From Alphaproteobacteria bacterium (GTDB lineage: Bacteria; Pseudomonadota; Alphaproteobacteria; JBCCNR01), in NCBI GenBank assembly GCA_047627635.1, contig JBLHTX010000001.1:1-57216 (forward strand): DNA of 57,216 bases, read 5' to 3'. Numbering within the stretch: position 1 is the stretch's first letter; the number at the start of each line of letters is the position of its first letter. The translations under genes and the position numbers were made by a program. A model generated the notes under the pieces. It made no database searches. It was not told the origin of the DNA and saw nothing but the letters and a program-made list of their open reading frames with translations. Shown piece by piece: positions 1 through 57,216 of this stretch.

Positions 1-116
1 ATGTTGAAGCTAGTGCAGTAGAAGCCAGTGTTGAAGCTAGTGCAGTAGAAGCCAGTGTTGAAGCTAGTGCAGTAGAAGCCAATGTTGAAGCTAGTGCAGT
101 AGAAGCCCCAAAATAA
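1..116 (+). CDS. 3' end of a CDS entering from upstream of the window. The tail reads (VEASAVEAS/N)x3-VEASAVEAPK*. Probably rpsB (ribosomal protein S2), by position only.
   Basis: Frame 3 is open from nt 3 to TAA at 114-116, while frames 1 and 2 hit stops within 21 nt. tsf follows 145 nt downstream, matching the conserved rpsB-tsf synteny. No S2 core sequence is visible in the window. Confidence 0.45.
   Translation, partial: VEASAVEASVEASAVEASVEASAVEANVEASAVEAPK
3..110. repeat. 27-bp in-frame tandem repeat, 4 copies (gttgaagctagtgcagtagaagccagt). The array may continue upstream of the window.
   Basis: Copies lie at 3-29, 30-56, 57-83 (agt>aat) and 84-110 (3' end diverged). They were read directly from the sequence. 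Confidence 0.95.
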
Positions 117-261
117 GCCTCGGCTTAATTAAATAATGTCCTCACAAAAGTATAACGCAAGTTATATACATTCTGTGTGAGTTTTCGCATTGGATATAAA
201 GTAATTTGTATCTTTTGCTACGTTAAGTTATTACTATATTTATAAAATACGGAGTTATCTC

Positions 262-1200
262 ATGAGTGTTATTTCTGCTAGTCAGGTAAAAGAACTACGT
301 GAAGCAACCAGTGCCGGCATGATGGATTGTAAAAAAGCACTAGTTGAAAATAATGGTAATCTTGAAGAAGCAATTGATTGGCTTCGTGCAAAGGGGCTAT
401 CAAAGGCTGCCAAAAAAGCAGACCGTGTTGCTGCAGAAGGTCTTGTTTGTGCTGCTGTTGATGGCACAAAAGGTGTTGTAGTAGAGGTTAATTCCGAAAC
501 TGATTTTGTTGCAAAAAATGAAAAATTCCAAGGCCTAGTTTCTGAAATTACATCAATTTCATTAAAATCTACATTAAAAGCCGAAAATTTTGCCGATATT
601 ATCGGGCAAGAGAAAATGAATAATGGTAAGACTGTTTCTGAAACTCTTATCGAAGCAGTTGCTTCTATCGGTGAAAATATGAATTTACGTCGTGTCCAAT
701 CTCTACAGGTTTCTTCCGGTGTTGTTTGTGATTATATTCATAATAAAGTTGCAGATGGCATGGGTAAAATTGGCGTTCTCGTTGCTATGGAAACTAAATC
801 CCAAGATGCCAAGGTCGTTGAAATTGCCAAACAAATTGCGATGCATATTGCCGCAAGTCAACCTGCTTCTTTGTCTCAAAATGATATTGATGCAAATATT
901 GTCACCCGAGAGCGTGCAGTCTATCAAGAGCAAGCTATGCAATCTGGTAAGCCTGAAAACATTATCAAGGGTATGGTTGAGGGGCGTATGAAAAAATTTT
1001 TCAAAGAAGTGTGCCTCCTAGAGCAACCCTTTGTTATGAATCCTGATAATACAGTTGCACAAACAATCACAGAGCTTTCTAAAACAGTTGGCGATGAGGT
1101 TGCATTGACAGGCTTTATTTTATTTAAAGTCGGTGATGGCATCGAAAAAGAAGAGACTGATTTTGCTGCAGAAGTTGCAGCTGCCGCAGGTAGTAAATAA
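262..1200 (+). CDS. tsf: Elongation factor Ts
   Basis: 312 aa. The N-terminal UBA-like motif reads SASQVKELREATSAGMMDCKKAL..NGN.EEAIDWLR. The gene has the expected position ahead of pyrH and frr. Confidence 0.97.
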   Translation: MSVISASQVKELREATSAGMMDCKKALVENNGNLEEAIDWLRAKGLSKAAKKADRVAAEGLVCAAVDGTKGVVVEVNSETDFVAKNEKFQGLVSEITSISLKSTLKAENFADIIGQEKMNNGKTVSETLIEAVASIGENMNLRRVQSLQVSSGVVCDYIHNKVADGMGKIGVLVAMETKSQDAKVVEIAKQIAMHIAASQPASLSQNDIDANIVTRERAVYQEQAMQSGKPENIIKGMVEGRMKKFFKEVCLLEQPFVMNPDNTVAQTITELSKTVGDEVALTGFILFKVGDGIEKEETDFAAEVAAAAGSK

Positions 1201-1264
1201 TAATATTGTAAAAAAGGCGATAGTCTTTTTTAAATATAACCATATTTTCCTAAAAGATTGATAT

Positions 1265-2020
1265 ATGACTATACACACTAAAGCCCATGCAGCGATTAAA
1301 AAAATTGCCCCCAAAAGGGTATTGCTTAAAGTTTCTGGTGAAGCTTTAATGGGAAATCAGTCATACGGCATTGATGTTGATACTGTGCAAAAAATTGCAA
1401 AAGATATCAACTCTGTGGCATTATCAGGCTATGAAGTTTGTGTGGTTATTGGAGGTGGCAATATTTTCAGAGGTTTATCGGGTGCTTCACAAGGTATGGA
1501 TCGTGCTGGTGCCGACTATATGGGAATGCTTGCAACTGTTATGAATGCATTGGGCGTACAAAATGCGCTTGAAAAAGTCGGTGCGCAAAGTCGTGTTATG
1601 TCTGCTATCGATATGCCGGGTATTTGCGAACCTTATATCCGTAGACGGGCTATTCGTCACCTTGAAAAAGGGCGCATCGTCATTTTTGCTGCAGGAACGG
1701 GAAATCCTTTCTTTACAACTGACACAGCAGCTGTTTTGCGTGCAGTCGAGACAGGGTGTGATATCCTCCTTAAGGGAACGCAGACTGACGGTGTATATGA
1801 TTCTGATCCACATATTAATCCTGATGCCATCCATTATGATTCGATTGATTACGCAACGGTTGTCAAAAAAGAATTGCGTGTCATGGACTTAACCGCAATT
1901 ACCTTATCTGGTGATAATAATTTACCAATTGTTGTCTTTAATATTGCACAAAACGATGGGTTTAACGCTGTTTTAAATGCGACAGGCAAATTTACGCTTG
2001 TATCGCGTTTGATTACTTAA
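1265..2020 (+). CDS. pyrH: UMP kinase
   Basis: 251 aa with [12 protein letters not shown] and [11 protein letters not shown] motifs. Conserved tsf-pyrH-frr order. Confidence 0.97.
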
Positions 2021-2056
2021 TAAGATAATAATTATATTAAAAATATAGGTGGAATT

Positions 2057-2617
2057 ATGTCGGAAGAGTTTGATTTTAACGATGTTCAAAAACGTATGGA
2101 TGGGGCTATTGTTGCCTTGAAATCAGATTTTGCAGGATTACGTGCAGGGCGCGCTTCAGTTCATATGCTTGATCCAATTATGGTCGATTCCTATGGACAA
2201 ATAGTGCCTTTAAAGCAAGTTGGTTCAGTTTCTGCACCTGAGGCACGATTACTAACTATTGCCGTTTGGGATAAAGGTAATGTTACAGCAATTTGTAAGG
2301 CAATTATTAATTCTGGTCTTGGGCTTAACCCACAACCAGACGGTACATTGATACGTCTTCCAATTCCTGAGCTTAATGAAGAGCGCCGTAAAGAGCTTTC
2401 AAAGCAAGCATCTAAATATGCTGAAGCTGCTAAAATTGCTGTGCGTAACGTCCGCCGTGATGCTCTTGATACTCTTAAAAAACTTGAGAAGTCAGGCGAT
2501 ATTTCCGAAGACGATCAACGCCGCGATGCTGATAAAGTACAAAAAGAAACAGATAATCATATCACAAAGATTGACACAGCTCTAAAGGATAAAGAAAAAG
2601 ATATTATGACAGTTTAA
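2057..2617 (+). CDS. frr: Ribosome recycling factor
   Basis: 186 aa with typical RRF sequence (LRAGRAS..LD.I.V..YG, IRLPIPELNEERRKEL). Confidence 0.97.
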   Translation: MSEEFDFNDVQKRMDGAIVALKSDFAGLRAGRASVHMLDPIMVDSYGQIVPLKQVGSVSAPEARLLTIAVWDKGNVTAICKAIINSGLGLNPQPDGTLIRLPIPELNEERRKELSKQASKYAEAAKIAVRNVRRDALDTLKKLEKSGDISEDDQRRDADKVQKETDNHITKIDTALKDKEKDIMTV

Positions 2618-2656
2618 GGAAAAAACCTGTCATGAACTCTGTTACGATTTATTTTT

Positions 2657-3370
2657 ATGAATAATATAATACCAAAGCATATTGCTATTATTATGGATGG
2701 TAATGGACGCTGGGCAAAAAGTAAATTTTTGCCTCGTGTTTTTGGTCATCGTGCAGGTATTGAAACAGTTAGAAAAATTGTTAGATATGTGTCTGACGAA
2801 AAAGTTTCTTTTTTAACATTATACGCATTTTCTACTGAAAATTGGTCAAGACCTTCTTCAGAGGTTGATTTTTTAATGAATCTCTTTGAAGTTTTTATTC
2901 AAAAGGAAAAAGATTACTTACATAGTCATAATGTGATTGTAAAATTTATTGGTATTCGGCAGGGGTTATCAAAAAAATTAATTGCATTAATGGACGATAT
3001 CGAACAATTTACGCAAAACAATACAGGTCTTACACTGGTTTTGGCAATTAATTATGGTGGACGTTTAGAAATTACTTATGCTGTTAAATCCTTATTAGAG
3101 GATGAAAAATTAACTTCTAACATACCTCATATTGATGATTTGCAAGATAAATTAGTACAGAAATTACAATGCTCTAAGTTTCCTGAGCCCGACTTGCTTA
3201 TTCGAACGGCGGGAGATCATCGTATCTCTAATTTTTTATTATGGCATATTGCCTATAGCGAACTTTATTTTTCAGATAAATTATGGCCTGATTTTGGTGT
3301 TGATGATATGTCAAAAGTACTAGATGATTATGCTAATCGAGAAAGGCGTTTCGGTGCACTTACTTCATAA
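2657..3370 (+). CDS. uppS: Undecaprenyl diphosphate synthase (di-trans,poly-cis-decaprenylcistransferase)
   Basis: 237 aa with HIAIIMDGNGRWAK, FSTENW.RP and RTAGDHRISNFLLW motifs. Confidence 0.96.
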   Translation: MNNIIPKHIAIIMDGNGRWAKSKFLPRVFGHRAGIETVRKIVRYVSDEKVSFLTLYAFSTENWSRPSSEVDFLMNLFEVFIQKEKDYLHSHNVIVKFIGIRQGLSKKLIALMDDIEQFTQNNTGLTLVLAINYGGRLEITYAVKSLLEDEKLTSNIPHIDDLQDKLVQKLQCSKFPEPDLLIRTAGDHRISNFLLWHIAYSELYFSDKLWPDFGVDDMSKVLDDYANRERRFGALTS

Positions 3371-4058
3371 ATTTTCGGATTTACAAAAACGTTCATTATC
3401 CTCTATTGGATTATTAATATTTGCGTATCTTTTTTTTATTGCTAATTTAGCCGTTTCATCTTTGCTGCTTTTGTTCGTATTTTGTATATTGATTTATGAA
3501 TGGCATCTTGCATCAAAGGGGCAAAAAACCTGCTTGGACTATTTGATATTTTTATTTATTACCAGTGGAATGTGTGTGTTTGGGGCTATAAATGCTGGAC
3601 GTTTACTTGGCGACGCTTTTTCTTATATATTTGAAATATCAATGATATGGATTATTGGTTCTGCAATTTTAAGCGATACAGGGGCCTATTTTATAGGACG
3701 TATTTTTGGTGGCATGCATCCATTTCCAAATATTTCTCCAGGGAAGACTATTTCAGGGTATCTTGGTGGTTTAATTATTGGCGGATCAGTGCCACTTTTT
3801 ACGTTTTTAACTTATAAATCTTACATACCCGAATTTAAATATTTGATAAGTTTAATTGTGATTGGTTTACTTCTATCAATTTCTGCCATGGCAGGTGATT
3901 TACTGCAATCTTATTTCAAGCGTAAAAACAAAATTAAAGACACTGGTTCCTTACTTCCGGGGCATGGTGGATTTTTTGATCGTTTTGATGCAATCTTAGC
4001 AACCTCATTAATGGGTTTATTGATTGCATTATGTATAACATTTTTTAATATAGTTTAA
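3324..4058 (+). CDS. cdsA: Phosphatidate cytidylyltransferase
   Basis: 244-aa polytopic membrane protein with SDTGAYFIGRIFG and ISPGKT.SG motifs. The only ATG overlaps uppS by 47 nt, so the true start is uncertain. Confidence 0.88.
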   Translation: MIMLIEKGVSVHLLHKFSDLQKRSLSSIGLLIFAYLFFIANLAVSSLLLLFVFCILIYEWHLASKGQKTCLDYLIFLFITSGMCVFGAINAGRLLGDAFSYIFEISMIWIIGSAILSDTGAYFIGRIFGGMHPFPNISPGKTISGYLGGLIIGGSVPLFTFLTYKSYIPEFKYLISLIVIGLLLSISAMAGDLLQSYFKRKNKIKDTGSLLPGHGGFFDRFDAILATSLMGLLIALCITFFNIV

Positions 4059-4060
4059 TT

Positions 4061-5287
4061 ATGCGTGTTTTACATCCAATTTCTAAGCCAATTTTGCCTC
4101 ATGGTGGCGACGTTTGTATTCTGGGGTCAACGGGTTCTATCGGTGTTTCAACCCTAGAAGTTATCGATGCGATAAAAGACCGAGATTTTCGTATCAAATC
4201 ACTTGTCTGTGGTTATAATGTTGATTTATTAATTAAACAGGCTCTTAAATACAATCCTTCTTATGTTGCCTGTGCGGATAAAAATGCTTATCAAACTTTA
4301 AAAAATGCCTTGCCAAATATTAAAATTTATGTTGGCGATGAAGGTATTTTAGAGGTATGTAATCAGCAATATCACTATGTTATGTCGGCCATTGTTGGTA
4401 AAGCAGGATTAAAGCCCACAATTACAGCGGCTAAGCAGGGGACTGTAATTGCCTTAGCCAACAAGGAGTGCGTTGTCGTTGGCGGCAATGCTTTTATGGA
4501 TGAAATTGAAAAAAGAGGTGCTGTTTTATTTCCTGTTGATTCAGAGCATTCTGCGCTTTACCACCTAAAGTCCACTAAAAATAGAATTTCAAAATATATT
4601 ATTACCGCTTCTGGCGGACCATTTCGAGATAAATCTCCTGATTTTTTATCAACAGTGACAGTTCAGGATGCCTTAAAGCATCCTAATTGGAGTATGGGTG
4701 CAAAAATATCAGTAGATTCGGCAACAATGGCAAATAAAGGGCTTGAATTAATCGAGGCTAAAACTTTATTTGGCTTAAAGAGTACACAAATTGATGCCGT
4801 GATTCATCGTCAGTCGATTGTTCATGGCATGGTCGTCTTAACTGATGGTGCGGTAAAGCTTTATGCCTGTGAACCCGATATGAAAATTGCGATTGGTGCG
4901 TCTTTAAATTATGGTTCCTTTAATCATTATTGTTTTGTTAAGCACATTGATTTTAATCAATCATTTTCTTGGGACTTTGAGCCAATTAATTTACAAAAAT
5001 ATCCCTGTTTTCGTTTGGCAAAAGAAACAATTGATTCGCACTTCTTACTACCTACTGTTTTTAATGCAGCAAATGAAGTTGCAGTTGCAGCGTTCTTAAA
5101 TAGAAAAATTGCCTTTAATGATATTGCTATTATTATTGAAAAGGTTTTAAACTACTTTAAAATAAAAGATTTAGATAAAAACACTTGTAATACATCGCTA
5201 GACACTTATATTAAGTTGCATGATTATGCTGAGATAGTATCTTATGATATTGTTGAAACATTATATCGCACAAAAAAGGTACATTAA
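4061..5287 (+). CDS. dxr: 1-deoxy-D-xylulose 5-phosphate reductoisomerase
   Basis: 408 aa with ILGSTGSIG, ANKE, DSEHSA and HPNWSMG motifs. Confidence 0.96.
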   Translation: MRVLHPISKPILPHGGDVCILGSTGSIGVSTLEVIDAIKDRDFRIKSLVCGYNVDLLIKQALKYNPSYVACADKNAYQTLKNALPNIKIYVGDEGILEVCNQQYHYVMSAIVGKAGLKPTITAAKQGTVIALANKECVVVGGNAFMDEIEKRGAVLFPVDSEHSALYHLKSTKNRISKYIITASGGPFRDKSPDFLSTVTVQDALKHPNWSMGAKISVDSATMANKGLELIEAKTLFGLKSTQIDAVIHRQSIVHGMVVLTDGAVKLYACEPDMKIAIGASLNYGSFNHYCFVKHIDFNQSFSWDFEPINLQKYPCFRLAKETIDSHFLLPTVFNAANEVAVAAFLNRKIAFNDIAIIIEKVLNYFKIKDLDKNTCNTSLDTYIKLHDYAEIVSYDIVETLYRTKKVH

Positions 5288-6420
5288 TGGATATTTTACA
5301 CTTATTCTCTCAGGGAGTGACACAATTCTCGATTGCAATTATTGGCTTTGTTATCTTGATGAGTATCGTGGTATTTATTCATGAATTTGGTCATTATTAT
5401 GTTGCACGTCTTTGTGGTGTTAAGGTGCTTGATTTTTCGATTGGTTTTGGAAAAAAAATACTATCACGTCAAGATAAGCATGGCACAAATTGGTCCGTAT
5501 CCCTTATTCCCATGGGCGGTTATGTAAAATTCTCAGGAGATCGATCCGTAGCTTCAGAAGAAGACATAGAAGAGCTTAGTCAATTATCAGACGTAGAAAA
5601 AAAAGAAACATTTTATTTTAAGTCTATTTGGCAAAAAATGGCAATTATCATCGCAGGCCCTCTCGCAAACATTATCTTATGTTTCTTGCTTATGTTTTCA
5701 ATTAGCTTTTTTAACGGTGTTTTTTCTGTTAAGCCAATCATTGAAAATGTTATTGCTGATCGTGCTGCTAGTCGTAATGGTTTACAGTCGGGTGATGTTT
5801 TTACCCATATTAATGGCCGATCCATAGAGTCAGCGCAGCAAGTAAAACAATTTGTAAGTGCTTCCTTTGGTGATCCGCTTAATTTTATTGTTTTACGTAA
5901 TAATAAGGATGCCTTGTCTTTATCTTTTGCGCCAGATATGATTGCGGCTGAGGGGAATCTACAAATGCCCATGATTGGTGTTGTGTTCAGTAACAATAAA
6001 GAAAATGTCTATATGTCTCAATATAATATTGTCGACGCATCTTATAAGGCATTGCAGGATACAATTTTTGTCGCAGAAATTACGGGTAAATTTTTTAAAC
6101 GTCTTTTTTTGGGGCGTGCTGAGCTTGATAATATTAGTGGGCCTTTAAAAATTGGCGATGCTGCAGGATCAGCATTACAGACAGGATTTTGGCAGTTTAT
6201 TTTATTAATGGCTTTAATTTCGATGAGCATTGGGCTTGTTAATTTATTACCTGTGCCGATGCTTGATGGTGGACATTTGTTTTTTTATATGCTTGAAGTT
6301 GTTGGGCTTAAAGCAAATAGCAAAGTGCGTGAAACTGCCTTTAAGGCAGGATTTATCTTGGTAATTATGGTTATGATATTTACTGTTATCAATGATATTA
6401 TAACAATAGGATGGCGGTAA
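5287..6420 (+). CDS. rseP: RIP (site-2) zinc metalloprotease RseP
   Basis: 377 aa. It has HEFGHY near the N-terminus, a PDZ-like middle and NLLPVPMLDGGH near the C-terminus. The start overlaps the dxr stop (TAATG). Confidence 0.93.
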   Translation: MDILHLFSQGVTQFSIAIIGFVILMSIVVFIHEFGHYYVARLCGVKVLDFSIGFGKKILSRQDKHGTNWSVSLIPMGGYVKFSGDRSVASEEDIEELSQLSDVEKKETFYFKSIWQKMAIIIAGPLANIILCFLLMFSISFFNGVFSVKPIIENVIADRAASRNGLQSGDVFTHINGRSIESAQQVKQFVSASFGDPLNFIVLRNNKDALSLSFAPDMIAAEGNLQMPMIGVVFSNNKENVYMSQYNIVDASYKALQDTIFVAEITGKFFKRLFLGRAELDNISGPLKIGDAAGSALQTGFWQFILLMALISMSIGLVNLLPVPMLDGGHLFFYMLEVVGLKANSKVRETAFKAGFILVIMVMIFTVINDIITIGWR

Positions 6421-8717
6421 TGAAAATTAAATCTTTTATATATTTTTCAGCTTTTTGGCTTAGTTTGGCACAGATTTTAAATGCTGAGCCTGTTCAAAAT
6501 ATTGATGTTTATGGCAATAGTCGCCTTGATAAAGAGGCTATTATTAATTATTTGCCATTTGTAATTGGTGATAATCCAACACGCATTCAAATTGATGGTG
6601 GTGTTAAAGCTTTATTAGCCTCAGACTTATTTGCGAATGTTCAAATTGTATCTGATGGTGCCGGAAATTATATAGTGACAGTTATTGAGAATCCAATTGT
6701 TGCCCATGTCTATTTTGAAGGTAATGATCGTTATGATGACGATACTTTAAAAGCAGAAACAACTTTGCGTGAAGGTGCCATGTTAACAGAGGCACGTGTT
6801 AAGACTTCTATTTTACGCCTTAGAGAACTTTATACACAATCTGGTCGTCTACAGGCATCGATCGTACCCGAAGTAATTGAACACAAAGATAATCGGGTTG
6901 ATTTTATTTTTAAAATCACAGAAGGTGATGTTGTTTATGTCGAAGATATTAGCTTTTTAGGGAATACTGAATTTAGTGATTCAAAGCTTAGATCTATTAT
7001 CGAAACATCTGAAAATGCTTGGTGGCGTTTTTTCACTTCAAGTAGTACTTACGACGAGGATCGCCTTGCTTTAGATAAGTCAAAATTGACTGAATACTAT
7101 CAAAAAAAAGGCTATATTGATTTTGCAATTGAAGCAGCAACAGCCGAGTTAAACGCTGAGCATGATGGTTTTGTAATGAAGTTTATTGTCAATGAGGGTA
7201 AGCGTTATGAAGTTAATAGCGTTTCAGTTAATGACAAAGTGACATCAATTTCGCAAGATGATATTTTTGAGGAAATTGATCAATCTGAAGGTGATTACTA
7301 TAATCGTGATTCAGTACGTGATAATGAAGAAGATATCGTCCTTAGGTTATCAGATGCGGGCTATCCTTTTATTAATGTTCAAGGACGTATTAAGCGTGTA
7401 AGTGATAATAGTGTTGATTTAATTTATGATATTTTTGAGACTGATCCTGTCTATATTGAACGTATTAACGTAACAGGAAATTCAAGGACACTAGACAATG
7501 TAATTCGTCGACGTTTGTCGATTGTGGAGGGTGATCCTCTGAATCGCTCACTATTGCAAAAATCGGAACGTGATCTTCGGGGAACGGGTTACTTTTCTAA
7601 GGCCGATTTTATTGAGCGCCCAGGCAGTCAAAGTGGTAATACAAACATGACAATTGATGTTGAAGAACAATCAACTGGCGATGTTACGTTTGGTCTTGGT
7701 TTCTCAACAAATAATGGTCCATTAGGAGAAATCAGTCTTTCCGAGCGTAATTTCCTGGGGCGTGGTCAAAGTGTCCGTCTTGGGGCTTTACTCTCTGGGC
7801 GTCGTGAAGAAATCGACTTTAGCTTTACTGAGCCTTATTTATTTGGGCGTGATCTTTCAGGTGGTTTTGATATTTATCATATTACGTCAAACTTTCGTCA
7901 AGAAGCATCCTTTGAAGAACAAAGCACTGGATTTGTATTGCGTTCTGGCTTTATGGTTGCAGAAGATTTATCATTAAGACCAAGATATCGCTTGAACTTC
8001 GATGAAATTTCTAGCCTTGAGCCGAATGTATCAGCAATTATCCAAGAATCAGCTGATCGTGGCGGTTTAATTGGCTCATCACTAGGGTATGAATTGGTTT
8101 ATGATAAGCGAGATGATTTCGTTGCCCCAAGTGAAGGGTATTTATTACGCTTAAATAATGATTTTTCTGGTTTAGGTGGTGATGTAAAAGCAATTAAAGC
8201 GATTGCTTCTGGAACTGTATTCTTTACTCCTGCAAACGAATTTACCTTTTCTTTTGAGGTCGAAGGTGGTGCAATTGTCCCATTTGGGGGTTATGATTTA
8301 CGTATTATTGATCGCCATTTGCTCGGGGGTGCAAGCTTTAGAGGGTTTGATATTGCTGGTATTGGCCCACGTTTCCAACCTAATGCTGGTCAAGGTTTAA
8401 ATGACGATGCAATTGGCGGTAATTATTTTACTGTTGTAAGATCGGAATTATCTTTTCCTATTCCGTGGCTTGAAGATGCAGGTATTTCAGGGGCATTATT
8501 TAATGATACTGGTTCTTTGTGGGGCATTGATAATATTCCAAATATTTCTAGTCAAGGAACTGTTGAAAAAGGCACAACGCTTCGCTCCTCTGTCGGCTTA
8601 GGCATTAATTGGCGTTCACCAGTTGGGCCAATAAGACTTGATTTTGCAAAGGCAATTCTTAAACAAGATTACGATAGAACGCAGTTTTTCCGCTTTTCAG
8701 CAGGATCCCGCTTCTAA
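6420..8717 (+). CDS. bamA: Outer membrane protein assembly factor BamA
   Basis: About 765 aa with signal peptide MKIKSFIYFSAFWLSLAQILNA, POTRA-like repeats and a C-terminal barrel ending ..FRFSAGSRF. I chose the ATG at 6420, which overlaps the rseP stop and has AGGA 9 nt upstream. The ORF track begins at 6411. Confidence 0.94.
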   Translation: MKIKSFIYFSAFWLSLAQILNAEPVQNIDVYGNSRLDKEAIINYLPFVIGDNPTRIQIDGGVKALLASDLFANVQIVSDGAGNYIVTVIENPIVAHVYFEGNDRYDDDTLKAETTLREGAMLTEARVKTSILRLRELYTQSGRLQASIVPEVIEHKDNRVDFIFKITEGDVVYVEDISFLGNTEFSDSKLRSIIETSENAWWRFFTSSSTYDEDRLALDKSKLTEYYQKKGYIDFAIEAATAELNAEHDGFVMKFIVNEGKRYEVNSVSVNDKVTSISQDDIFEEIDQSEGDYYNRDSVRDNEEDIVLRLSDAGYPFINVQGRIKRVSDNSVDLIYDIFETDPVYIERINVTGNSRTLDNVIRRRLSIVEGDPLNRSLLQKSERDLRGTGYFSKADFIERPGSQSGNTNMTIDVEEQSTGDVTFGLGFSTNNGPLGEISLSERNFLGRGQSVRLGALLSGRREEIDFSFTEPYLFGRDLSGGFDIYHITSNFRQEASFEEQSTGFVLRSGFMVAEDLSLRPRYRLNFDEISSLEPNVSAIIQESADRGGLIGSSLGYELVYDKRDDFVAPSEGYLLRLNNDFSGLGGDVKAIKAIASGTVFFTPANEFTFSFEVEGGAIVPFGGYDLRIIDRHLLGGASFRGFDIAGIGPRFQPNAGQGLNDDAIGGNYFTVVRSELSFPIPWLEDAGISGALFNDTGSLWGIDNIPNISSQGTVEKGTTLRSSVGLGINWRSPVGPIRLDFAKAILKQDYDRTQFFRFSAGSRF

Positions 8718-8755
8718 ACGTTAACAAAATAATAAAAGTGAATGGTTAGCCACTT

Positions 8756-9805
8756 ATGATTGATGAAAGGTTTTATACACGCACAGATATTCATAATTTA
8801 AATGAATTATTAGCGATAAATAATGCGCGTGATTTAGTGATAAATATAGAAAGTTTTAATGAAAATATTTTATTGAAACCTATGCATTCTATCGCTGTTC
8901 TTAACGAAGCACAAGCAGGGCAAATTACTTTTTTTGATAATGCAAAATATAAAAAAGATTTTCTGACCTCACAAGCGGAGTTCTGCATTGCACGAGATTC
9001 TTTTATTGCAGATGCGCCAGAAACTATGACTGTTATTGCATCTCACGATCCTTACCGCCTTTACGCTTTAATTGCTTCATATTTATATAAAAACCATACC
9101 TTAGTCAGCACGCCCAAGGATGAGTATTATGAAGATGCCTATGGTGGAAAAATTCATAAAAATGCTGTGCTTGAAGATAATGTGCAAACAGCATTTGGTG
9201 TTGTTATAGAATCGGGTGTGCATATTGGGAAAAACACTATCATTCAACCTAATTGTTTTATCGGGGCAGGGTGCCATATTGGTCGCTCTTGCTTAATTGA
9301 AAGCAATGTGTCAATTTCGCATAGTTTGATTGGGGATCATGTTTTTTTATCGGCAGGGGTTAAGATTGGTCAAGATGGTTTTGGCTTCGCAATGGGCAAG
9401 ACACATCAAAAAGTACCGCAATTAGGTCGTGTTATCATTCAAGATAATGTTTCCATAGGTGCTAATAGTTGTCTTGATCGAGGCACAATTAAAGACACAA
9501 TTATTGGCGAGGGAACTTGTATTGATAATATGGTACAAGTCGGGCATAATGTTGTGATGGGAATGCATTGTGTGGTTGCAGGTAATACATCGATTGCAGG
9601 CAGTGTAACCTTTGGTGATTATGTCGTTTGCGGCGGTCACTCATGTATTGCCGGGCATTTAATCATTGAATCGCAAGCGCGTATTTCTGGAGCTGCTGCT
9701 GTTATACGTAATGTTTCAGCAAAACAAACAGTAGCCGGAAATCCTGCGTTTGAGATTAAGAGCTATTTTAAGTCTATTGCAAAATTAAAAAAATTAGCGA
9801 AATAA
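8756..9805 (+). CDS. lpxD: UDP-3-O-acylglucosamine N-acyltransferase
   Basis: 349 aa with left-handed beta-helix hexapeptide repeats. It sits between bamA and fabZ. Confidence 0.94.
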   Translation: MIDERFYTRTDIHNLNELLAINNARDLVINIESFNENILLKPMHSIAVLNEAQAGQITFFDNAKYKKDFLTSQAEFCIARDSFIADAPETMTVIASHDPYRLYALIASYLYKNHTLVSTPKDEYYEDAYGGKIHKNAVLEDNVQTAFGVVIESGVHIGKNTIIQPNCFIGAGCHIGRSCLIESNVSISHSLIGDHVFLSAGVKIGQDGFGFAMGKTHQKVPQLGRVIIQDNVSIGANSCLDRGTIKDTIIGEGTCIDNMVQVGHNVVMGMHCVVAGNTSIAGSVTFGDYVVCGGHSCIAGHLIIESQARISGAAAVIRNVSAKQTVAGNPAFEIKSYFKSIAKLKKLAK

Positions 9806-9818
9806 TAAGGAGTAATTA

Positions 9819-10301
9819 ATGACCAATTCACAAGATAAAGAAGTTCAGCATAATATTGGATATAAAGAAATTTCACGCATGATACCGCATCGTTATCCTT
9901 TTTTATTGATTGATAAAGTGCTTGATTTAAAACCATATAAATCTGCAATTGGTTTAAAAAATGTGACGATTAATGAACCATTTTTCCAAGGCCATTTTCC
10001 AAAACATCCTGTTATGCCAGGGGTTTTAATTGTCGAAGCGATGGCACAAACCGCAGGTGTTCATGTGATTTGGTCTATGGAAAATGAAAAACCTGAAACC
10101 GCAGGACTAGAGCGTCTTGTCTATTTTATGAGTGTTGAATCGGCTAAATTTCGTAAGCCCGTAGAGCCAGGGGATCAGCTTTATATTCATGCAGAAAATT
10201 TACAAAGTCGCCGTAATGTTTGGAAATATAAAGCAGTTGCCAAAGTTAATTCTGTTGTTGTTGCTGAAGCCGTTTTTTCAGCTATGATTTTAGAACAATA
10301 A
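9819..10301 (+). CDS. fabZ: 3-hydroxyacyl-ACP dehydratase FabZ
   Basis: 160 aa with HRYPFLLIDKV and FF.GHFP..PVMPGVL.VEAMAQ motifs. Confidence 0.96.
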   Translation: MTNSQDKEVQHNIGYKEISRMIPHRYPFLLIDKVLDLKPYKSAIGLKNVTINEPFFQGHFPKHPVMPGVLIVEAMAQTAGVHVIWSMENEKPETAGLERLVYFMSVESAKFRKPVEPGDQLYIHAENLQSRRNVWKYKAVAKVNSVVVAEAVFSAMILEQ

Positions 10302-10317
10302 TTTTTTAGGAAAATCA

Positions 10318-11109
10318 ATGTCACACAATATACACCCAACAGCGATCATAAGCACTACTGCAAAAATCTCTAAAACAGCAAAAGTTGGTGCTTATTGTAT
10401 TATTGGTGACGATGTGATATTGCATGATAATGTTACATTAAAGTCGCATATATGTATTGATGGCGTTACACAAATTGGTGAAAATACACTGATTCATCCC
10501 TTTTCTTCTATTGGATCGGTGCCTCAAGATTTAAAATATCAAGGGGAGGCAGGGCAATTAAAAATTGGAAAAAATAACATCATCCGCGAACATGTTACGA
10601 TTAATATTGGCACTATGGGTGGCGGTATGGTGACATCCGTTGGTGATAATAATTTGTTAATGACAGGTGTACATATTGGGCATGATTGTCATGTTGGAAA
10701 TCATGTTATTTTGGTCAATAATGCAACTTTGGCTGGGCATGTTACCATTGGTGATGGTGCTGTTTTAGGTGGATTATCTGCCGTGCATCAATTTTGTCGT
10801 ATCGGTCAACTTGCGATGATCGGTGGCATGAGTGGTGTTGAGAATGATGTTATTCCATTCGGTACTGTTATGGGCAATCGTGCGATCTTAAAAGGGCTTA
10901 ACTTAATCGGCCTTGATCGGGCAAATTATGAAAAAAGCGATATTCATTCTATGCGTAATGCATATAAAAAACTTTTTGATAAAGCCAATGGTTCGTTCGA
11001 TAGTCGTATTCAAGCGATTGCAGATGAATATCCAGATTCTCCGCTCGTTTCCGAGGTTATTTCCTTTTTAAGGCAGCCCACTAAAAGACGTTATGTTATG
11101 CCTGATTGA
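10318..11109 (+). CDS. lpxA: UDP-N-acetylglucosamine acyltransferase
   Basis: 263 aa with an N-terminal IHPTAII motif, hexapeptide repeats and a C-terminal helical domain. Confidence 0.96.
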   Translation: MSHNIHPTAIISTTAKISKTAKVGAYCIIGDDVILHDNVTLKSHICIDGVTQIGENTLIHPFSSIGSVPQDLKYQGEAGQLKIGKNNIIREHVTINIGTMGGGMVTSVGDNNLLMTGVHIGHDCHVGNHVILVNNATLAGHVTIGDGAVLGGLSAVHQFCRIGQLAMIGGMSGVENDVIPFGTVMGNRAILKGLNLIGLDRANYEKSDIHSMRNAYKKLFDKANGSFDSRIQAIADEYPDSPLVSEVISFLRQPTKRRYVMPD

Positions 11110-11118
11110 GTAATTTTT

Positions 11119-11934
11119 ATGAAAATTGCGCTTATTAATTGTCGTGGTCATTTACCTGTTGCTGTTTTTAATCATCTTAAAGCGCAAAATCATGAAGTGC
11201 ATATTATTTCTTTTCAAGAAGTAAAGGCAGAAATGGATGCTGATTTATATGCATCACTTGGGCAGATTGGTAAAATATTTCGCTATTTAAAAAAGCATAA
11301 AATTAACAATATGGTACTTGCGGGTGCTATGACACGCCCACAATTATTGAAATTACGATTTGATTGGGTTGGCTTTAAGTTAATCCTTCAAGTGATGCGT
11401 TTTTTGAAAAAAGGCGATGACACGCTTTTACGGTTTATATGTCAATATATTGAAAATCATGCCGTTAAAATATGGTCTATTGCTGAATTATGCCCACAAT
11501 TATTAATGCCAATTGGGTGTTTGACATCACACACAATCACTCCTGAAGTTTTAGCATCTATTGATTTAGGAAAAAAAGTCTTAAATCACATGGCAGAGTT
11601 TGATATTGGGCAATCAATTGCTGTCTCCGATCAAGTAATCGTCGCCATTGAAACGCTTGAGGGAACAGATGCCATGATTGACAAAGTTGCGACAATTGAA
11701 CCCCATCGCATGAATAGCCTATCTCGGCCTGTATTTATTAAAATGCGTAAGAAAAATCAATCAAACTTGGTCGATTTACCGACAATTGGAATTAAAACAA
11801 TTGATAACTTAGCCAAAGCAAATTTTTCAGTTGCTGCCTTCGAGGCTAAGGGATGTCTGATTATTGATATAGATCATGTCATTGAGCGTGCTAAAAAGCA
11901 TAAAATTATGCTCGTTGGATTTTATAATGACTAA
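11119..11934 (+). CDS. lpxI: UDP-2,3-diacylglucosamine pyrophosphatase LpxI (DUF1009 family)
   Basis: 271 aa lying between lpxA and lpxB, as in alphaproteobacteria that lack lpxH. It carries GQSI.V....V.AIE..EGTD and DLPTIG motifs. Confidence 0.85.
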   Translation: MKIALINCRGHLPVAVFNHLKAQNHEVHIISFQEVKAEMDADLYASLGQIGKIFRYLKKHKINNMVLAGAMTRPQLLKLRFDWVGFKLILQVMRFLKKGDDTLLRFICQYIENHAVKIWSIAELCPQLLMPIGCLTSHTITPEVLASIDLGKKVLNHMAEFDIGQSIAVSDQVIVAIETLEGTDAMIDKVATIEPHRMNSLSRPVFIKMRKKNQSNLVDLPTIGIKTIDNLAKANFSVAAFEAKGCLIIDIDHVIERAKKHKIMLVGFYND

Positions 11935-13093
11935 GATAATGATGATTTGTGCCGAGAGTTCAGGTGATTTTTTAGCTGCTGAATTGGTTGATAGCTTAAA
12001 AAATAAAGATAGCACGCTTGAATTTACAGATTCTGTTATCGGTAGTGAATGCCAAAAAAGAGGGCTTAACAGTATTATCGATTTGTCCGTGATTGCTAAA
12101 ATGGGTTTTGTCGAAATTTTAACGCTTATTCCGACGCTTTTTAAATTGCGGTCACAAATTTTAAAAATCATTGAAATGCAAAAGCCCGATTGTATTATAC
12201 TGGTCGATGGTTTTGCATTTACGCATTTTGTTGCCAAGAAAATTAGAAAAAAATATCCTCATATTAAGCTCGTAAAATATATCGCACCAAAATTATGGGC
12301 GTGGGCACCGTGGCGTGCATATAAATTACGAGGTGTTTACGATTTAATTTTATCTTGTCTGCCATTTGAAACTGAATTTTTTAAGCAAAAAAATATTGAT
12401 GTTACATTCGTTGGTCATTCTGTATTGCAACGCATTAAAATGCTGAATAGCCAAGAAAAACAAAATTTTAAACAGCTACACCAGATACCGAATGATAAAA
12501 AAGTTATTTTGCTTTTACCCGGTAGCCGCCATGCTGAAATTATTATGCTCAAGCCAATTTTCCTGAATACTGCTTATAAATTTGACACACAAACACATCA
12601 TTTTATTGTACCAATCGCAAGTGGCAAGGCGCATTATTTTGCAGATTTACCAAAAAATTATACAGTGATTACCCAAACCGAGGATCGCTTTAAGGCATTT
12701 CAAATTTCAGATACCGCTTTGGCCGCCAGTGGCACTGTTTCCCTTGAATTGATGGTTTGCCAAGTGCCAACAGTAATTGCTTATAAAGTGTCATGGCTTA
12801 CTGCAAAGATTGCGCAATGGTTGGTGAACGTCCCTTACGTAACATTATTAAATATTATGATGAATAAAGAAATTTTTCCCGAGTTTTTACAAAATAATTG
12901 TCAGGTAAATAGTCTATATCTAGCACTTTATAAAAACCTATATGATATAAAAACAATTGATTATCAGAAGCAATATTGCATAAAAGGCACAAATTCACTT
13001 TCTACTTATAATGAAAATAATACCAAAATCCCTCCAAATAGTGCCGCAGCAGATCAAATATTGACATTATTAGGCGCACTTAAAATGCATTAA
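11927..13093 (+). CDS. lpxB: Lipid-A-disaccharide synthase
   Basis: N-terminus MTKIMMICAESSGDFLAAELV. I chose the ATG at 11927 (8-nt overlap with lpxI). The ORF track extends to 11876. Confidence 0.92.
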   Translation: MTKIMMICAESSGDFLAAELVDSLKNKDSTLEFTDSVIGSECQKRGLNSIIDLSVIAKMGFVEILTLIPTLFKLRSQILKIIEMQKPDCIILVDGFAFTHFVAKKIRKKYPHIKLVKYIAPKLWAWAPWRAYKLRGVYDLILSCLPFETEFFKQKNIDVTFVGHSVLQRIKMLNSQEKQNFKQLHQIPNDKKVILLLPGSRHAEIIMLKPIFLNTAYKFDTQTHHFIVPIASGKAHYFADLPKNYTVITQTEDRFKAFQISDTALAASGTVSLELMVCQVPTVIAYKVSWLTAKIAQWLVNVPYVTLLNIMMNKEIFPEFLQNNCQVNSLYLALYKNLYDIKTIDYQKQYCIKGTNSLSTYNENNTKIPPNSAAADQILTLLGALKMH

Positions 13094-13127
13094 TGCATTG
13101 TTACCAAAACTATGTTACCCTTAATTT

Positions 13128-13460
13128 ATGGGGCACTTATTAAAAATTATTTTAACATTTTTCATTATATGTATATTGGGTTTTTCCACTATTGCAGGGG
13201 CTGCCTTATGCAATATGAATTCTAGTGATCAAATAAGCGATCAACAAGTAATGCTTGATTGTCATAATATGCAACAAACATCAGATAATAAAATACCACA
13301 AAAATATAGCTGTGATCATTGTTTCCATTGCATGCAGTCCGTTGTTATGGAAATGATGCCATATCAAATTACAGCACTTCAGGCAGTGCAGTATATTTCA
13401 ACTGTCACCAGTTTTACGACCTATTTCCATACGCTCGAAAGCCCTCCTCCGACACGTTAA
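13128..13460 (+). CDS. Small exported or membrane Cys/His-rich protein, possibly metal-binding (DUF2946-like by motif recollection)
   Basis: 110 aa with an N-terminal hydrophobic segment, CDHCFHC and LDCH motifs, and a C-terminus ..ESPPPTR. It is the first gene of a co-directional four-gene set that ends with the MerP-like and MerT-like genes. Confidence 0.5.
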   Translation: MGHLLKIILTFFIICILGFSTIAGAALCNMNSSDQISDQQVMLDCHNMQQTSDNKIPQKYSCDHCFHCMQSVVMEMMPYQITALQAVQYISTVTSFTTYFHTLESPPPTR

Positions 13461-13507
13461 AGTATATTTATTTATGTTTAAAATACTTTAACTTATATGG
13501 AAACATT

Positions 13508-14149
13508 ATGAAACAACCATTTTTATGGCTTTTAAGCCTTTGGGTTGTGCTGTTTTCTGGAATTTTATATGCAAGACCAGTCTCTTATCCTGATGGATGG
13601 ACGCTTATGACCAATCATGATGCGTTCGAGAATGATCTTCATATCCACTATACGCCAAATATAAATTATTCGGTTGGATATAAAGGCATATATTTTCAAG
13701 AAAATAACGCACAATTTCATGGAATACAGTTTAATTATCTGCTTAAACGGATCAATAAACGTGCCTCACAAGCAAACTTCTACCTTAAATCAGGCATTGG
13801 TATGCATCATATAGATAATGATAATGCCTTTGCTGGATTTACTGGCTTTGCCGCAGATTGGGAAGATCGAGACTATTTCGTTATGTATGAAAACCGTCTG
13901 TTTGAGAGTGCAAATTTAGACAGAAACTTTATGCAAAAATCCCGCATCGGCATTACACCTTATGTTGGCGATTATGGCGACTTGCATACATGGTTTATGC
14001 TTCAAGCCATGCATCGCCCTAATAGTTTAGACAATAAAGACAAAGTCACTATTACCCCTATGTTTCGATTTTTTAAGGATGACTATCTCGGTGAGGTGGG
14101 CGTTTCGAGTCGTGGTCAATTTATGTTCAATTTAATTATTCGACATTAA
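13508..14149 (+). CDS. Secreted His/aromatic-rich protein, plausibly a small outer-membrane beta-barrel
   Basis: 213 aa from the ATG at 13508, with signal peptide MKQPFLWLLSLWVVLFSGILYA. It has about 8-10 alternating amphipathic strands (HIHYTPNINYSVGYKGIYF, FHGIQFNYLL, VTITPMFRFF, GQFMFNLIIRH). I matched it to no family. Confidence 0.55.
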   Translation: MKQPFLWLLSLWVVLFSGILYARPVSYPDGWTLMTNHDAFENDLHIHYTPNINYSVGYKGIYFQENNAQFHGIQFNYLLKRINKRASQANFYLKSGIGMHHIDNDNAFAGFTGFAADWEDRDYFVMYENRLFESANLDRNFMQKSRIGITPYVGDYGDLHTWFMLQAMHRPNSLDNKDKVTITPMFRFFKDDYLGEVGVSSRGQFMFNLIIRH

Positions 14150-14161
14150 CAAGGTACTCTT

Positions 14162-14455
14162 ATGAAAAAACTATTTTTATCTCTTATGCTTTTAATTGCA
14201 ACAAGCACGTTGGCATTTGCTGAAAAGGCACAGATCACGATCAATGGCATCGTGTGCGATTTTTGTGCACGCGCTCTCGAAAAAACATTCTCTAAACAAG
14301 AGGAAGTTGAAAAAATTAATGTTAATCTTGATACAGGTATTGTCATTGTTAACTTTATTAATGGCAAAACTTTGGATGATGAAAGTCTGAAACAAACTGT
14401 GCTTGATGCTGGATATAATATTGAGACAATCACAAGAATCAAAGATGCGGAATAA
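14162..14455 (+). CDS. Periplasmic heavy-metal-associated (HMA) domain protein, MerP-like
   Basis: 97 aa. Signal peptide MKKLFLSLMLLIATSTLAFA, then a ferredoxin-like HMA fold with the metal loop GIVCDFC (compare MerP GMTCAAC). Confidence 0.85.
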   Translation: MKKLFLSLMLLIATSTLAFAEKAQITINGIVCDFCARALEKTFSKQEEVEKINVNLDTGIVIVNFINGKTLDDESLKQTVLDAGYNIETITRIKDAE

Positions 14456-14816
14456 ACCCTTTTTAAGCGCTGTCATAAGTTTAATCACCACCTCTGGCAC
14501 TTTAATATGCTGTGCTTTACCAGCTTTGTTCGTTACTTTTGGAGCTGGTGTTGTACTTGCTGGGCTTGTATCCGATTTCCCGTGGTTAATTTCATTGTCG
14601 AAACACAAAGAGATTATCTTTTTGGCGGCAGCTTTGGCATTAATTGTGGCTGGAATTATGCAATATCGGGCAAAGTTTATGCCTTGTCCGATTGATAAAA
14701 ATCAAGCTTTTACATGTATGCGAATACGTAAAATATCACTTTATGTATATATTTTTTCTGTGATTGTTTTTTGTTTTGGCTTGTTCTTTAGCTTCATTGC
14801 TCAGCATTTGATTTAA
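14445..14816 (+). CDS. MerT-like three-TM metal transport protein
   Basis: 123 aa from the ATG at 14445, overlapping the upstream stop by 11 nt. TM1 carries the vicinal pair ICCALP (compare MerT CCLGP). The loop after TM2 carries CPIDKNQAFTC (compare the MerT cytoplasmic Cys pair). Size and topology match MerT. Confidence 0.72.
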   Translation: MRNKPFLSAVISLITTSGTLICCALPALFVTFGAGVVLAGLVSDFPWLISLSKHKEIIFLAAALALIVAGIMQYRAKFMPCPIDKNQAFTCMRIRKISLYVYIFSVIVFCFGLFFSFIAQHLI

Positions 14817-14823
14817 AAAAATA

Positions 14824-14866
14824 TTTATATGTAATGTTTTATAAAATTTAAAACATTACATATAAA
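14824..14866. terminator. Perfect 17-bp-stem hairpin between convergent genes (probable bidirectional terminator)
   Basis: tttatatgtaatgtttt (14824-14840), a 9-nt loop, then aaaacattacatataaa (14850-14866). It lies between the MerT-like stop (14816) and the lepA stop (14923). Confidence 0.7.
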
Positions 14867-14922
14867 GCAATGATTGTATGGTGATAATCGTTTTTAACTC
14901 AATTAGATGGATATATATTTCT

Positions 14923-16725
14923 TTAAACGTCGCTTTTTAAAGCCGCAATAAAGGCTTCTTGTGGGATTTCAACACGACCAAATTGACGCATTTTCTTTTT
15001 ACCCGCTTTTTGTTTTTCAAGAAGCTTCTTCTTACGAGAAATATCGCCACCATAGCATTTTGCAGTCACATCTTTTCGCATCGCTGAAATTGTTTCTCGT
15101 GCAACAATACGGCCACCAATAGCCGCTTGAATTGGAATTTGAAACATATGACGTGGGATAAGTTCTTTAAGTTTTTCACACATTTGACGGCCACGTGCCT
15201 CCCCACGATCCCGATGCACAATCATTGATAAAGCATCAACAGGTTCAGCATTAACAAGGATTTGCATTTTAACCAAGCTCTCGGTTTCATAACCATCAAA
15301 CTCATAGTCAAAACTTGCATAGCCCTTTGAGACTGATTTAAGGCGATCATAAAAATCGAATACAATCTCATTGAGGGGTAAACGATATTCAACCACAGCA
15401 CGCGTTCCTGCATAGCCTAGGTCTATTTGAACACCACGACGCTCTTCGCATAATTTTAATACAGATCCTAAGTAAGTATCAGGCACATAAATTTTTGCTT
15501 TAATCCATGGTTCTTTTATATGATCAATATATGTCGGATCAGGCATATCAGTGGGGTTATGCATTTCAATAACAGAACCATCATTCATGTTCATTTCATA
15601 TACAACAGAAGGGGCAGTTGTAATTAAATCAACATCATATTCCCGATCAAGGCGTTCACGGATGATTTCAAGATGTAATAATCCTAAAAACCCACATCTG
15701 AAACCAAAGCCTAAAGCCGAGGAGTTTTCCATTTCATAGGTAAAGCTAGCGTCATTAAGGGCTAGCTTGGCAAGCGAGTCACGTAGATGTTCAAACTGTG
15801 ATGCATCAACGGGGAATAAACCACAAAACACAACTGATTGTACTTCTCTAAAGCCATCAAGCGCCTTGTCACATGGCTTGCGATCGTCTGTGACTGTGTC
15901 GCCAACTTTTGCATCGGCAACTTGTTTAATCGCTGCAGTAATAAATCCAAGTTCTCCAGGGCCTAAGCTATCGACCATAATTTCTTTGGGGGTAAAAACA
16001 CCAACACGGTCAGGTGAATATTTCGCCCCTGTATTCATAAATTTTACTTTTTGGTTTTTATGTAATGTGCCATCGAAAACACGTACTAAAACGACAACAC
16101 CTAAATAGGTGTCATACCAACTATCAACAATTAAGGCTTTAAGCGGAGCATTAGGATCGCCTTTTGGTGCAGGAATACCCGTTACAATTTGCTCAAGTAC
16201 TTGGTCAATATTAAGCCCTGTTTTTGCCGAAATGCCAGGTGCATTACTACAATCAAGCCCAATCATATCTTCAATTTCTGCTTTAACTTTTTCAGGCTCA
16301 GCGGCGGGTAAATCAATTTTATTTAAGACAGGTAAAATTTCGTGATTGGCATCAAGTGCTTGATATACGTTTGCCAATGTTTGTGCTTCAACGCCTTGTG
16401 CAGCGTCAACAATCAATAATGAGCCTTCACACGCTTGCAAGGAGCGTGACACTTCATAGGCAAAATCAACATGACCAGGGGTGTCAATCAAATTAAAAAC
16501 ATAGTCTGTGCCATCTTTTGCTTTGTAATTTAAACGCACAGTTTGAGATTTGATGGTAATGCCGCGTTCTTTTTCAATATCCATATTGTCAAGTACTTGC
16601 TGTGACATTTCACGATTGGTTAGACCCCCACATAATTGAATAATACGATCTGCAAGGGTTGATTTTCCATGATCGATATGGGCAATAATTGAAAAATTAC
16701 GAATTTTACTAATGTCGGTTGTCAT
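14923..16725 (-). CDS. lepA: Elongation factor 4 (LepA)
   Basis: 600 aa with [28 protein letters not shown] and NKIDL G-motifs, and the LepA-specific C-terminal domain. Confidence 0.98.
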
Positions 16726-17073
16726 AGGGCATTATTTTCATGTCAGAATAGTTTTTTATCATTTTGTCTTTATTATATTGTATCATTAAAACAAGCAAGA
16801 AAAACATCATTATAACATCTTCCACGGCTAAGCTATTATTACCATTAAATTATTTTAAGGTTTTTTAATATGGCATATTGAGCTTTTAATTTTTTTTATT
16901 TTTTGTTAAAAAAATATTGTCAATGATGCTGATTTACGATAATAACATTTTTCAAGCATGCTATGTATAATTAAACATAATAAAACTATGGTGTGCCAGC
17001 AATATCTAATTGCGTTATTAAAATAATAATTGGCCCCTTGTGTCCTTTCAACAAAATAAGGAATTAAACGATT

Positions 17074-17772
17074 ATGCTTAAAGCATCTTGTATCTTACTA
17101 TCTTTACTCTGTATTACTGCGTGTGGTATGCAAAATTCAAATATTACCAATAGGTCAGATTTTTATGCTGATCAAGCAAGTATTACGAAGAAAATGGATC
17201 TTTTAGATAGCGATAAAAATCTTGGCATTACACGCAATTTAAAGAAAATAACAGAAGAAATAGTCGATAGTAAAAAAAATATTCACGCAAAAACTGTCAC
17301 TATTAATGAAACAATTAATATGAAAAATGTTTCAGGACAGGCAGAAGCTGTTTTTCTTTTTGATAGTGCCAATCAAAGACGTTCAGGAAAACGAATGATT
17401 ACACTTAATGACGATGGTTCAGCATCATTAGAAGAAATTGTTCAAAATTTTGAAATATCAAAATATAAGGCAATCGCAAACGATCGCTTCTCTTCAAAAA
17501 AGCGAAACACCGCTATTTCGAATAATGCTATTTCGAATAATGCTTCCAAAATGAAGCCCATACAAAACACAATACAAGCTTCAAAAATATCTAAAATACC
17601 ATTAGAAGCAACTGGGAGTATTAAAGCGAAAGATATGCCATCTGTTATTATTAAAGATATTAAAGATACTTCTAGTTTATCAAATATGAATTTAATAAAG
17701 CAAGATATTGCTATGATTAAAAATGCAAATATATCGCATGAAAAACCAAACAATATTCACCAGTGGCTTTGA
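17074..17772 (+). CDS. Hypothetical lipoprotein
   Basis: 232 aa with lipobox LLCITAC|G. It is Asn/Ser/Lys-rich and contains a 15-bp x2 in-frame repeat (17512-17541, AISNN AISNN). I recognised no family. Confidence 0.65.
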   Translation: MLKASCILLSLLCITACGMQNSNITNRSDFYADQASITKKMDLLDSDKNLGITRNLKKITEEIVDSKKNIHAKTVTINETINMKNVSGQAEAVFLFDSANQRRSGKRMITLNDDGSASLEEIVQNFEISKYKAIANDRFSSKKRNTAISNNAISNNASKMKPIQNTIQASKISKIPLEATGSIKAKDMPSVIIKDIKDTSSLSNMNLIKQDIAMIKNANISHEKPNNIHQWL

Positions 17773-17785
17773 TTTTAAAATAGTG

Positions 17786-17811
17786 TAAGAAGCTGAGTAA
17801 TCGGCTTCTTA
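17786..17811. terminator. Short hairpin between convergent genes
   Basis: taagaagc (17786-17793), a 10-nt loop, then gcttctta (17804-17811). There is no clear U-tract, so this is a weak call. Confidence 0.3.
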
Positions 17812-17812
17812 A

Positions 17813-18376
17813 TTAATCTTGCGTAATATATTCAAAATAATTGCTCATTATATTACTAAAGTGATTGTAAAACTGAATATGTGTCATTAATTTTTTTTCA
17901 AGTTTTGATAAATCTACTTTATTGGTATCATTCAATTGCTTTTGAAAAAATTGACAAATATTTTTATAATCTCGTGATAATATTTTAAATGCAGTGCAAA
18001 CTTCTTCTTGAAAATATTGTTGTGATAACTCAGTATTACTTATATTTGTACATATATCGTTAAATGATAAATCCATTGCTTGCAGACTATATTTTAAGCG
18101 TATTTTATCAAGATTAGGATTGCATTGCTGCGGATTTATATCTTGAACTTTAAAGCCAAAACTCACTAAATCTCGATTAATTTCTTGATAGTCAATTTTT
18201 AAAGCTGATTTTTCACCTAATAAAAAGCTTAATTTGCCTGAAAAATCATTTTCTTTATGTGTTTTATGGCCACTATTCTGCGATATTTGTAAATTAATCG
18301 GCTGATTTGTCTGTATACTACCAGACTTGAATGGATGGAACGCATTAAAGGCGTGTGTGTTTTTGGATTGAGACAT
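17813..18376 (-). CDS. Hypothetical protein (187 aa), third gene of an orphan operon
   Basis: Long ORF with no signal peptide or TM segment. The N-terminus is Asn/Gln/Ser/His-rich and the C-terminal half looks helical. No family recognised. Confidence 0.6.
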   Translation of the reverse strand: MSQSKNTHAFNAFHPFKSGSIQTNQPINLQISQNSGHKTHKENDFSGKLSFLLGEKSALKIDYQEINRDLVSFGFKVQDINPQQCNPNLDKIRLKYSLQAMDLSFNDICTNISNTELSQQYFQEEVCTAFKILSRDYKNICQFFQKQLNDTNKVDLSKLEKKLMTHIQFYNHFSNIMSNYFEYITQD

Positions 18377-18412
18377 ACAATATACAAAAAATACTTTTAA
18401 ATGAACAATTAC

Positions 18413-18814
18413 TTATAGTGGAAGATTTTTCTTAGATGCAATGAGTGCTAAACACTCAATTGCCTTATGTGTACAATAGACTAGGGAAGTCATTGAGTCT
18501 GAGATCGTAATATCAAATCTACGCTGATGGTTGATTAACAAAATCTCCTCTGGAAGAGGAATAAAGTCATCACATATCCCAATTTGCGTCACAAGGCTCG
18601 ATAATATTTTTGATAAACGTGATGCATTGTGAATGAATATTTTTTCAGAAATTTCTTTACTAATCATTCTAAATTCACGCGTTAATGTACCCCATTGAAG
18701 AATAATGTTAATTAATTCATCGGATTTAAGATTAATTAATGGACGATTTTTATTATCACCTTCCATAATCGAAATTCTTTTTACAATACTATCAAATTTT
18801 TCAGACACACACAC
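18413..18814 (-). CDS. Hypothetical protein (133 aa as drawn from a GTG start), middle gene of an orphan operon
   Basis: The ORF starts inside a (GT)6 tract. An ATG at 18819 is out of frame by 2 nt, and an in-frame ATG lies at 18766. No family recognised. Confidence 0.55.
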   Translation of the reverse strand: MCVSEKFDSIVKRISIMEGDNKNRPLINLKSDELINIILQWGTLTREFRMISKEISEKIFIHNASRLSKILSSLVTQIGICDDFIPLPEEILLINHQRRFDITISDSMTSLVYCTHKAIECLALIASKKNLPL

Positions 18815-18816
18815 AC
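18805..18816. repeat. Dinucleotide repeat: (AC)6 on the + strand, (GT)6 on the coding strand
   Basis: Read directly as acacacacacac, immediately 3' of the minus-strand ATG at 18819-18817. Confidence 0.9.
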
Positions 18817-18853
18817 CATTATATAGTTTATTTAGATTAATACTTTAAAAGAA

Positions 18854-19651
18854 TTATGCCGCTGGGGCATGCATTGCTTTAGCTGAGTTTTGCATATTTA
18901 GTACCTTAGAATTAGAATTTAAATCAGGCGTTCCAGTTGATGCACTCCCTAATTGAGCCAAAAGACGAATTGCTGTTAATTGATAAATATCACCAATTTG
19001 ATCTTCAATTTTTTTGGTTACCATATTTGTAACTGACTGTGGTGCTTGCTGTAACTGGCTAATAAATTGCTGTGATTCAGTATTATTAGAAGATGTATTT
19101 TGCATGACTTCAGTGTTGTTATCCAAAACAGCATTAGCTTCCTTGGGAATGTTCTGTTTGATTAAATCCGTGATTTGTGCGTCATCTTGAAAAAATGCTT
19201 CAAAATCTTGTGCTTGTGATTTTAATGATGGTATTGGTAACTCACCAAGACTACTAGCGGGATTTAAAATTAAAGATGCAGCATTTAAGGCAAATAATTT
19301 TTTCATGGATTGACCAAGTGCAACGTCAAATTTTTTAAAACTAGCATCGCTTTTTAAATCATTGGGAAATACATCACCTTCAAAATTAAGTCCTTTGATG
19401 GCATTATGAATGATTTTACCTGAGATAATAGCACTTTTTGGGGTGTTATTGAATGATTCTGAAATTTTAAGAATGCCATCTTTATCTATATCTTGAAGGT
19501 TATTTGATAGATCGTGAAGCTTTTCGCTGCTTACAATTGATTTGGGCACCCGCATTGCGATAATTGCTATTGGAAGCTTTTCTTCATTGTTTGAAGCTTG
19601 ACGATTATTATGGTCATGCGACACATTGTTAGAACTTAATTTATTACTCAT
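18854..19651 (-). CDS. Hypothetical protein (265 aa), first gene of an orphan operon
   Basis: Long ORF with no signal peptide or TM segment. The N-terminal 30 aa are Asn/Ser/His-rich and the C-terminus is Gln/Ser/Asn-rich. No family recognised. Confidence 0.6.
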   Translation of the reverse strand: MSNKLSSNNVSHDHNNRQASNNEEKLPIAIIAMRVPKSIVSSEKLHDLSNNLQDIDKDGILKISESFNNTPKSAIISGKIIHNAIKGLNFEGDVFPNDLKSDASFKKFDVALGQSMKKLFALNAASLILNPASSLGELPIPSLKSQAQDFEAFFQDDAQITDLIKQNIPKEANAVLDNNTEVMQNTSSNNTESQQFISQLQQAPQSVTNMVTKKIEDQIGDIYQLTAIRLLAQLGSASTGTPDLNSNSKVLNMQNSAKAMHAPAA

Positions 19652-19812
19652 TTTACCCTACACACATAAAAAACCAATATATATTAAATTCACAAAAATG
19701 TCAATATTCATTTTATATGTTTTTAATATTTTATAAAAGTGCTTAAGAAGGGTGTTGTTTTGTAAAAAGAGTTTAAACGGCAATCATGTATAGCTTTTTA
19801 AGCTTTTTTTTG

Positions 19813-19818
19813 TATAAT
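19813..19818 (+). promoter_or_regulatory. Candidate -10 box (TATAAT) 7 nt upstream of the cytochrome c peroxidase ATG
   Basis: The sequence reads ttttttttgTATAATagaaactATG. There is no Shine-Dalgarno sequence between the box and the ATG, and the -35 region is poor. Confidence 0.3.
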
Positions 19819-19825
19819 AGAAACT

Positions 19826-20836
19826 ATGCATTTTTTTATTACACTTTTTACTTCATTTTCCCTGTTATGTATAACGCTTTATGCACAAAATAAGGCTTTA
19901 CCTAATCATCAATTATCAAAAAAACTGTTTGATATTTATGCGGATTCATATCAAGAACCACAAGAGGATGATGTTATTAATCATAATCTTGTGCAGCTTG
20001 GTAAGAAAATATTTTTTGATATACGTTTTTCTTCCGATGGCAAGATGGCTTGTGGAACATGTCATATTCCTGAAAAAGCGTTTAGCGATAATCACCCCAA
20101 AGCAATCGGTAATAATGGCAAGGCTTTGCAACGGCGCGCAATGACGCTTTATCATCTTAGTCACGATACACAGTTCTTTTGGGATGGTCGCGGAAAATCA
20201 CTTGAGGCACAATTTGCCGAAGCATTAAAAAATCCGCTCGAAATGGATTTTTCTTTTGAGCGTGCCATTAATATTATGAAGTACGACAAGCAATATCAAA
20301 CATTGTTTTTACACTTAAATAAAAATCCAACTGAAGCTATTATCACGCAAGCTGTTGTCAGTTATGTCAAATCAATTAAGCCTCCTAAAACACAATTTGA
20401 TGCTTGGGTTAAGGGAGATTTAACCGCATTAACGCATCAAGAGCTTAAAGGGTTTGAGTTATTTAATAACAAGGCAAACTGCACAGCATGCCATATGGGA
20501 TATCAATTCAAAGATAATTTAATGAATGATATTGGTCTTGCTGATAATGACCTAGGCTTAGGGGCTGTGACTAAAAACCCCAATGATTTTCATATGTTTA
20601 AAACGCCTTCATTACGAGGGATTACTTATCGTGCCCCTTATATGCATGATGGATCCCTTGTGACACTTAAAGATGTTATCGATCATTATAATGCACCAAT
20701 TTTTAAACGTGGCAACACAGATATCCCGATCCCAGAAGAGCAGGGAGATATCATTGCATTTCATAACTTTACGCAACCTTTAAATCTAACCGATTCTGAA
20801 ATAGAAGATTTAATCGCATTTTTGAAGATATTATAA
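19826..20836 (+). CDS. Di-haem cytochrome c peroxidase (CCP/MauG family)
   Basis: 336 aa with a signal peptide and two CXXCH sites (CGTCH, CTACH). It also has the family motifs FFWDGR, FKTPSLRGI and PYMHDGS. Confidence 0.9.
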   Translation: MHFFITLFTSFSLLCITLYAQNKALPNHQLSKKLFDIYADSYQEPQEDDVINHNLVQLGKKIFFDIRFSSDGKMACGTCHIPEKAFSDNHPKAIGNNGKALQRRAMTLYHLSHDTQFFWDGRGKSLEAQFAEALKNPLEMDFSFERAINIMKYDKQYQTLFLHLNKNPTEAIITQAVVSYVKSIKPPKTQFDAWVKGDLTALTHQELKGFELFNNKANCTACHMGYQFKDNLMNDIGLADNDLGLGAVTKNPNDFHMFKTPSLRGITYRAPYMHDGSLVTLKDVIDHYNAPIFKRGNTDIPIPEEQGDIIAFHNFTQPLNLTDSEIEDLIAFLKIL

Positions 20837-20849
20837 CTACCGAGGCAGC

Positions 20850-22196
20850 CTAAATATTTTCTTGAATAATTTTTGTTAAATGATCGGAAACGTTTTGCAT
20901 TAAATGCCTGTCTTCAGCTTCCACCATAATCCGAATAAGGGGTTCAGTGCCTGATTTACGAATAAGCACACGCCCTTTTTTACCAAGTTTTTTCTCAGCT
21001 TTAGCAATCGCATCTTTGACAATTTCATTATCAAGGGGTAAATTATCTTTGTAGCGTATATTTGTCAATAATTGCGGGAAAGGTTTAAATAGTTGACTTA
21101 TTTGAGAAAGTTTCTTGTTCGAGCGACAAATATTTGCAAGGACATGTAAGGCAGCAATTAAGCCATCACCAGTTGTTGCATAATCAGATACAATCACATG
21201 ACCTGATTGTTCGCCGCCTAATTTTATATTTTGCTGCCGCATTGCTTCGACAACATAACGATCACCAACTTTGGTTCTGACAACTGTGAGACCAAGTGAC
21301 GCCAAATAATTTTCTAGGGCCATATTTGACATAACCGTAATGGCAACTTTATTATTAGTAAGGCTATTATCACTGTGTAATTTCGTTGCAATAATCCCAA
21401 TAATAACATCGCCGTCCAGGATTTTTCCATTTTCATCACTCAGCATAAGGCGGTCAGCGTCACCATCGAGCGCAATCCCAATATCGGCCCGATATTCATT
21501 TACGGCCTTGCTTAAGGTTTCAGTATGTGTTGCCCCACAATTTTGATTAATATTAAAACCATCTGGTGATACATTAATGGGGATAACCTCTGCCCCTAAT
21601 TCAAACAAAATTTGTGGTGCCACACGATATGCTGCACCATTGGCACAATCAATGACAATACGCATCCCTTGGAGGGTTAAATCTTTGGGGAAGCTTGACT
21701 TTACAATCTCAATATAACGTGCTTGTGCGTCTTCATAGCGTCGTGTACGGCCTAAATGCTCTGCCTCAACCAAGTGATCACTAAGGCAACTATCAATAAG
21801 CGCTTCAATTTCATTTTCCGCTGTATCAGGGAGTTTATAGCCGTTTGCATCGAAAAGTTTAATGCCATTATCAGAATGTGGATTATGTGAAGCTGAAATC
21901 ATGATCCCAAAATCAGCACGCATTGACTTGGTTAAAATCCCAATACCAGGAGTTGGTACAGGCCCCAACAACATCACGTCAGCGCCCACAGAAATAAGCC
22001 CAGCAGTAAGTGCGGCTTCGAACATATAGCAAGATCTTCTTGTGTCTTTTCCGATAACAACTCGAAATTTTTGATTAGACACTCCGAAGTAATGCCCAGC
22101 AGCAACACCCAGTTTAAGCGCAAAATCTGCCGTCATAGGATATTTATTAGCAGGTCCGCGGATACCATCCGTACCAAAATATTTTCGCTCTGTCAT
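20850..22196 (-). CDS. glmM: Phosphoglucosamine mutase
   Basis: 448 aa with YFGTDGIRG, the active-site ISASHNP and the GEQSGH motif. Confidence 0.97.
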   Translation of the reverse strand: MTERKYFGTDGIRGPANKYPMTADFALKLGVAAGHYFGVSNQKFRVVIGKDTRRSCYMFEAALTAGLISVGADVMLLGPVPTPGIGILTKSMRADFGIMISASHNPHSDNGIKLFDANGYKLPDTAENEIEALIDSCLSDHLVEAEHLGRTRRYEDAQARYIEIVKSSFPKDLTLQGMRIVIDCANGAAYRVAPQILFELGAEVIPINVSPDGFNINQNCGATHTETLSKAVNEYRADIGIALDGDADRLMLSDENGKILDGDVIIGIIATKLHSDNSLTNNKVAITVMSNMALENYLASLGLTVVRTKVGDRYVVEAMRQQNIKLGGEQSGHVIVSDYATTGDGLIAALHVLANICRSNKKLSQISQLFKPFPQLLTNIRYKDNLPLDNEIVKDAIAKAEKKLGKKGRVLIRKSGTEPLIRIMVEAEDRHLMQNVSDHLTKIIQENI

Positions 22197-22210
22197 GGGA
22201 GTATCTTTTT

Positions 22211-22258
22211 ATTATTATATTATTATATTATTATATTATTATATTATTATATTATTAT
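22211..22258. repeat. 8-bp microsatellite (attattat)x6
   Basis: Six perfect copies fill almost all of the hemA-glmM intergenic spacer (22197-22258). Confidence 0.95.
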
Positions 22259-23536
22259 TTATGTTTTCTCGTTTGTGAGTGTAAATTCTATGCTGTTTGT
22301 ATTGCTCGAAACGATAGGGTCTTGATAATCAAACGCCTCATAGCCAATACGATCCCGAATTTGACATAAAGCAGATACCAATGAATCAATATGCGCATTT
22401 GTGTGATTTGGTGAAGGCGTGAAACGTAATCTTTCCGTGCCATGGGGAACAGTTGGATAGTTAATGGGTTGTGCGTAATGCCCATAGGCAGATAATAAAA
22501 TATCGGAAATATTTTTACAAATAACAGGATCACCGATCATAAGAGGCACAATATGCGTTACATTTTCAAGAACATGAAATTGATGTTGTCTAAGCTTTGT
22601 CCGCAAATAATTGGCTTGTTTATGCAATAACTCACGCTGAGAATGACAGTTTCTAACAAATTCAATCGATTTTTGCGCTGCTGCACAAATTGCAGGCGGG
22701 AGTGATGTTGTGAAAATAAACCCTGCTGCATAAGAACGAATAAAGTCAATGGCATTTTTTGATCCTGCGATATAGCCACCAACAACGCCAAAACCTTTTG
22801 CAAGGGTCGCTTCAATAAAGTCAATCTCATGCATAATGCCCATTTGCTCAAGCATACCAGCACCATTATTGCCATATAAACCAACGGCATGAACTTCGTC
22901 GACATAAGTTAAGGCGTTATATTTGCGTGCTAGGGCAACAATATCATAAAGGGGTGAAATGCTGCCATCCATTGAGTAAATGCTCTCAACAGCAATAATT
23001 TTAGGCACTTCGATTGGAAAACATGATAATTTGGACTCAAGGTCACGCATATCGCAATGTTTAAAAATATGCTTTGCAGATTTGGCAAACCGTATACCTT
23101 CAATCATGGATGCATGGTTCTTTTCGTCGGAAAAAATTTGACAATTTGGTAATTGACCCGCAATTGTTGATAAGCCAGCCGAGTTTGATACATAGCCAGA
23201 GGTAAAAAGAATTGCTGATTCTTTTTGATGTAAACTTGCAATTTCAGCCTCAAGCGTAACGTGATAGCGCGACGTACCCGATATATTACGTGTCCCTCCT
23301 GAGCCTACACCCACATCGTCAATTGCGTCTTTGGCTGCTTGAATTACTTGTGGATTCTGCCCCATTCCCAGGTAATCGTTTGAACACCATACGGTAACAG
23401 GCTTTTGATTATGTTTAGAAAAATAATCAGCAGTTGGATAGTGTCCTGCCTTGCGTTTTAAATCAATAAATACACGGTAACGACCCTCTGTTTTAAGGTC
23501 GGTTATTTTTCTAGCAAAAAAATTATTGTAATTCAT
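22259..23536 (-). CDS. hemA: 5-aminolevulinate synthase (C4 haem pathway)
   Basis: 425 aa with TEGRYRVF, VTVWCSNDYLGMGQNP and the fold of a PLP-dependent alpha-oxoamine synthase. Confidence 0.96.
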   Translation of the reverse strand: MNYNNFFARKITDLKTEGRYRVFIDLKRKAGHYPTADYFSKHNQKPVTVWCSNDYLGMGQNPQVIQAAKDAIDDVGVGSGGTRNISGTSRYHVTLEAEIASLHQKESAILFTSGYVSNSAGLSTIAGQLPNCQIFSDEKNHASMIEGIRFAKSAKHIFKHCDMRDLESKLSCFPIEVPKIIAVESIYSMDGSISPLYDIVALARKYNALTYVDEVHAVGLYGNNGAGMLEQMGIMHEIDFIEATLAKGFGVVGGYIAGSKNAIDFIRSYAAGFIFTTSLPPAICAAAQKSIEFVRNCHSQRELLHKQANYLRTKLRQHQFHVLENVTHIVPLMIGDPVICKNISDILLSAYGHYAQPINYPTVPHGTERLRFTPSPNHTNAHIDSLVSALCQIRDRIGYEAFDYQDPIVSSNTNSIEFTLTNEKT

Positions 23537-23573
23537 AGGGCCTGTAATTCATAGGGCTTTTAATTCATAGGGC
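23529..23573. repeat. Three direct copies of taattcatagggc at a 16-bp period. The first copy contains the hemA start codon.
   Basis: Copies lie at 23529-23541, 23545-23557 and 23561-23573. Each carries CAT, which is ATG on the hemA strand. Confidence 0.9.
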
Positions 23574-23724
23574 AAAGCATAAAATTTTAAAAACATATTC
23601 TTTATAAATCATTTAACAAAATTATACAAATAGAATAATGCAACTTTACGCTGATTAAGAGATTTTTAATCTTTTCCAAGGATAATGAAAGTAATATGTA
23701 CTATTGATAATGTAGGTTGATAAT

Positions 23725-24039
23725 ATGACAACAAGTAAAAGAAAAAAACAATATTTACTAAAAAAACAAAGCCGTTTTTTCTATCTTTGTGCCATCGTAG
23801 TTTTTAGCACCTTAGCATTCGTTGCTTTTGCAATGAGCTTATATGATGGCTTTACCAATGAGCGCGTTGTGATTATGCTATTAAATGTTTGGTTTTCATT
23901 TTACACTATGGATCTTGTGACAACACGCTTTAAACGTGATGGTGAGCGTGCTTTTTGGCATAATTGGGTTGTCTTTTCTAAGAAAGAACGCAAGCAAGAT
24001 ACAGAAAAATCATCAGAAGATTACAAAGAAGTTGGCTAA
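23725..24039 (+). CDS. Small two-TM membrane protein, hypothetical
   Basis: 104 aa with a Lys-rich N-terminus, two hydrophobic helices and a charged C-terminus. Its stop overlaps the ampD stop by 4 nt (convergent genes). Confidence 0.5.
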   Translation: MTTSKRKKQYLLKKQSRFFYLCAIVVFSTLAFVAFAMSLYDGFTNERVVIMLLNVWFSFYTMDLVTTRFKRDGERAFWHNWVVFSKKERKQDTEKSSEDYKEVG

Positions 24040-24671
24040 TAGGGGCACTTATCGTTGAACGTTTCAACGACTTTTCGATTTAAGGGCGTTAAAATTTTCA
24101 GAGAGTCACAGCCATAGCCAAAATCGCTTAAATTATCTAAAAAATTGCTCCGTTTTGTATGATAAAGCATTTTTTTTAGCTTTTTTGGGGCAATTCCATG
24201 ACCATTTTGGGCAAGTATGTGCCATGGAAATAAAAATCCTGGATCTTTTTTTCGCATAGGGGCAATATCACTATGACCAATAATATGCTTATTATCAATG
24301 TTATGGCGTGCACGAATAGAGCTTAATAGCCAAATTAAGGATTGAATTTGAACTTTAGGAAAGTTTTGATATCCAAATTCATGTCCCTTATTATCAAGCT
24401 CAATCCCGATAGAGCGTGAATTAATATCTTTTTCGCCCTCCCAAATACTTAATCCTGCGTGCCATGCCCGATTACATTCATTAATAAGCTGAAAAATAGT
24501 CCCATTTTTATGAATAAAATAATGTGCACTGACGCGTGGTTGCGTGTTACTACACATTTTTTGCAATGCATCATCGGCAGTTTTCATGCCTGTATAATGT
24601 ATAATAACCATATCGGGCTTTAAAAATGCACGCTGATCAAAATTTTGACTTGGAAAAGAAATTATATCCAT
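24036..24671 (-). CDS. ampD: N-acetylmuramoyl-L-alanine amidase, AmpD-like (Amidase_2)
   Basis: 211 aa with IIHYTGM, SAHYFI..NG, RAWHAG, IGIELDN and GHSDIAP.RKKDPG motifs. Confidence 0.87.
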   Translation of the reverse strand: MDIISFPSQNFDQRAFLKPDMVIIHYTGMKTADDALQKMCSNTQPRVSAHYFIHKNGTIFQLINECNRAWHAGLSIWEGEKDINSRSIGIELDNKGHEFGYQNFPKVQIQSLIWLLSSIRARHNIDNKHIIGHSDIAPMRKKDPGFLFPWHILAQNGHGIAPKKLKKMLYHTKRSNFLDNLSDFGYGCDSLKILTPLNRKVVETFNDKCPY

Positions 24672-24745
24672 AAATATTCGCTTTATTGTTGACCTATTTT
24701 AAAGGACAGTTTAGAAGTATTAAGAAAAATTATAGTCTTGTTGTT

Positions 24746-25549
24746 ATGTCAGAATATCCATATTTAATCGCCGCTTTCCTAGGAATAGTTGAAGGTGTTA
24801 CCGAGTTTTTACCCGTATCGTCTACTGGTCACTTGTTATTATTATCACATTTTCTTGGTTTTGAAACGACTGGAAAGACCTTTGAGGTTCTTGTCCAGCT
24901 TGGTGCTATTCTTGCTGTTTTAGGTATATATTTCAAGAAAATTCTGTATCTTGTTACACATTTTCGTACAGATAATGAAGCTAAGCGATTTCTTGTTGGG
25001 TTATTAGTTGCTTTCCTACCTGCTGTCATCATCGGTTTGTTGGCTCATAAAACGATTAAAACAGTTTTTTTTGAAAGCCCTGCTTTAATTTGCTTTTCTC
25101 TGTTGATTGGTGGCATTGTGCTGTTGATCGTTGATAAGCTTAATCTTAAAACAAAATATCATGATGCCGAAAGCTTCCCATATTCTATGTGTCTTGTCAT
25201 CGGTCTATGTCAGTGCTTGGCAATGATTCCAGGTGTTTCTCGTTCTGGTGCAACAATTGTTGGTGCTTTATTATCGGGCGCAAATAAGCGATCTGCAGCC
25301 GAATTTTCTTTTTTTCTTGCAATGCCAACAATGGCTGGTGCGTTCACGCTTGACCTTTACAAGAACTTTGGCGCAATCACTGTCAATGATTTATCTTATA
25401 TTGGTGTTGGATTTTTGTTTGCATTTATTTCGGCAATTATTGTTGTAAAATCACTTCTTAGTTACGTAACGCGGCACGGATTTGCACCCTTTGCATATTG
25501 GCGTATTTTCATTGGCGGTTGTGGGTTGATTGGACTTTATTTATTATAA
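24746..25549 (+). CDS. uppP: Undecaprenyl-diphosphate phosphatase
   Basis: 267 aa from the ATG at 24746, with [16 protein letters not shown] and PGVSRSG motifs. The ORF track starts at an upstream TTG (24686). Confidence 0.95.
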
Positions 25550-25573
25550 AATTTGTTATGAAGGTAACATTAT

Positions 25574-26554
25574 ATGATTGAAACGAATAAAATTGTGACA
25601 GTTATCGGCGGATCAGGTTTCGTCGGGCGTTATATCGTACAAAGATTAGCAAAAATGGGAATGCGTGTTCGTGTTGCTGTCCGTAATCCAAGTCACGCCC
25701 ACGATCTTGTCGTTAGTGGCACAGTAGGACAAGTTGTCCCCGTGCAGTGTAATATCCGAAACTTTGATTCTGTATCAGCAGCTATTGATGGTGCTGATTA
25801 TGTTGTGAATTGTGTCGGTATTTTATATGAAACCTCCAAACAAACTTTTGAAAAAACGCAATATGAAGGAGCTAAAAACATTGCCCAAGCATGTAAAGCC
25901 CATAATATTGAAAAGCTTGTTCATATTTCTGCGATTGGGGCAAACGAAAAATCAAAAAGTACTTATGCCAAAACAAAAGCACAAGCAGAGGTCGCAATTC
26001 TTGATTTAATGCCAAATAGTACAATTTTACGACCTTCTATTATTTTTGGTGCAGAGGATAATTTTTTTAATTTATTCGCACGTCTTGCCTCCTTGTCACC
26101 CATATTGCCGCTTGTAGGAGGGGGGAGTACTTTGTTTCAACCTGTTTACGTCGATGATGTTGCTCAGGCCGTTACATATTCACTTGAAAATACGCAAACA
26201 AATGGTAAAATTTATGAGCTTGGCGGCGTAAATCAATATAGCTTTAAACAGCTTATGGAAAAAATGTTGTTTCAAATTGGTAAAAAACGGCTTCTAGTGC
26301 CAATGCCGTTCTTACTCGCTAAATTCAAGGCATTCTTTTTACAGCTTTTGCCCAAGCCTTTATTAACTATTGATCAAGTTGAGCTTTTAAAATATGATAA
26401 TATTGTTGCTCGTGATGCATTAACTTTCAAGGATTTATCCATTAGACCAACTGATATTGATATTATTTTGCCAACTTACTTACGGACTTATCGCAAAGCA
26501 GGCGATTATGACCTCGGGACAGGCTTTAATCATAAAACAGGACGCAATAGCTAG
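25574..26554 (+). CDS. NAD(P)H-binding SDR, complex I NDUFA9-like
   Basis: 326 aa with the Rossmann motif VIGGSGFVGRYIV and an atypical SDR layout, as in alphaproteobacterial NDUFA9 homologues. Confidence 0.82.
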   Translation: MIETNKIVTVIGGSGFVGRYIVQRLAKMGMRVRVAVRNPSHAHDLVVSGTVGQVVPVQCNIRNFDSVSAAIDGADYVVNCVGILYETSKQTFEKTQYEGAKNIAQACKAHNIEKLVHISAIGANEKSKSTYAKTKAQAEVAILDLMPNSTILRPSIIFGAEDNFFNLFARLASLSPILPLVGGGSTLFQPVYVDDVAQAVTYSLENTQTNGKIYELGGVNQYSFKQLMEKMLFQIGKKRLLVPMPFLLAKFKAFFLQLLPKPLLTIDQVELLKYDNIVARDALTFKDLSIRPTDIDIILPTYLRTYRKAGDYDLGTGFNHKTGRNS

Positions 26555-26789
26555 ATTATCTATGCTGCATAAAAATATATAGCCGTAAATTATGTGTCTG
26601 ACAGTTGCCAACCAATGATTTTTATGATGTTTATGATGTTTATAATGGAAATAATAAGCTTTATGGGTAATAATAAAAAATTATACACCGTTGTTTATTA
26701 ATTCTTAATATGTTTTTAGTATAGTTTTAATATAGATACAGCCGATATTTAATGTAGCTGTTTCTTTAATATTATGAGGCTTAGACATT

Positions 26790-27299
26790 ATGAATGGCAT
26801 ACAAAAAGATAATATTTCGAATGAACAGAAAAGTGATTTTGTTGAATTACGAGACTTTTATATTGATATGATTTCATATGTTGAACGCCTTCATCGCCTA
26901 ATGATTGATGTTATAAAGACTGAGCTAGAAAACAATAAAATTGAAGAAATTAGTGCAGTACAGGCCTTATTATTATGTAATATTGGTGCTGCTGAATTAA
27001 CTGCAGGAGAATTAAAGACGCGTGGTTATTATTTAGGCTCTAATGTTTCCTATAATCTTAAAAAGCTTGTTGAACTAGGATATGTATCTTATGAAAAATC
27101 GCATATTGATAGACGATCAGTTCGGATTAAATTAACACCCCTTGGTGAGGATATCGCAATTTTAATTACTGAGCTTTATACGCGACATACACAGGGAATT
27201 ATTGATAAACATATTATTGATGTTGCTGGCATCGAAGAAATATGCTTAATTTTCAAAGATTTCGAGCACTTCTGGAATGATGACATTCGATATAAATAA
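26790..27299 (+). CDS. MarR-family winged-helix transcriptional regulator
   Basis: 169 aa with a wHTH core (LTAGELKTRGYYLGSNVSYNLKKLVELGYVSYEKSHIDRRSVRIKLTPLG). Confidence 0.75.
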   Translation: MNGIQKDNISNEQKSDFVELRDFYIDMISYVERLHRLMIDVIKTELENNKIEEISAVQALLLCNIGAAELTAGELKTRGYYLGSNVSYNLKKLVELGYVSYEKSHIDRRSVRIKLTPLGEDIAILITELYTRHTQGIIDKHIIDVAGIEEICLIFKDFEHFWNDDIRYK

Positions 27300-27301
27300 A
27301 T

Positions 27302-29347
27302 CTATAATACTTCTTCTATTGCAAGTGATTTATCATAAATAAGGCGTATTCTCGTTTTTTCGCCTAATATACTGTTAATTGTAAAGCGTCCATTGGTTAA
27401 TTCTGTGAGCTCTTTTGATAAACAAAGCCCAAGACCTGTTCCCGAAAGATCATTATGATCGCTGTTAAAAGGTGTTAAAGCACGATGAATTTCATCATCC
27501 GTCATGCCACGCCCAAAATCAGTAATTTCAATCATAATACGCCCACTTTTTGTAGGGCCAACAGTTAATAATACTTGCTCATTGTCACTTGAATATTTTA
27601 TAGCATTGGTCAGTAAATTAACTAAAATTTGCTTTAATAATCTAGGATCAGAGTGGATCGGTGGTGTTCCTAGCAAGATGGTTTTTGTGACCTCAATATT
27701 GCGAGAATGCGACAAAGGATAAACAATTTCTATTGCCTCATTAGCAACTTGTTCGATGTTTACCTGTGTAAATTGAGGCGTAAATCCACCTGCTTTCAGC
27801 TTGGAATAATCGAGTAAATCATTAATAATTGACAATGCATATTCTCCTGCACCACGAATAGAGGATGCAAACTCTTTGTATCGATCATCAGGTAAGGCGC
27901 CAAATATTTCATTTTCAATCATTTCAGCATAACCAGCGATAGCATTCAAAGGCGCTCTAATTTCATGACTTACGGCACTCACCAAAGAAGGGATTTCGTT
28001 ATGATTTTTATCAAAAGATGTTACTTTAATGTCTTTTGCAATTGTTTTTAGATCTAAAATATCGGACTTTATCTTTTCAACTTCACTGCGATCGTCCAAA
28101 ATAAACCAAAAGCCATTTTTTTCCTGATTATGTCGTACAATAAGTTTTGCAGTATGCTCCGCTTTGTGTATATCATAATATTGACATTCAACACCATCGG
28201 TTAAGTCATCAAGAATATCTTGATTCTTATATTCTATAAGGTTTGTTAATACAGATTGTGCTTCACCACTAAAAATAGTAGTAATTTTTTTGCCAATCAA
28301 CATTGCCTCAGTGTGCCCAGTAAGATGGCAAGCCATTTGATTAAGCATCGTAATGGTGCCATTAATGCTAACATCGAAAATGCCAACTTCAACACCGACT
28401 AAATTACCCATTACAGAAGATGACAAATAAGCTTCATTATCAAATAAGTTTTTTTGAGTTACCTGTGTTTCTGCTTGTGTTTCTGCTTGTGTTTCTGCGG
28501 GTTCAGCCACTTTTTCAGTCACTTTTTGAGATTCAGGAAAGTCTTTAGGTTCGTCAGATTTTTCTTGGTGTGGTTCAATATGTTGATTGGTGTTTTGGGT
28601 AGCTAATGCTAGATATTTCTCATCAGTAATGCGTAAGATGCCCATGTTAAAATGAGGAATACCATGATGATTAAATTGTGTTGTCTGAATTAAGTAAGGA
28701 TAAACACCAAAGCCAATATCAATTTTTTGAACATTAAATGATTGAGGCGTTGATAAGGCTTGTCGGATTACTTCTTTACCGATTGCCCTATCTTGAAAAA
28801 TAGAAATACAAGGATCGCCATGACTGATTTTAAGATAGTTTTTTGCAATATCATCGTAACCAACAATCATAGCATGATTATCGCAACTAAAAGTTGCTGG
28901 CTTTGTAAGCATAAGTGCGTTGATTTGGGTATGATCTAATGCTTTGTTATCGGGTAATTTTTGTGCTTGAGATTGAGACATATTCACACAAATAAGAATA
29001 CCGTTACGACCGTCAGGCAGCGGTTGAGATTCAATTTTACAAGCATATTCACCAATTTTATGACATCCTGTTAGAGTCATATTTTTATGAAAAATTTTGC
29101 CTTGGGTTACTTTTTTTAAAATCGCATCACCCATGACAACCATTGCATGTGAGTCAGGAAAAACAAGCTCTTTGATCTCGTTGCGATTATCTGCACCCCA
29201 AAATTTTAAACCACTGATGTTCGACCAAACAATAATACGATACTCTGCATCCCACACCCAAGCTGGCTCTGCTGCATGTTTAAGTGCTACAAGTTTTTCA
29301 GGTAGTTTATTCTTTATAGCAGATTTTTTCTTTTTTAAAAAAAACAT
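27302..29347 (-). CDS. Cytoplasmic PAS-domain sensor histidine kinase (HisKA + HATPase_c, no receiver domain)
   Basis: 681 aa with H-box SHEIRAPLNAI, N-box LLTNAIKYS, and G-boxes DFGRGM and GTGLGL. No TM segment is visible. Confidence 0.9.
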   Translation of the reverse strand: MFFLKKKKSAIKNKLPEKLVALKHAAEPAWVWDAEYRIIVWSNISGLKFWGADNRNEIKELVFPDSHAMVVMGDAILKKVTQGKIFHKNMTLTGCHKIGEYACKIESQPLPDGRNGILICVNMSQSQAQKLPDNKALDHTQINALMLTKPATFSCDNHAMIVGYDDIAKNYLKISHGDPCISIFQDRAIGKEVIRQALSTPQSFNVQKIDIGFGVYPYLIQTTQFNHHGIPHFNMGILRITDEKYLALATQNTNQHIEPHQEKSDEPKDFPESQKVTEKVAEPAETQAETQAETQVTQKNLFDNEAYLSSSVMGNLVGVEVGIFDVSINGTITMLNQMACHLTGHTEAMLIGKKITTIFSGEAQSVLTNLIEYKNQDILDDLTDGVECQYYDIHKAEHTAKLIVRHNQEKNGFWFILDDRSEVEKIKSDILDLKTIAKDIKVTSFDKNHNEIPSLVSAVSHEIRAPLNAIAGYAEMIENEIFGALPDDRYKEFASSIRGAGEYALSIINDLLDYSKLKAGGFTPQFTQVNIEQVANEAIEIVYPLSHSRNIEVTKTILLGTPPIHSDPRLLKQILVNLLTNAIKYSSDNEQVLLTVGPTKSGRIMIEITDFGRGMTDDEIHRALTPFNSDHNDLSGTGLGLCLSKELTELTNGRFTINSILGEKTRIRLIYDKSLAIEEVL
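28465..28498. repeat. 12-bp in-frame tandem repeat, about 2.9 copies, encoding (AETQ)3 in the kinase linker
   Basis: Read directly as gtgtttctgctt x2 followed by gtgtttctgc. Confidence 0.9.
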
Positions 29348-29567
29348 ATGACCACAATTTTAAAAATATAATTCAGCATTTAATCCTTATTCAATATATA
29401 TTATGCAAGCAATATGCAAGAAACATATAAAGTCCTTAATTTCTTTTGTTAATACCATTGTAACGGAATTAAAAATAGTTTTCAACGACTTATTAATCAA
29501 AAATTAATTAAAAATAAAATTTTTTTATTTTTAATATATTTATATTATTTGAATTTAATGTAAATAT

Positions 29568-29999
29568 ATGTATAATATACTCATGGGAATATATAAAAAT
29601 GAAAATTTAAATATAGTAAGTTATGGAGTTTATGGCCTTGCAAGTACTCGCAAGCAGCCAGCAATTCAAAAAATGCCAAAAAACAAAAAGTATGGAGCAC
29701 ATCAAGTGGCAACATCCCAGCCACTTGATGAGGATACCCAAGCAAGCACGCCTGATGGCAATAGTGATGCCGCAACGTTTGAAATTTCTGGTGCGTGTGG
29801 CAGTGATACCCTTATATCAGAAAAAAAACGTTTAAAATCGGCGACTAATGTCTCTGGTGATGCAGATAATATTGCTGCGACAAAGGGAATTGCCACGCTT
29901 ATTGAACCAACAGATATGCCTTATGGTTTATGTTCACAGCGTGATAAACAATATACACAGACATATTTAAAAGAGCTGAAAGAACGAACATCAGAATAA
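29568..29999 (+). CDS. Hypothetical protein (up to 143 aa); coding status uncertain
   Basis: This is the only long ORF in an otherwise AT-rich gap. Several other frames are also open across 29620-29900, so ORF length is weak evidence here. Confidence 0.35.
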   Translation: MYNILMGIYKNENLNIVSYGVYGLASTRKQPAIQKMPKNKKYGAHQVATSQPLDEDTQASTPDGNSDAATFEISGACGSDTLISEKKRLKSATNVSGDADNIAATKGIATLIEPTDMPYGLCSQRDKQYTQTYLKELKERTSE

Positions 30000-30082
30000 A
30001 AATATTGCGGTTTTATATAAAATATGACACATTTTACTGAAAAATAGTATATATATTATCAAATAATAAGATCGCTCTTTAT

Positions 30083-31132
30083 ATGCCTTATACAACGCAA
30101 CTACCGCCATTTCAATCAGGAGAAGATGTACTTGATGCACCTGATATAGAGCGTAAAAAAATAATTTTACCAAATTTTTGCCATAAGCAAAAGTTTGGCA
30201 TATTAGATATTGCGGCAAAACCTTCGATTAATAAGATCGAAACTGATAATATTGAAACTACTAGTCATTTTGATTTTTTCTCATCAAGCGAAGCAAGTTT
30301 GTGTCTTCAGGTTTTAAAAGGCATTAAAAGCAAGGCTCAAACGTTATTTATTCCGATACCACATTATGCCCAAGATAAAATTCTTGCCGATCGTATTAGT
30401 CATTATATACAATTGCCACGTACAAAATCGGTCATTATTAATGCAGAAAATTTAACCGCCAAAGAGATTATTTCACATTATGTTCAGCAGTTAAACCTTG
30501 AAAAAGCTGATAATATTTATCATGAATTTGCACGGCTTATGACGCATTATTTTAAGCATGGGAATGTTTTGCATAGCGTTATTTACAATGCACATTGTTT
30601 GTCTAAGCAAGATTTTGACTATTTATATGAATTATCATCGCTTATTTATGAAAGATTCCCCAAACAACGCCACAAACCATTAATGCAATTTATTTTCATT
30701 GGTGATAAATCAATTTTACCAACATTACGTAAAAAAACTAGTAGAAAATTATGTCAAATTTTATTACCACTTTTGACACTAACAGACTGTATGAATGCAC
30801 TTTATTTAGCAACGCCAGTTGAAGGACGCACTGCATTATTTACGCATTGCGTGCAACAGATTGCACGTAATTTGCAGATTGCGACGGCGGGTTATCCTGC
30901 ATTGCTACGGCATTTATTGCCATTATTACAAATCCCCTTAAAGGAAAACAGTCAATCGGAGCGTTATTTATCAGAGATTGTTAATCATAAAATTTCAGAT
31001 ATTTATAAAAAAGAACTTAGTTTAAAGCGATTTTTGTTGAAAAAGCCACGGATATCCTATCGTAAAATTTATTATTGTTTATTATTATGTGTTATAACAA
31101 CAATAATAATAAGTTATGCTTATCTTGCTTAG
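30083..31132 (+). CDS. ExeA/GspA-like AAA+ fold protein with degenerate Walker A/B motifs and a C-terminal TM anchor
   Basis: 349 aa. By eye it is collinear with the ExeA N-domain: SE..L..L, then IPHYAQDK where GEVGTGKT is expected, VIYNAH where LIDEAQ is expected, FIFIGDKSILPTL (compare ILIGQPEL) and AGYPALLRHL (compare GGIPRLINLL). The C-terminus YYCLLLCVITTIIISYAYLA is hydrophobic. Confidence 0.5.
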   Translation: MPYTTQLPPFQSGEDVLDAPDIERKKIILPNFCHKQKFGILDIAAKPSINKIETDNIETTSHFDFFSSSEASLCLQVLKGIKSKAQTLFIPIPHYAQDKILADRISHYIQLPRTKSVIINAENLTAKEIISHYVQQLNLEKADNIYHEFARLMTHYFKHGNVLHSVIYNAHCLSKQDFDYLYELSSLIYERFPKQRHKPLMQFIFIGDKSILPTLRKKTSRKLCQILLPLLTLTDCMNALYLATPVEGRTALFTHCVQQIARNLQIATAGYPALLRHLLPLLQIPLKENSQSERYLSEIVNHKISDIYKKELSLKRFLLKKPRISYRKIYYCLLLCVITTIIISYAYLA

Positions 31133-31171
31133 GCGTTTCTTTAATCATAAGTAAAAAACAAGGAATTATTA

Positions 31172-32059
31172 ATGAATTTCACTGAAAAAAAATGTATAAC
31201 AGATGATGATATTCAAATATATTACCGTGAATATGGCGTTTTAGACCCACAAAAACCAACGATTTTATGTTTGCCCGGATTAACACGCAACGCAAAGGCA
31301 TTTCACGAATATGCCCTTTATTGTCAAAACAAGTTTCAGGCACATTTAATTTGTCCTGATATGCGTGGGCGTGGTCAGTCAGATTATGATAAAAATGTAT
31401 TTAATTATAATCTTATGCGTGAAACCCAAGATATTTTTCAGGTCATAACACAAGAAGAATTAAATAATGTTATTATTTTTGGCACATCAAGAGGCGGCAT
31501 GCAATCCGCAATGTTGGCACCTATTTTACAAAATCGTTTAAAAGCAGTTATTTTAAATGATATTGGCATTGCAATTTCAATGTCTGTTATGAATAAGCTT
31601 AAAAAACTTTTTATTCATAAAACAGATTATATTGGTGATTATCAAGCGACGCTTGAGCGATTTCATTTGCTTGATGGCGGTGAAACGCAAAATTTAACAG
31701 CTGAACAAGAGCATCAAATTGTTAATAGTATTTATCGTTTAAAAGAAGGCAATTATTATATTGACTATGATTATCAAGGTTTAAAAATTGCCTATGATAA
31801 AGCCTATGCCGATTTGGAAGCCATTAATCCAGAGGTTTGCGATTTAAAACCCTTATTTAGTACTTTGATTAATGTGCCAATTTTGTTACTGCATGGTGAA
31901 AATTCAAAATTATTAACCTCGAAAATTGTTGATGATACTAAGACACTATTGCCGCATATTGAGGTTCAAACAATTGCAGATCGTGGGCATTGTCCTTATT
32001 TAAACGAGGCGACCTTAATAGAAGCCTGCGATGCTTTTTTAACACCTTTTATAGCATAG
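31172..32059 (+). CDS. Alpha/beta-fold hydrolase
   Basis: 295 aa with the oxyanion region LCLPGLTRN, nucleophile elbow GTSRGG and a C-terminal catalytic His (DRGHCP). Confidence 0.8.
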   Translation: MNFTEKKCITDDDIQIYYREYGVLDPQKPTILCLPGLTRNAKAFHEYALYCQNKFQAHLICPDMRGRGQSDYDKNVFNYNLMRETQDIFQVITQEELNNVIIFGTSRGGMQSAMLAPILQNRLKAVILNDIGIAISMSVMNKLKKLFIHKTDYIGDYQATLERFHLLDGGETQNLTAEQEHQIVNSIYRLKEGNYYIDYDYQGLKIAYDKAYADLEAINPEVCDLKPLFSTLINVPILLLHGENSKLLTSKIVDDTKTLLPHIEVQTIADRGHCPYLNEATLIEACDAFLTPFIA

Positions 32060-32128
32060 GCCTAAATTTTACCCGTTCTGTATTAAACAGCTATATGTTT
32101 GAATTTTGCGCCATAGTCATATATGCTA

Positions 32129-32146
32129 TGTTAGAACGTTTTAACA
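32129..32146 (+). promoter_or_regulatory. Imperfect palindrome TGTTAgAACGTTtTAACA just upstream of zur (candidate Fur-family box)
   Basis: 16 of 18 positions are self-complementary. The element ends 10 nt before the zur ATG and abuts the AGGAAG Shine-Dalgarno sequence. Confidence 0.3.
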
Positions 32147-32156
32147 GGAAGATAAA

Positions 32157-32621
32157 ATGGCCTTTGGCTGTCATCTTATTCAGCATCAAGAGTGTATTAA
32201 TAGCGCAATGCGTAATGCCGAAATGATTTGCCAAGAAAAAAACATTAAGCTTACAAAACTTCGTAAAAGTGTTTTGGAGCTTATATGGACAGGGCACACA
32301 CCGCAAAAAGCCTATGATTTATTGACAAGATTTCAAAAAGAAGATCCTGCTGCTAAGCCTGCAACAATCTATCGTACGCTTGATTTTTTACAAGAAAATG
32401 GATTGGTGCATCGTATTAATCGCCTAAATGCCTATATTGGGTGCGTGAATCCTAACCATAAAGAACCTTATTTCTTGATGGTTTGCTTGCATTGTAATAA
32501 TGTTGAAGAGAGTACACATAGTGAATATCGTGATTTTTTTAATAAAATGATTAATCATAGTCAGTTTCAATGCTCTAATAAAGTGTTTGAAATTGAAGGC
32601 ACATGTCAAAATTGTTTATAA
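32157..32621 (+). CDS. zur: Fur-family regulator, Zur-type (zinc uptake regulator)
   Basis: 154 aa. It has an N-terminal C-H..H..C segment, a wHTH (TIYRTLDFLQENGLVHRI) and CxxC pairs (CLHC, CQNC). A Zur-box-controlled COG0523 gene lies 1.5 kb downstream. Confidence 0.82.
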   Translation: MAFGCHLIQHQECINSAMRNAEMICQEKNIKLTKLRKSVLELIWTGHTPQKAYDLLTRFQKEDPAAKPATIYRTLDFLQENGLVHRINRLNAYIGCVNPNHKEPYFLMVCLHCNNVEESTHSEYRDFFNKMINHSQFQCSNKVFEIEGTCQNCL

Positions 32622-32631
32622 AGTATATGTT

Positions 32632-34083
32632 ATGATGAATATCAAATTTAATTTCAACAACAGCTACGTTACATTACCAGAAATATTGTATACATATACT
32701 GATCCGATCAAGGTGAGTAATCCGAAAATAGTTATTGTGAATAAAGATTTAATGCTTGAATTAGGTCTAAATGATTCAGATATGGGTGATAATGAGCTTG
32801 CAAATTTACTTTCGGGCAATGTAATGCCTGAAGGGAGTGATCCCGTTGCCATGGCATATGCAGGGCATCAATTTGGGGGTTTTACCCTTTTAGGTGATGG
32901 TCGTGCACATCTTATTGGAGAGCATATTGCACCAAATAGCAAAAGATATGATGTTCACCTTAAAGGTTCTGGGCGAACACCCTATGCACGCGGCGGTGAT
33001 GGTCGAGCGGCACTTGGCCCCATGTTACGTGAGTATATAATGTCAGAAGCAATGTATGCGCTTGGTATTGCAACTACACGCAGTTTAGCTGTTACAGCAA
33101 CAGGTGAAACAGTCCCAAGAGAAACACCGCTTGCTGGTGCAGTTTTAACACGCATTGCATCGTCACATATTCGGATTGGTACTTTTGAATATGCAGCCCA
33201 TAAGCAAAATCCTGATCTTGTTAAATGCTTGTTGGACTATACAATTCAGCGCCATTATCTTGATGTAAAAAATGCGAATAATCCAGCGATTGCACTTCTT
33301 AAAGGCGTAATTGAAAAACAAACAGACCTTATTACGCATTGGATGCGTGTAGGGTTTATTCATGGCGTTATGAATACCGATAATATGACTTTATCGGGGG
33401 AAACCATTGATTATGGCCCGTGTGCTTTTATGGATGTGTATGATGCTAAAACGGTTTTTAGTTCAATTGATAGAAATGCGCGTTACGCCTATGGTAATCA
33501 GCCCCTTATGGCACAGTGGAATATTGCCCGCTTAGCCGAAAGTCTATTGCCGCTTATTGATCCAAATATAGACAAAGCCATCGAAATTGCCGAAGACATT
33601 GTGAATGGGGTTCAAGATATTTATGCACAAAAATGGCTGAATATGATGCGTGCAAAACTTGGTTTATGTGGAAAAAATCCACAAGATAAACAGCTGATTG
33701 ATGATTTACTTTCGTGGATGACAATAAACCACATAGATTACACAAATTGTTTTCGCAGTTTATCAAGCGACCAAAAACCGCAAGAAAAAGTATATCATTG
33801 CAGAAAATTTAATGACTGGTATCAAAAATGGCAAAATAGACTTGCACTAGAAAAATCAAAGCAAGCTTCAATATCTCTGATGCGTCAAAATAACCCCGCT
33901 ATTATTCCACGCAATCATAATGTTGAAAATGCGCTTGAACAGGCAAATGCAGGCAATATGCAGCCCTTTAATGACTTATTAGCAGCCTTAAAAACGCCCT
34001 ATTGTGAGCATGAAAATATTAAATGCTATCAATCACCCCCACAGCCAAGCGAACGTGTTTTTCAGACCTTTTGCGGGACATAG
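32632..34083 (+). CDS. selO: Protein adenylyltransferase SelO (YdiU/UPF0061)
   Basis: 483 aa from the ATG at 32632, with AYAGHQFGGF..LGDGRA, LKGSGRTPY.R.GDGRA and HGVMNTDNM motifs. It begins 10 nt after the zur stop. Confidence 0.93.
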   Translation: MMNIKFNFNNSYVTLPEILYTYTDPIKVSNPKIVIVNKDLMLELGLNDSDMGDNELANLLSGNVMPEGSDPVAMAYAGHQFGGFTLLGDGRAHLIGEHIAPNSKRYDVHLKGSGRTPYARGGDGRAALGPMLREYIMSEAMYALGIATTRSLAVTATGETVPRETPLAGAVLTRIASSHIRIGTFEYAAHKQNPDLVKCLLDYTIQRHYLDVKNANNPAIALLKGVIEKQTDLITHWMRVGFIHGVMNTDNMTLSGETIDYGPCAFMDVYDAKTVFSSIDRNARYAYGNQPLMAQWNIARLAESLLPLIDPNIDKAIEIAEDIVNGVQDIYAQKWLNMMRAKLGLCGKNPQDKQLIDDLLSWMTINHIDYTNCFRSLSSDQKPQEKVYHCRKFNDWYQKWQNRLALEKSKQASISLMRQNNPAIIPRNHNVENALEQANAGNMQPFNDLLAALKTPYCEHENIKCYQSPPQPSERVFQTFCGT

Positions 34084-34145
34084 TTTTAATTCTTTAATTT
34101 GCCCTATATTTTTTATTGCATTTTTTTATACTTCTGATATTGATT

Positions 34146-34173
34146 TAAATGTTATGTTATAACATAACATTTA
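34146..34173 (+). promoter_or_regulatory. Zur box: perfect 28-bp palindrome TAAATGTTATGTTATAACATAACATTTA
   Basis: All 14 pairs are self-complementary (checked base by base). The core TGTTATnnTATAACA resembles published Zur operators. It ends 15 nt before the COG0523 ATG, just upstream of the GAGGGGG Shine-Dalgarno sequence. Confidence 0.8.
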
Positions 34174-34188
34174 TGAGGGGGTAAAATA

Positions 34189-35415
34189 ATGAATAACGAG
34201 ATGATAAAAAAACTTCCAGTAACAGTATTATCGGGTTTTTTAGGTGCAGGAAAAACCACACTTTTGAATAATATTTTAAACAACCGTGAAGGCAAAAAAG
34301 TTGCTGTTATCGTAAATGATATGAGTGAAGTGAATATTGATGCAAGCCTTGTGCGTGATGGGGGGGCTAATTTATCACGTACTGAGGAGACACTTGTTGA
34401 GATGAGTAATGGGTGTATTTGCTGTACGCTGCGTGAAGATTTACTTAAGGAAGTGCGTGCTTTGGCTGAGGCAGAGAAATATGATTATTTATTAATTGAA
34501 TCAACAGGTATTTCAGAGCCAATGCCCGTTGCGGCAACATTCGATTTTCGGGATGAAAATGATGAAAGCCTCTCAGATGTTGCTCATCTTGATACAATGG
34601 TCACTGTTGTCGATAGTGCAAGCTTGCTTAATGATTATAGCTCAACTGATTTTCTAAGGGATCGCGGCGAGTCTATGGGAGAGCAAGATGAGCGCACACT
34701 TGTCGATTTATTAGTTGATCAAATGGAGTTTGCCGATGTCATTGTCGTTAATAAATGCGATATGGTTGATGATGCGCAAAAAGATATTGTTACAAAAATT
34801 ATTAAAGCACAAAATCCAGATGCAAAAATAATTTATACAGATCATGGTAAAGTGCCCCTAGATTCCATAATGGGAACAGGTCTATTTAACTATGAAAAAG
34901 CCCAATCAATGGCAGGTTGGTATCAGGCACTGATAGGAGAGCATACCCCAGAAACCGAAGAATATGGTATTTCAAGCTTTGTGTATCGGTCTAAAAAACC
35001 GTTTCATCCTGAGCGTTTTCATGCTTTTACAAATCTTTCTCATGCTGGTGTTATTCGTTCCAAAGGCTTTTTTTGGCTTGCCAGTCGTATGCATTGGGTG
35101 GGTGAAATTGCAATTGCAGGATCAATATTACGTCATCAAGCAGCAGGGAAATGGTGGGCGAATATCCCCAAAGAAAATTGGCCTCAAGATTCTGTTTGGA
35201 AAGATATGCTACAAGAAATTTGGAATCCGCCTTATGGTGATCGTCGCCAAGAAATTGTTTTTATTGGCACGGATATGAACGAAACAGCCCTTAAAAAGCA
35301 ACTTGATTCATGTTTGCTGACGGATAAAGAAATGAAAAAAGGGCATGAAAAATGGGCAAAACTTAAAGACCCATTCCCTGTCTGGAGCATGGAACAATTC
35401 GAGAAAGCAGCATAA
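34189..35415 (+). CDS. COG0523-family G3E GTPase (CobW/ZigA/YeiR-like zinc metallochaperone)
   Basis: 408 aa with the P-loop [12 protein letters not shown], the metal motif [15 protein letters not shown] and NKCD. Confidence 0.92.
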
Positions 35416-36051
35416 ATGTTAAAACAATGTACGCATTTAAGCGACTTAAAGGATTTCCCAGATAATATTGCTTTATCTATCTGTGATCGGCACCCTATTG
35501 CTAATATACAGGCATTTTTTGATGTGCTTATGCAAATTGATTTCTCGATATCTGGTCTTGTATCAAAAGATAATACCATTCAAGATATTGAAGACATTAT
35601 ATCTGAGTATATTCCAAATAATTTAAAGGGAAGCAATTCTTATAAACAATGGATACAGGATATGGCAAATATTTGCCATATCTTTTGCGATATACAAAAA
35701 TCAGAGCACATTAGTTTTTGGCTTGGGACAAAACGAGGCTGCAAACGGTATCATCTTGATTATGTACCAATGCGTCTTTTGGTCACTTATGCTGGAGCTG
35801 GCACACAGTGGATACCGCACGAAGCATCTGACTGGAATGCCTATGCCAATGGCGGCACAAATGACGTAATTTGTAAGGATATCAATAAAATAGAGACGAT
35901 TAAACCGTGGGATGTTGCAATTTTTAGAGGTAGAGAAAAAGGCGTATTACATCGAACGCCTGATGATGCAATGAATAATCCTTCTATTTTTATGCGTTTA
36001 GATATTGCTGCATTTCAAAAGAAGCTGCTTAAAATGAATGCTGCTGGATGA
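35416..36051 (+). CDS. DUF1826-like protein (a frequent partner of Zur-regulated COG0523 genes)
   Basis: 211 aa. The ATG follows the COG0523 TAA stop with no spacer. The motifs YHLDYVPMRLLVTYAGAGTQW and GVLHRTP match my recollection of the family. I could not verify this by search. Confidence 0.6.
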   Translation: MLKQCTHLSDLKDFPDNIALSICDRHPIANIQAFFDVLMQIDFSISGLVSKDNTIQDIEDIISEYIPNNLKGSNSYKQWIQDMANICHIFCDIQKSEHISFWLGTKRGCKRYHLDYVPMRLLVTYAGAGTQWIPHEASDWNAYANGGTNDVICKDINKIETIKPWDVAIFRGREKGVLHRTPDDAMNNPSIFMRLDIAAFQKKLLKMNAAG

Positions 36052-36077
36052 TACAGGGGGGCTGGATGATACGGGGG
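36043..36077. repeat. Tandem 18/17-bp duplication spanning the stop codon of the DUF1826-like gene
   Basis: gctggatgatacaggggg (36043-36060) is followed by gctggatgatacggggg (36061-36077). Confidence 0.85.
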
Positions 36078-36186
36078 ATAGTCAAGGAACATTTATAAAG
36101 CTATCATTTTTTGTACTGAATTATAATCTGAACAGCTTATTAAATATAGTCATGTGATTTGTTAGCTATATAAAATATTGGAAAAA

Positions 36187-36263
36187 TGGTGAACCCAGAG
36201 CGATTCGAACGCCCGGCCTTTTGATTCGTAGTCAAATGCTCTATCCAGCTGAGCTATGGGTCC
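36187..36263 (-). tRNA. tRNA-Arg (anticodon ACG)
   Basis: The reverse complement folds as a cloverleaf: GGACCCA TA GCTC AGCTGGATA GAGC A TTTGA CTACGAA TCAAA AGGCC GGGCG TTCGAAT CGCTC TGGGTTC A CCA. It is 77 nt with an encoded CCA. Confidence 0.95.
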
Positions 36264-36356
36264 ATTATTTTACTTTTGATTGCTGTGAAGCAATCAATGT
36301 GCTTGCGGACTTTATAAACACATTGATAATGCTTTGCAAGTGTTAAATTACAAAAA

Positions 36357-37466
36357 TCATACTTTTTTTAATTTCAGCATTTCTGCAATAATAAGGTCAC
36401 CCATTTCATGCGTACCAGTGATAACAGAATTTGCGTTGGCAATATCACCAGTGCGGATATTTTGCGCCAATAAATTGGCAACCGATTGTTCAATCATGTC
36501 AGCCAATTCAGATAAATCAAACGAATAACGCAGTGCCATCGCAAAGCTTAAAATCATGGCAATAGGATTTGCTTTGTTTTGCCCTGCAATATCGGGCGCT
36601 GAGCCATGCACAGGCTCGTACATTGCGTGCTGTTTACCGTTTGCTTGTTTTGCCCCTAGTGATGCAGAGGGGAGCATTCCAAGTGACCCTGTTAGCATTG
36701 CCGCAACATCGGAGAGAATATCGCCAAATAAATTATCGGTAACAATTACGTCAAATTGCTTGGGATTGCGGACTAATTGCATGGCGGCATTATCGGCATA
36801 CATGTGCGATAAATCAATATTTTGATAAGATGCTTGGTGCAGTTTAATCATTTCTTCACGCCATAAAACGCCCGATTGCATAACATTGGCTTTTTCACAT
36901 GAAACTAATCGCCCTTGACGCTTTGCGGCCAGTTCAAAGGCAACACGCCCAATGCGTTCAATTTCGGGGCTTGTGTAAATTTGGGTGTCTATGCCTGTTT
37001 TTGAGCCGTCAGCATTGACAGTAATTCCCCTAGGCTCTCCAAAATAAACACCGCCTGTTAATTCACGCACAATCATAATGTCAAGCCCTGCAATAATGTC
37101 ATGCTTAAGGGATGATGATTCAGCCAAAGCGTCAAAGCAAATGGCAGGGCGTAAATTGGCAAATAATTCAAGCTCTTTACGAAGGCGTAACAAGCCACGC
37201 TCGGGCTTATGTTCAAAGGGGATATTGTCCCATTGTGGCCCACCAACTGCCCCTAATAAAACAGCATCGGCGGCCTTTGCTTTTTCTAAAACCGCATCAG
37301 AGCAGGGGCTGCCATAGGCATCATAGCCTGTGCCACCAACTTTATCTTGTGTGATTTGAAAATCGGTTTTGAAGTTTGTATTCAGGCAGTCGATGATTTT
37401 AATGACTTCATTGGCGATTTCTTGTCCAATGCCGTCACCCGGTAAAAGGAGTATATTGTGGGTCAT
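36357..37466 (-). CDS. leuB: 3-isopropylmalate dehydrogenase
   Basis: 369 aa with [11 protein letters not shown], the [13 protein letters not shown] signature and NLFGDILSD. Confidence 0.97.
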
Positions 37467-37647
37467 ATTTTAAATATCCAAATTGCATAATTTTTTTAAT
37501 ATTGCCTCATTAGCATAGTTTCGCAGCATAAATAAAGGCTAAAGCGTTATCTTTTGCGTTTTAAGTGCTTTTTTTCTTGTTATTTTCAGAAAAACATTAT
37601 ATCGGAAACAAGAATTTAATTGTTTTATATTCACAAAGGAGAAGTTT

Positions 37648-38673
37648 ATGTCATTTACCGAACAATTACAATCTGTGGCCCTCGAATTAGGGGCAAAAGG
37701 ACGCGGTATTCTTGCCGCTGACGAATCTACATCAACCATTGGGAAACGTCTTGCGTCGATCAATCTTGAGAATAACGAAGTGAATAGCCGCACTTATCGT
37801 GATTTATTGTTCCGCACTGGTGGATTCGGTAAATATGTTTCTGGCGTGATTTTATTTGATGAAACATTCAATCAAAAAGCCCTTGGTGGTCGCACAAAAA
37901 TGATAGAGCTGATTCAAAAAGCACGCTCTATGGCTGGTATCAAAGTTGATTGTGGCGTAAGACCACTGACAAATTTTGAAGGCGAAACAGTTACCGAAGG
38001 GCTTGATGGCCTGCGTGAGCGTTTAAAAAACTATGCAGCCAATGGGGCAACTTTTGCTAAATGGCGCGGCGTTGTTTGTATTAACGGCACACATATTCCC
38101 TCTTATTATAGCATTAAAGCCAATGCCGAAGCCCTTGCGCGTTATGCCGCTTTGTGCCAAGAAGCAGGGATTGTGCCAATTGTTGAACCAGAAGTTTTAA
38201 TGGATGGCGATCACTCAATTGAGCGGTGTTATGAAGTAACTGAATTTACGCTTAATGCTGTTTTTAATGCACTTTATGACGCAAAAGTAATGCTTGAAGG
38301 CATTATCCTTAAACCAAATATGGTTATTTCAGGCATGAAAAATAAAAATCGTGCATCTGCTGAACAAGTTGCCGAACAAACAGTGAAATGCTTAAAATCA
38401 ACAGTGCCATCATCCGTGCCAACAGTTGCATTTTTATCAGGTGGGCAAAAAGATATTGAAGCCACTGAGCACTTAAATTTAATGAATGCAAATTATGATT
38501 TGCCTTGGAATTTAACATTCTCTTATGGACGTGCCTTACAAGCTGAATGTTTGAAAGCATGGGGCGGCAAGCCAGAAAATGTCAAAGCAGCACAAGCCGT
38601 TTTATTACATCGTTGTCGCATGAATTATTTGGCAGCAAAAGGGCAGTGGAACGCTGACCTTGAAAAAAACTAA
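37648..38673 (+). CDS. fba: Fructose-bisphosphate aldolase, class I
   Basis: 341 aa with ILAADESTSTIGKRL and an LEGIILKPNMV region (the Schiff-base Lys region). AAGGAG lies 7 nt upstream. Confidence 0.95.
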   Translation: MSFTEQLQSVALELGAKGRGILAADESTSTIGKRLASINLENNEVNSRTYRDLLFRTGGFGKYVSGVILFDETFNQKALGGRTKMIELIQKARSMAGIKVDCGVRPLTNFEGETVTEGLDGLRERLKNYAANGATFAKWRGVVCINGTHIPSYYSIKANAEALARYAALCQEAGIVPIVEPEVLMDGDHSIERCYEVTEFTLNAVFNALYDAKVMLEGIILKPNMVISGMKNKNRASAEQVAEQTVKCLKSTVPSSVPTVAFLSGGQKDIEATEHLNLMNANYDLPWNLTFSYGRALQAECLKAWGGKPENVKAAQAVLLHRCRMNYLAAKGQWNADLEKN

Positions 38674-38685
38674 TTACCTTTGTTC

Positions 38686-38716
38686 AAAGTGTCTCATTGC
38701 TTTTTTGAGGCACTTT
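38686..38716 (+). terminator. Weak hairpin after fba
   Basis: aaagtgtctc, an 11-nt loop, then gaggcacttt (one G-U pair). The U-run sits in the loop rather than after the stem. Confidence 0.25.
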
Positions 38717-38769
38717 AAAATTCTATAATATTTTCTAGCCATTTATTGGGTTTTATCGTATAAAATATT

Positions 38770-38976
38770 ATGGAATATTTTACATACTTTTTAATTGCGT
38801 TTTTTGTTTTGCTCACTGTTGTCTCTCTTGGTTTCGGGCTGTATGGTCTGGTTAAGGGCGGCAAATTAAGTGGCGATTTTGCCAACAATATGATGCGTAA
38901 GCGGATTTTGTTTCAATTTCTTGCAGTTGTTGCCGCTATGTTATTTTTATATCTTATTGGTAAGGGGCCCGTTTAA
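38770..38976 (+). CDS. Twin-transmembrane-helix small protein (HIG1-domain-like)
   Basis: 68 aa with two TM helices joined by G.F.NNMMRKRILFQ, as in alphaproteobacterial HIG1 homologues. Confidence 0.7.
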   Translation: MEYFTYFLIAFFVLLTVVSLGFGLYGLVKGGKLSGDFANNMMRKRILFQFLAVVAAMLFLYLIGKGPV

Positions 38977-38977
38977 A

Positions 38978-39547
38978 ATGGTTGTGCTAACAAAAATATA
39001 TACAAAAACAGGCGATAAAGGAGAAACATCCTTGGGCGATGGTTCTCGTGAGCTTAAAAATCATGTCCGCATTGATGCTTATGGCACAGTGGATGAGGCA
39101 AATTCAGTGCTTGGTTTAGCCGCTTTATATGCAGACAAAACAGCGTTAAAAGATATAATCTATCATATTCAAAATGATTTGTTTGATTGCGGTGCCGATT
39201 TATGCGTACCAGAAACCGATCAAGATTTAGGCTATACTCCGTTACGAATGACGGCCGAACAAACCCTTTATCTTGAGAAACAAATTGATTTTCTTAATCA
39301 AGATTTGCCAAATTTAACATCGTTTATTTTGCCTGGCGGGACACATCTTGCGGGGCATTTACATCATGCACGCACAATTGTGCGTCGTGGTGAACGGCTT
39401 GTTGTGCAATTAATGCAACAAGAAACCATTAATGATGCGATTATTACATATTTGAACAGGCTCTCCGATTTTCTGTTTGTTGCTGCACGCTATGATAATT
39501 TTCATGCTCATGGTGATATATTATGGGTCGTTGGTAAAAATCGTTAA
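38978..39547 (+). CDS. ATP:cob(I)alamin adenosyltransferase, PduO type
   Basis: 189 aa from the ATG at 38978, with an N-terminal KIYTKTGDKGETSL motif. Confidence 0.9.
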   Translation: MVVLTKIYTKTGDKGETSLGDGSRELKNHVRIDAYGTVDEANSVLGLAALYADKTALKDIIYHIQNDLFDCGADLCVPETDQDLGYTPLRMTAEQTLYLEKQIDFLNQDLPNLTSFILPGGTHLAGHLHHARTIVRRGERLVVQLMQQETINDAIITYLNRLSDFLFVAARYDNFHAHGDILWVVGKNR

Positions 39548-39804
39548 AATAAAAGTCAATATTCATTATCAAGTATTGAAGCATATCAATGTCCTTATGT
39601 TGTATTAAATAATGTTTGGGGAATTATACTCATAATGTATCATTCATCGACACATAAAGTCAAGGCATCGACAAAGCCCTTGATATGATTAGGAAACAGG
39701 CATAGAGACAGAAAAAGCTTAATAATAATGCCAAATAATAATCATTGATTTTTCAAATAAAACTGATATTTTTTATGAAATTTAATTCAAGAAAAAGATA
39801 AATA

Positions 39805-41049
39805 ATGCGAATTGCAATCATCGGTAGTGGTATTTCAGGGCTTGGTGCGGCTTATTATTTAGGCAAAAAACATGAAACAGTGCTGTATGAAGCCAATGAT
39901 TATTTGGGTGGACATACACGCACTAAAACGATTCTTTATGACACTGAGTCAATGTCGGTCGATACTGGGTTTATTGTGTATAATGAAAAAAACTATCCGC
40001 ATTTAACGGCTTTGTTTAAAACATTGGGCGTTGTTACTAACAAAAGCGATATGTCATTTGGCACATCGGTCAATGATGGTGAATTTGAGTGGTCGGGTCG
40101 AAATTTACTGGGTGTTTTTGCACAAAAGTCGAATTTCTTTAAGCCTTGGTTCTATCGTATGTTGGCAGATATTAAGAAATTTAACGATCATGGCACACAA
40201 TCAGTCACCAATATTCAGCATAATCAGCTTAGTCTAGGGAGTTTTCTTGATGGCTTGAATTTGTCTGATGCATTTATGAATTATTATTTATTGCCAATGG
40301 CTGGGGCAATCTGGAGCTGTCCCCCTCAAAAAATGCGAGAATTTCCAGCAAAATCATTTCTAACTTTTTTCCATAATCACGGTCTGCTAACAATAACGCA
40401 ACAACCCCAATGGTACACGGTACAAGGCGGTGCAAAAAATTATGTTGAGAAAATTGTCGAGGCAACCCAAAATTGTGAAGTCCGATTAAATGCACCTGTG
40501 AAAAATGTGATAAGAAGCGGTGAGACCGTGTTTTTAATCGATGCATTGGGCAATCGTGAAGCTTTTGACAAGGTCGTGTTTGCGTGCCACGGTGATACAA
40601 CTTTTAAAATGCTTGAAAATCCTGATCCCCAAGAGATTGATGCCCTTAAGTCAATACAGTTTCAACCCAATAAAGTTGTGTTGCATCGTGATATATCGCA
40701 AATGCCAAAACGCAAAGCAGCATGGGCATCCTGGGTTTATCAGTCGGACACAAGCAAAACCGAGCATGATATTGCTGTGACATATCACATGAATAGATTG
40801 CAAACCACATTGCCGCAAAATAAACCTTTATTTGTAACGCTTAACCCGATTAAAGATATTCCCGATCATTTAATTTTTGACCAAGTAACCCTTGATCATC
40901 CGATTTTTACTGCGGATACTTTGGCATCACAAAATAAAATTGCTGTGTTACAAGGTCATAAAAATTGCTATTATGCTGGTGCATGGACAGGATATGGATT
41001 CCATGAGGATGGCTTGCGGTCAGCGATTAATGTTGCAAATTTATTATGA
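39805..41049 (+). CDS. FAD/NAD(P)-binding amine-oxidase-like oxidoreductase (COG2907-like)
   Basis: 414 aa with the dinucleotide motif IAIIGSGISGLGAAYYL followed by EA.DYLGGHT. Confidence 0.85.
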   Translation: MRIAIIGSGISGLGAAYYLGKKHETVLYEANDYLGGHTRTKTILYDTESMSVDTGFIVYNEKNYPHLTALFKTLGVVTNKSDMSFGTSVNDGEFEWSGRNLLGVFAQKSNFFKPWFYRMLADIKKFNDHGTQSVTNIQHNQLSLGSFLDGLNLSDAFMNYYLLPMAGAIWSCPPQKMREFPAKSFLTFFHNHGLLTITQQPQWYTVQGGAKNYVEKIVEATQNCEVRLNAPVKNVIRSGETVFLIDALGNREAFDKVVFACHGDTTFKMLENPDPQEIDALKSIQFQPNKVVLHRDISQMPKRKAAWASWVYQSDTSKTEHDIAVTYHMNRLQTTLPQNKPLFVTLNPIKDIPDHLIFDQVTLDHPIFTADTLASQNKIAVLQGHKNCYYAGAWTGYGFHEDGLRSAINVANLL

Positions 41050-42681
41050 TACTTTGGCTTTTTTAGATTTTTTCTTTTCTTTTTTCTCTTGCTTGCGACC
41101 ATCACGACGAGATTGAATGGTGAAATCACGATAATCTTGCAGATCGCCATCAAAATGTTCGCACTTACCATCACGCACAAGCCAAAGACGATCGGCAACA
41201 CGTTCCACCATATTCGGATCATGACTAACGATAACAATTGCACCCTCGTAATTATTCAGGGCATGAACCAAAGCTTCACGAGCATCAATGTCTAAATGGT
41301 TTGTTGGCTCATCAAGCAGTAATAAATGCGGTGCATCGAAACTCATAAAGGCAAATAATAAACGCGCTTTTTCGCCACCACTAAGGGATTTAATCGTATT
41401 ATCGGAAAGGGTTCGAGGGAAACCGAACGCCCCTAATTTGGCACGCACATTTGATTCTTTAATATCTGGATAGGTCTTACCCATCAAGGACATCATTTCT
41501 TGGAAGGGCGTGGATTCCACATCAAGCTCTTCGGTTTGATGCTGTGAGAAATAGCCAATTCTTAATTTTGTTGACCGAAATACTTCACCATTTAAGGGCT
41601 CAAGCTTATCGGCAATCAATTTCATAAGCGTCGATTTACCGTTCCCATTGGCACCAAGCAAAGCAATACGATCATCGTTACCGATACTTTCATAGACTTT
41701 GTTCAAAATCGGCTCACCTTGGGCATAGCCAATATCAGCATTCGAGATTGTCATCATAGGTGATGCGATTTCTTTGGGGCTAGGAAAAGTAAAATGAATT
41801 GCACGATCGGCAATAACGGCATCAACAATATTCATTCTTTCAAGCGCCTTCACACGACTTTGTGCTTGACTGGCCTTAGAGGCTTGGGCTTTGAAGCGAT
41901 CAACAAATTTTTGCATATGTGCACGTTCGGCACTTTGTTTTTCAAACATTTTTTGCTGTAAACCCATTGCCTCGGCACGTTCACGCTCGAACGTGTCATA
42001 GTTTCCTGTATAGACTTTAAGTTTTTGACGATCCACATGAACCACATGGTCAATACATTTATTCAGCACTTCCCGATCATGGGAAATAATCAGCAAAGTA
42101 TGGGGATAATTAATCAAATAAGTCTCAAGCCACATAATGGCTTCAAGGTCTAAATGGTTTGTTGGCTCATCAAGGAGCAAAATTTCAGGTTCAACAAACA
42201 ACGCCGCCGCCAAGGCAACGCGCATCCGCCACCCCCCACTAAAGGATGAGAAAGGCTCGCTTAATTGGGATTCCTTAAAGCCAAGCCCTGTTAAAAGCTG
42301 TGATGCTTTTGCTGGTGCTGAATAGGCATCAATCTCATCAAGGCGCTCATAAATTTCGGCAATTTTATTTGGATCTTCTTCGCTTACGGTGCGTTTCCAA
42401 AGTTCGGCCATCTCTTCATTGGCTTCAAGTACAAGATCAAGTAAACAGGTATCTGTTTCTGGAATGTCTTGCCTAACCATGCCCATGCGTTGTGATTTGG
42501 AAAATGAAATTTTGCCGCCATCAGGTTTTAAATCGCCTGAAATTAGCTTGAACAAGGTTGATTTTCCAGCACCGTTCAGCCCAACGATACCCACACGCCA
42601 ATTATCCATAATGCTTACGGAGCAATCATCGAGGATTGTGCGTCCTCCAATTTTATAGGTTAGGTCTGATATCGTAAGCAT
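41044..42681 (-). CDS. ABC-F family ATPase (soluble tandem NBDs, translation-factor class)
   Basis: 545 aa with two Walker A motifs (GLNGAGKST, GANGNGKST) and two signatures (FSGGWRMR, LSGGEKAR). It has no TM domain and a Lys-rich C-terminal tail. Its stop region overlaps the convergent 39805-41049 gene by 6 nt. Confidence 0.93.
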   Translation of the reverse strand: MLTISDLTYKIGGRTILDDCSVSIMDNWRVGIVGLNGAGKSTLFKLISGDLKPDGGKISFSKSQRMGMVRQDIPETDTCLLDLVLEANEEMAELWKRTVSEEDPNKIAEIYERLDEIDAYSAPAKASQLLTGLGFKESQLSEPFSSFSGGWRMRVALAAALFVEPEILLLDEPTNHLDLEAIMWLETYLINYPHTLLIISHDREVLNKCIDHVVHVDRQKLKVYTGNYDTFERERAEAMGLQQKMFEKQSAERAHMQKFVDRFKAQASKASQAQSRVKALERMNIVDAVIADRAIHFTFPSPKEIASPMMTISNADIGYAQGEPILNKVYESIGNDDRIALLGANGNGKSTLMKLIADKLEPLNGEVFRSTKLRIGYFSQHQTEELDVESTPFQEMMSLMGKTYPDIKESNVRAKLGAFGFPRTLSDNTIKSLSGGEKARLLFAFMSFDAPHLLLLDEPTNHLDIDAREALVHALNNYEGAIVIVSHDPNMVERVADRLWLVRDGKCEHFDGDLQDYRDFTIQSRRDGRKQEKKEKKKSKKAKVS

Positions 42682-42832
42682 TATTCATATTCCTTATAAC
42701 TTGTCTGCACCTTATGACATATATCATGCGGCAATGGAAGTGCTGAAAATAAGAAAATAGTGATAAAATTCTATCTTTTTGCAGGCAAATACTATAATAG
42801 ATAGCTTGTTTTGCATTAAGGAAAAAAATAAT

Positions 42833-44491
42833 ATGATTGGGAACCTTAATAAATTTGATTTATTGCGTGAAATAAAACGTATTTTCTTTATTTTAATCGG
42901 TAGCGATAGAAAATTCATCTGGGTCGCGGTTTTTTATGGCTTCAGTATTAGCTTGCTCACTTTGGCTGTGCCTGTTTGCGTGCAAGTCCTCATTAACTCG
43001 GTGGCCTATACGGCATCACGTGAAGCCGTTATTATTTTATCAGGTCTGTTATTGGCATTGTTGTTATGTTCAGGGTTTTTAGTTGCAGTGCAATCTTACA
43101 TTCTTGAGCTATTTGAACGGCGGGTTTATGCCCGTTTATCCTCTGAAATCACCTTGTTAAATATACTCACCGATCATCAATATTCTGAAAATACTGATAA
43201 ATCGGATTTAACGAATCGTTATTTCGATATTATGACTGTGCAAAAAAATGTACCTAGTTTGATTGTTGGGCTTTTTGCGTTTTTCTTGCAAACTATTGTT
43301 GGTATTTTGGTTGTGTCTTCTTATCATTCATTTTTATTGCTTTTTAATGCCTGCTTTGTTGCCCTTGTTATTTTAATTTGGCGCGTATGGGGCTATGATG
43401 CCTTGTTTGCTGCGGTTAAAACATCGGATGCAAAATATAAGACTGCACAACATCTAGAGAATATCGCCCGTGACCATGATTATTTTTCATCACACTCCCA
43501 TAGTCAATATGCAACCGAAAAGACCGATAATTTAGTAGAAAAATATTTAAAATATCGCAAAGTTTATTTTGGCTTAACATTCAGACAGCAAATTTCATTC
43601 CTAGCACTTTATGCATTCTCAAGTGCTGGATTGCTTGGGATCGGTGGCATGATTGTGATTGACGGTCAAATTACGCTTGGGCAGCTTGTATCTGCTGAGC
43701 TTATTTTGTCAGCGATTTTTTATGGGGCTATTCAATTAAATTATAGTCTCACCAGTTTTTATGAATTAGGGGCGGCACTCGAGGAAATATATCGGATTTA
43801 TCAAATGCCGTTTGAAAAAAGTGAGGGGCAACTTCCTGCTCCGACTGAAGCATTTGATGTTCAATTTTATAATGCAAAATTTTTTGACGACAATGAAGCG
43901 CCACTTTATTTTAATTTTACCATTCAAGCGGGACACAAAGTTATTGTGACCTGTGCAACGCATAAAATACAACAATCAATTATGCAAACAATCATGCGTT
44001 ATCAAGATGTTCAATCGGGACGCATTTTATTGGGGGGGCAAGATATTCGGGATATTAATCCGCGTAAATTGCGTGATGTGATTGTTATTTTGGATAAAAT
44101 AACAGTATTTAACGCAACAATTCGTGAATATTTAACGCTGAATAAAAATGATATTAAATCTAGCGATATTTATAACGTGCTTGAAATTGTTGGTTTAAAT
44201 CTAGTGATTGATAAATTGGATCACGGCATTGATGCCAGTATGTCAGTGGGCGGCTATCCATTTTCACCATCAGAGGTTTTACAGCTCAAGCTTGCATCTA
44301 TTTTACTGCTTAAACCCAAGGCTATTATTTTAAATCAGCTTTTTGATATTGTACCAGTTAACGTACAGCGCCATATTTTTTCACGACTCAAAGAAATTGA
44401 TACTTTGACAATTATTTATTTTTCTAATCGTGACCATAACAATACCGCTGATATTTTTGATGAATATCTTTATATTAACGGAGAGCAATAA
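42833..44491 (+). CDS. Type-I-secretion-family ABC exporter homologue (six-TM domain plus NBD-like domain) with all ATPase motifs degenerate
   Basis: 552 aa from the ATG at 42833, with AAGGA 10 nt upstream. The ORF track starts at a TTG at 42779. The TMD resembles PrtD/HlyB (LLTLAVPVCVQVLINSV). In the NBD, Walker A reads TCATHKIQQ (43949-43975), the signature reads FSPSE (44258-44272) and Walker B reads AIILNQ (44321-44338). There is no GK[ST], LSGG or hhhhDE motif anywhere in the protein. Confidence 0.85.
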   Translation: MIGNLNKFDLLREIKRIFFILIGSDRKFIWVAVFYGFSISLLTLAVPVCVQVLINSVAYTASREAVIILSGLLLALLLCSGFLVAVQSYILELFERRVYARLSSEITLLNILTDHQYSENTDKSDLTNRYFDIMTVQKNVPSLIVGLFAFFLQTIVGILVVSSYHSFLLLFNACFVALVILIWRVWGYDALFAAVKTSDAKYKTAQHLENIARDHDYFSSHSHSQYATEKTDNLVEKYLKYRKVYFGLTFRQQISFLALYAFSSAGLLGIGGMIVIDGQITLGQLVSAELILSAIFYGAIQLNYSLTSFYELGAALEEIYRIYQMPFEKSEGQLPAPTEAFDVQFYNAKFFDDNEAPLYFNFTIQAGHKVIVTCATHKIQQSIMQTIMRYQDVQSGRILLGGQDIRDINPRKLRDVIVILDKITVFNATIREYLTLNKNDIKSSDIYNVLEIVGLNLVIDKLDHGIDASMSVGGYPFSPSEVLQLKLASILLLKPKAIILNQLFDIVPVNVQRHIFSRLKEIDTLTIIYFSNRDHNNTADIFDEYLYINGEQ

Positions 44492-44493
44492 TT

Positions 44494-45555
44494 ATGGCCC
44501 AAGAACCAAAACCATTATCTTCAGAATATAAATTTAAATCTTATAACACCATTAAAGTGCCGCGTATTATTTGGCATATTACCTTTATCCTTATTTTTAT
44601 CACAGTGTTTTCAATTTTTATGTTAACAGTTACGCCCTGGATTCAAACAGCTTTTGGTAATGGTGTTGTCACCGCAATTGACCCAAGTGAGCGGGTGCAA
44701 AATGTGACTGCCCAAGTTAAAGGACGAATTAAAAATTGGTACGTCTATGAGGGTGATATCGTTAAAGCAGGCGAGCCACTTGTTGAAATTGTTGATAATG
44801 ACATGAATCTTATTCAGCGTTTAACCGATCAACGTAATGCCTATCAAAGCAGTTATAATGCCATAAGGGCGGCCACGCAAACAGCACGCCTTAATTATCA
44901 ACGACAACAAAAATTATATACCGATGGCTTGTCTTCCAAGCTTGATGTTGAAAAATCAAAAATTGACTATGAAAAATATATTTCTGAACAGCAAAAATCA
45001 CAAGTCATGCTTCAACAATCAGAAACCAAGCTATCACAGCAATCTGCCCAAATTATTACTGCACCCCGTGATGGTATGATTGTTAAAATTACGGCAGGGA
45101 ATTTAGCAACTTCGGTCAAGGTTGGCGATATATTAGCCACATTAGTGCCCTCTAATATCGAGCCTGCTGTTGCCCTTTATATGCACGGCATCGATATTGC
45201 GTTAATTTATGCAGGGCGTAAAGTACGCTTGCAGTTTGAAGGGTGGCCCAGCGTTCAGTTTAGCGGTTGGCCAAGTACGGCAATTGGTACATTTGGCGGC
45301 GTTGTGGCGTCAGTCGATCCAATGGTATCTATGAATGGGCGGTTTCGGATTCTTGTTAAGCCCGATCCAGACGATAAGCCATGGCCTAAAAACCGCTATT
45401 TACATTATGGTGCAAGGGTCAAAGGGTATGTATTGCTTGAGAAAGTCAAATTGGCCTATGAGTTTTGGCGACAATTAAATGCATTTCCGCCCGAGTATGT
45501 TGCAAACCCAAAAGCAGATGATGGGATTAGAAAAAGTAAAAAATTTAAAAAATAA
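44494..45555 (+). CDS. HlyD-family membrane fusion (periplasmic adaptor) protein
   Basis: 353 aa with an N-terminal TM anchor, a lipoyl-like hairpin (V.AQVKGRI..W.V.EGD.VKAGEPLVEI), a coiled-coil region and a beta-barrel domain. It begins 2 nt after the ABC gene. Confidence 0.9.
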   Translation: MAQEPKPLSSEYKFKSYNTIKVPRIIWHITFILIFITVFSIFMLTVTPWIQTAFGNGVVTAIDPSERVQNVTAQVKGRIKNWYVYEGDIVKAGEPLVEIVDNDMNLIQRLTDQRNAYQSSYNAIRAATQTARLNYQRQQKLYTDGLSSKLDVEKSKIDYEKYISEQQKSQVMLQQSETKLSQQSAQIITAPRDGMIVKITAGNLATSVKVGDILATLVPSNIEPAVALYMHGIDIALIYAGRKVRLQFEGWPSVQFSGWPSTAIGTFGGVVASVDPMVSMNGRFRILVKPDPDDKPWPKNRYLHYGARVKGYVLLEKVKLAYEFWRQLNAFPPEYVANPKADDGIRKSKKFKK

Positions 45556-45564
45556 GAGAAAATA

Positions 45565-46983
45565 ATGCGATTGAAATATCTTAAAGTCATTTTCACCTTG
45601 ACGATTACTTTAAGTCTTGCACCCTTGAAATTGGCTTATGCTGATGTCTTAAAGCCTGAAGCAATTATCAAAAGTAGTGCGCGTTTTTACCCCGATATTT
45701 TGGCAAGCTATCAATCCATCAAGGCAACACGCACTTATGTAGATGCCGCGCGGGGGAAGTTTGACACAAATATTACCCAAGAAGCCTATGCCCGCCCAGA
45801 TGGATTCTATGATGGGACTTATTTAAAAAGTGAAATTGAGCAGCCAATCCCTGAATTTAATTCCAAAATTTACACAGGATATCGGCTTGCCGATGGTATT
45901 TTTCCGATTTATGAAAACGAGCTTGAAACCGATAATCGGGGCGAATATTATATTGGTGTTAAATTGTCATTATTGCGTGATCGCTTGGTTGATAAAAACC
46001 GAACGGCCATCAGTGTGGCCGAACTGAATGTGCTTGAGCGTGAAACTCAGCTTATTCTTGAAAAACTAACCATTCAACGTAATGCATTGCAAAAATATTG
46101 GTCTTGGTTGACGGCAGGGCACCAGTATTTTGTCTATCAAGATTTATTGGAATTGGCACAAATTCGGCAAAAAAACCTAACCCGTCAAGTCGAGCTTGGA
46201 CAGCTTGCGGCAATTTACCTCCAAGAAAACCAGCAATATTTACTCAAACGCAAAGCCGAGGTAAACATTGCACAGGCAAACTTAAAAATGCTGGCCCAAG
46301 AATTATCACTTTATTATCGTGATTTAAACGGCAATCCTAAAGCCCCCTCATTGGCAATGCTCCCTAAAAAAATGCCAAAATTATCACAATATATTGCGGC
46401 CAATAATGTGTTTAATAATTTACTTGAACATCCTGCTTTTAAAATATTAGACACACAGAAAAAAATATTATTACAAAAAAAGGCCCTAGCCGAAAACGAT
46501 CTATTGCCCTATATCGACCTTGGCGTAAAAGCATCCTCTGATTTTGGCGGCGGCACCAAGCAATATAATGAAGGCGAATTAACCGTTAATTTGAACTTCA
46601 AAGTACCGCTTCAAAGAACAATCGCCAAGTCTAAAAAATCATATGCCGAGGCAAAATTACAAGAATTGATTTATAAAGAAAAAATCCAATTCGATAAACT
46701 GCGTATGGCACTTAATAAATTACTGATTAATATGGATAATCAACAACAATTCTTAAAAATCACCAAGCAAGAAGTCTTATTGGCCAAAAAAATGTCACAG
46801 GTCGAAGAGAAACGATTTGAAGCGGGGATCAGTGACTTTTTTACCTTGAATAAACGTGAAGAAGATATGATGAAAGTCCGTTTACAACGGCTTAAAGCCC
46901 AAGAAAATTACCTGAAAATGCAAGAAGAAATGAAGCTATTAACTGCTAATCTTGCCACGCCTTTCGAGGTTGCTTATGATTAA
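45565..46983 (+). CDS. TolC-like outer membrane efflux protein (OEP family)
   Basis: 472 aa with signal peptide ..LKLAYA|D and two OEP-like repeat halves carrying long helical heptad segments. It begins 9 nt after the HlyD-like gene. Confidence 0.87.
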   Translation: MRLKYLKVIFTLTITLSLAPLKLAYADVLKPEAIIKSSARFYPDILASYQSIKATRTYVDAARGKFDTNITQEAYARPDGFYDGTYLKSEIEQPIPEFNSKIYTGYRLADGIFPIYENELETDNRGEYYIGVKLSLLRDRLVDKNRTAISVAELNVLERETQLILEKLTIQRNALQKYWSWLTAGHQYFVYQDLLELAQIRQKNLTRQVELGQLAAIYLQENQQYLLKRKAEVNIAQANLKMLAQELSLYYRDLNGNPKAPSLAMLPKKMPKLSQYIAANNVFNNLLEHPAFKILDTQKKILLQKKALAENDLLPYIDLGVKASSDFGGGTKQYNEGELTVNLNFKVPLQRTIAKSKKSYAEAKLQELIYKEKIQFDKLRMALNKLLINMDNQQQFLKITKQEVLLAKKMSQVEEKRFEAGISDFFTLNKREEDMMKVRLQRLKAQENYLKMQEEMKLLTANLATPFEVAYD

Positions 46984-48551
46984 TAGCTTTCACTGACCGA
47001 TTTTTTAACGCTCATTTGTGTGCAAAAATGACGTAAGACCGAAAATTCAGAAGGGTAATTATCAATCACCTCAAGGCTCATATTCAGATATTGATAAAGC
47101 TCTATGGCACGGGTAATTTTCATGGTAATGGGTCTTTGAGATGGCTTTTGAGGTGCCATGGTTAAAACAAATGTTTCTTCCATATCAATGCTATTAATAA
47201 GATGCTCAAATTCGCAGGTAAAATTCTCATTCGCTAAATCAACAGGCTTTTTTGCGGCATTATCATTATCATTAGTATTAGTATTATTATTCAGATTCGT
47301 ATTGGTGTTTTTATTATTAAGAGGTTGATTTGTATTTTTTTCTGTCGGATTTTGATTATTATCACCCATAATTCTATCGGCATCAGAAGGAAGATTAGAG
47401 GGATTAATACCTGCATTGCCTGCATTGCCTGTATTGTTAAGCGGTGTTGGAATAATGCCAATATCCTTATCTTGTGCACTGCTAAGGGTAGAAATTTCAA
47501 AAAAACGAGCGGGTAATGAGAGTTTTTTACCAATTAATGTATCAATATCATCGGCTTTATCTGTTAATGGGGGAGGGGATTGCATCGATATGTTATCTTG
47601 AATATTCTCTTCAATAACCGCTGAAGGATTAAAATCATTCGTTATGGGAGGGGCTTGCATTGTGTCAATATCGGGCAGTGTTTCTTCGGGGATATTAGCT
47701 GAGTCATATCTTTGTTGAATGGATTCTGTCAAAGTATCATTTGGGATCAACATATCCTTTGACTCTACATCAGGATTGCTTGATGGTGTGCCTATTGGTT
47801 TATTCTGTATTCCATCATCACTTTCTGGATCAAGGAGTAAAAATTTCTGGGGTGTTTCTTGCGTGTTTTTCGCGTCATCCAAAGCATCAACCATTGGCGT
47901 GTCTTTAAGTAGCTTACTAGATGGCGGACTCTCGATACTATCGGGCAGCATACTCAGGAATTTATCAAGCGCTTTTTCTGGATCTTCTTTTGAAATTACA
48001 GGTGTTTCATCTTCTGCTAAATCATCTATTGTATCTTCTTCTGGTGGTGAAATTAGGAATGGACTTTTCTCTTCATTGGCAACAACACCTTGATTTTCTA
48101 AGGCATCATTTTCAGCATCTGAAACAGGGGATTGATTATCAGTGATTACATCTTTTGTATCGCTATCGGCAATATCTACTTCTTTGGGAGGGGAAATTGG
48201 CGGTAAAGTATCAATAAACGCATCAAGCGCATCTTCTTCTTTATCGTCACTTTTGTCGATCTCGTTTTTTTTGATATTGCTAATAATATTTGCCGCTTTT
48301 TGTACGTCTTTTTCATCCGTATTTAATTTCTTTTGAGGGGATGCATTCGTGTTTTCTTTGCCATTACTATTCCCATTACTATTCCCATTACTATTCAAGG
48401 TCTTTGGAGCAACCGAAGCCGATGGAGATGTATTGCTTGCCCACTGATTTACCTTGTCATAATTGAAAAAATACATAATAACTAAGGCAAAAAATATACC
48501 GAAAAGAACCGCCATAATCGTGTATAATATTTGATTTATTATCTGTTTCAT
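46980..48551 (-). CDS. Membrane-anchored, highly acidic, Asn/Asp/Pro/Ser-rich low-complexity protein, hypothetical
   Basis: 523 aa from the ATG at 48551 (the ORF track starts at 48590). It has one N-terminal TM helix (ILYTIMAVLFGIFFALVIMYFF), about 400 aa of low-complexity acidic sequence and a non-repetitive C-terminal domain of about 90 aa. Confidence 0.65.
   Translation of the reverse strand: MKQIINQILYTIMAVLFGIFFALVIMYFFNYDKVNQWASNTSPSASVAPKTLNSNGNSNGNSNGKENTNASPQKKLNTDEKDVQKAANIISNIKKNEIDKSDDKEEDALDAFIDTLPPISPPKEVDIADSDTKDVITDNQSPVSDAENDALENQGVVANEEKSPFLISPPEEDTIDDLAEDETPVISKEDPEKALDKFLSMLPDSIESPPSSKLLKDTPMVDALDDAKNTQETPQKFLLLDPESDDGIQNKPIGTPSSNPDVESKDMLIPNDTLTESIQQRYDSANIPEETLPDIDTMQAPPITNDFNPSAVIEENIQDNISMQSPPPLTDKADDIDTLIGKKLSLPARFFEISTLSSAQDKDIGIIPTPLNNTGNAGNAGINPSNLPSDADRIMGDNNQNPTEKNTNQPLNNKNTNTNLNNNTNTNDNDNAAKKPVDLANENFTCEFEHLINSIDMEETFVLTMAPQKPSQRPITMKITRAIELYQYLNMSLEVIDNYPSEFSVLRHFCTQMSVKKSVSESY
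47410..47436. repeat. 9-bp in-frame tandem repeat x3 (cctgcattg), encoding GNAGNAG-type residues
   Basis: Read directly. The third copy has one substitution. Confidence 0.9.
48361..48396. repeat. 12-bp in-frame tandem repeat x3 (ccattactattc), encoding (NSNG)3
   Basis: Three perfect copies, read directly. Confidence 0.95.
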
Positions 48552-48756
48552 AGGGTTTATGATAGCTTGAATTAAACAACAAGTCAACATTATTTTAATA
48601 TATATATTTTATATTAAAATTATTAAATTAAGCAGGCATATTATATTCATTGACGTAACAGGGCAAACGCTTTAGGAATGGTTACGGGCCATATCCCCCC
48701 AACGGGATAAGACCTATCAATTGTATTAAACAATATAGCAAGATAGGAATACAAAA

Positions 48757-49917
48757 ATGCAACAATCTGTGCCGCCATCAGTGCGTCCGAACAGTCCAAA
48801 TTTTTCTTCTGGACCTTGTTCCAAAATTCCAAATTGGTCGCTTGACCTTATCAAAGATGCCACTACGGGGCGTTCACACCGTTCTAAAATCGGTAAATCC
48901 AAGCTTAAGCTTGCGATTGATGTTACCAAAGAAATTCTAAACCTACCAGCCGATTATCGTGTTGCAATCGTTCCAGCCTCCGATACGGGTGCAGTAGAAA
49001 TGGCACTATGGTCGCTTCTTGGGGAACGCGGCGTTGATGTGTTGGCGTGGGAAAGTTTCTCTCAAGACTGGGTTACGGACATAAAAGATCAGCTTAAATT
49101 AAACCCAACCGTCCACAAAGCCGATTATGGCTTGCTGCCCGATTTATCGGCTGTAAATTTTGACAATGATGTTGTATTTCCTTGGAATGGCACAACATCG
49201 GGCGTGCGTTTACCCAATGCTGATTGGATTCCAAATGACCGAAAAGGGCTCACTATCTGTGATGCAACCTCAGCGATTTTCGCCCAAGAAATGGATTTCA
49301 CCAAGCTTGATGTCGTGACTTATTCTTGGCAAAAAGTGCTTGGTGGCGAGGCTGCCCACGGGATGTTAATTTTATCGCCTCGTGCGGTTGAACGGCTTGA
49401 AAATTATACGCCTGATCGTCCATTGCCAAAAATTTTCCGTATGACAAAAAAAGGCAAAATTGACGAAGCCTTGTTCCAAGGGGCAACCATCAATACGCCA
49501 TCAATGATCTGCGTCGAAGATTATTTAGCCTGCCTTGCATGGGTACAGCAAAACGATGGCTATGCAGGCATGATTGCACGGGCTGATAAAAATACCGATG
49601 TGATTACTAAATGGGTGGCAAAAACCCCATGGATTGACTTTTTGGCACAAGACCCAAATACACGCTCGAACACAAGTGTTTGTCTTGTATTTTCGAGTGC
49701 TGAATTTAAAGCGATGTCCAGCGAGGATCAGCAAGCATTTACAAGTCAATTTATTAAATTTTTGGATTCCCAAGATATTGCTTATGATATTGCGGCTTAC
49801 AGAACAGCACCTGCTGGTTTACGAATTTGGTGCGGCAGTACAATCGAAGCCTCTGACATTGAGGCGCTTTGTTTGTGGCTCGATTATGCCCATTCCATTC
49901 TAAATTCAAGCATATAA
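48757..49917 (+). CDS. serC: Phosphoserine aminotransferase (long alphaproteobacterial type)
   Basis: 386 aa with N-terminus P.RP..PNFSSGPC.K.P.W and a PLP fold. serA is adjacent. Confidence 0.92.
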   Translation: MQQSVPPSVRPNSPNFSSGPCSKIPNWSLDLIKDATTGRSHRSKIGKSKLKLAIDVTKEILNLPADYRVAIVPASDTGAVEMALWSLLGERGVDVLAWESFSQDWVTDIKDQLKLNPTVHKADYGLLPDLSAVNFDNDVVFPWNGTTSGVRLPNADWIPNDRKGLTICDATSAIFAQEMDFTKLDVVTYSWQKVLGGEAAHGMLILSPRAVERLENYTPDRPLPKIFRMTKKGKIDEALFQGATINTPSMICVEDYLACLAWVQQNDGYAGMIARADKNTDVITKWVAKTPWIDFLAQDPNTRSNTSVCLVFSSAEFKAMSSEDQQAFTSQFIKFLDSQDIAYDIAAYRTAPAGLRIWCGSTIEASDIEALCLWLDYAHSILNSSI

Positions 49918-49942
49918 AATAATAGAAATTAAGGATTATACA

Positions 49943-51529
49943 ATGCCAAAAGTACTTATTGGTGATAAAATGGCCCCAGAAGCGGCCGAAATTTTTAAAA
50001 ATCGTGGCCTCGAAGTTGATATCAAGGTTGGTTTATCTGCCACCGAACTCAAAGAAATCATTAATGATTATGACGGTCTTGCTGTGCGTTCTGCGTGCCG
50101 TGTGCCTGCTGAAGTTTTTGAAAATGTAACACGCCTAAAAGTCATTGGGCGTGCAGGGATTGGTGTCGATACTATTGACTGTGAAGCGGCAACCCAGCAT
50201 GGTGTTGTAGTTATGAATACGCCATTTGGCAATGCCACCACAACGGCCGAACATGCGATTGCAATGATGATGTCATGCGCACGTCGTATTCCTCAAGCCA
50301 ACGAGTCAACCCATGCGGGGAAATGGGAAAAAACAAAATTCACAGGCACTGAAATTACCGATAAAACTTTGGGGCTTATTGGGTGCGGTAATATTGGCGG
50401 TATTGTTGCCAATCGTGCTTTGGGTCTTAAAATGAAAGTGATTGCCTTCGATCCGTTCCTTTCAGAAGAGCGGGCCAAAAAAATTGGTGTCACCAAAGTA
50501 ACTCTCGAGGAAGTTTTCCAAAAGGCTGACTTTATCTCCCTTCATACGCCGCTTATCGATCAAACCCGCAATATTGTTTCCGCCGATAAAATTGCTCTAA
50601 TGAAGCCAACTGCTTATTTAATTAACTGTGCTCGTGGTGGTTTAATTGACGAGGTTGCGCTTAAAGCTGCCTTGGATAATAAAAAAATTGCAGGGGCAGC
50701 CCTTGACGTATTCGAGGTTGAGCCCGCCAAAGAACATCCTTTGTTTGGCTATGAAAATGTTATTTGTACGCCGCATTTAGGGGCCTCCACCAAAGAAGCT
50801 CAGGAAATTGTATCGTTACAAATTGCTGAACAAATGAGTGATTTTTTATTGACAGGTGCCGTTTCAAACGCTTTAAACATGCCTTCAGTAAGTGAAGCCG
50901 ATGCAAAAATTCTAAAGCCTTATATTGATCTTGCTGGCAAGCTTGGCAGTTTCATTGGTCAAGTTGCGGTCACCGATAATAGCTTAAATGCCATTCAAAT
51001 TATTTATGATGGTATTTTTAGCGAGCTCAATACCAAGCCTTTGACGGCGAATATTACGGCATCAATTTTAAAATCATTTTCTGGTAATGTTAATATGGTC
51101 AATGGCCCTGTATTGCTTAAGGAAAAAGGCATTAAACTTTCCGAAACAACACAGCCCCGGACCAGTATTTATGATGGATTTATCGCCATTCATATTGAAA
51201 CAAACAAGCAAAAGCGGATGATTATGGGTACAGTTTTCTCAGATCAAAAGCCTCGGATTGTGTGTCTCGATGATATTAGGATGGAAGCTGAGTTTTCTGA
51301 ATTTATGCTTTATACGCAAAATGCCGATATTCCAGGACATATTGGTGCACTTGGAACATTGCTTGGTCAAGAAGCATTAAACATTGCTGATTTTCGCCTC
51401 GGACGACTAGAGCAGGGTGGTAAAGCAGTGGCATTAGTACAAACCGATGCCCTTGCCAGTGCTGAGACGATGCATAAGATTAAACAACTGCCACAAGTGA
51501 TTGATGCAATTCAAATTAAAATGGCTTAA
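49943..51529 (+). CDS. serA: D-3-phosphoglycerate dehydrogenase (long form with ASB and ACT domains)
   Basis: 528 aa with the NAD motif GLIGCGNIGG, the catalytic CARGG..DE and TPHLGAST, and a C-terminal ACT-like domain. Confidence 0.96.
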   Translation: MPKVLIGDKMAPEAAEIFKNRGLEVDIKVGLSATELKEIINDYDGLAVRSACRVPAEVFENVTRLKVIGRAGIGVDTIDCEAATQHGVVVMNTPFGNATTTAEHAIAMMMSCARRIPQANESTHAGKWEKTKFTGTEITDKTLGLIGCGNIGGIVANRALGLKMKVIAFDPFLSEERAKKIGVTKVTLEEVFQKADFISLHTPLIDQTRNIVSADKIALMKPTAYLINCARGGLIDEVALKAALDNKKIAGAALDVFEVEPAKEHPLFGYENVICTPHLGASTKEAQEIVSLQIAEQMSDFLLTGAVSNALNMPSVSEADAKILKPYIDLAGKLGSFIGQVAVTDNSLNAIQIIYDGIFSELNTKPLTANITASILKSFSGNVNMVNGPVLLKEKGIKLSETTQPRTSIYDGFIAIHIETNKQKRMIMGTVFSDQKPRIVCLDDIRMEAEFSEFMLYTQNADIPGHIGALGTLLGQEALNIADFRLGRLEQGGKAVALVQTDALASAETMHKIKQLPQVIDAIQIKMA

Positions 51530-51662
51530 TTGACTTTTATGTTACAGTATATTATTTGAGTGTTTTTTTATCATTAAAATCGCTTTTATACTTTTGAATT
51601 TTTCTGATTCGGCATTACATTGGTGTAATGTTGTTCATTATTAAAAGTAATAAGGATTTTTA

Positions 51663-52913
51663 ATGTCACGCTCAAATATTATACTTGCCCTTGTTGGGTG
51701 TTCTGTTGTTGCTTTGTCTGCTTGTGCACCTCGCAACAGTTTGCGTCAGGCAGCAATTCAAAATCAACCCTATGCACAAAATGCTCGGTCGGTAAACAAT
51801 GCCCCATCTGGCAATAATGGATTGCCGTTATATCAGTCAGCATCTGCACAAAATGTAATGCAATCTAATAATCTTCCTGCGGTGGATTATCGTTCAACTG
51901 GCACAACAACGCAAACAATGACTGCTGCACCAATACCAGCAATGTCCCAAGCACCAGCAGCCACTTATAACCGAAACTATGTTGCCAATGACGAGATGCG
52001 TTATAATGTGCAAAAAGGGGAAACAATTTATTCAATTGGTCGTAAATTTAATACGCACCCAAAACAGATCATTGCCCGTAATCAAATGATGAATCCAAAT
52101 TCTTTGTCAGTTGGTGACGCTTTGATTTTGCCAAAACGTCAAGCAACACCTGTCAATAATGCTAATGCTCCGCAATATGATAACAGCTTATATACGGGTT
52201 CAATTACAAATAATAACACAAATATTACGCCACAATCTGTGCCAATTTATCCAAAAAATGCAGTGATTGAAAATACACAAATGCACCATTATACAGTGCA
52301 GCCAGGGGATACCATGTATTCAATTGGTCGTAAATTTAATGTGCATCCCAATTATATTATCAACAAAAACCCTTCGGTTATGCCAAGCCAACTACAACCA
52401 GGGCAAGTGTTGAATATGGTATCGAATAATGCTTCTGTTGAGCAAAAAAAAAACATAGTACAAACGCCTAAGTTTGTTGCAAAAATATCGCCGCCTGCAC
52501 AAGTGATCCCTAAAAAAACGGTTTCTCAGGTGCAGTCTGATGATTTGCAAAAGCAAATCCTAGCCAATGCATTAAGTTTGCCAGTACAAGGTGCAATTAA
52601 AGAAAACAAAAATATGCGTGGCATTTTAATTACAGCCACCGATGGTGATGCGGTCAAAGCATCGGCAGCAGGTGAAGTTATTTATGTGGGGAACCTCAAT
52701 AACTATGGCAACATGGTTTTAGTTCGCCACGATAATGGTCTTGTCACAAATTATGCGCGCCTTAAAAAGACCTTTGTACAAAAAGGACAAAAAGTCGATA
52801 AAGGTGATCTGATAGCCTCAGCAGGAACGTCTAAGGATTTTCAAAATTCCGATGTTCTTTTTGAAGTTCGTAAAGGTACAAAAGCCGTTAATCCCCTTGA
52901 TTATATTGGCTAG
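51663..52913 (+). CDS. LysM-domain M23 peptidase lipoprotein (NlpD-like)
   Basis: 416 aa with lipobox VALSAC. It has two LysM repeats (Y.VQKGETIYSIGRKFN and YTVQPGDTMYSIGRKFN) and a C-terminal M23 domain (YGNMVLVRHDNGLVTNY). Confidence 0.92.
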   Translation: MSRSNIILALVGCSVVALSACAPRNSLRQAAIQNQPYAQNARSVNNAPSGNNGLPLYQSASAQNVMQSNNLPAVDYRSTGTTTQTMTAAPIPAMSQAPAATYNRNYVANDEMRYNVQKGETIYSIGRKFNTHPKQIIARNQMMNPNSLSVGDALILPKRQATPVNNANAPQYDNSLYTGSITNNNTNITPQSVPIYPKNAVIENTQMHHYTVQPGDTMYSIGRKFNVHPNYIINKNPSVMPSQLQPGQVLNMVSNNASVEQKKNIVQTPKFVAKISPPAQVIPKKTVSQVQSDDLQKQILANALSLPVQGAIKENKNMRGILITATDGDAVKASAAGEVIYVGNLNNYGNMVLVRHDNGLVTNYARLKKTFVQKGQKVDKGDLIASAGTSKDFQNSDVLFEVRKGTKAVNPLDYIG

Positions 52914-52934
52914 TCATTTTGATTATTTATTAAT

Positions 52935-52970
52935 AAAAAACACGCTTTAAATAAACAAAGCGTGTTTTTT
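52935..52970. terminator. Bidirectional intrinsic terminator
   Basis: aaaaaacacgcttt (52935-52948), an 8-nt loop, then aaagcgtgtttttt (52957-52970). A perfect GC-containing stem is flanked by A- and T-runs. It lies between the convergent NlpD-like and EF-hand genes. Confidence 0.8.
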
Positions 52971-52995
52971 AATGTCTAAAGTCAATTACAAATAA

Positions 52996-53307
52996 TTATT
53001 TTGCACGCTTTTTGGCAAGCGTTGGGCTGAACTCGGCAGCTGAAAGTTTGCCGTCTTTGTTTTTGTCTTTTTTCTTAAACTTCATTGTGTGATATGCGTT
53101 AAACTCGCTTGCTGAAACTGAGCTATCTTTATTGGTATCAACGTTATTAAAATGTGCCTTGGCTCGACTTCCACGCCCTTTGAAGGGTGCTTTTTTTGCT
53201 TCTTTTGCTTCTTTTGATTTTTCAACTTTGGTATCTGCTGCAAATGCTGTTTGTGCTGATATAGCAAAAAAAGAGAGTAGGGATAGGAGTAAGATAAAAA
53301 TTTTCAT
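52996..53307 (-). CDS. Secreted two-EF-hand calcium-binding protein
   Basis: 103 aa with signal peptide ..AQTAFA|A and two canonical loops, DTNKDSSVSASEF and DKNKDGKLSAAEF. Confidence 0.8.
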   Translation of the reverse strand: MKIFILLLSLLSFFAISAQTAFAADTKVEKSKEAKEAKKAPFKGRGSRAKAHFNNVDTNKDSSVSASEFNAYHTMKFKKKDKNKDGKLSAAEFSPTLAKKRAK

Positions 53308-53363
53308 ATTAATGCCTTGTTTGGTTTAGGGTTCATAGTTGTAGTTTCAAAATATCTATTTTA

Positions 53364-54626
53364 TTACTTGGTAAAAAACCGATCAATAATTGCTTGTGCA
53401 TTTGTTAAATCAGATACATGACCCAAAGTACAAAAAGCAGGATTTTTTGATTTCAACAAAGATGCTGCATAGTCAATTAAATCTTGCTTGGTGACTGAAT
53501 CAATATTTTCAATTAATGCGTCAGGAGTAAAGAATTGATTGAAAATAAATTGTTGCTTGACCAATGCTTCAACGCGCCCAGACGGACTTTCAAGACCCAT
53601 AATTAAGGATGATCTTAACTGTGCTTTTGCCCGATTAACTTCGGCATCACTCATCGATTCACTTAAGTCTTTAAGTTGTTCAAGTGAAATTTCTAAGACA
53701 CGCTCATAATCTTCTAGAGATGTGCCAGCACAAAAACCAAATACCCCAGAATCATTAAGGCTAGAGGTAAAGGAGCTGATTGAATAAACAAGACCATGCT
53801 TTTCACGCACTTCTTGGAATAAGCGTGATGACATACCGCCGCCATAAATTACACTAAATACTTCGCTAACGAAATAAAGCGGATCGTGATATGAAATGCC
53901 GTCCATAACAAAGGCTAAATGTACTTGCTCAAGGTCTTTATGAACTGCACGCAAGCCCCCTTGCCAAATTGGTGGGGTCGATGTTGGGCGTGTTTCTTGT
54001 GGGGCAAAATCCATATATTGTTCAGCCAAGTCACACATTTCTTGGTGCGTTATCCCGCCCGAAGCTGCAAAAATCATATTTTGAGGATTGTAATATTTTT
54101 GAATATAATTGAACAAATGATTGCGAGGCATTTGCGTGACCGATTCACGTGTACCAAGAATTGTTTTACCCAAAGGATGATCGCCATAACAAATTTCAGC
54201 AATATTATCAAATAATACATCATCGGGGCTATCTTCACACTCCCCAATTTCTTGTAAGACAACGCCTTTTTCACGATCAAGTTCGGTTTCATCAAAGGTA
54301 GAATTTTTAAGAATATCCCCTAAAATATCGGCACTTAGTGTGGCATCTTGCGATAAAATTCGCATATGATAGGCTGTCTGATTACGGCTTGTATAGGCAT
54401 TCATAAAGCCGCCAACATTTTCAACTTGTTCAGCAATGTCTTTGGCTGTGCGGTTTTTTGTTCCTTTGAATGCCATATGTTCAAGTAGATGTGCAAGGCC
54501 ATGCTCATCGGGCTTTTCATGCCGTGCTCCCACTCCAATCCAGACACCCATTGTGACGGAACGAATATTAGGCATTTCATCCGTAATGACACGTAAACCT
54601 GATGAAAGTGTTGTAATTTCTGGCAT
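53364..54626 (-). CDS. M16-family zinc peptidase (pitrilysin/MPP-like)
   Basis: 420 aa from the ATG at 54626, with the inverted zinc motif HLLEHMAFKGT. The ORF track's 50-aa N-terminal extension would overlap accC. Confidence 0.92.
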   Translation of the reverse strand: MPEITTLSSGLRVITDEMPNIRSVTMGVWIGVGARHEKPDEHGLAHLLEHMAFKGTKNRTAKDIAEQVENVGGFMNAYTSRNQTAYHMRILSQDATLSADILGDILKNSTFDETELDREKGVVLQEIGECEDSPDDVLFDNIAEICYGDHPLGKTILGTRESVTQMPRNHLFNYIQKYYNPQNMIFAASGGITHQEMCDLAEQYMDFAPQETRPTSTPPIWQGGLRAVHKDLEQVHLAFVMDGISYHDPLYFVSEVFSVIYGGGMSSRLFQEVREKHGLVYSISSFTSSLNDSGVFGFCAGTSLEDYERVLEISLEQLKDLSESMSDAEVNRAKAQLRSSLIMGLESPSGRVEALVKQQFIFNQFFTPDALIENIDSVTKQDLIDYAASLLKSKNPAFCTLGHVSDLTNAQAIIDRFFTK

Positions 54627-54648
54627 GAATAAACCTGTATAAGTAAAA

Positions 54649-56007
54649 TTAAAGAACGATATTGAGATGTTCGAGATTTTTCTCAAGCCATTTAATATCA
54701 TAGTTCCCATCAAGAAAATCTTGATTTTCCATAAGCGCTTTGAATAATGGTAGCGTCGTATGAATGCCTTTACCATTAATCACAAATTCACGCAAGCACC
54801 GTGATAAACGCATTAATGCTTCGGGGCGATCCCGACCATGAACAATGAGTTTGCCAAGTAAGCTGTCATAATAAGGCGGAATTTTATAACCTGCATAAAT
54901 CCCCGAATCAACACGCACACCCAGACCACCAGGGGTATGGAAGCCCTCGATTGTACCAGGGGAGGGGACGAAGGTTTTTGGATTTTCTGCATTAATACGG
55001 CATTCAATCGCATGACCCTTAAACTTAATATCCTCTTGGGTAAAGGATAAGGGATAACCAGCGGCAACTAAAATTTGTTCACGGACTAAATCCATGCCTG
55101 TTACTTCTTCGGTAATAGGGTGCTCGACCTGAATACGTGTATTCATTTCAATGAAATAAAATTTGCCATCTTCATATAAAAACTCAATCGTTCCTGCACC
55201 GACATACCCCATATCACGCATAGCTTTGGCACATATTTCACCAATTTCTTGGCGAATTTGTGCGTTAATAACAGGAGAGGGTGCCTCTTCGACAACTTTT
55301 TGATGCCGTCTTTGGAGTGAACAATCACGCTCACCAAGATGAACAGCATTGCCGTGTTTATCGCCCATTACTTGAATTTCAATATGACGGGGTGCTGTTA
55401 AATATTTTTCAATATAAACCGAATCATCACTATAAAGCGCAGCAGCATCGCGTTTTGCATTTTTAAAGCCTGATTCAAGTTCGGCTTCTGTGAGCACAAC
55501 GTGCATACCACGACCGCCACCACCTGCAGCAGCTTTAATGATTACGGGATAGCCCATTTCACCAGTAACTTTTTGAGCATCCTCAAGGGTGTCAACGCCG
55601 CCTTCGGAGCCTGGAACTGTGGGAATATTAAGTTTGCGTGCGGTTATTTTAGCACTAATTTTATCGCCCATAATACGAATATGGTCAGCTTTTGGACCAA
55701 TTAAGGTAATGCCGTGCTCGTCGAGGATATCGGCAAAGGCCGCATTTTCGGATAAAAAACCATATCCTGGGTGAATAGCTTCGGCGCCCGTAATATCGCA
55801 GGCAGTCAGCAAAGCAGGGATATTCATATAGCTTTCTTTGGCGGCAGGTGGACCTACACAAATACTTTCATCGGCAAGGCGAACAAACATTGCATCATTA
55901 TCAGCGGTTGAATGCACAGCAACAGTAGCAATGCCAAGCTCGCGGCAGGCACGAATAACGCGCAGTGCAATTTCACCACGATTTGCGATTAAAACTTTTC
56001 TAAACAT
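54649..56007 (-). CDS. accC: Acetyl-CoA carboxylase, biotin carboxylase subunit
   Basis: 452 aa with KVLIANRGEIA, an ATP-grasp domain carrying GGGGRGM, and EMNTRIQVEHP. Confidence 0.98.
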   Translation of the reverse strand: MFRKVLIANRGEIALRVIRACRELGIATVAVHSTADNDAMFVRLADESICVGPPAAKESYMNIPALLTACDITGAEAIHPGYGFLSENAAFADILDEHGITLIGPKADHIRIMGDKISAKITARKLNIPTVPGSEGGVDTLEDAQKVTGEMGYPVIIKAAAGGGGRGMHVVLTEAELESGFKNAKRDAAALYSDDSVYIEKYLTAPRHIEIQVMGDKHGNAVHLGERDCSLQRRHQKVVEEAPSPVINAQIRQEIGEICAKAMRDMGYVGAGTIEFLYEDGKFYFIEMNTRIQVEHPITEEVTGMDLVREQILVAAGYPLSFTQEDIKFKGHAIECRINAENPKTFVPSPGTIEGFHTPGGLGVRVDSGIYAGYKIPPYYDSLLGKLIVHGRDRPEALMRLSRCLREFVINGKGIHTTLPLFKALMENQDFLDGNYDIKWLEKNLEHLNIVL

Positions 56008-56029
56008 TTTGGACTCATTTTCAGGTTAT

Positions 56030-56539
56030 TTAATCAATAATCACAAGAACTTGGTCAAATTCTACGGGTTCTTTGTCAGAAACTTTAATTGCTTTTATAA
56101 TGCCTGCTTTTGGGGCTGGAATATTGTTCATCACTTTCATGGCTTCAACAATCATAATGGTTTGTCCACGCTCGACGGTGTCACCAATTTTAACAAAGGG
56201 AGGTGTTTCTGGGTCTTGCGATAAATAAACTGTACCAACCATTGGTGACTTTACAGGCTCGCCTGAGATTGTTGCTGGCTCTGGGGCATTATTGGCTTGT
56301 AGGCCTGAATTTTGACCAGTATTTTGACCGTAGCCTTGTGTATTTTGCGGCATAGGTTGTTGCATTGGCTGTGCATATTGCGGCATTTGCATAGGCGTAT
56401 AAACAGTTTGTTTGATTTCTCGAGCAACACGCAATTTTGATTTATCATGTTCAATTTCGATCTCGGTTAAATCACAATCCGATAGCATTTTTGCTAAATC
56501 TTGAATAAATTCTTTGTTAAATGGTTGCGACGGTGACAT
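56030..56539 (-). CDS. accB: Acetyl-CoA carboxylase, biotin carboxyl carrier protein
   Basis: 169 aa from the ATG at 56539, with a Pro/Gln-rich linker and the biotinylation motif EAMKVMN. Confidence 0.95.
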   Translation of the reverse strand: MSPSQPFNKEFIQDLAKMLSDCDLTEIEIEHDKSKLRVAREIKQTVYTPMQMPQYAQPMQQPMPQNTQGYGQNTGQNSGLQANNAPEPATISGEPVKSPMVGTVYLSQDPETPPFVKIGDTVERGQTIMIVEAMKVMNNIPAPKAGIIKAIKVSDKEPVEFDQVLVIID

Positions 56540-56667
56540 TGAAAACCCCTTGGTGAACGCCTTTTTTTGACGATGTTTATGAAAAATCCTAGCAAATATA
56601 ACGGTTTGAATAACCAAAATTCAAAACCAATATGAACTTATATCTTTTTTTTCTAATTATCAACCAA

Positions 56668-57216
56668 TCAAAGCGATATAATTTGAATTTTTTGCATTAA
56701 TTCATTTGCCAATGCAGGTGCAATTGTCCAACCATGACGATAAAGACCATTTAAATAGTAAATCCCCTGCTTCTCAATGATTTGCGGTTTATTATCGGCA
56801 AAAGCTGGACGATACCCTACATTCATCTCGATGATTTCGGCCTCGCCAAATGCGGGATGTATATTAAAGGCCTGCGTTAATAAAGTGCCTGCTGATTGCA
56901 CAGATATAAAATTATGATGAGATTGCCCTTGTGTTTCAATTGTTGTTGCCCCAATCATATAATGATTATCGGGGCGGGGTACAATATATATAGGGTGATG
57001 GGGGTGCAATAAACGCACAGGACGCGTAAGGGTTAAATCGGGGCATTTAACAATAATCATCTCGCCCTTGACGCTTCTCAAGCTTGTAAGGTCTTGCTGC
57101 CCCCATAATCCCGTTGTGTGAATTGTGATTGTATTGGGCATTGGTGCGGTAATTTTGGTATTAAAATGAATCTCAATACCAAGCCCTTGACAATAATCAC
57201 GCAAGGCGGTTAAGCA
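56668..57216 (-). CDS. thiO: FAD-dependent oxidoreductase, glycine oxidase ThiO-like (C-terminal part; the 5' end lies beyond the window)
   Basis: The frame stays open to the window edge (549 nt, 183 codons). The C-terminus GLYRHGWTIAPALANEL is typical of ThiO/DAO family members. Confidence 0.6.
   Translation of the reverse strand, partial: CLTALRDYCQGLGIEIHFNTKITAPMPNTITIHTTGLWGQQDLTSLRSVKGEMIIVKCPDLTLTRPVRLLHPHHPIYIVPRPDNHYMIGATTIETQGQSHHNFISVQSAGTLLTQAFNIHPAFGEAEIIEMNVGYRPAFADNKPQIIEKQGIYYLNGLYRHGWTIAPALANELMQKIQIISL

What the first reader, a model, noticed from the sequence alone, without database searches (positions are those of the whole stretch)
42833..46983. Type-I-secretion-like ABC/HlyD/TolC operon whose ABC component has lost every ATPase motif
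Seen in the sequence: three co-directional genes separated by 2 and 9 nt. They encode a PrtD/HlyB-like exporter (six TM helices plus a C-terminal NBD-sized domain), a HlyD-family adaptor and a TolC-like outer-membrane protein. The NBD-like domain is collinear with ABC ATPases, but every catalytic element is replaced:
- Walker A GxxGxGK[ST] becomes TCATHKIQQ (43949-43975).
- The Q-loop Q becomes D (VILDKI).
- The signature LSGGQ becomes FSPSE (44258-44272).
- Walker B hhhhDE becomes AIILNQ (44321-44338).
- The H-loop His is absent (IYFSNRD).

No second ABC gene is in the operon. The divergent neighbour (41044-42681) is a soluble ABC-F protein, not a transporter subunit.

Established knowledge: T1SS ABC proteins act as homodimers and need ATP binding and hydrolysis.

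Inference: a 552-codon intact ORF with a well-formed TM domain argues against simple decay. The system may be a non-canonical or passive tripartite conduit. It may be energised by an unlinked ABC half-transporter acting as an extreme asymmetric heterodimer. Or it may have been repurposed as a scaffold. No RTX-type (GGxGxD) cargo gene is present in the window.
Basis: partly seen in the sequence, partly recalled or inferred. Interest (0 to 1): 0.7.

Follow-up and report, generated by a model that had tools for sequence, protein, structure and literature searches.

The report
Secretion-type ABC pump without ATPase motifs
A three-gene, envelope-spanning export system has an inner-membrane "ABC transporter" that keeps the full ABC fold but has lost every ATP-binding motif; relatives occur in at least 561 species genomes, so this is a conserved machine that probably works without the usual ATP motor, not a broken gene.

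Summary

- **Fold kept, motifs lost.** The 552-aa protein models as a full type IV ABC exporter (pLDDT 89; TM-score 0.87-0.90 to HlyB, TM287/288, TmrAB, MsbA). Its NBD-like domain lacks Walker A, Q-loop Gln, LSGGQ, Walker B Asp-Glu and H-loop His.
- **Not decay.** All 118 full-length relatives (down to about 32% identity) lack the same motifs. Relatives occur in at least 561 species genomes. The cassette is kept while flanks differ, and dN/dS is 0.06-0.15.
- **No partner or cargo.** No linked canonical ABC partner or cargo gene is conserved.
- **Origin.** A sister family (about 735 aa, Planctomycetota-type) sits in the same cassette with orthologous adaptor and OMF. It keeps the P-loop, but 44% of members lack the catalytic Glu.
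- **Relaxed cytoplasmic half.** In the P-loop-less clade the cytoplasmic coupling regions are relaxed, while the periplasm-side membrane core stays constrained.

Best reading: a functional tripartite conduit derived from type I secretion or bacteriocin exporters, with a pseudo-NBD, not driven by ATP at its own NBDs. Energy source and substrate are unknown. I found no description in the literature. I rate it a new variant of a known kind.

The parts
42833..44491 (+). Gene for the 552-aa ABC-exporter-fold protein with a pseudo-NBD (inner-membrane component)
   Evidence: ORF. Pfam ABC_membrane 6e-10; ABC_tran sub-threshold at 15.7 bits. AF2 pLDDT 89.2. Foldseek TM-score 0.87-0.90 to TM287/288, TmrAB, HlyB 8dck_A and MsbA. 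An identical protein, P0001, is found in 4 other metagenome contigs.
42833..43807 (+). Transmembrane domain (residues 1-325; six long TM helices of the type IV ABC exporter fold)
   Evidence: Helices 7-60, 63-112, 130-162, 166-213, 221-276 and 282-323 in the model. This is the most conserved part of the protein. Family and sister-family signatures are NRYFDIMTVQK (128-138), SYH (163-165) and GQ(L/I)TLGQLV(A/S)AELILS (277-293).
43325..43327 (+). Codon for invariant His165 (periplasmic turn between TM3 and TM4)
   Evidence: Invariant in 118/118 family members and 116/120 sister sequences. The topological placement is inferred from the model's helix boundaries.
43697..43699 (+). Codon for invariant Glu289 (periplasm-side half of TM6)
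   Evidence: Invariant in 118/118 family members. Glu in 110/120 and Gln in 10/120 sister sequences.
43850..44488 (+). Pseudo-NBD (residues 340-552): folds like an ABC nucleotide-binding domain but lacks all nucleotide-binding and catalytic motifs
   Evidence: phmmer still detects canonical ABCB NBDs at about 1e-20 and 22-27% identity. pLDDT is about 90. dN/dS is 0.12-0.33. The retained positions G396, L413-R414, G465, G474-P476-L477, L485-A488, P495 and D505 are mostly fold positions that canonical NBDs also keep (my reading of the alignments); P476 and D505 are specific to this superfamily.
43949..43975 (+). Walker A-equivalent segment TCATHKIQQ (no Gly; the Lys position is Gln380)
   Evidence: Translation. 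Alignment to GxxGxGKST of solved exporters and of the sister family. None of 120 family sequences contains GxxxxGK[ST]. In the model the helix starts at H377, leaving a 2-residue loop.
44093..44095 (+). Q-loop-equivalent codon (Asp421 in place of Gln)
   Evidence: Alignment. The family consensus is VLDRPT.
44261..44275 (+). Signature-equivalent FSPSE (in place of LSGGQ)
   Evidence: The family consensus is (W/Y)PLSxSE.
44321..44338 (+). Walker B-equivalent AIILNQ (Asn501-Gln502 in place of Asp-Glu)
   Evidence: The family consensus is LVLNQLFD.
44426..44428 (+). H-loop-equivalent codon (Asn532 in place of His)
   Evidence: Family consensus YFSNR. Position checked.
44494..45555 (+). Gene for the 353-aa periplasmic adaptor (membrane fusion protein): N-terminal TM anchor, lipoyl domain, alpha-hairpin, beta-barrel, no membrane-proximal domain in my reading of the model
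   Evidence: Pfam HlyD_3 1.2e-11 and Biotin_lipoyl_2 2e-8. AF2 pLDDT 91 with TM helix 24-46 and hairpin 106-183. Foldseek hits to MacA, ZneB, AcrA and EmrA. About 47% identity across 105 homologues, with motifs RLQFEGWPxVQFSGWP and YELWRQLNxFPP.
45565..46983 (+). Gene for the 472-aa TolC-like outer-membrane factor
   Evidence: Pfam OEP 3.9e-26, two stretches. An N-terminal signal-like sequence without a lipobox Cys can be read from the sequence. 31% identical (E 1e-51) to the OMF of the sister cassette.

Best explanation
**What it is (shown).** This is a member of a large, conserved three-gene cassette: an ABC-exporter-fold protein, a periplasmic adaptor and a TolC-like OMF. It descends from the type I secretion / bacteriocin-exporter branch of ABC systems. 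In this proteobacteria-centred clade the N-terminal accessory domain is absent. The nucleotide-binding domain has become a pseudo-NBD: it keeps the fold and is under purifying selection, but has no P-loop, Q-loop Gln, LSGGQ, Walker B Asp-Glu or H-loop His.

**How it most likely works (inferred).**
- The protein still forms a homodimeric inner-membrane portal that docks the adaptor and the OMF into a trans-envelope duct.
- Its own NBDs can neither bind nor hydrolyse ATP.
- They probably serve as a permanent dimerisation or stabilising module. A conserved Asp505 sits just after the Walker B strand, close to where canonical NBDs carry the D-loop.
- The working part is the strongly conserved periplasm-side half of the TMD (ends of TM1, TM3/4, TM5 and TM6, with invariant His165 and Glu289) together with the adaptor.
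- Export of a still unknown substrate, not encoded next to the cassette, would then be driven by the substrate's own gradient or by the proton-motive force, not by an ATP power stroke.

**Evolutionary path (inferred).** The sister family keeps the P-loop, but 44% of its members have replaced the catalytic Glu by Gly. This suggests a stepwise retreat from ATP hydrolysis in the superfamily.
For: **Motif loss is family-wide.**
- 0 of 120 homologues have GxxxxGK[ST] or xSGGx.
- The replacing segments are themselves semi-conserved.

**The fold is retained.**
- AF2 pLDDT is 89.2.
- TM-score is 0.87-0.90 to solved ABC exporters, including HlyB.

**The genes are under selection.**
- dN/dS is 0.06-0.15 for the whole gene and 0.12-0.33 for the pseudo-NBD.
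- Length and frame are kept in 118 sequences down to about 32% identity.

**The cassette is a unit.**
- The adaptor is present in 70 and the OMF in 71 of 79 non-redundant loci.
- At least 561 GTDB species genomes carry a relative.
- Flanking genes differ even at 78% and 67% identity.
- Gene junctions are gaps of up to 9 nt or 1-4 nt overlaps in most loci read; the adaptor-OMF gap is 31 nt in L089 and 281 nt in L090.

**No partner.**
- Only 3 of 79 loci have a canonical ABC exporter within 10 kb. The two compared by BLAST (L046, L068) are only 22-25% identical to the family.
- The window's only ABC ATPase is an ABC-F protein.

**Origin.**
- A TMD-only NJ tree gives the P-loop-less clade 199/200, the sister clade 200/200, and both together against other ABC exporters 200/200.
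- The sister cassette has an orthologous adaptor (35% identity, 8e-78) and OMF (31% identity, 1e-51).
- Sister NBD: Walker A 118/120, Walker B Asp 120/120, catalytic Glu 66/120 against Gly 53/120.

**The cytoplasmic coupling apparatus is relaxed.** Entropy excess over the sister family is +1.14 bits in the ICL1 coupling region, +1.07 in the cytoplasmic end of TM6 and +1.88 at Walker A. It is only -0.07 to +0.20 in the periplasm-side TM1, TM5 and TM6.
Against: - No experiment and no multimer model supports homodimerisation, ATP independence or any energy source.
- The invariant His165 and Glu289 are shared with the P-loop-bearing sister family. They are therefore not an adaptation that replaced ATP, and may concern substrate or adaptor rather than protons.
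- The entropy comparison uses two differently sampled sets. The P-loop-less sample is more divergent overall: 1.91 against 1.31 bits.
- Whole genomes could not be scanned for an unlinked partner.
- No substrate or phenotype is known.
- A gradient-driven duct through TolC would need gating, and I have no evidence for any.
Confidence: 0.55

Rival explanations
1. Extreme asymmetric heterodimer. The P-loop-less protein pairs with a canonical ABC half-transporter encoded elsewhere in the genome, which supplies ATP binding and hydrolysis.
For: Heterodimeric ABC exporters with one degenerate site exist, and TM287/288 and TmrAB are the best structural matches. Whole genomes could not be searched, so an unlinked partner is not excluded.
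Against: - Partners of heterodimeric exporters are, from general knowledge, normally adjacent. Here 76 of 79 loci have no canonical ABC exporter within 10 kb. The exceptions include an ABC exporter in L046 that I read as Atm1-like from its sequence, and other general exporters; the two compared by BLAST (L046, L068) are only 22-25% identical to the family.
- The cassette moves as a three-gene unit between unrelated contexts and onto plasmids.
- A half lacking both Walker A and signature could complete at most one ATP site, and that site would carry a non-canonical signature (PLSxSE). No known heterodimer lacks a P-loop in one half (established knowledge, not tested here).
Confidence: 0.1
2. 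Assembly scaffold only. The protein no longer transports anything itself. It is kept because it nucleates or anchors the adaptor hexamer and OMF, which then act as a periplasm-to-outside exit duct or serve another inner-membrane transporter.
For: - Constraint is concentrated on the periplasm-side half of the TMD, where adaptors dock, while the cytoplasmic coupling regions are relaxed.
- The adaptor is more conserved than the ABC-like protein: about 47% against about 38% identity over comparable sets.
Against: - The pseudo-NBD and the cytoplasmic helices are still under purifying selection (dN/dS 0.12-0.33) and keep their full length in all lineages. That is not expected if only a periplasmic docking surface were needed.
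- TM-core residues typical of a translocation path (TM1, TM5, TM6) are the most conserved.
Confidence: 0.17
3. Non-canonical nucleotide or other ligand binding. The altered NBD still binds ATP, or another ligand such as a signalling nucleotide, through new residues, and so remains an energising or regulatory domain.
For: - The segments replacing the motifs are not random. Examples are xxH(G/K)(I/V)Q(R/K)L at Walker A, VLDRPT at the Q-loop, (W/Y)PLSxSE, LVLNQLFD and YFSNR.
- Some pseudokinases and pseudo-GTPases still bind nucleotides (general knowledge).
Against: - The Walker A-equivalent region is the least conserved block of the domain: entropy 2.82 bits, and only Gln380 reaches 58%.
- No glycine-rich loop remains, and the model shortens the loop to 2 residues.
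- The A-loop region is unconserved.
- The best-conserved NBD residues are mostly fold positions that canonical NBDs also keep (my reading of the alignments).
Confidence: 0.08
4. Decaying pseudogene or assembly artefact in this metagenome-derived genome.
For: The source is a metagenome-assembled alphaproteobacterial genome.
Against: - An identical protein lies on at least 4 independently assembled contigs.
- Intact orthologues occur in isolates: Paraglaciecola, Alteromonas, Parvularcula, Erythrobacter and Novosphingobium aromaticivorans DSM 12444.
- dN/dS is well below 1.
- The AF2 model is high-confidence.
Confidence: 0.01

Closest known systems
Type I secretion systems (HlyB-HlyD-TolC, PrtDEF, LssBD)
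   Same: - Same three-component operon logic: a type IV ABC-exporter-fold inner-membrane protein, a TM-anchored adaptor in which I see no membrane-proximal domain, and a TolC-type OMF.
- The best NCBIfam hits are LssB, HlyB and PrtD.
- TM-score is 0.89 to ATP-bound HlyB, 8dck_A.
   Different: - All ATPase motifs are absent, and scores are about 85 bits against family cut-offs of 510-725.
- There is no C39 or C39-like N-terminal domain.
- The adaptor is short (353 aa, hairpin helices of about 35-38 residues) and scores better against the RND/MacA-type MFP model than the HlyD model.
- No RTX or other cargo gene is linked.
Planctomycetota-type 'peptidase domain-containing ABC transporter' cassette (P0341, P0389, P0405, P0421; uncharacterised)
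   Same: - It is the true sister group in a TMD-only tree.
- It shares the TMD signatures NRFFD..TVQK, FYHP and LTLGQLVAAEL, the Pro before the signature Leu-Ser, and the LD after Walker B.
- At least one member (P0389, locus L093) sits in the same cassette, with an orthologous adaptor and OMF.
   Different: - The sister keeps Walker A (118/120) and the Walker B Asp (120/120).
- It has an N-terminal domain of about 190 aa and an adaptor about 100 aa longer.
- 44% of its members lack the catalytic Glu, and nearly all lack the Q-loop Gln.
- No literature was found on it either.
Heterodimeric ABC exporters with one degenerate ATP site (TM287/288, TmrAB, TAP1/2)
   Same: These are the best structural matches. 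They are the established precedent for tolerated loss of catalytic residues in an ABC exporter NBD.
   Different: In those systems both halves keep a P-loop and bind ATP, one consensus site still hydrolyses, and the two genes are adjacent (general knowledge). Here a single gene lacks every motif, so a homodimer would have no ATP site at all.
SbmA/BacA peptide transporters (recalled from memory, not tested here)
   Same: They are a precedent for a transporter related to ABC-exporter membrane domains that works without an NBD and is driven by the proton gradient.
   Different: SbmA/BacA have no NBD-like domain, are importers, and are not part of an adaptor-OMF tripartite system. No sequence comparison was made here.
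HlyD/Peptidase_M50/SecA_DEAD modules (Kamneva et al. 2015, PMC4452313)
   Same: They are T1SS-related gene modules (HlyD-domain proteins, sometimes an OEP) that lack a functional ABC ATPase. The authors raise the same question of what forms the pore and what supplies energy.
   Different: Their inner-membrane candidate is an M50-like protein and a SecA_DEAD ATPase is linked. No ABC-fold protein is present. The family is unrelated to the one in this window.
Tripartite pumps with non-ABC inner-membrane components (EmrAB-TolC, AcrAB-TolC)
   Same: The adaptor fold matches EmrA, AcrA and MacA. They show that adaptor-OMF ducts can be run by the proton-motive force instead of ATP (general knowledge).
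   Different: Their inner-membrane proteins are MFS or RND transporters with known proton relays. Here the inner-membrane protein has the ABC exporter fold, and no proton relay has been demonstrated.

Membership tests
ABC (ATP-binding cassette) ATPase superfamily | Walker A P-loop GxxGxGK(S/T) | tested here: not met
   TCATHKIQQ at the aligned position. 0 of 120 homologues contain GxxxxGK[ST].
ABC (ATP-binding cassette) ATPase superfamily | Signature (C-loop) LSGGQ | tested here: not met
   FSPSE at the aligned position; only Ser478 is retained, with Phe at the Leu position (Leu in most of the family). The family consensus is PLSxSE.
ABC (ATP-binding cassette) ATPase superfamily | Walker B hhhhD followed by the catalytic Glu; H-loop His; Q-loop Gln | tested here: not met
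   AIILNQ, N532 and D421. Pfam ABC_tran scores 15.7 bits, below the gathering score of 25.
ABC (ATP-binding cassette) ATPase superfamily | NBD fold (RecA-like core plus helical subdomain), homologous to ABC NBDs | tested here: met
   phmmer with the domain alone finds canonical ABCB NBDs at about 1e-20. The full-length Foldseek alignment covers 541-557 columns of solved exporters.
Type IV (type I exporter) ABC transmembrane domain | Six long TM helices with intracellular coupling loops; Pfam ABC_membrane | tested here: met
   PF00664 at 39.7 bits, above the gathering score of 28. Helix pattern in the model. TM-score 0.87-0.90.
Type I secretion system | ABC protein, membrane fusion protein and OMF acting together (co-operonic here) | tested here: met
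   The three-gene order is conserved in 70-71 of 79 loci.
Type I secretion system | ATP hydrolysis by the ABC component energises secretion | tested here: not met
   All catalytic motifs are absent (see above). Biochemical activity itself is not testable with these tools.
Type I secretion system | Dedicated protein or peptide cargo (RTX or C-terminal signal, or double-glycine leader), usually linked | tested here: not met
   No RTX repeats occur in the window. No neighbour is conserved apart from a LysR-type regulator in 19 of 79 loci. An unlinked cargo cannot be excluded.
Periplasmic adaptor (membrane fusion) proteins | Lipoyl domain split by an alpha-helical hairpin, plus a beta-barrel domain; membrane anchor | tested here: met
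   Pfam HlyD_3 and Biotin_lipoyl_2. Model secondary structure. Foldseek hits to MacA, ZneB, AcrA and EmrA at E 1e-13 to 1e-16.
Outer membrane factor (TolC/OEP) | Two OEP repeats | tested here: met
   PF02321 at 3.9e-26, two stretches. There is no close solved relative by sequence. Trimeric assembly is not testable here.
Pseudoenzyme (pseudo-ATPase domain) | Homologous fold retained, catalytic and binding residues lost, purifying selection maintained | tested here: met

The most novel reading that the evidence does not exclude
This is the first recognised ABC-exporter-fold homodimer that operates with no nucleotide at all. It is the inner-membrane core of a widespread tripartite exporter whose transport is driven by the proton-motive force or the substrate gradient. 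Together with its sister family it preserves an evolutionary series: canonical ATPase, then P-loop kept but catalytic base lost (44% of sister members), then every ATP motif lost. The series would show how a primary active transporter turns into an ATP-independent one.
Probability: 0.4. Interest if true: 0.85.

Novelty: new variant of a known kind. Interest (0 to 1): 0.7.

Why it matters
ABC exporters and type I secretion systems are textbook ATP-driven machines. Known 'degenerate' cases always keep at least one working ATP site.

This family has zero predicted ATP sites, yet it is conserved with its adaptor and TolC partner in hundreds of species. These include culturable, genetically tractable bacteria such as Novosphingobium aromaticivorans DSM 12444, Alteromonas, Paraglaciecola and Erythrobacter.

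That makes two questions directly testable:
- Can the ABC exporter fold cycle, or serve as a gated portal, without nucleotide?
- What then energises a trans-envelope duct?

There is also a practical point. These genes are routinely annotated 'ABC transporter ATP-binding protein'. That is almost certainly wrong and inflates counts of ATP-driven exporters in marine and soil genomes.

Tried and rejected
1. **Displaced canonical motifs.** A regex search for GxxxxGK[ST] and xSGGx anywhere in 120 homologues found none.
2. **Linked partner ABC gene.** ORF clustering of 79 loci with 10-kb flanks found canonical ABC exporters in only 3 loci. The other motif-positive ORFs checked were UvrA (two loci) or the window's ABC-F; two short ones were not checked. 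The adjacent exporter in L046 is only about 24% identical to the family, and I read it as Atm1-like from its sequence.
3. **Linked cargo or functional neighbours.**
   - The only recurrent neighbour is a divergent LysR-type regulator (which I read as NhaR-like) in 19 of 79 loci.
   - A Pyr_redox/VTT protein in 11 loci looks like lineage synteny, judged from the example loci.
   - The cobW/DUF1826 and amino-oxidase/SelO co-occurrences occur in about 2 loci each and were not pursued.
4. **Family size from an NBD-only search.** phmmer against 1.84 billion representatives was not clean, because canonical ABCB NBDs also score about 1e-20. It did reveal P0341 and thereby the sister family.
5. **N-terminal domain of the sister family.** It has no Pfam hit and no significant PDB sequence hit (best E 0.33), so a C39-like origin is unconfirmed.
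6. **Promoter and terminator scan.** Counts equal the shuffled expectation and are uninformative.
7. **Literature.** Seven full-text searches and two papers read found no description of this family. PMC4452313 concerns a different HlyD/M50/SecA_DEAD module.
8. **Tree building.** A Biopython NJ bootstrap timed out, and a Kimura-distance version gave NaNs. It was redone with Poisson distances.
9. **Dimer or complex modelling.** This was not possible with the single-chain structure tool.

Full report
**1. The observation**

The window carries three co-directional ORFs:
- 42833-44491 (552 aa from the ATG; a TTG at 42779 would add 18 codons);
- 44494-45555 (353 aa);
- 45565-46983 (472 aa).

The gaps are 2 and 9 nt. 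The ATG start is supported by homologues that begin MIGNLNKF and by an AAGGA 12 nt upstream.

Pfam assigns ABC_membrane to the first protein (6e-10, above the gathering score). ABC_tran reaches only 15.7 bits, below the cut-off of 25. The second protein gets HlyD_3 and Biotin_lipoyl_2, and the third gets OEP (3.9e-26). NCBIfam gives full-length collinear but very weak hits to the type I secretion permease/ATPase models LssB, HlyB and PrtD, and to NHLP bacteriocin exporters (E about 1e-24, about 85 bits against cut-offs of 510-850).

HMMER alignments to solved ABC exporters, and later an alignment to a P-loop-bearing sister family, fix the motif positions.

| Canonical element | In this protein | Coordinates |
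|---|---|---|
| Walker A xGxxGxGK(S/T) | TCATHKIQQ (Lys position is Q380) | 43949-43975 |
| Q-loop Gln | D421 | 44093-44095 |
| Signature LSGGQ | FSPSE | 44261-44275 |
| Walker B hhhhDE | AIILNQ | 44321-44338 |
| H-loop His | N532 | 44426-44428 |

The divergent neighbour is an ABC-F protein (3e-161). It is the only ORF with ABC ATPase motifs in the 57 kb. No RTX repeats are present.

**2. Fold**

An AlphaFold2 model built on 118 homologues has mean pLDDT 89.2 and pTM 0.79. It shows six long helices (7-60, 63-112, 130-162, 166-213, 221-276, 282-323) followed by an alpha/beta domain.

Foldseek against the PDB aligns about 540-555 columns to complete ABC exporters, with query-normalised TM-scores of 0.87-0.90. 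The matches include TM287/288, TmrAB, ATP-bound HlyB (8dck_A), MsbA and PCAT1.

The C-terminal domain alone still finds canonical ABCB-type NBDs at about 1e-20 and 22-27% identity. It is therefore a true NBD homologue.

In the model the strand ending at C374 is followed by a two-residue loop, and the helix already starts at H377. The phosphate-binding loop appears collapsed. This is model-based evidence only.

**3. A conserved family, not decay**

- The protein search returned 269 relatives. The identical protein comes from an alphaproteobacterial MAG and occurs on several independently assembled contigs.
- In a MAFFT alignment of 118 full-length relatives (about 32-78% identity), none has a Walker A, an LSGGQ, a Walker B Asp-Glu pair or an H-loop His.
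- The replacing segments are loosely conserved: xxH(G/K)(I/V)Q(R/K)L, VLDRPT, (W/Y)PLSxSE, LVLNQLFD and YFSNR.
- A pattern scan of one genome per GTDB species found at least 561 genomes encoding a relative. These include Sphingomonadales, Alteromonadaceae, Kordiimonas, Parvularcula, Woeseiaceae, Pseudohongiella and some Myxococcota.
- Copies also lie on Sphingomonadaceae megaplasmids, including pNL2 of Novosphingobium aromaticivorans DSM 12444 (SARO_RS19820-19810), and on Bacteroidota plasmids.
- Nei-Gojobori dN/dS against the 78% and 67% identical orthologues is 0.06 and 0.15 for the gene. For the pseudo-NBD alone it is 0.12 and 0.33. dS is near saturation, so these are if anything overestimates.

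**4. The cassette is the unit; no partner, no cargo**

I called ORFs in 79 non-redundant loci with 10-kb flanks and clustered them.
- The roughly 350-aa adaptor follows in 70 loci and the roughly 470-aa OMF in 71. Most of the others are probably truncated contigs, which I did not check.
- Gene junctions are small gaps or 1-4 nt overlaps in most loci read. The adaptor-OMF junction is looser in L089 (31 nt) and L090 (281 nt).
- Flanking genes are unrelated even in the closest relatives.
- The only recurrent neighbour is a divergent LysR-type regulator, which I read as NhaR-like, in 19 of 79 loci.
- A canonical ABC exporter lies within 10 kb in only 3 of 79 loci. The two compared by BLAST (L046, L068) are only 22-25% identical to the family.

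This argues against a dedicated heterodimer partner. It also shows that any cargo is unlinked.

**5. Origin**

One weak hit of the NBD search, P0341 (735 aa), carries the family's TMD signatures but has a canonical P-loop. It represents a large sister family (3672 hits at 1e-10 or better). The named members are from Planctomycetota, and NCBI names some of them 'peptidase domain-containing ABC transporter'.

At least one member of this family (P0389, locus L093) sits in the same three-gene cassette. That adaptor is 35% identical to the window's (E 8e-78), with the same RLQFEGWP..SGWP and YE.WRQLN.FPP motifs and about 100 extra hairpin residues. Its OMF is 31% identical (E 1e-51).

A neighbour-joining tree of the TMD only gives these bootstrap values:
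- the P-loop-less clade, 199/200;
- the sister clade, 200/200;
- the two together against other ABC exporters, 200/200.

Within this sampling, the loss therefore looks like a single old event followed by long retention.

The sister NBD is itself unusual:
- Walker A in 118/120 and Walker B Asp in 120/120;
- catalytic Glu in only 66/120, with Gly in 53/120;
- Q-loop Gln in 6/120.

The superfamily thus shows a graded retreat from canonical catalysis.

**6. Where selection acts**

In the P-loop-less family the TMD is more conserved than the pseudo-NBD (mean top-residue frequency 0.61 against 0.45).

The invariant residues cluster at the periplasm-side ends of three regions:
- TM1: L44, P47, Q51;
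- the TM3/TM4 turn: Y164 and H165;
- TM5-ECL3-TM6: L268, G271, G272, V275, G283, Q284, L285, E289, L290.

Topology is inferred from the model.

Column entropy was compared with the sister family.
- The periplasm-side TM1, TM5 and TM6 segments are equally constrained (differences -0.07 to +0.20 bits).
- The ICL1 coupling region (+1.14), the cytoplasmic end of TM6 (+1.07), Walker A (+1.88) and the NBD as a whole (+0.78) are relaxed.
- The two samples differ in overall divergence (1.91 against 1.31 bits). Only the contrast between regions is meaningful.

H165 and E289 are also conserved in the sister family. They are ancestral features of the superfamily, not replacements for ATP. Asp505, which lies just after the Walker B strand close to where canonical NBDs carry the D-loop, is conserved in both families.

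**7. The partners**

The adaptor model (pLDDT 91) shows these elements:
- a TM helix (24-46);
- a lipoyl domain split by a hairpin (helices 106-143 and 149-183);
- a beta-barrel;
- short C-terminal helices, and no membrane-proximal domain in my reading of the model.

It matches MacA, ZneB, AcrA, MexA and EmrA. It is more conserved than the ABC-like protein (about 47% identity over 105 sequences). The OMF has two OEP repeats and an N-terminal signal-like sequence without a lipobox cysteine, which I read from the sequence.

**8. Mechanism**

*Shown:*
- a selectively maintained tripartite cassette;
- an ABC-exporter fold retained;
- every nucleotide-binding element lost;
- cytoplasmic coupling regions relaxed and periplasm-side core constrained;
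- no linked ATPase partner.

*Inferred:*
- The protein forms a homodimeric portal for the adaptor-OMF duct.
- Its pseudo-NBDs act as a nucleotide-free dimerisation or stabilising module.
- Export is driven by the substrate gradient or the proton-motive force.

I put about 0.55 on this package. That breaks down as near certainty for 'what it is' and roughly even odds for ATP-independent transport.

*Rivals:*

| Rival | Confidence |
|---|---|
| Scaffold only | about 0.17 |
| Unlinked canonical partner | about 0.10 |
| Non-canonical ligand binding | about 0.08 |
| Pseudogene or artefact | about 0.01 |

**9. Comparison with what is known, and novelty**

The system works like, and descends from, type I secretion / bacteriocin-type ABC systems. 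It fails the defining ATPase features of the ABC superfamily and of T1SS energisation, so I do not file it as a T1SS ABC transporter.

Known degenerate ABC exporters (TM287/288, TmrAB, TAP) keep P-loops in both halves and one active site (general knowledge). SbmA/BacA, recalled from memory, show that related membrane domains can run on protons, but they have no NBD and no adaptor or OMF. The HlyD/M50/SecA_DEAD modules of PMC4452313 are another ABC-less T1SS-like module but are unrelated.

Seven literature searches found no description of this family or of the N. aromaticivorans genes. The library does not cover most subscription journals, so prior description cannot be excluded.

I rate it a new variant of a known kind, with interest 0.7.

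Noticed in passing
window 34189-36051 (+); locus L001 2256-4168: A cobW (COG0523-type) gene followed by a DUF1826 gene lies about 7 kb upstream of the cassette in the window. The same pair lies next to the cassette in Paraglaciecola (L001), within a region that also carries FUR-family, ZrgA, MerC and GCHY-1 (FolE2-type) genes and a TonB-dependent receptor, which I read as Zur-regulon-like. The adaptor's best PDB sequence hit is the Zn-efflux adaptor ZneB. This may be a coincidence; only about 2 loci share it.
   Followed up: partly
window 39805-41049 (+) and 32587-34083 (+); locus L088 6228-10693: An Amino_oxidase/NAD_binding_8 gene and a SelO gene lie near the cassette in the window. In a Pelagibacterales contig the same amino-oxidase type directly follows the cassette and continues into DUF1365, a CMAS-type methyltransferase and a Chalcone_3 gene. 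From memory, that set resembles the bacterial furan-fatty-acid (ufa) cluster.
   Followed up: no
window 46980-48590 (-): A 536-aa ORF runs convergent to the OMF gene and overlaps its end by 4 nt. It has an N-terminal hydrophobic segment and long low-complexity stretches (NSNG repeats, NTN-rich), with no Pfam or NCBIfam match. Its called length varies among otherwise near-identical contigs (523, 533 and 536 aa), which suggests repeat-length polymorphism.
   Followed up: no
sister-family proteins P0389-P0507 (e.g. locus L093 8001-10211): In the P-loop-bearing sister family, 53 of 120 members have Gly instead of the catalytic Glu after Walker B (LLLIDG). Only 6 of 120 keep the Q-loop Gln. Many of these annotated 'ABC transporter ATP-binding proteins' may bind but not hydrolyse ATP.
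   Followed up: partly
locus L094 (N. aromaticivorans pNL2) 1243-4208: About 3 kb upstream of the cassette on pNL2 there is a separate unit: a MarR regulator, a HlyD-family adaptor and a DHA2-family MFS efflux pump (EmrAB-like). The plasmid therefore carries two different adaptor-based systems side by side, but only one TolC-family gene is annotated in this stretch.
   Followed up: no
window 41044-41049: The amino-oxidase gene (+, ends 41049) and the ABC-F gene (-, ends 41044) are convergent and overlap by 6 nt.
   Followed up: no
protein P0166: A 559-aa metagenomic protein combines an ABC_membrane Pfam hit with 96% coverage of the adaptor. It may be an ABC-adaptor fusion, or an indel artefact across the very short gene junction.
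   Followed up: no
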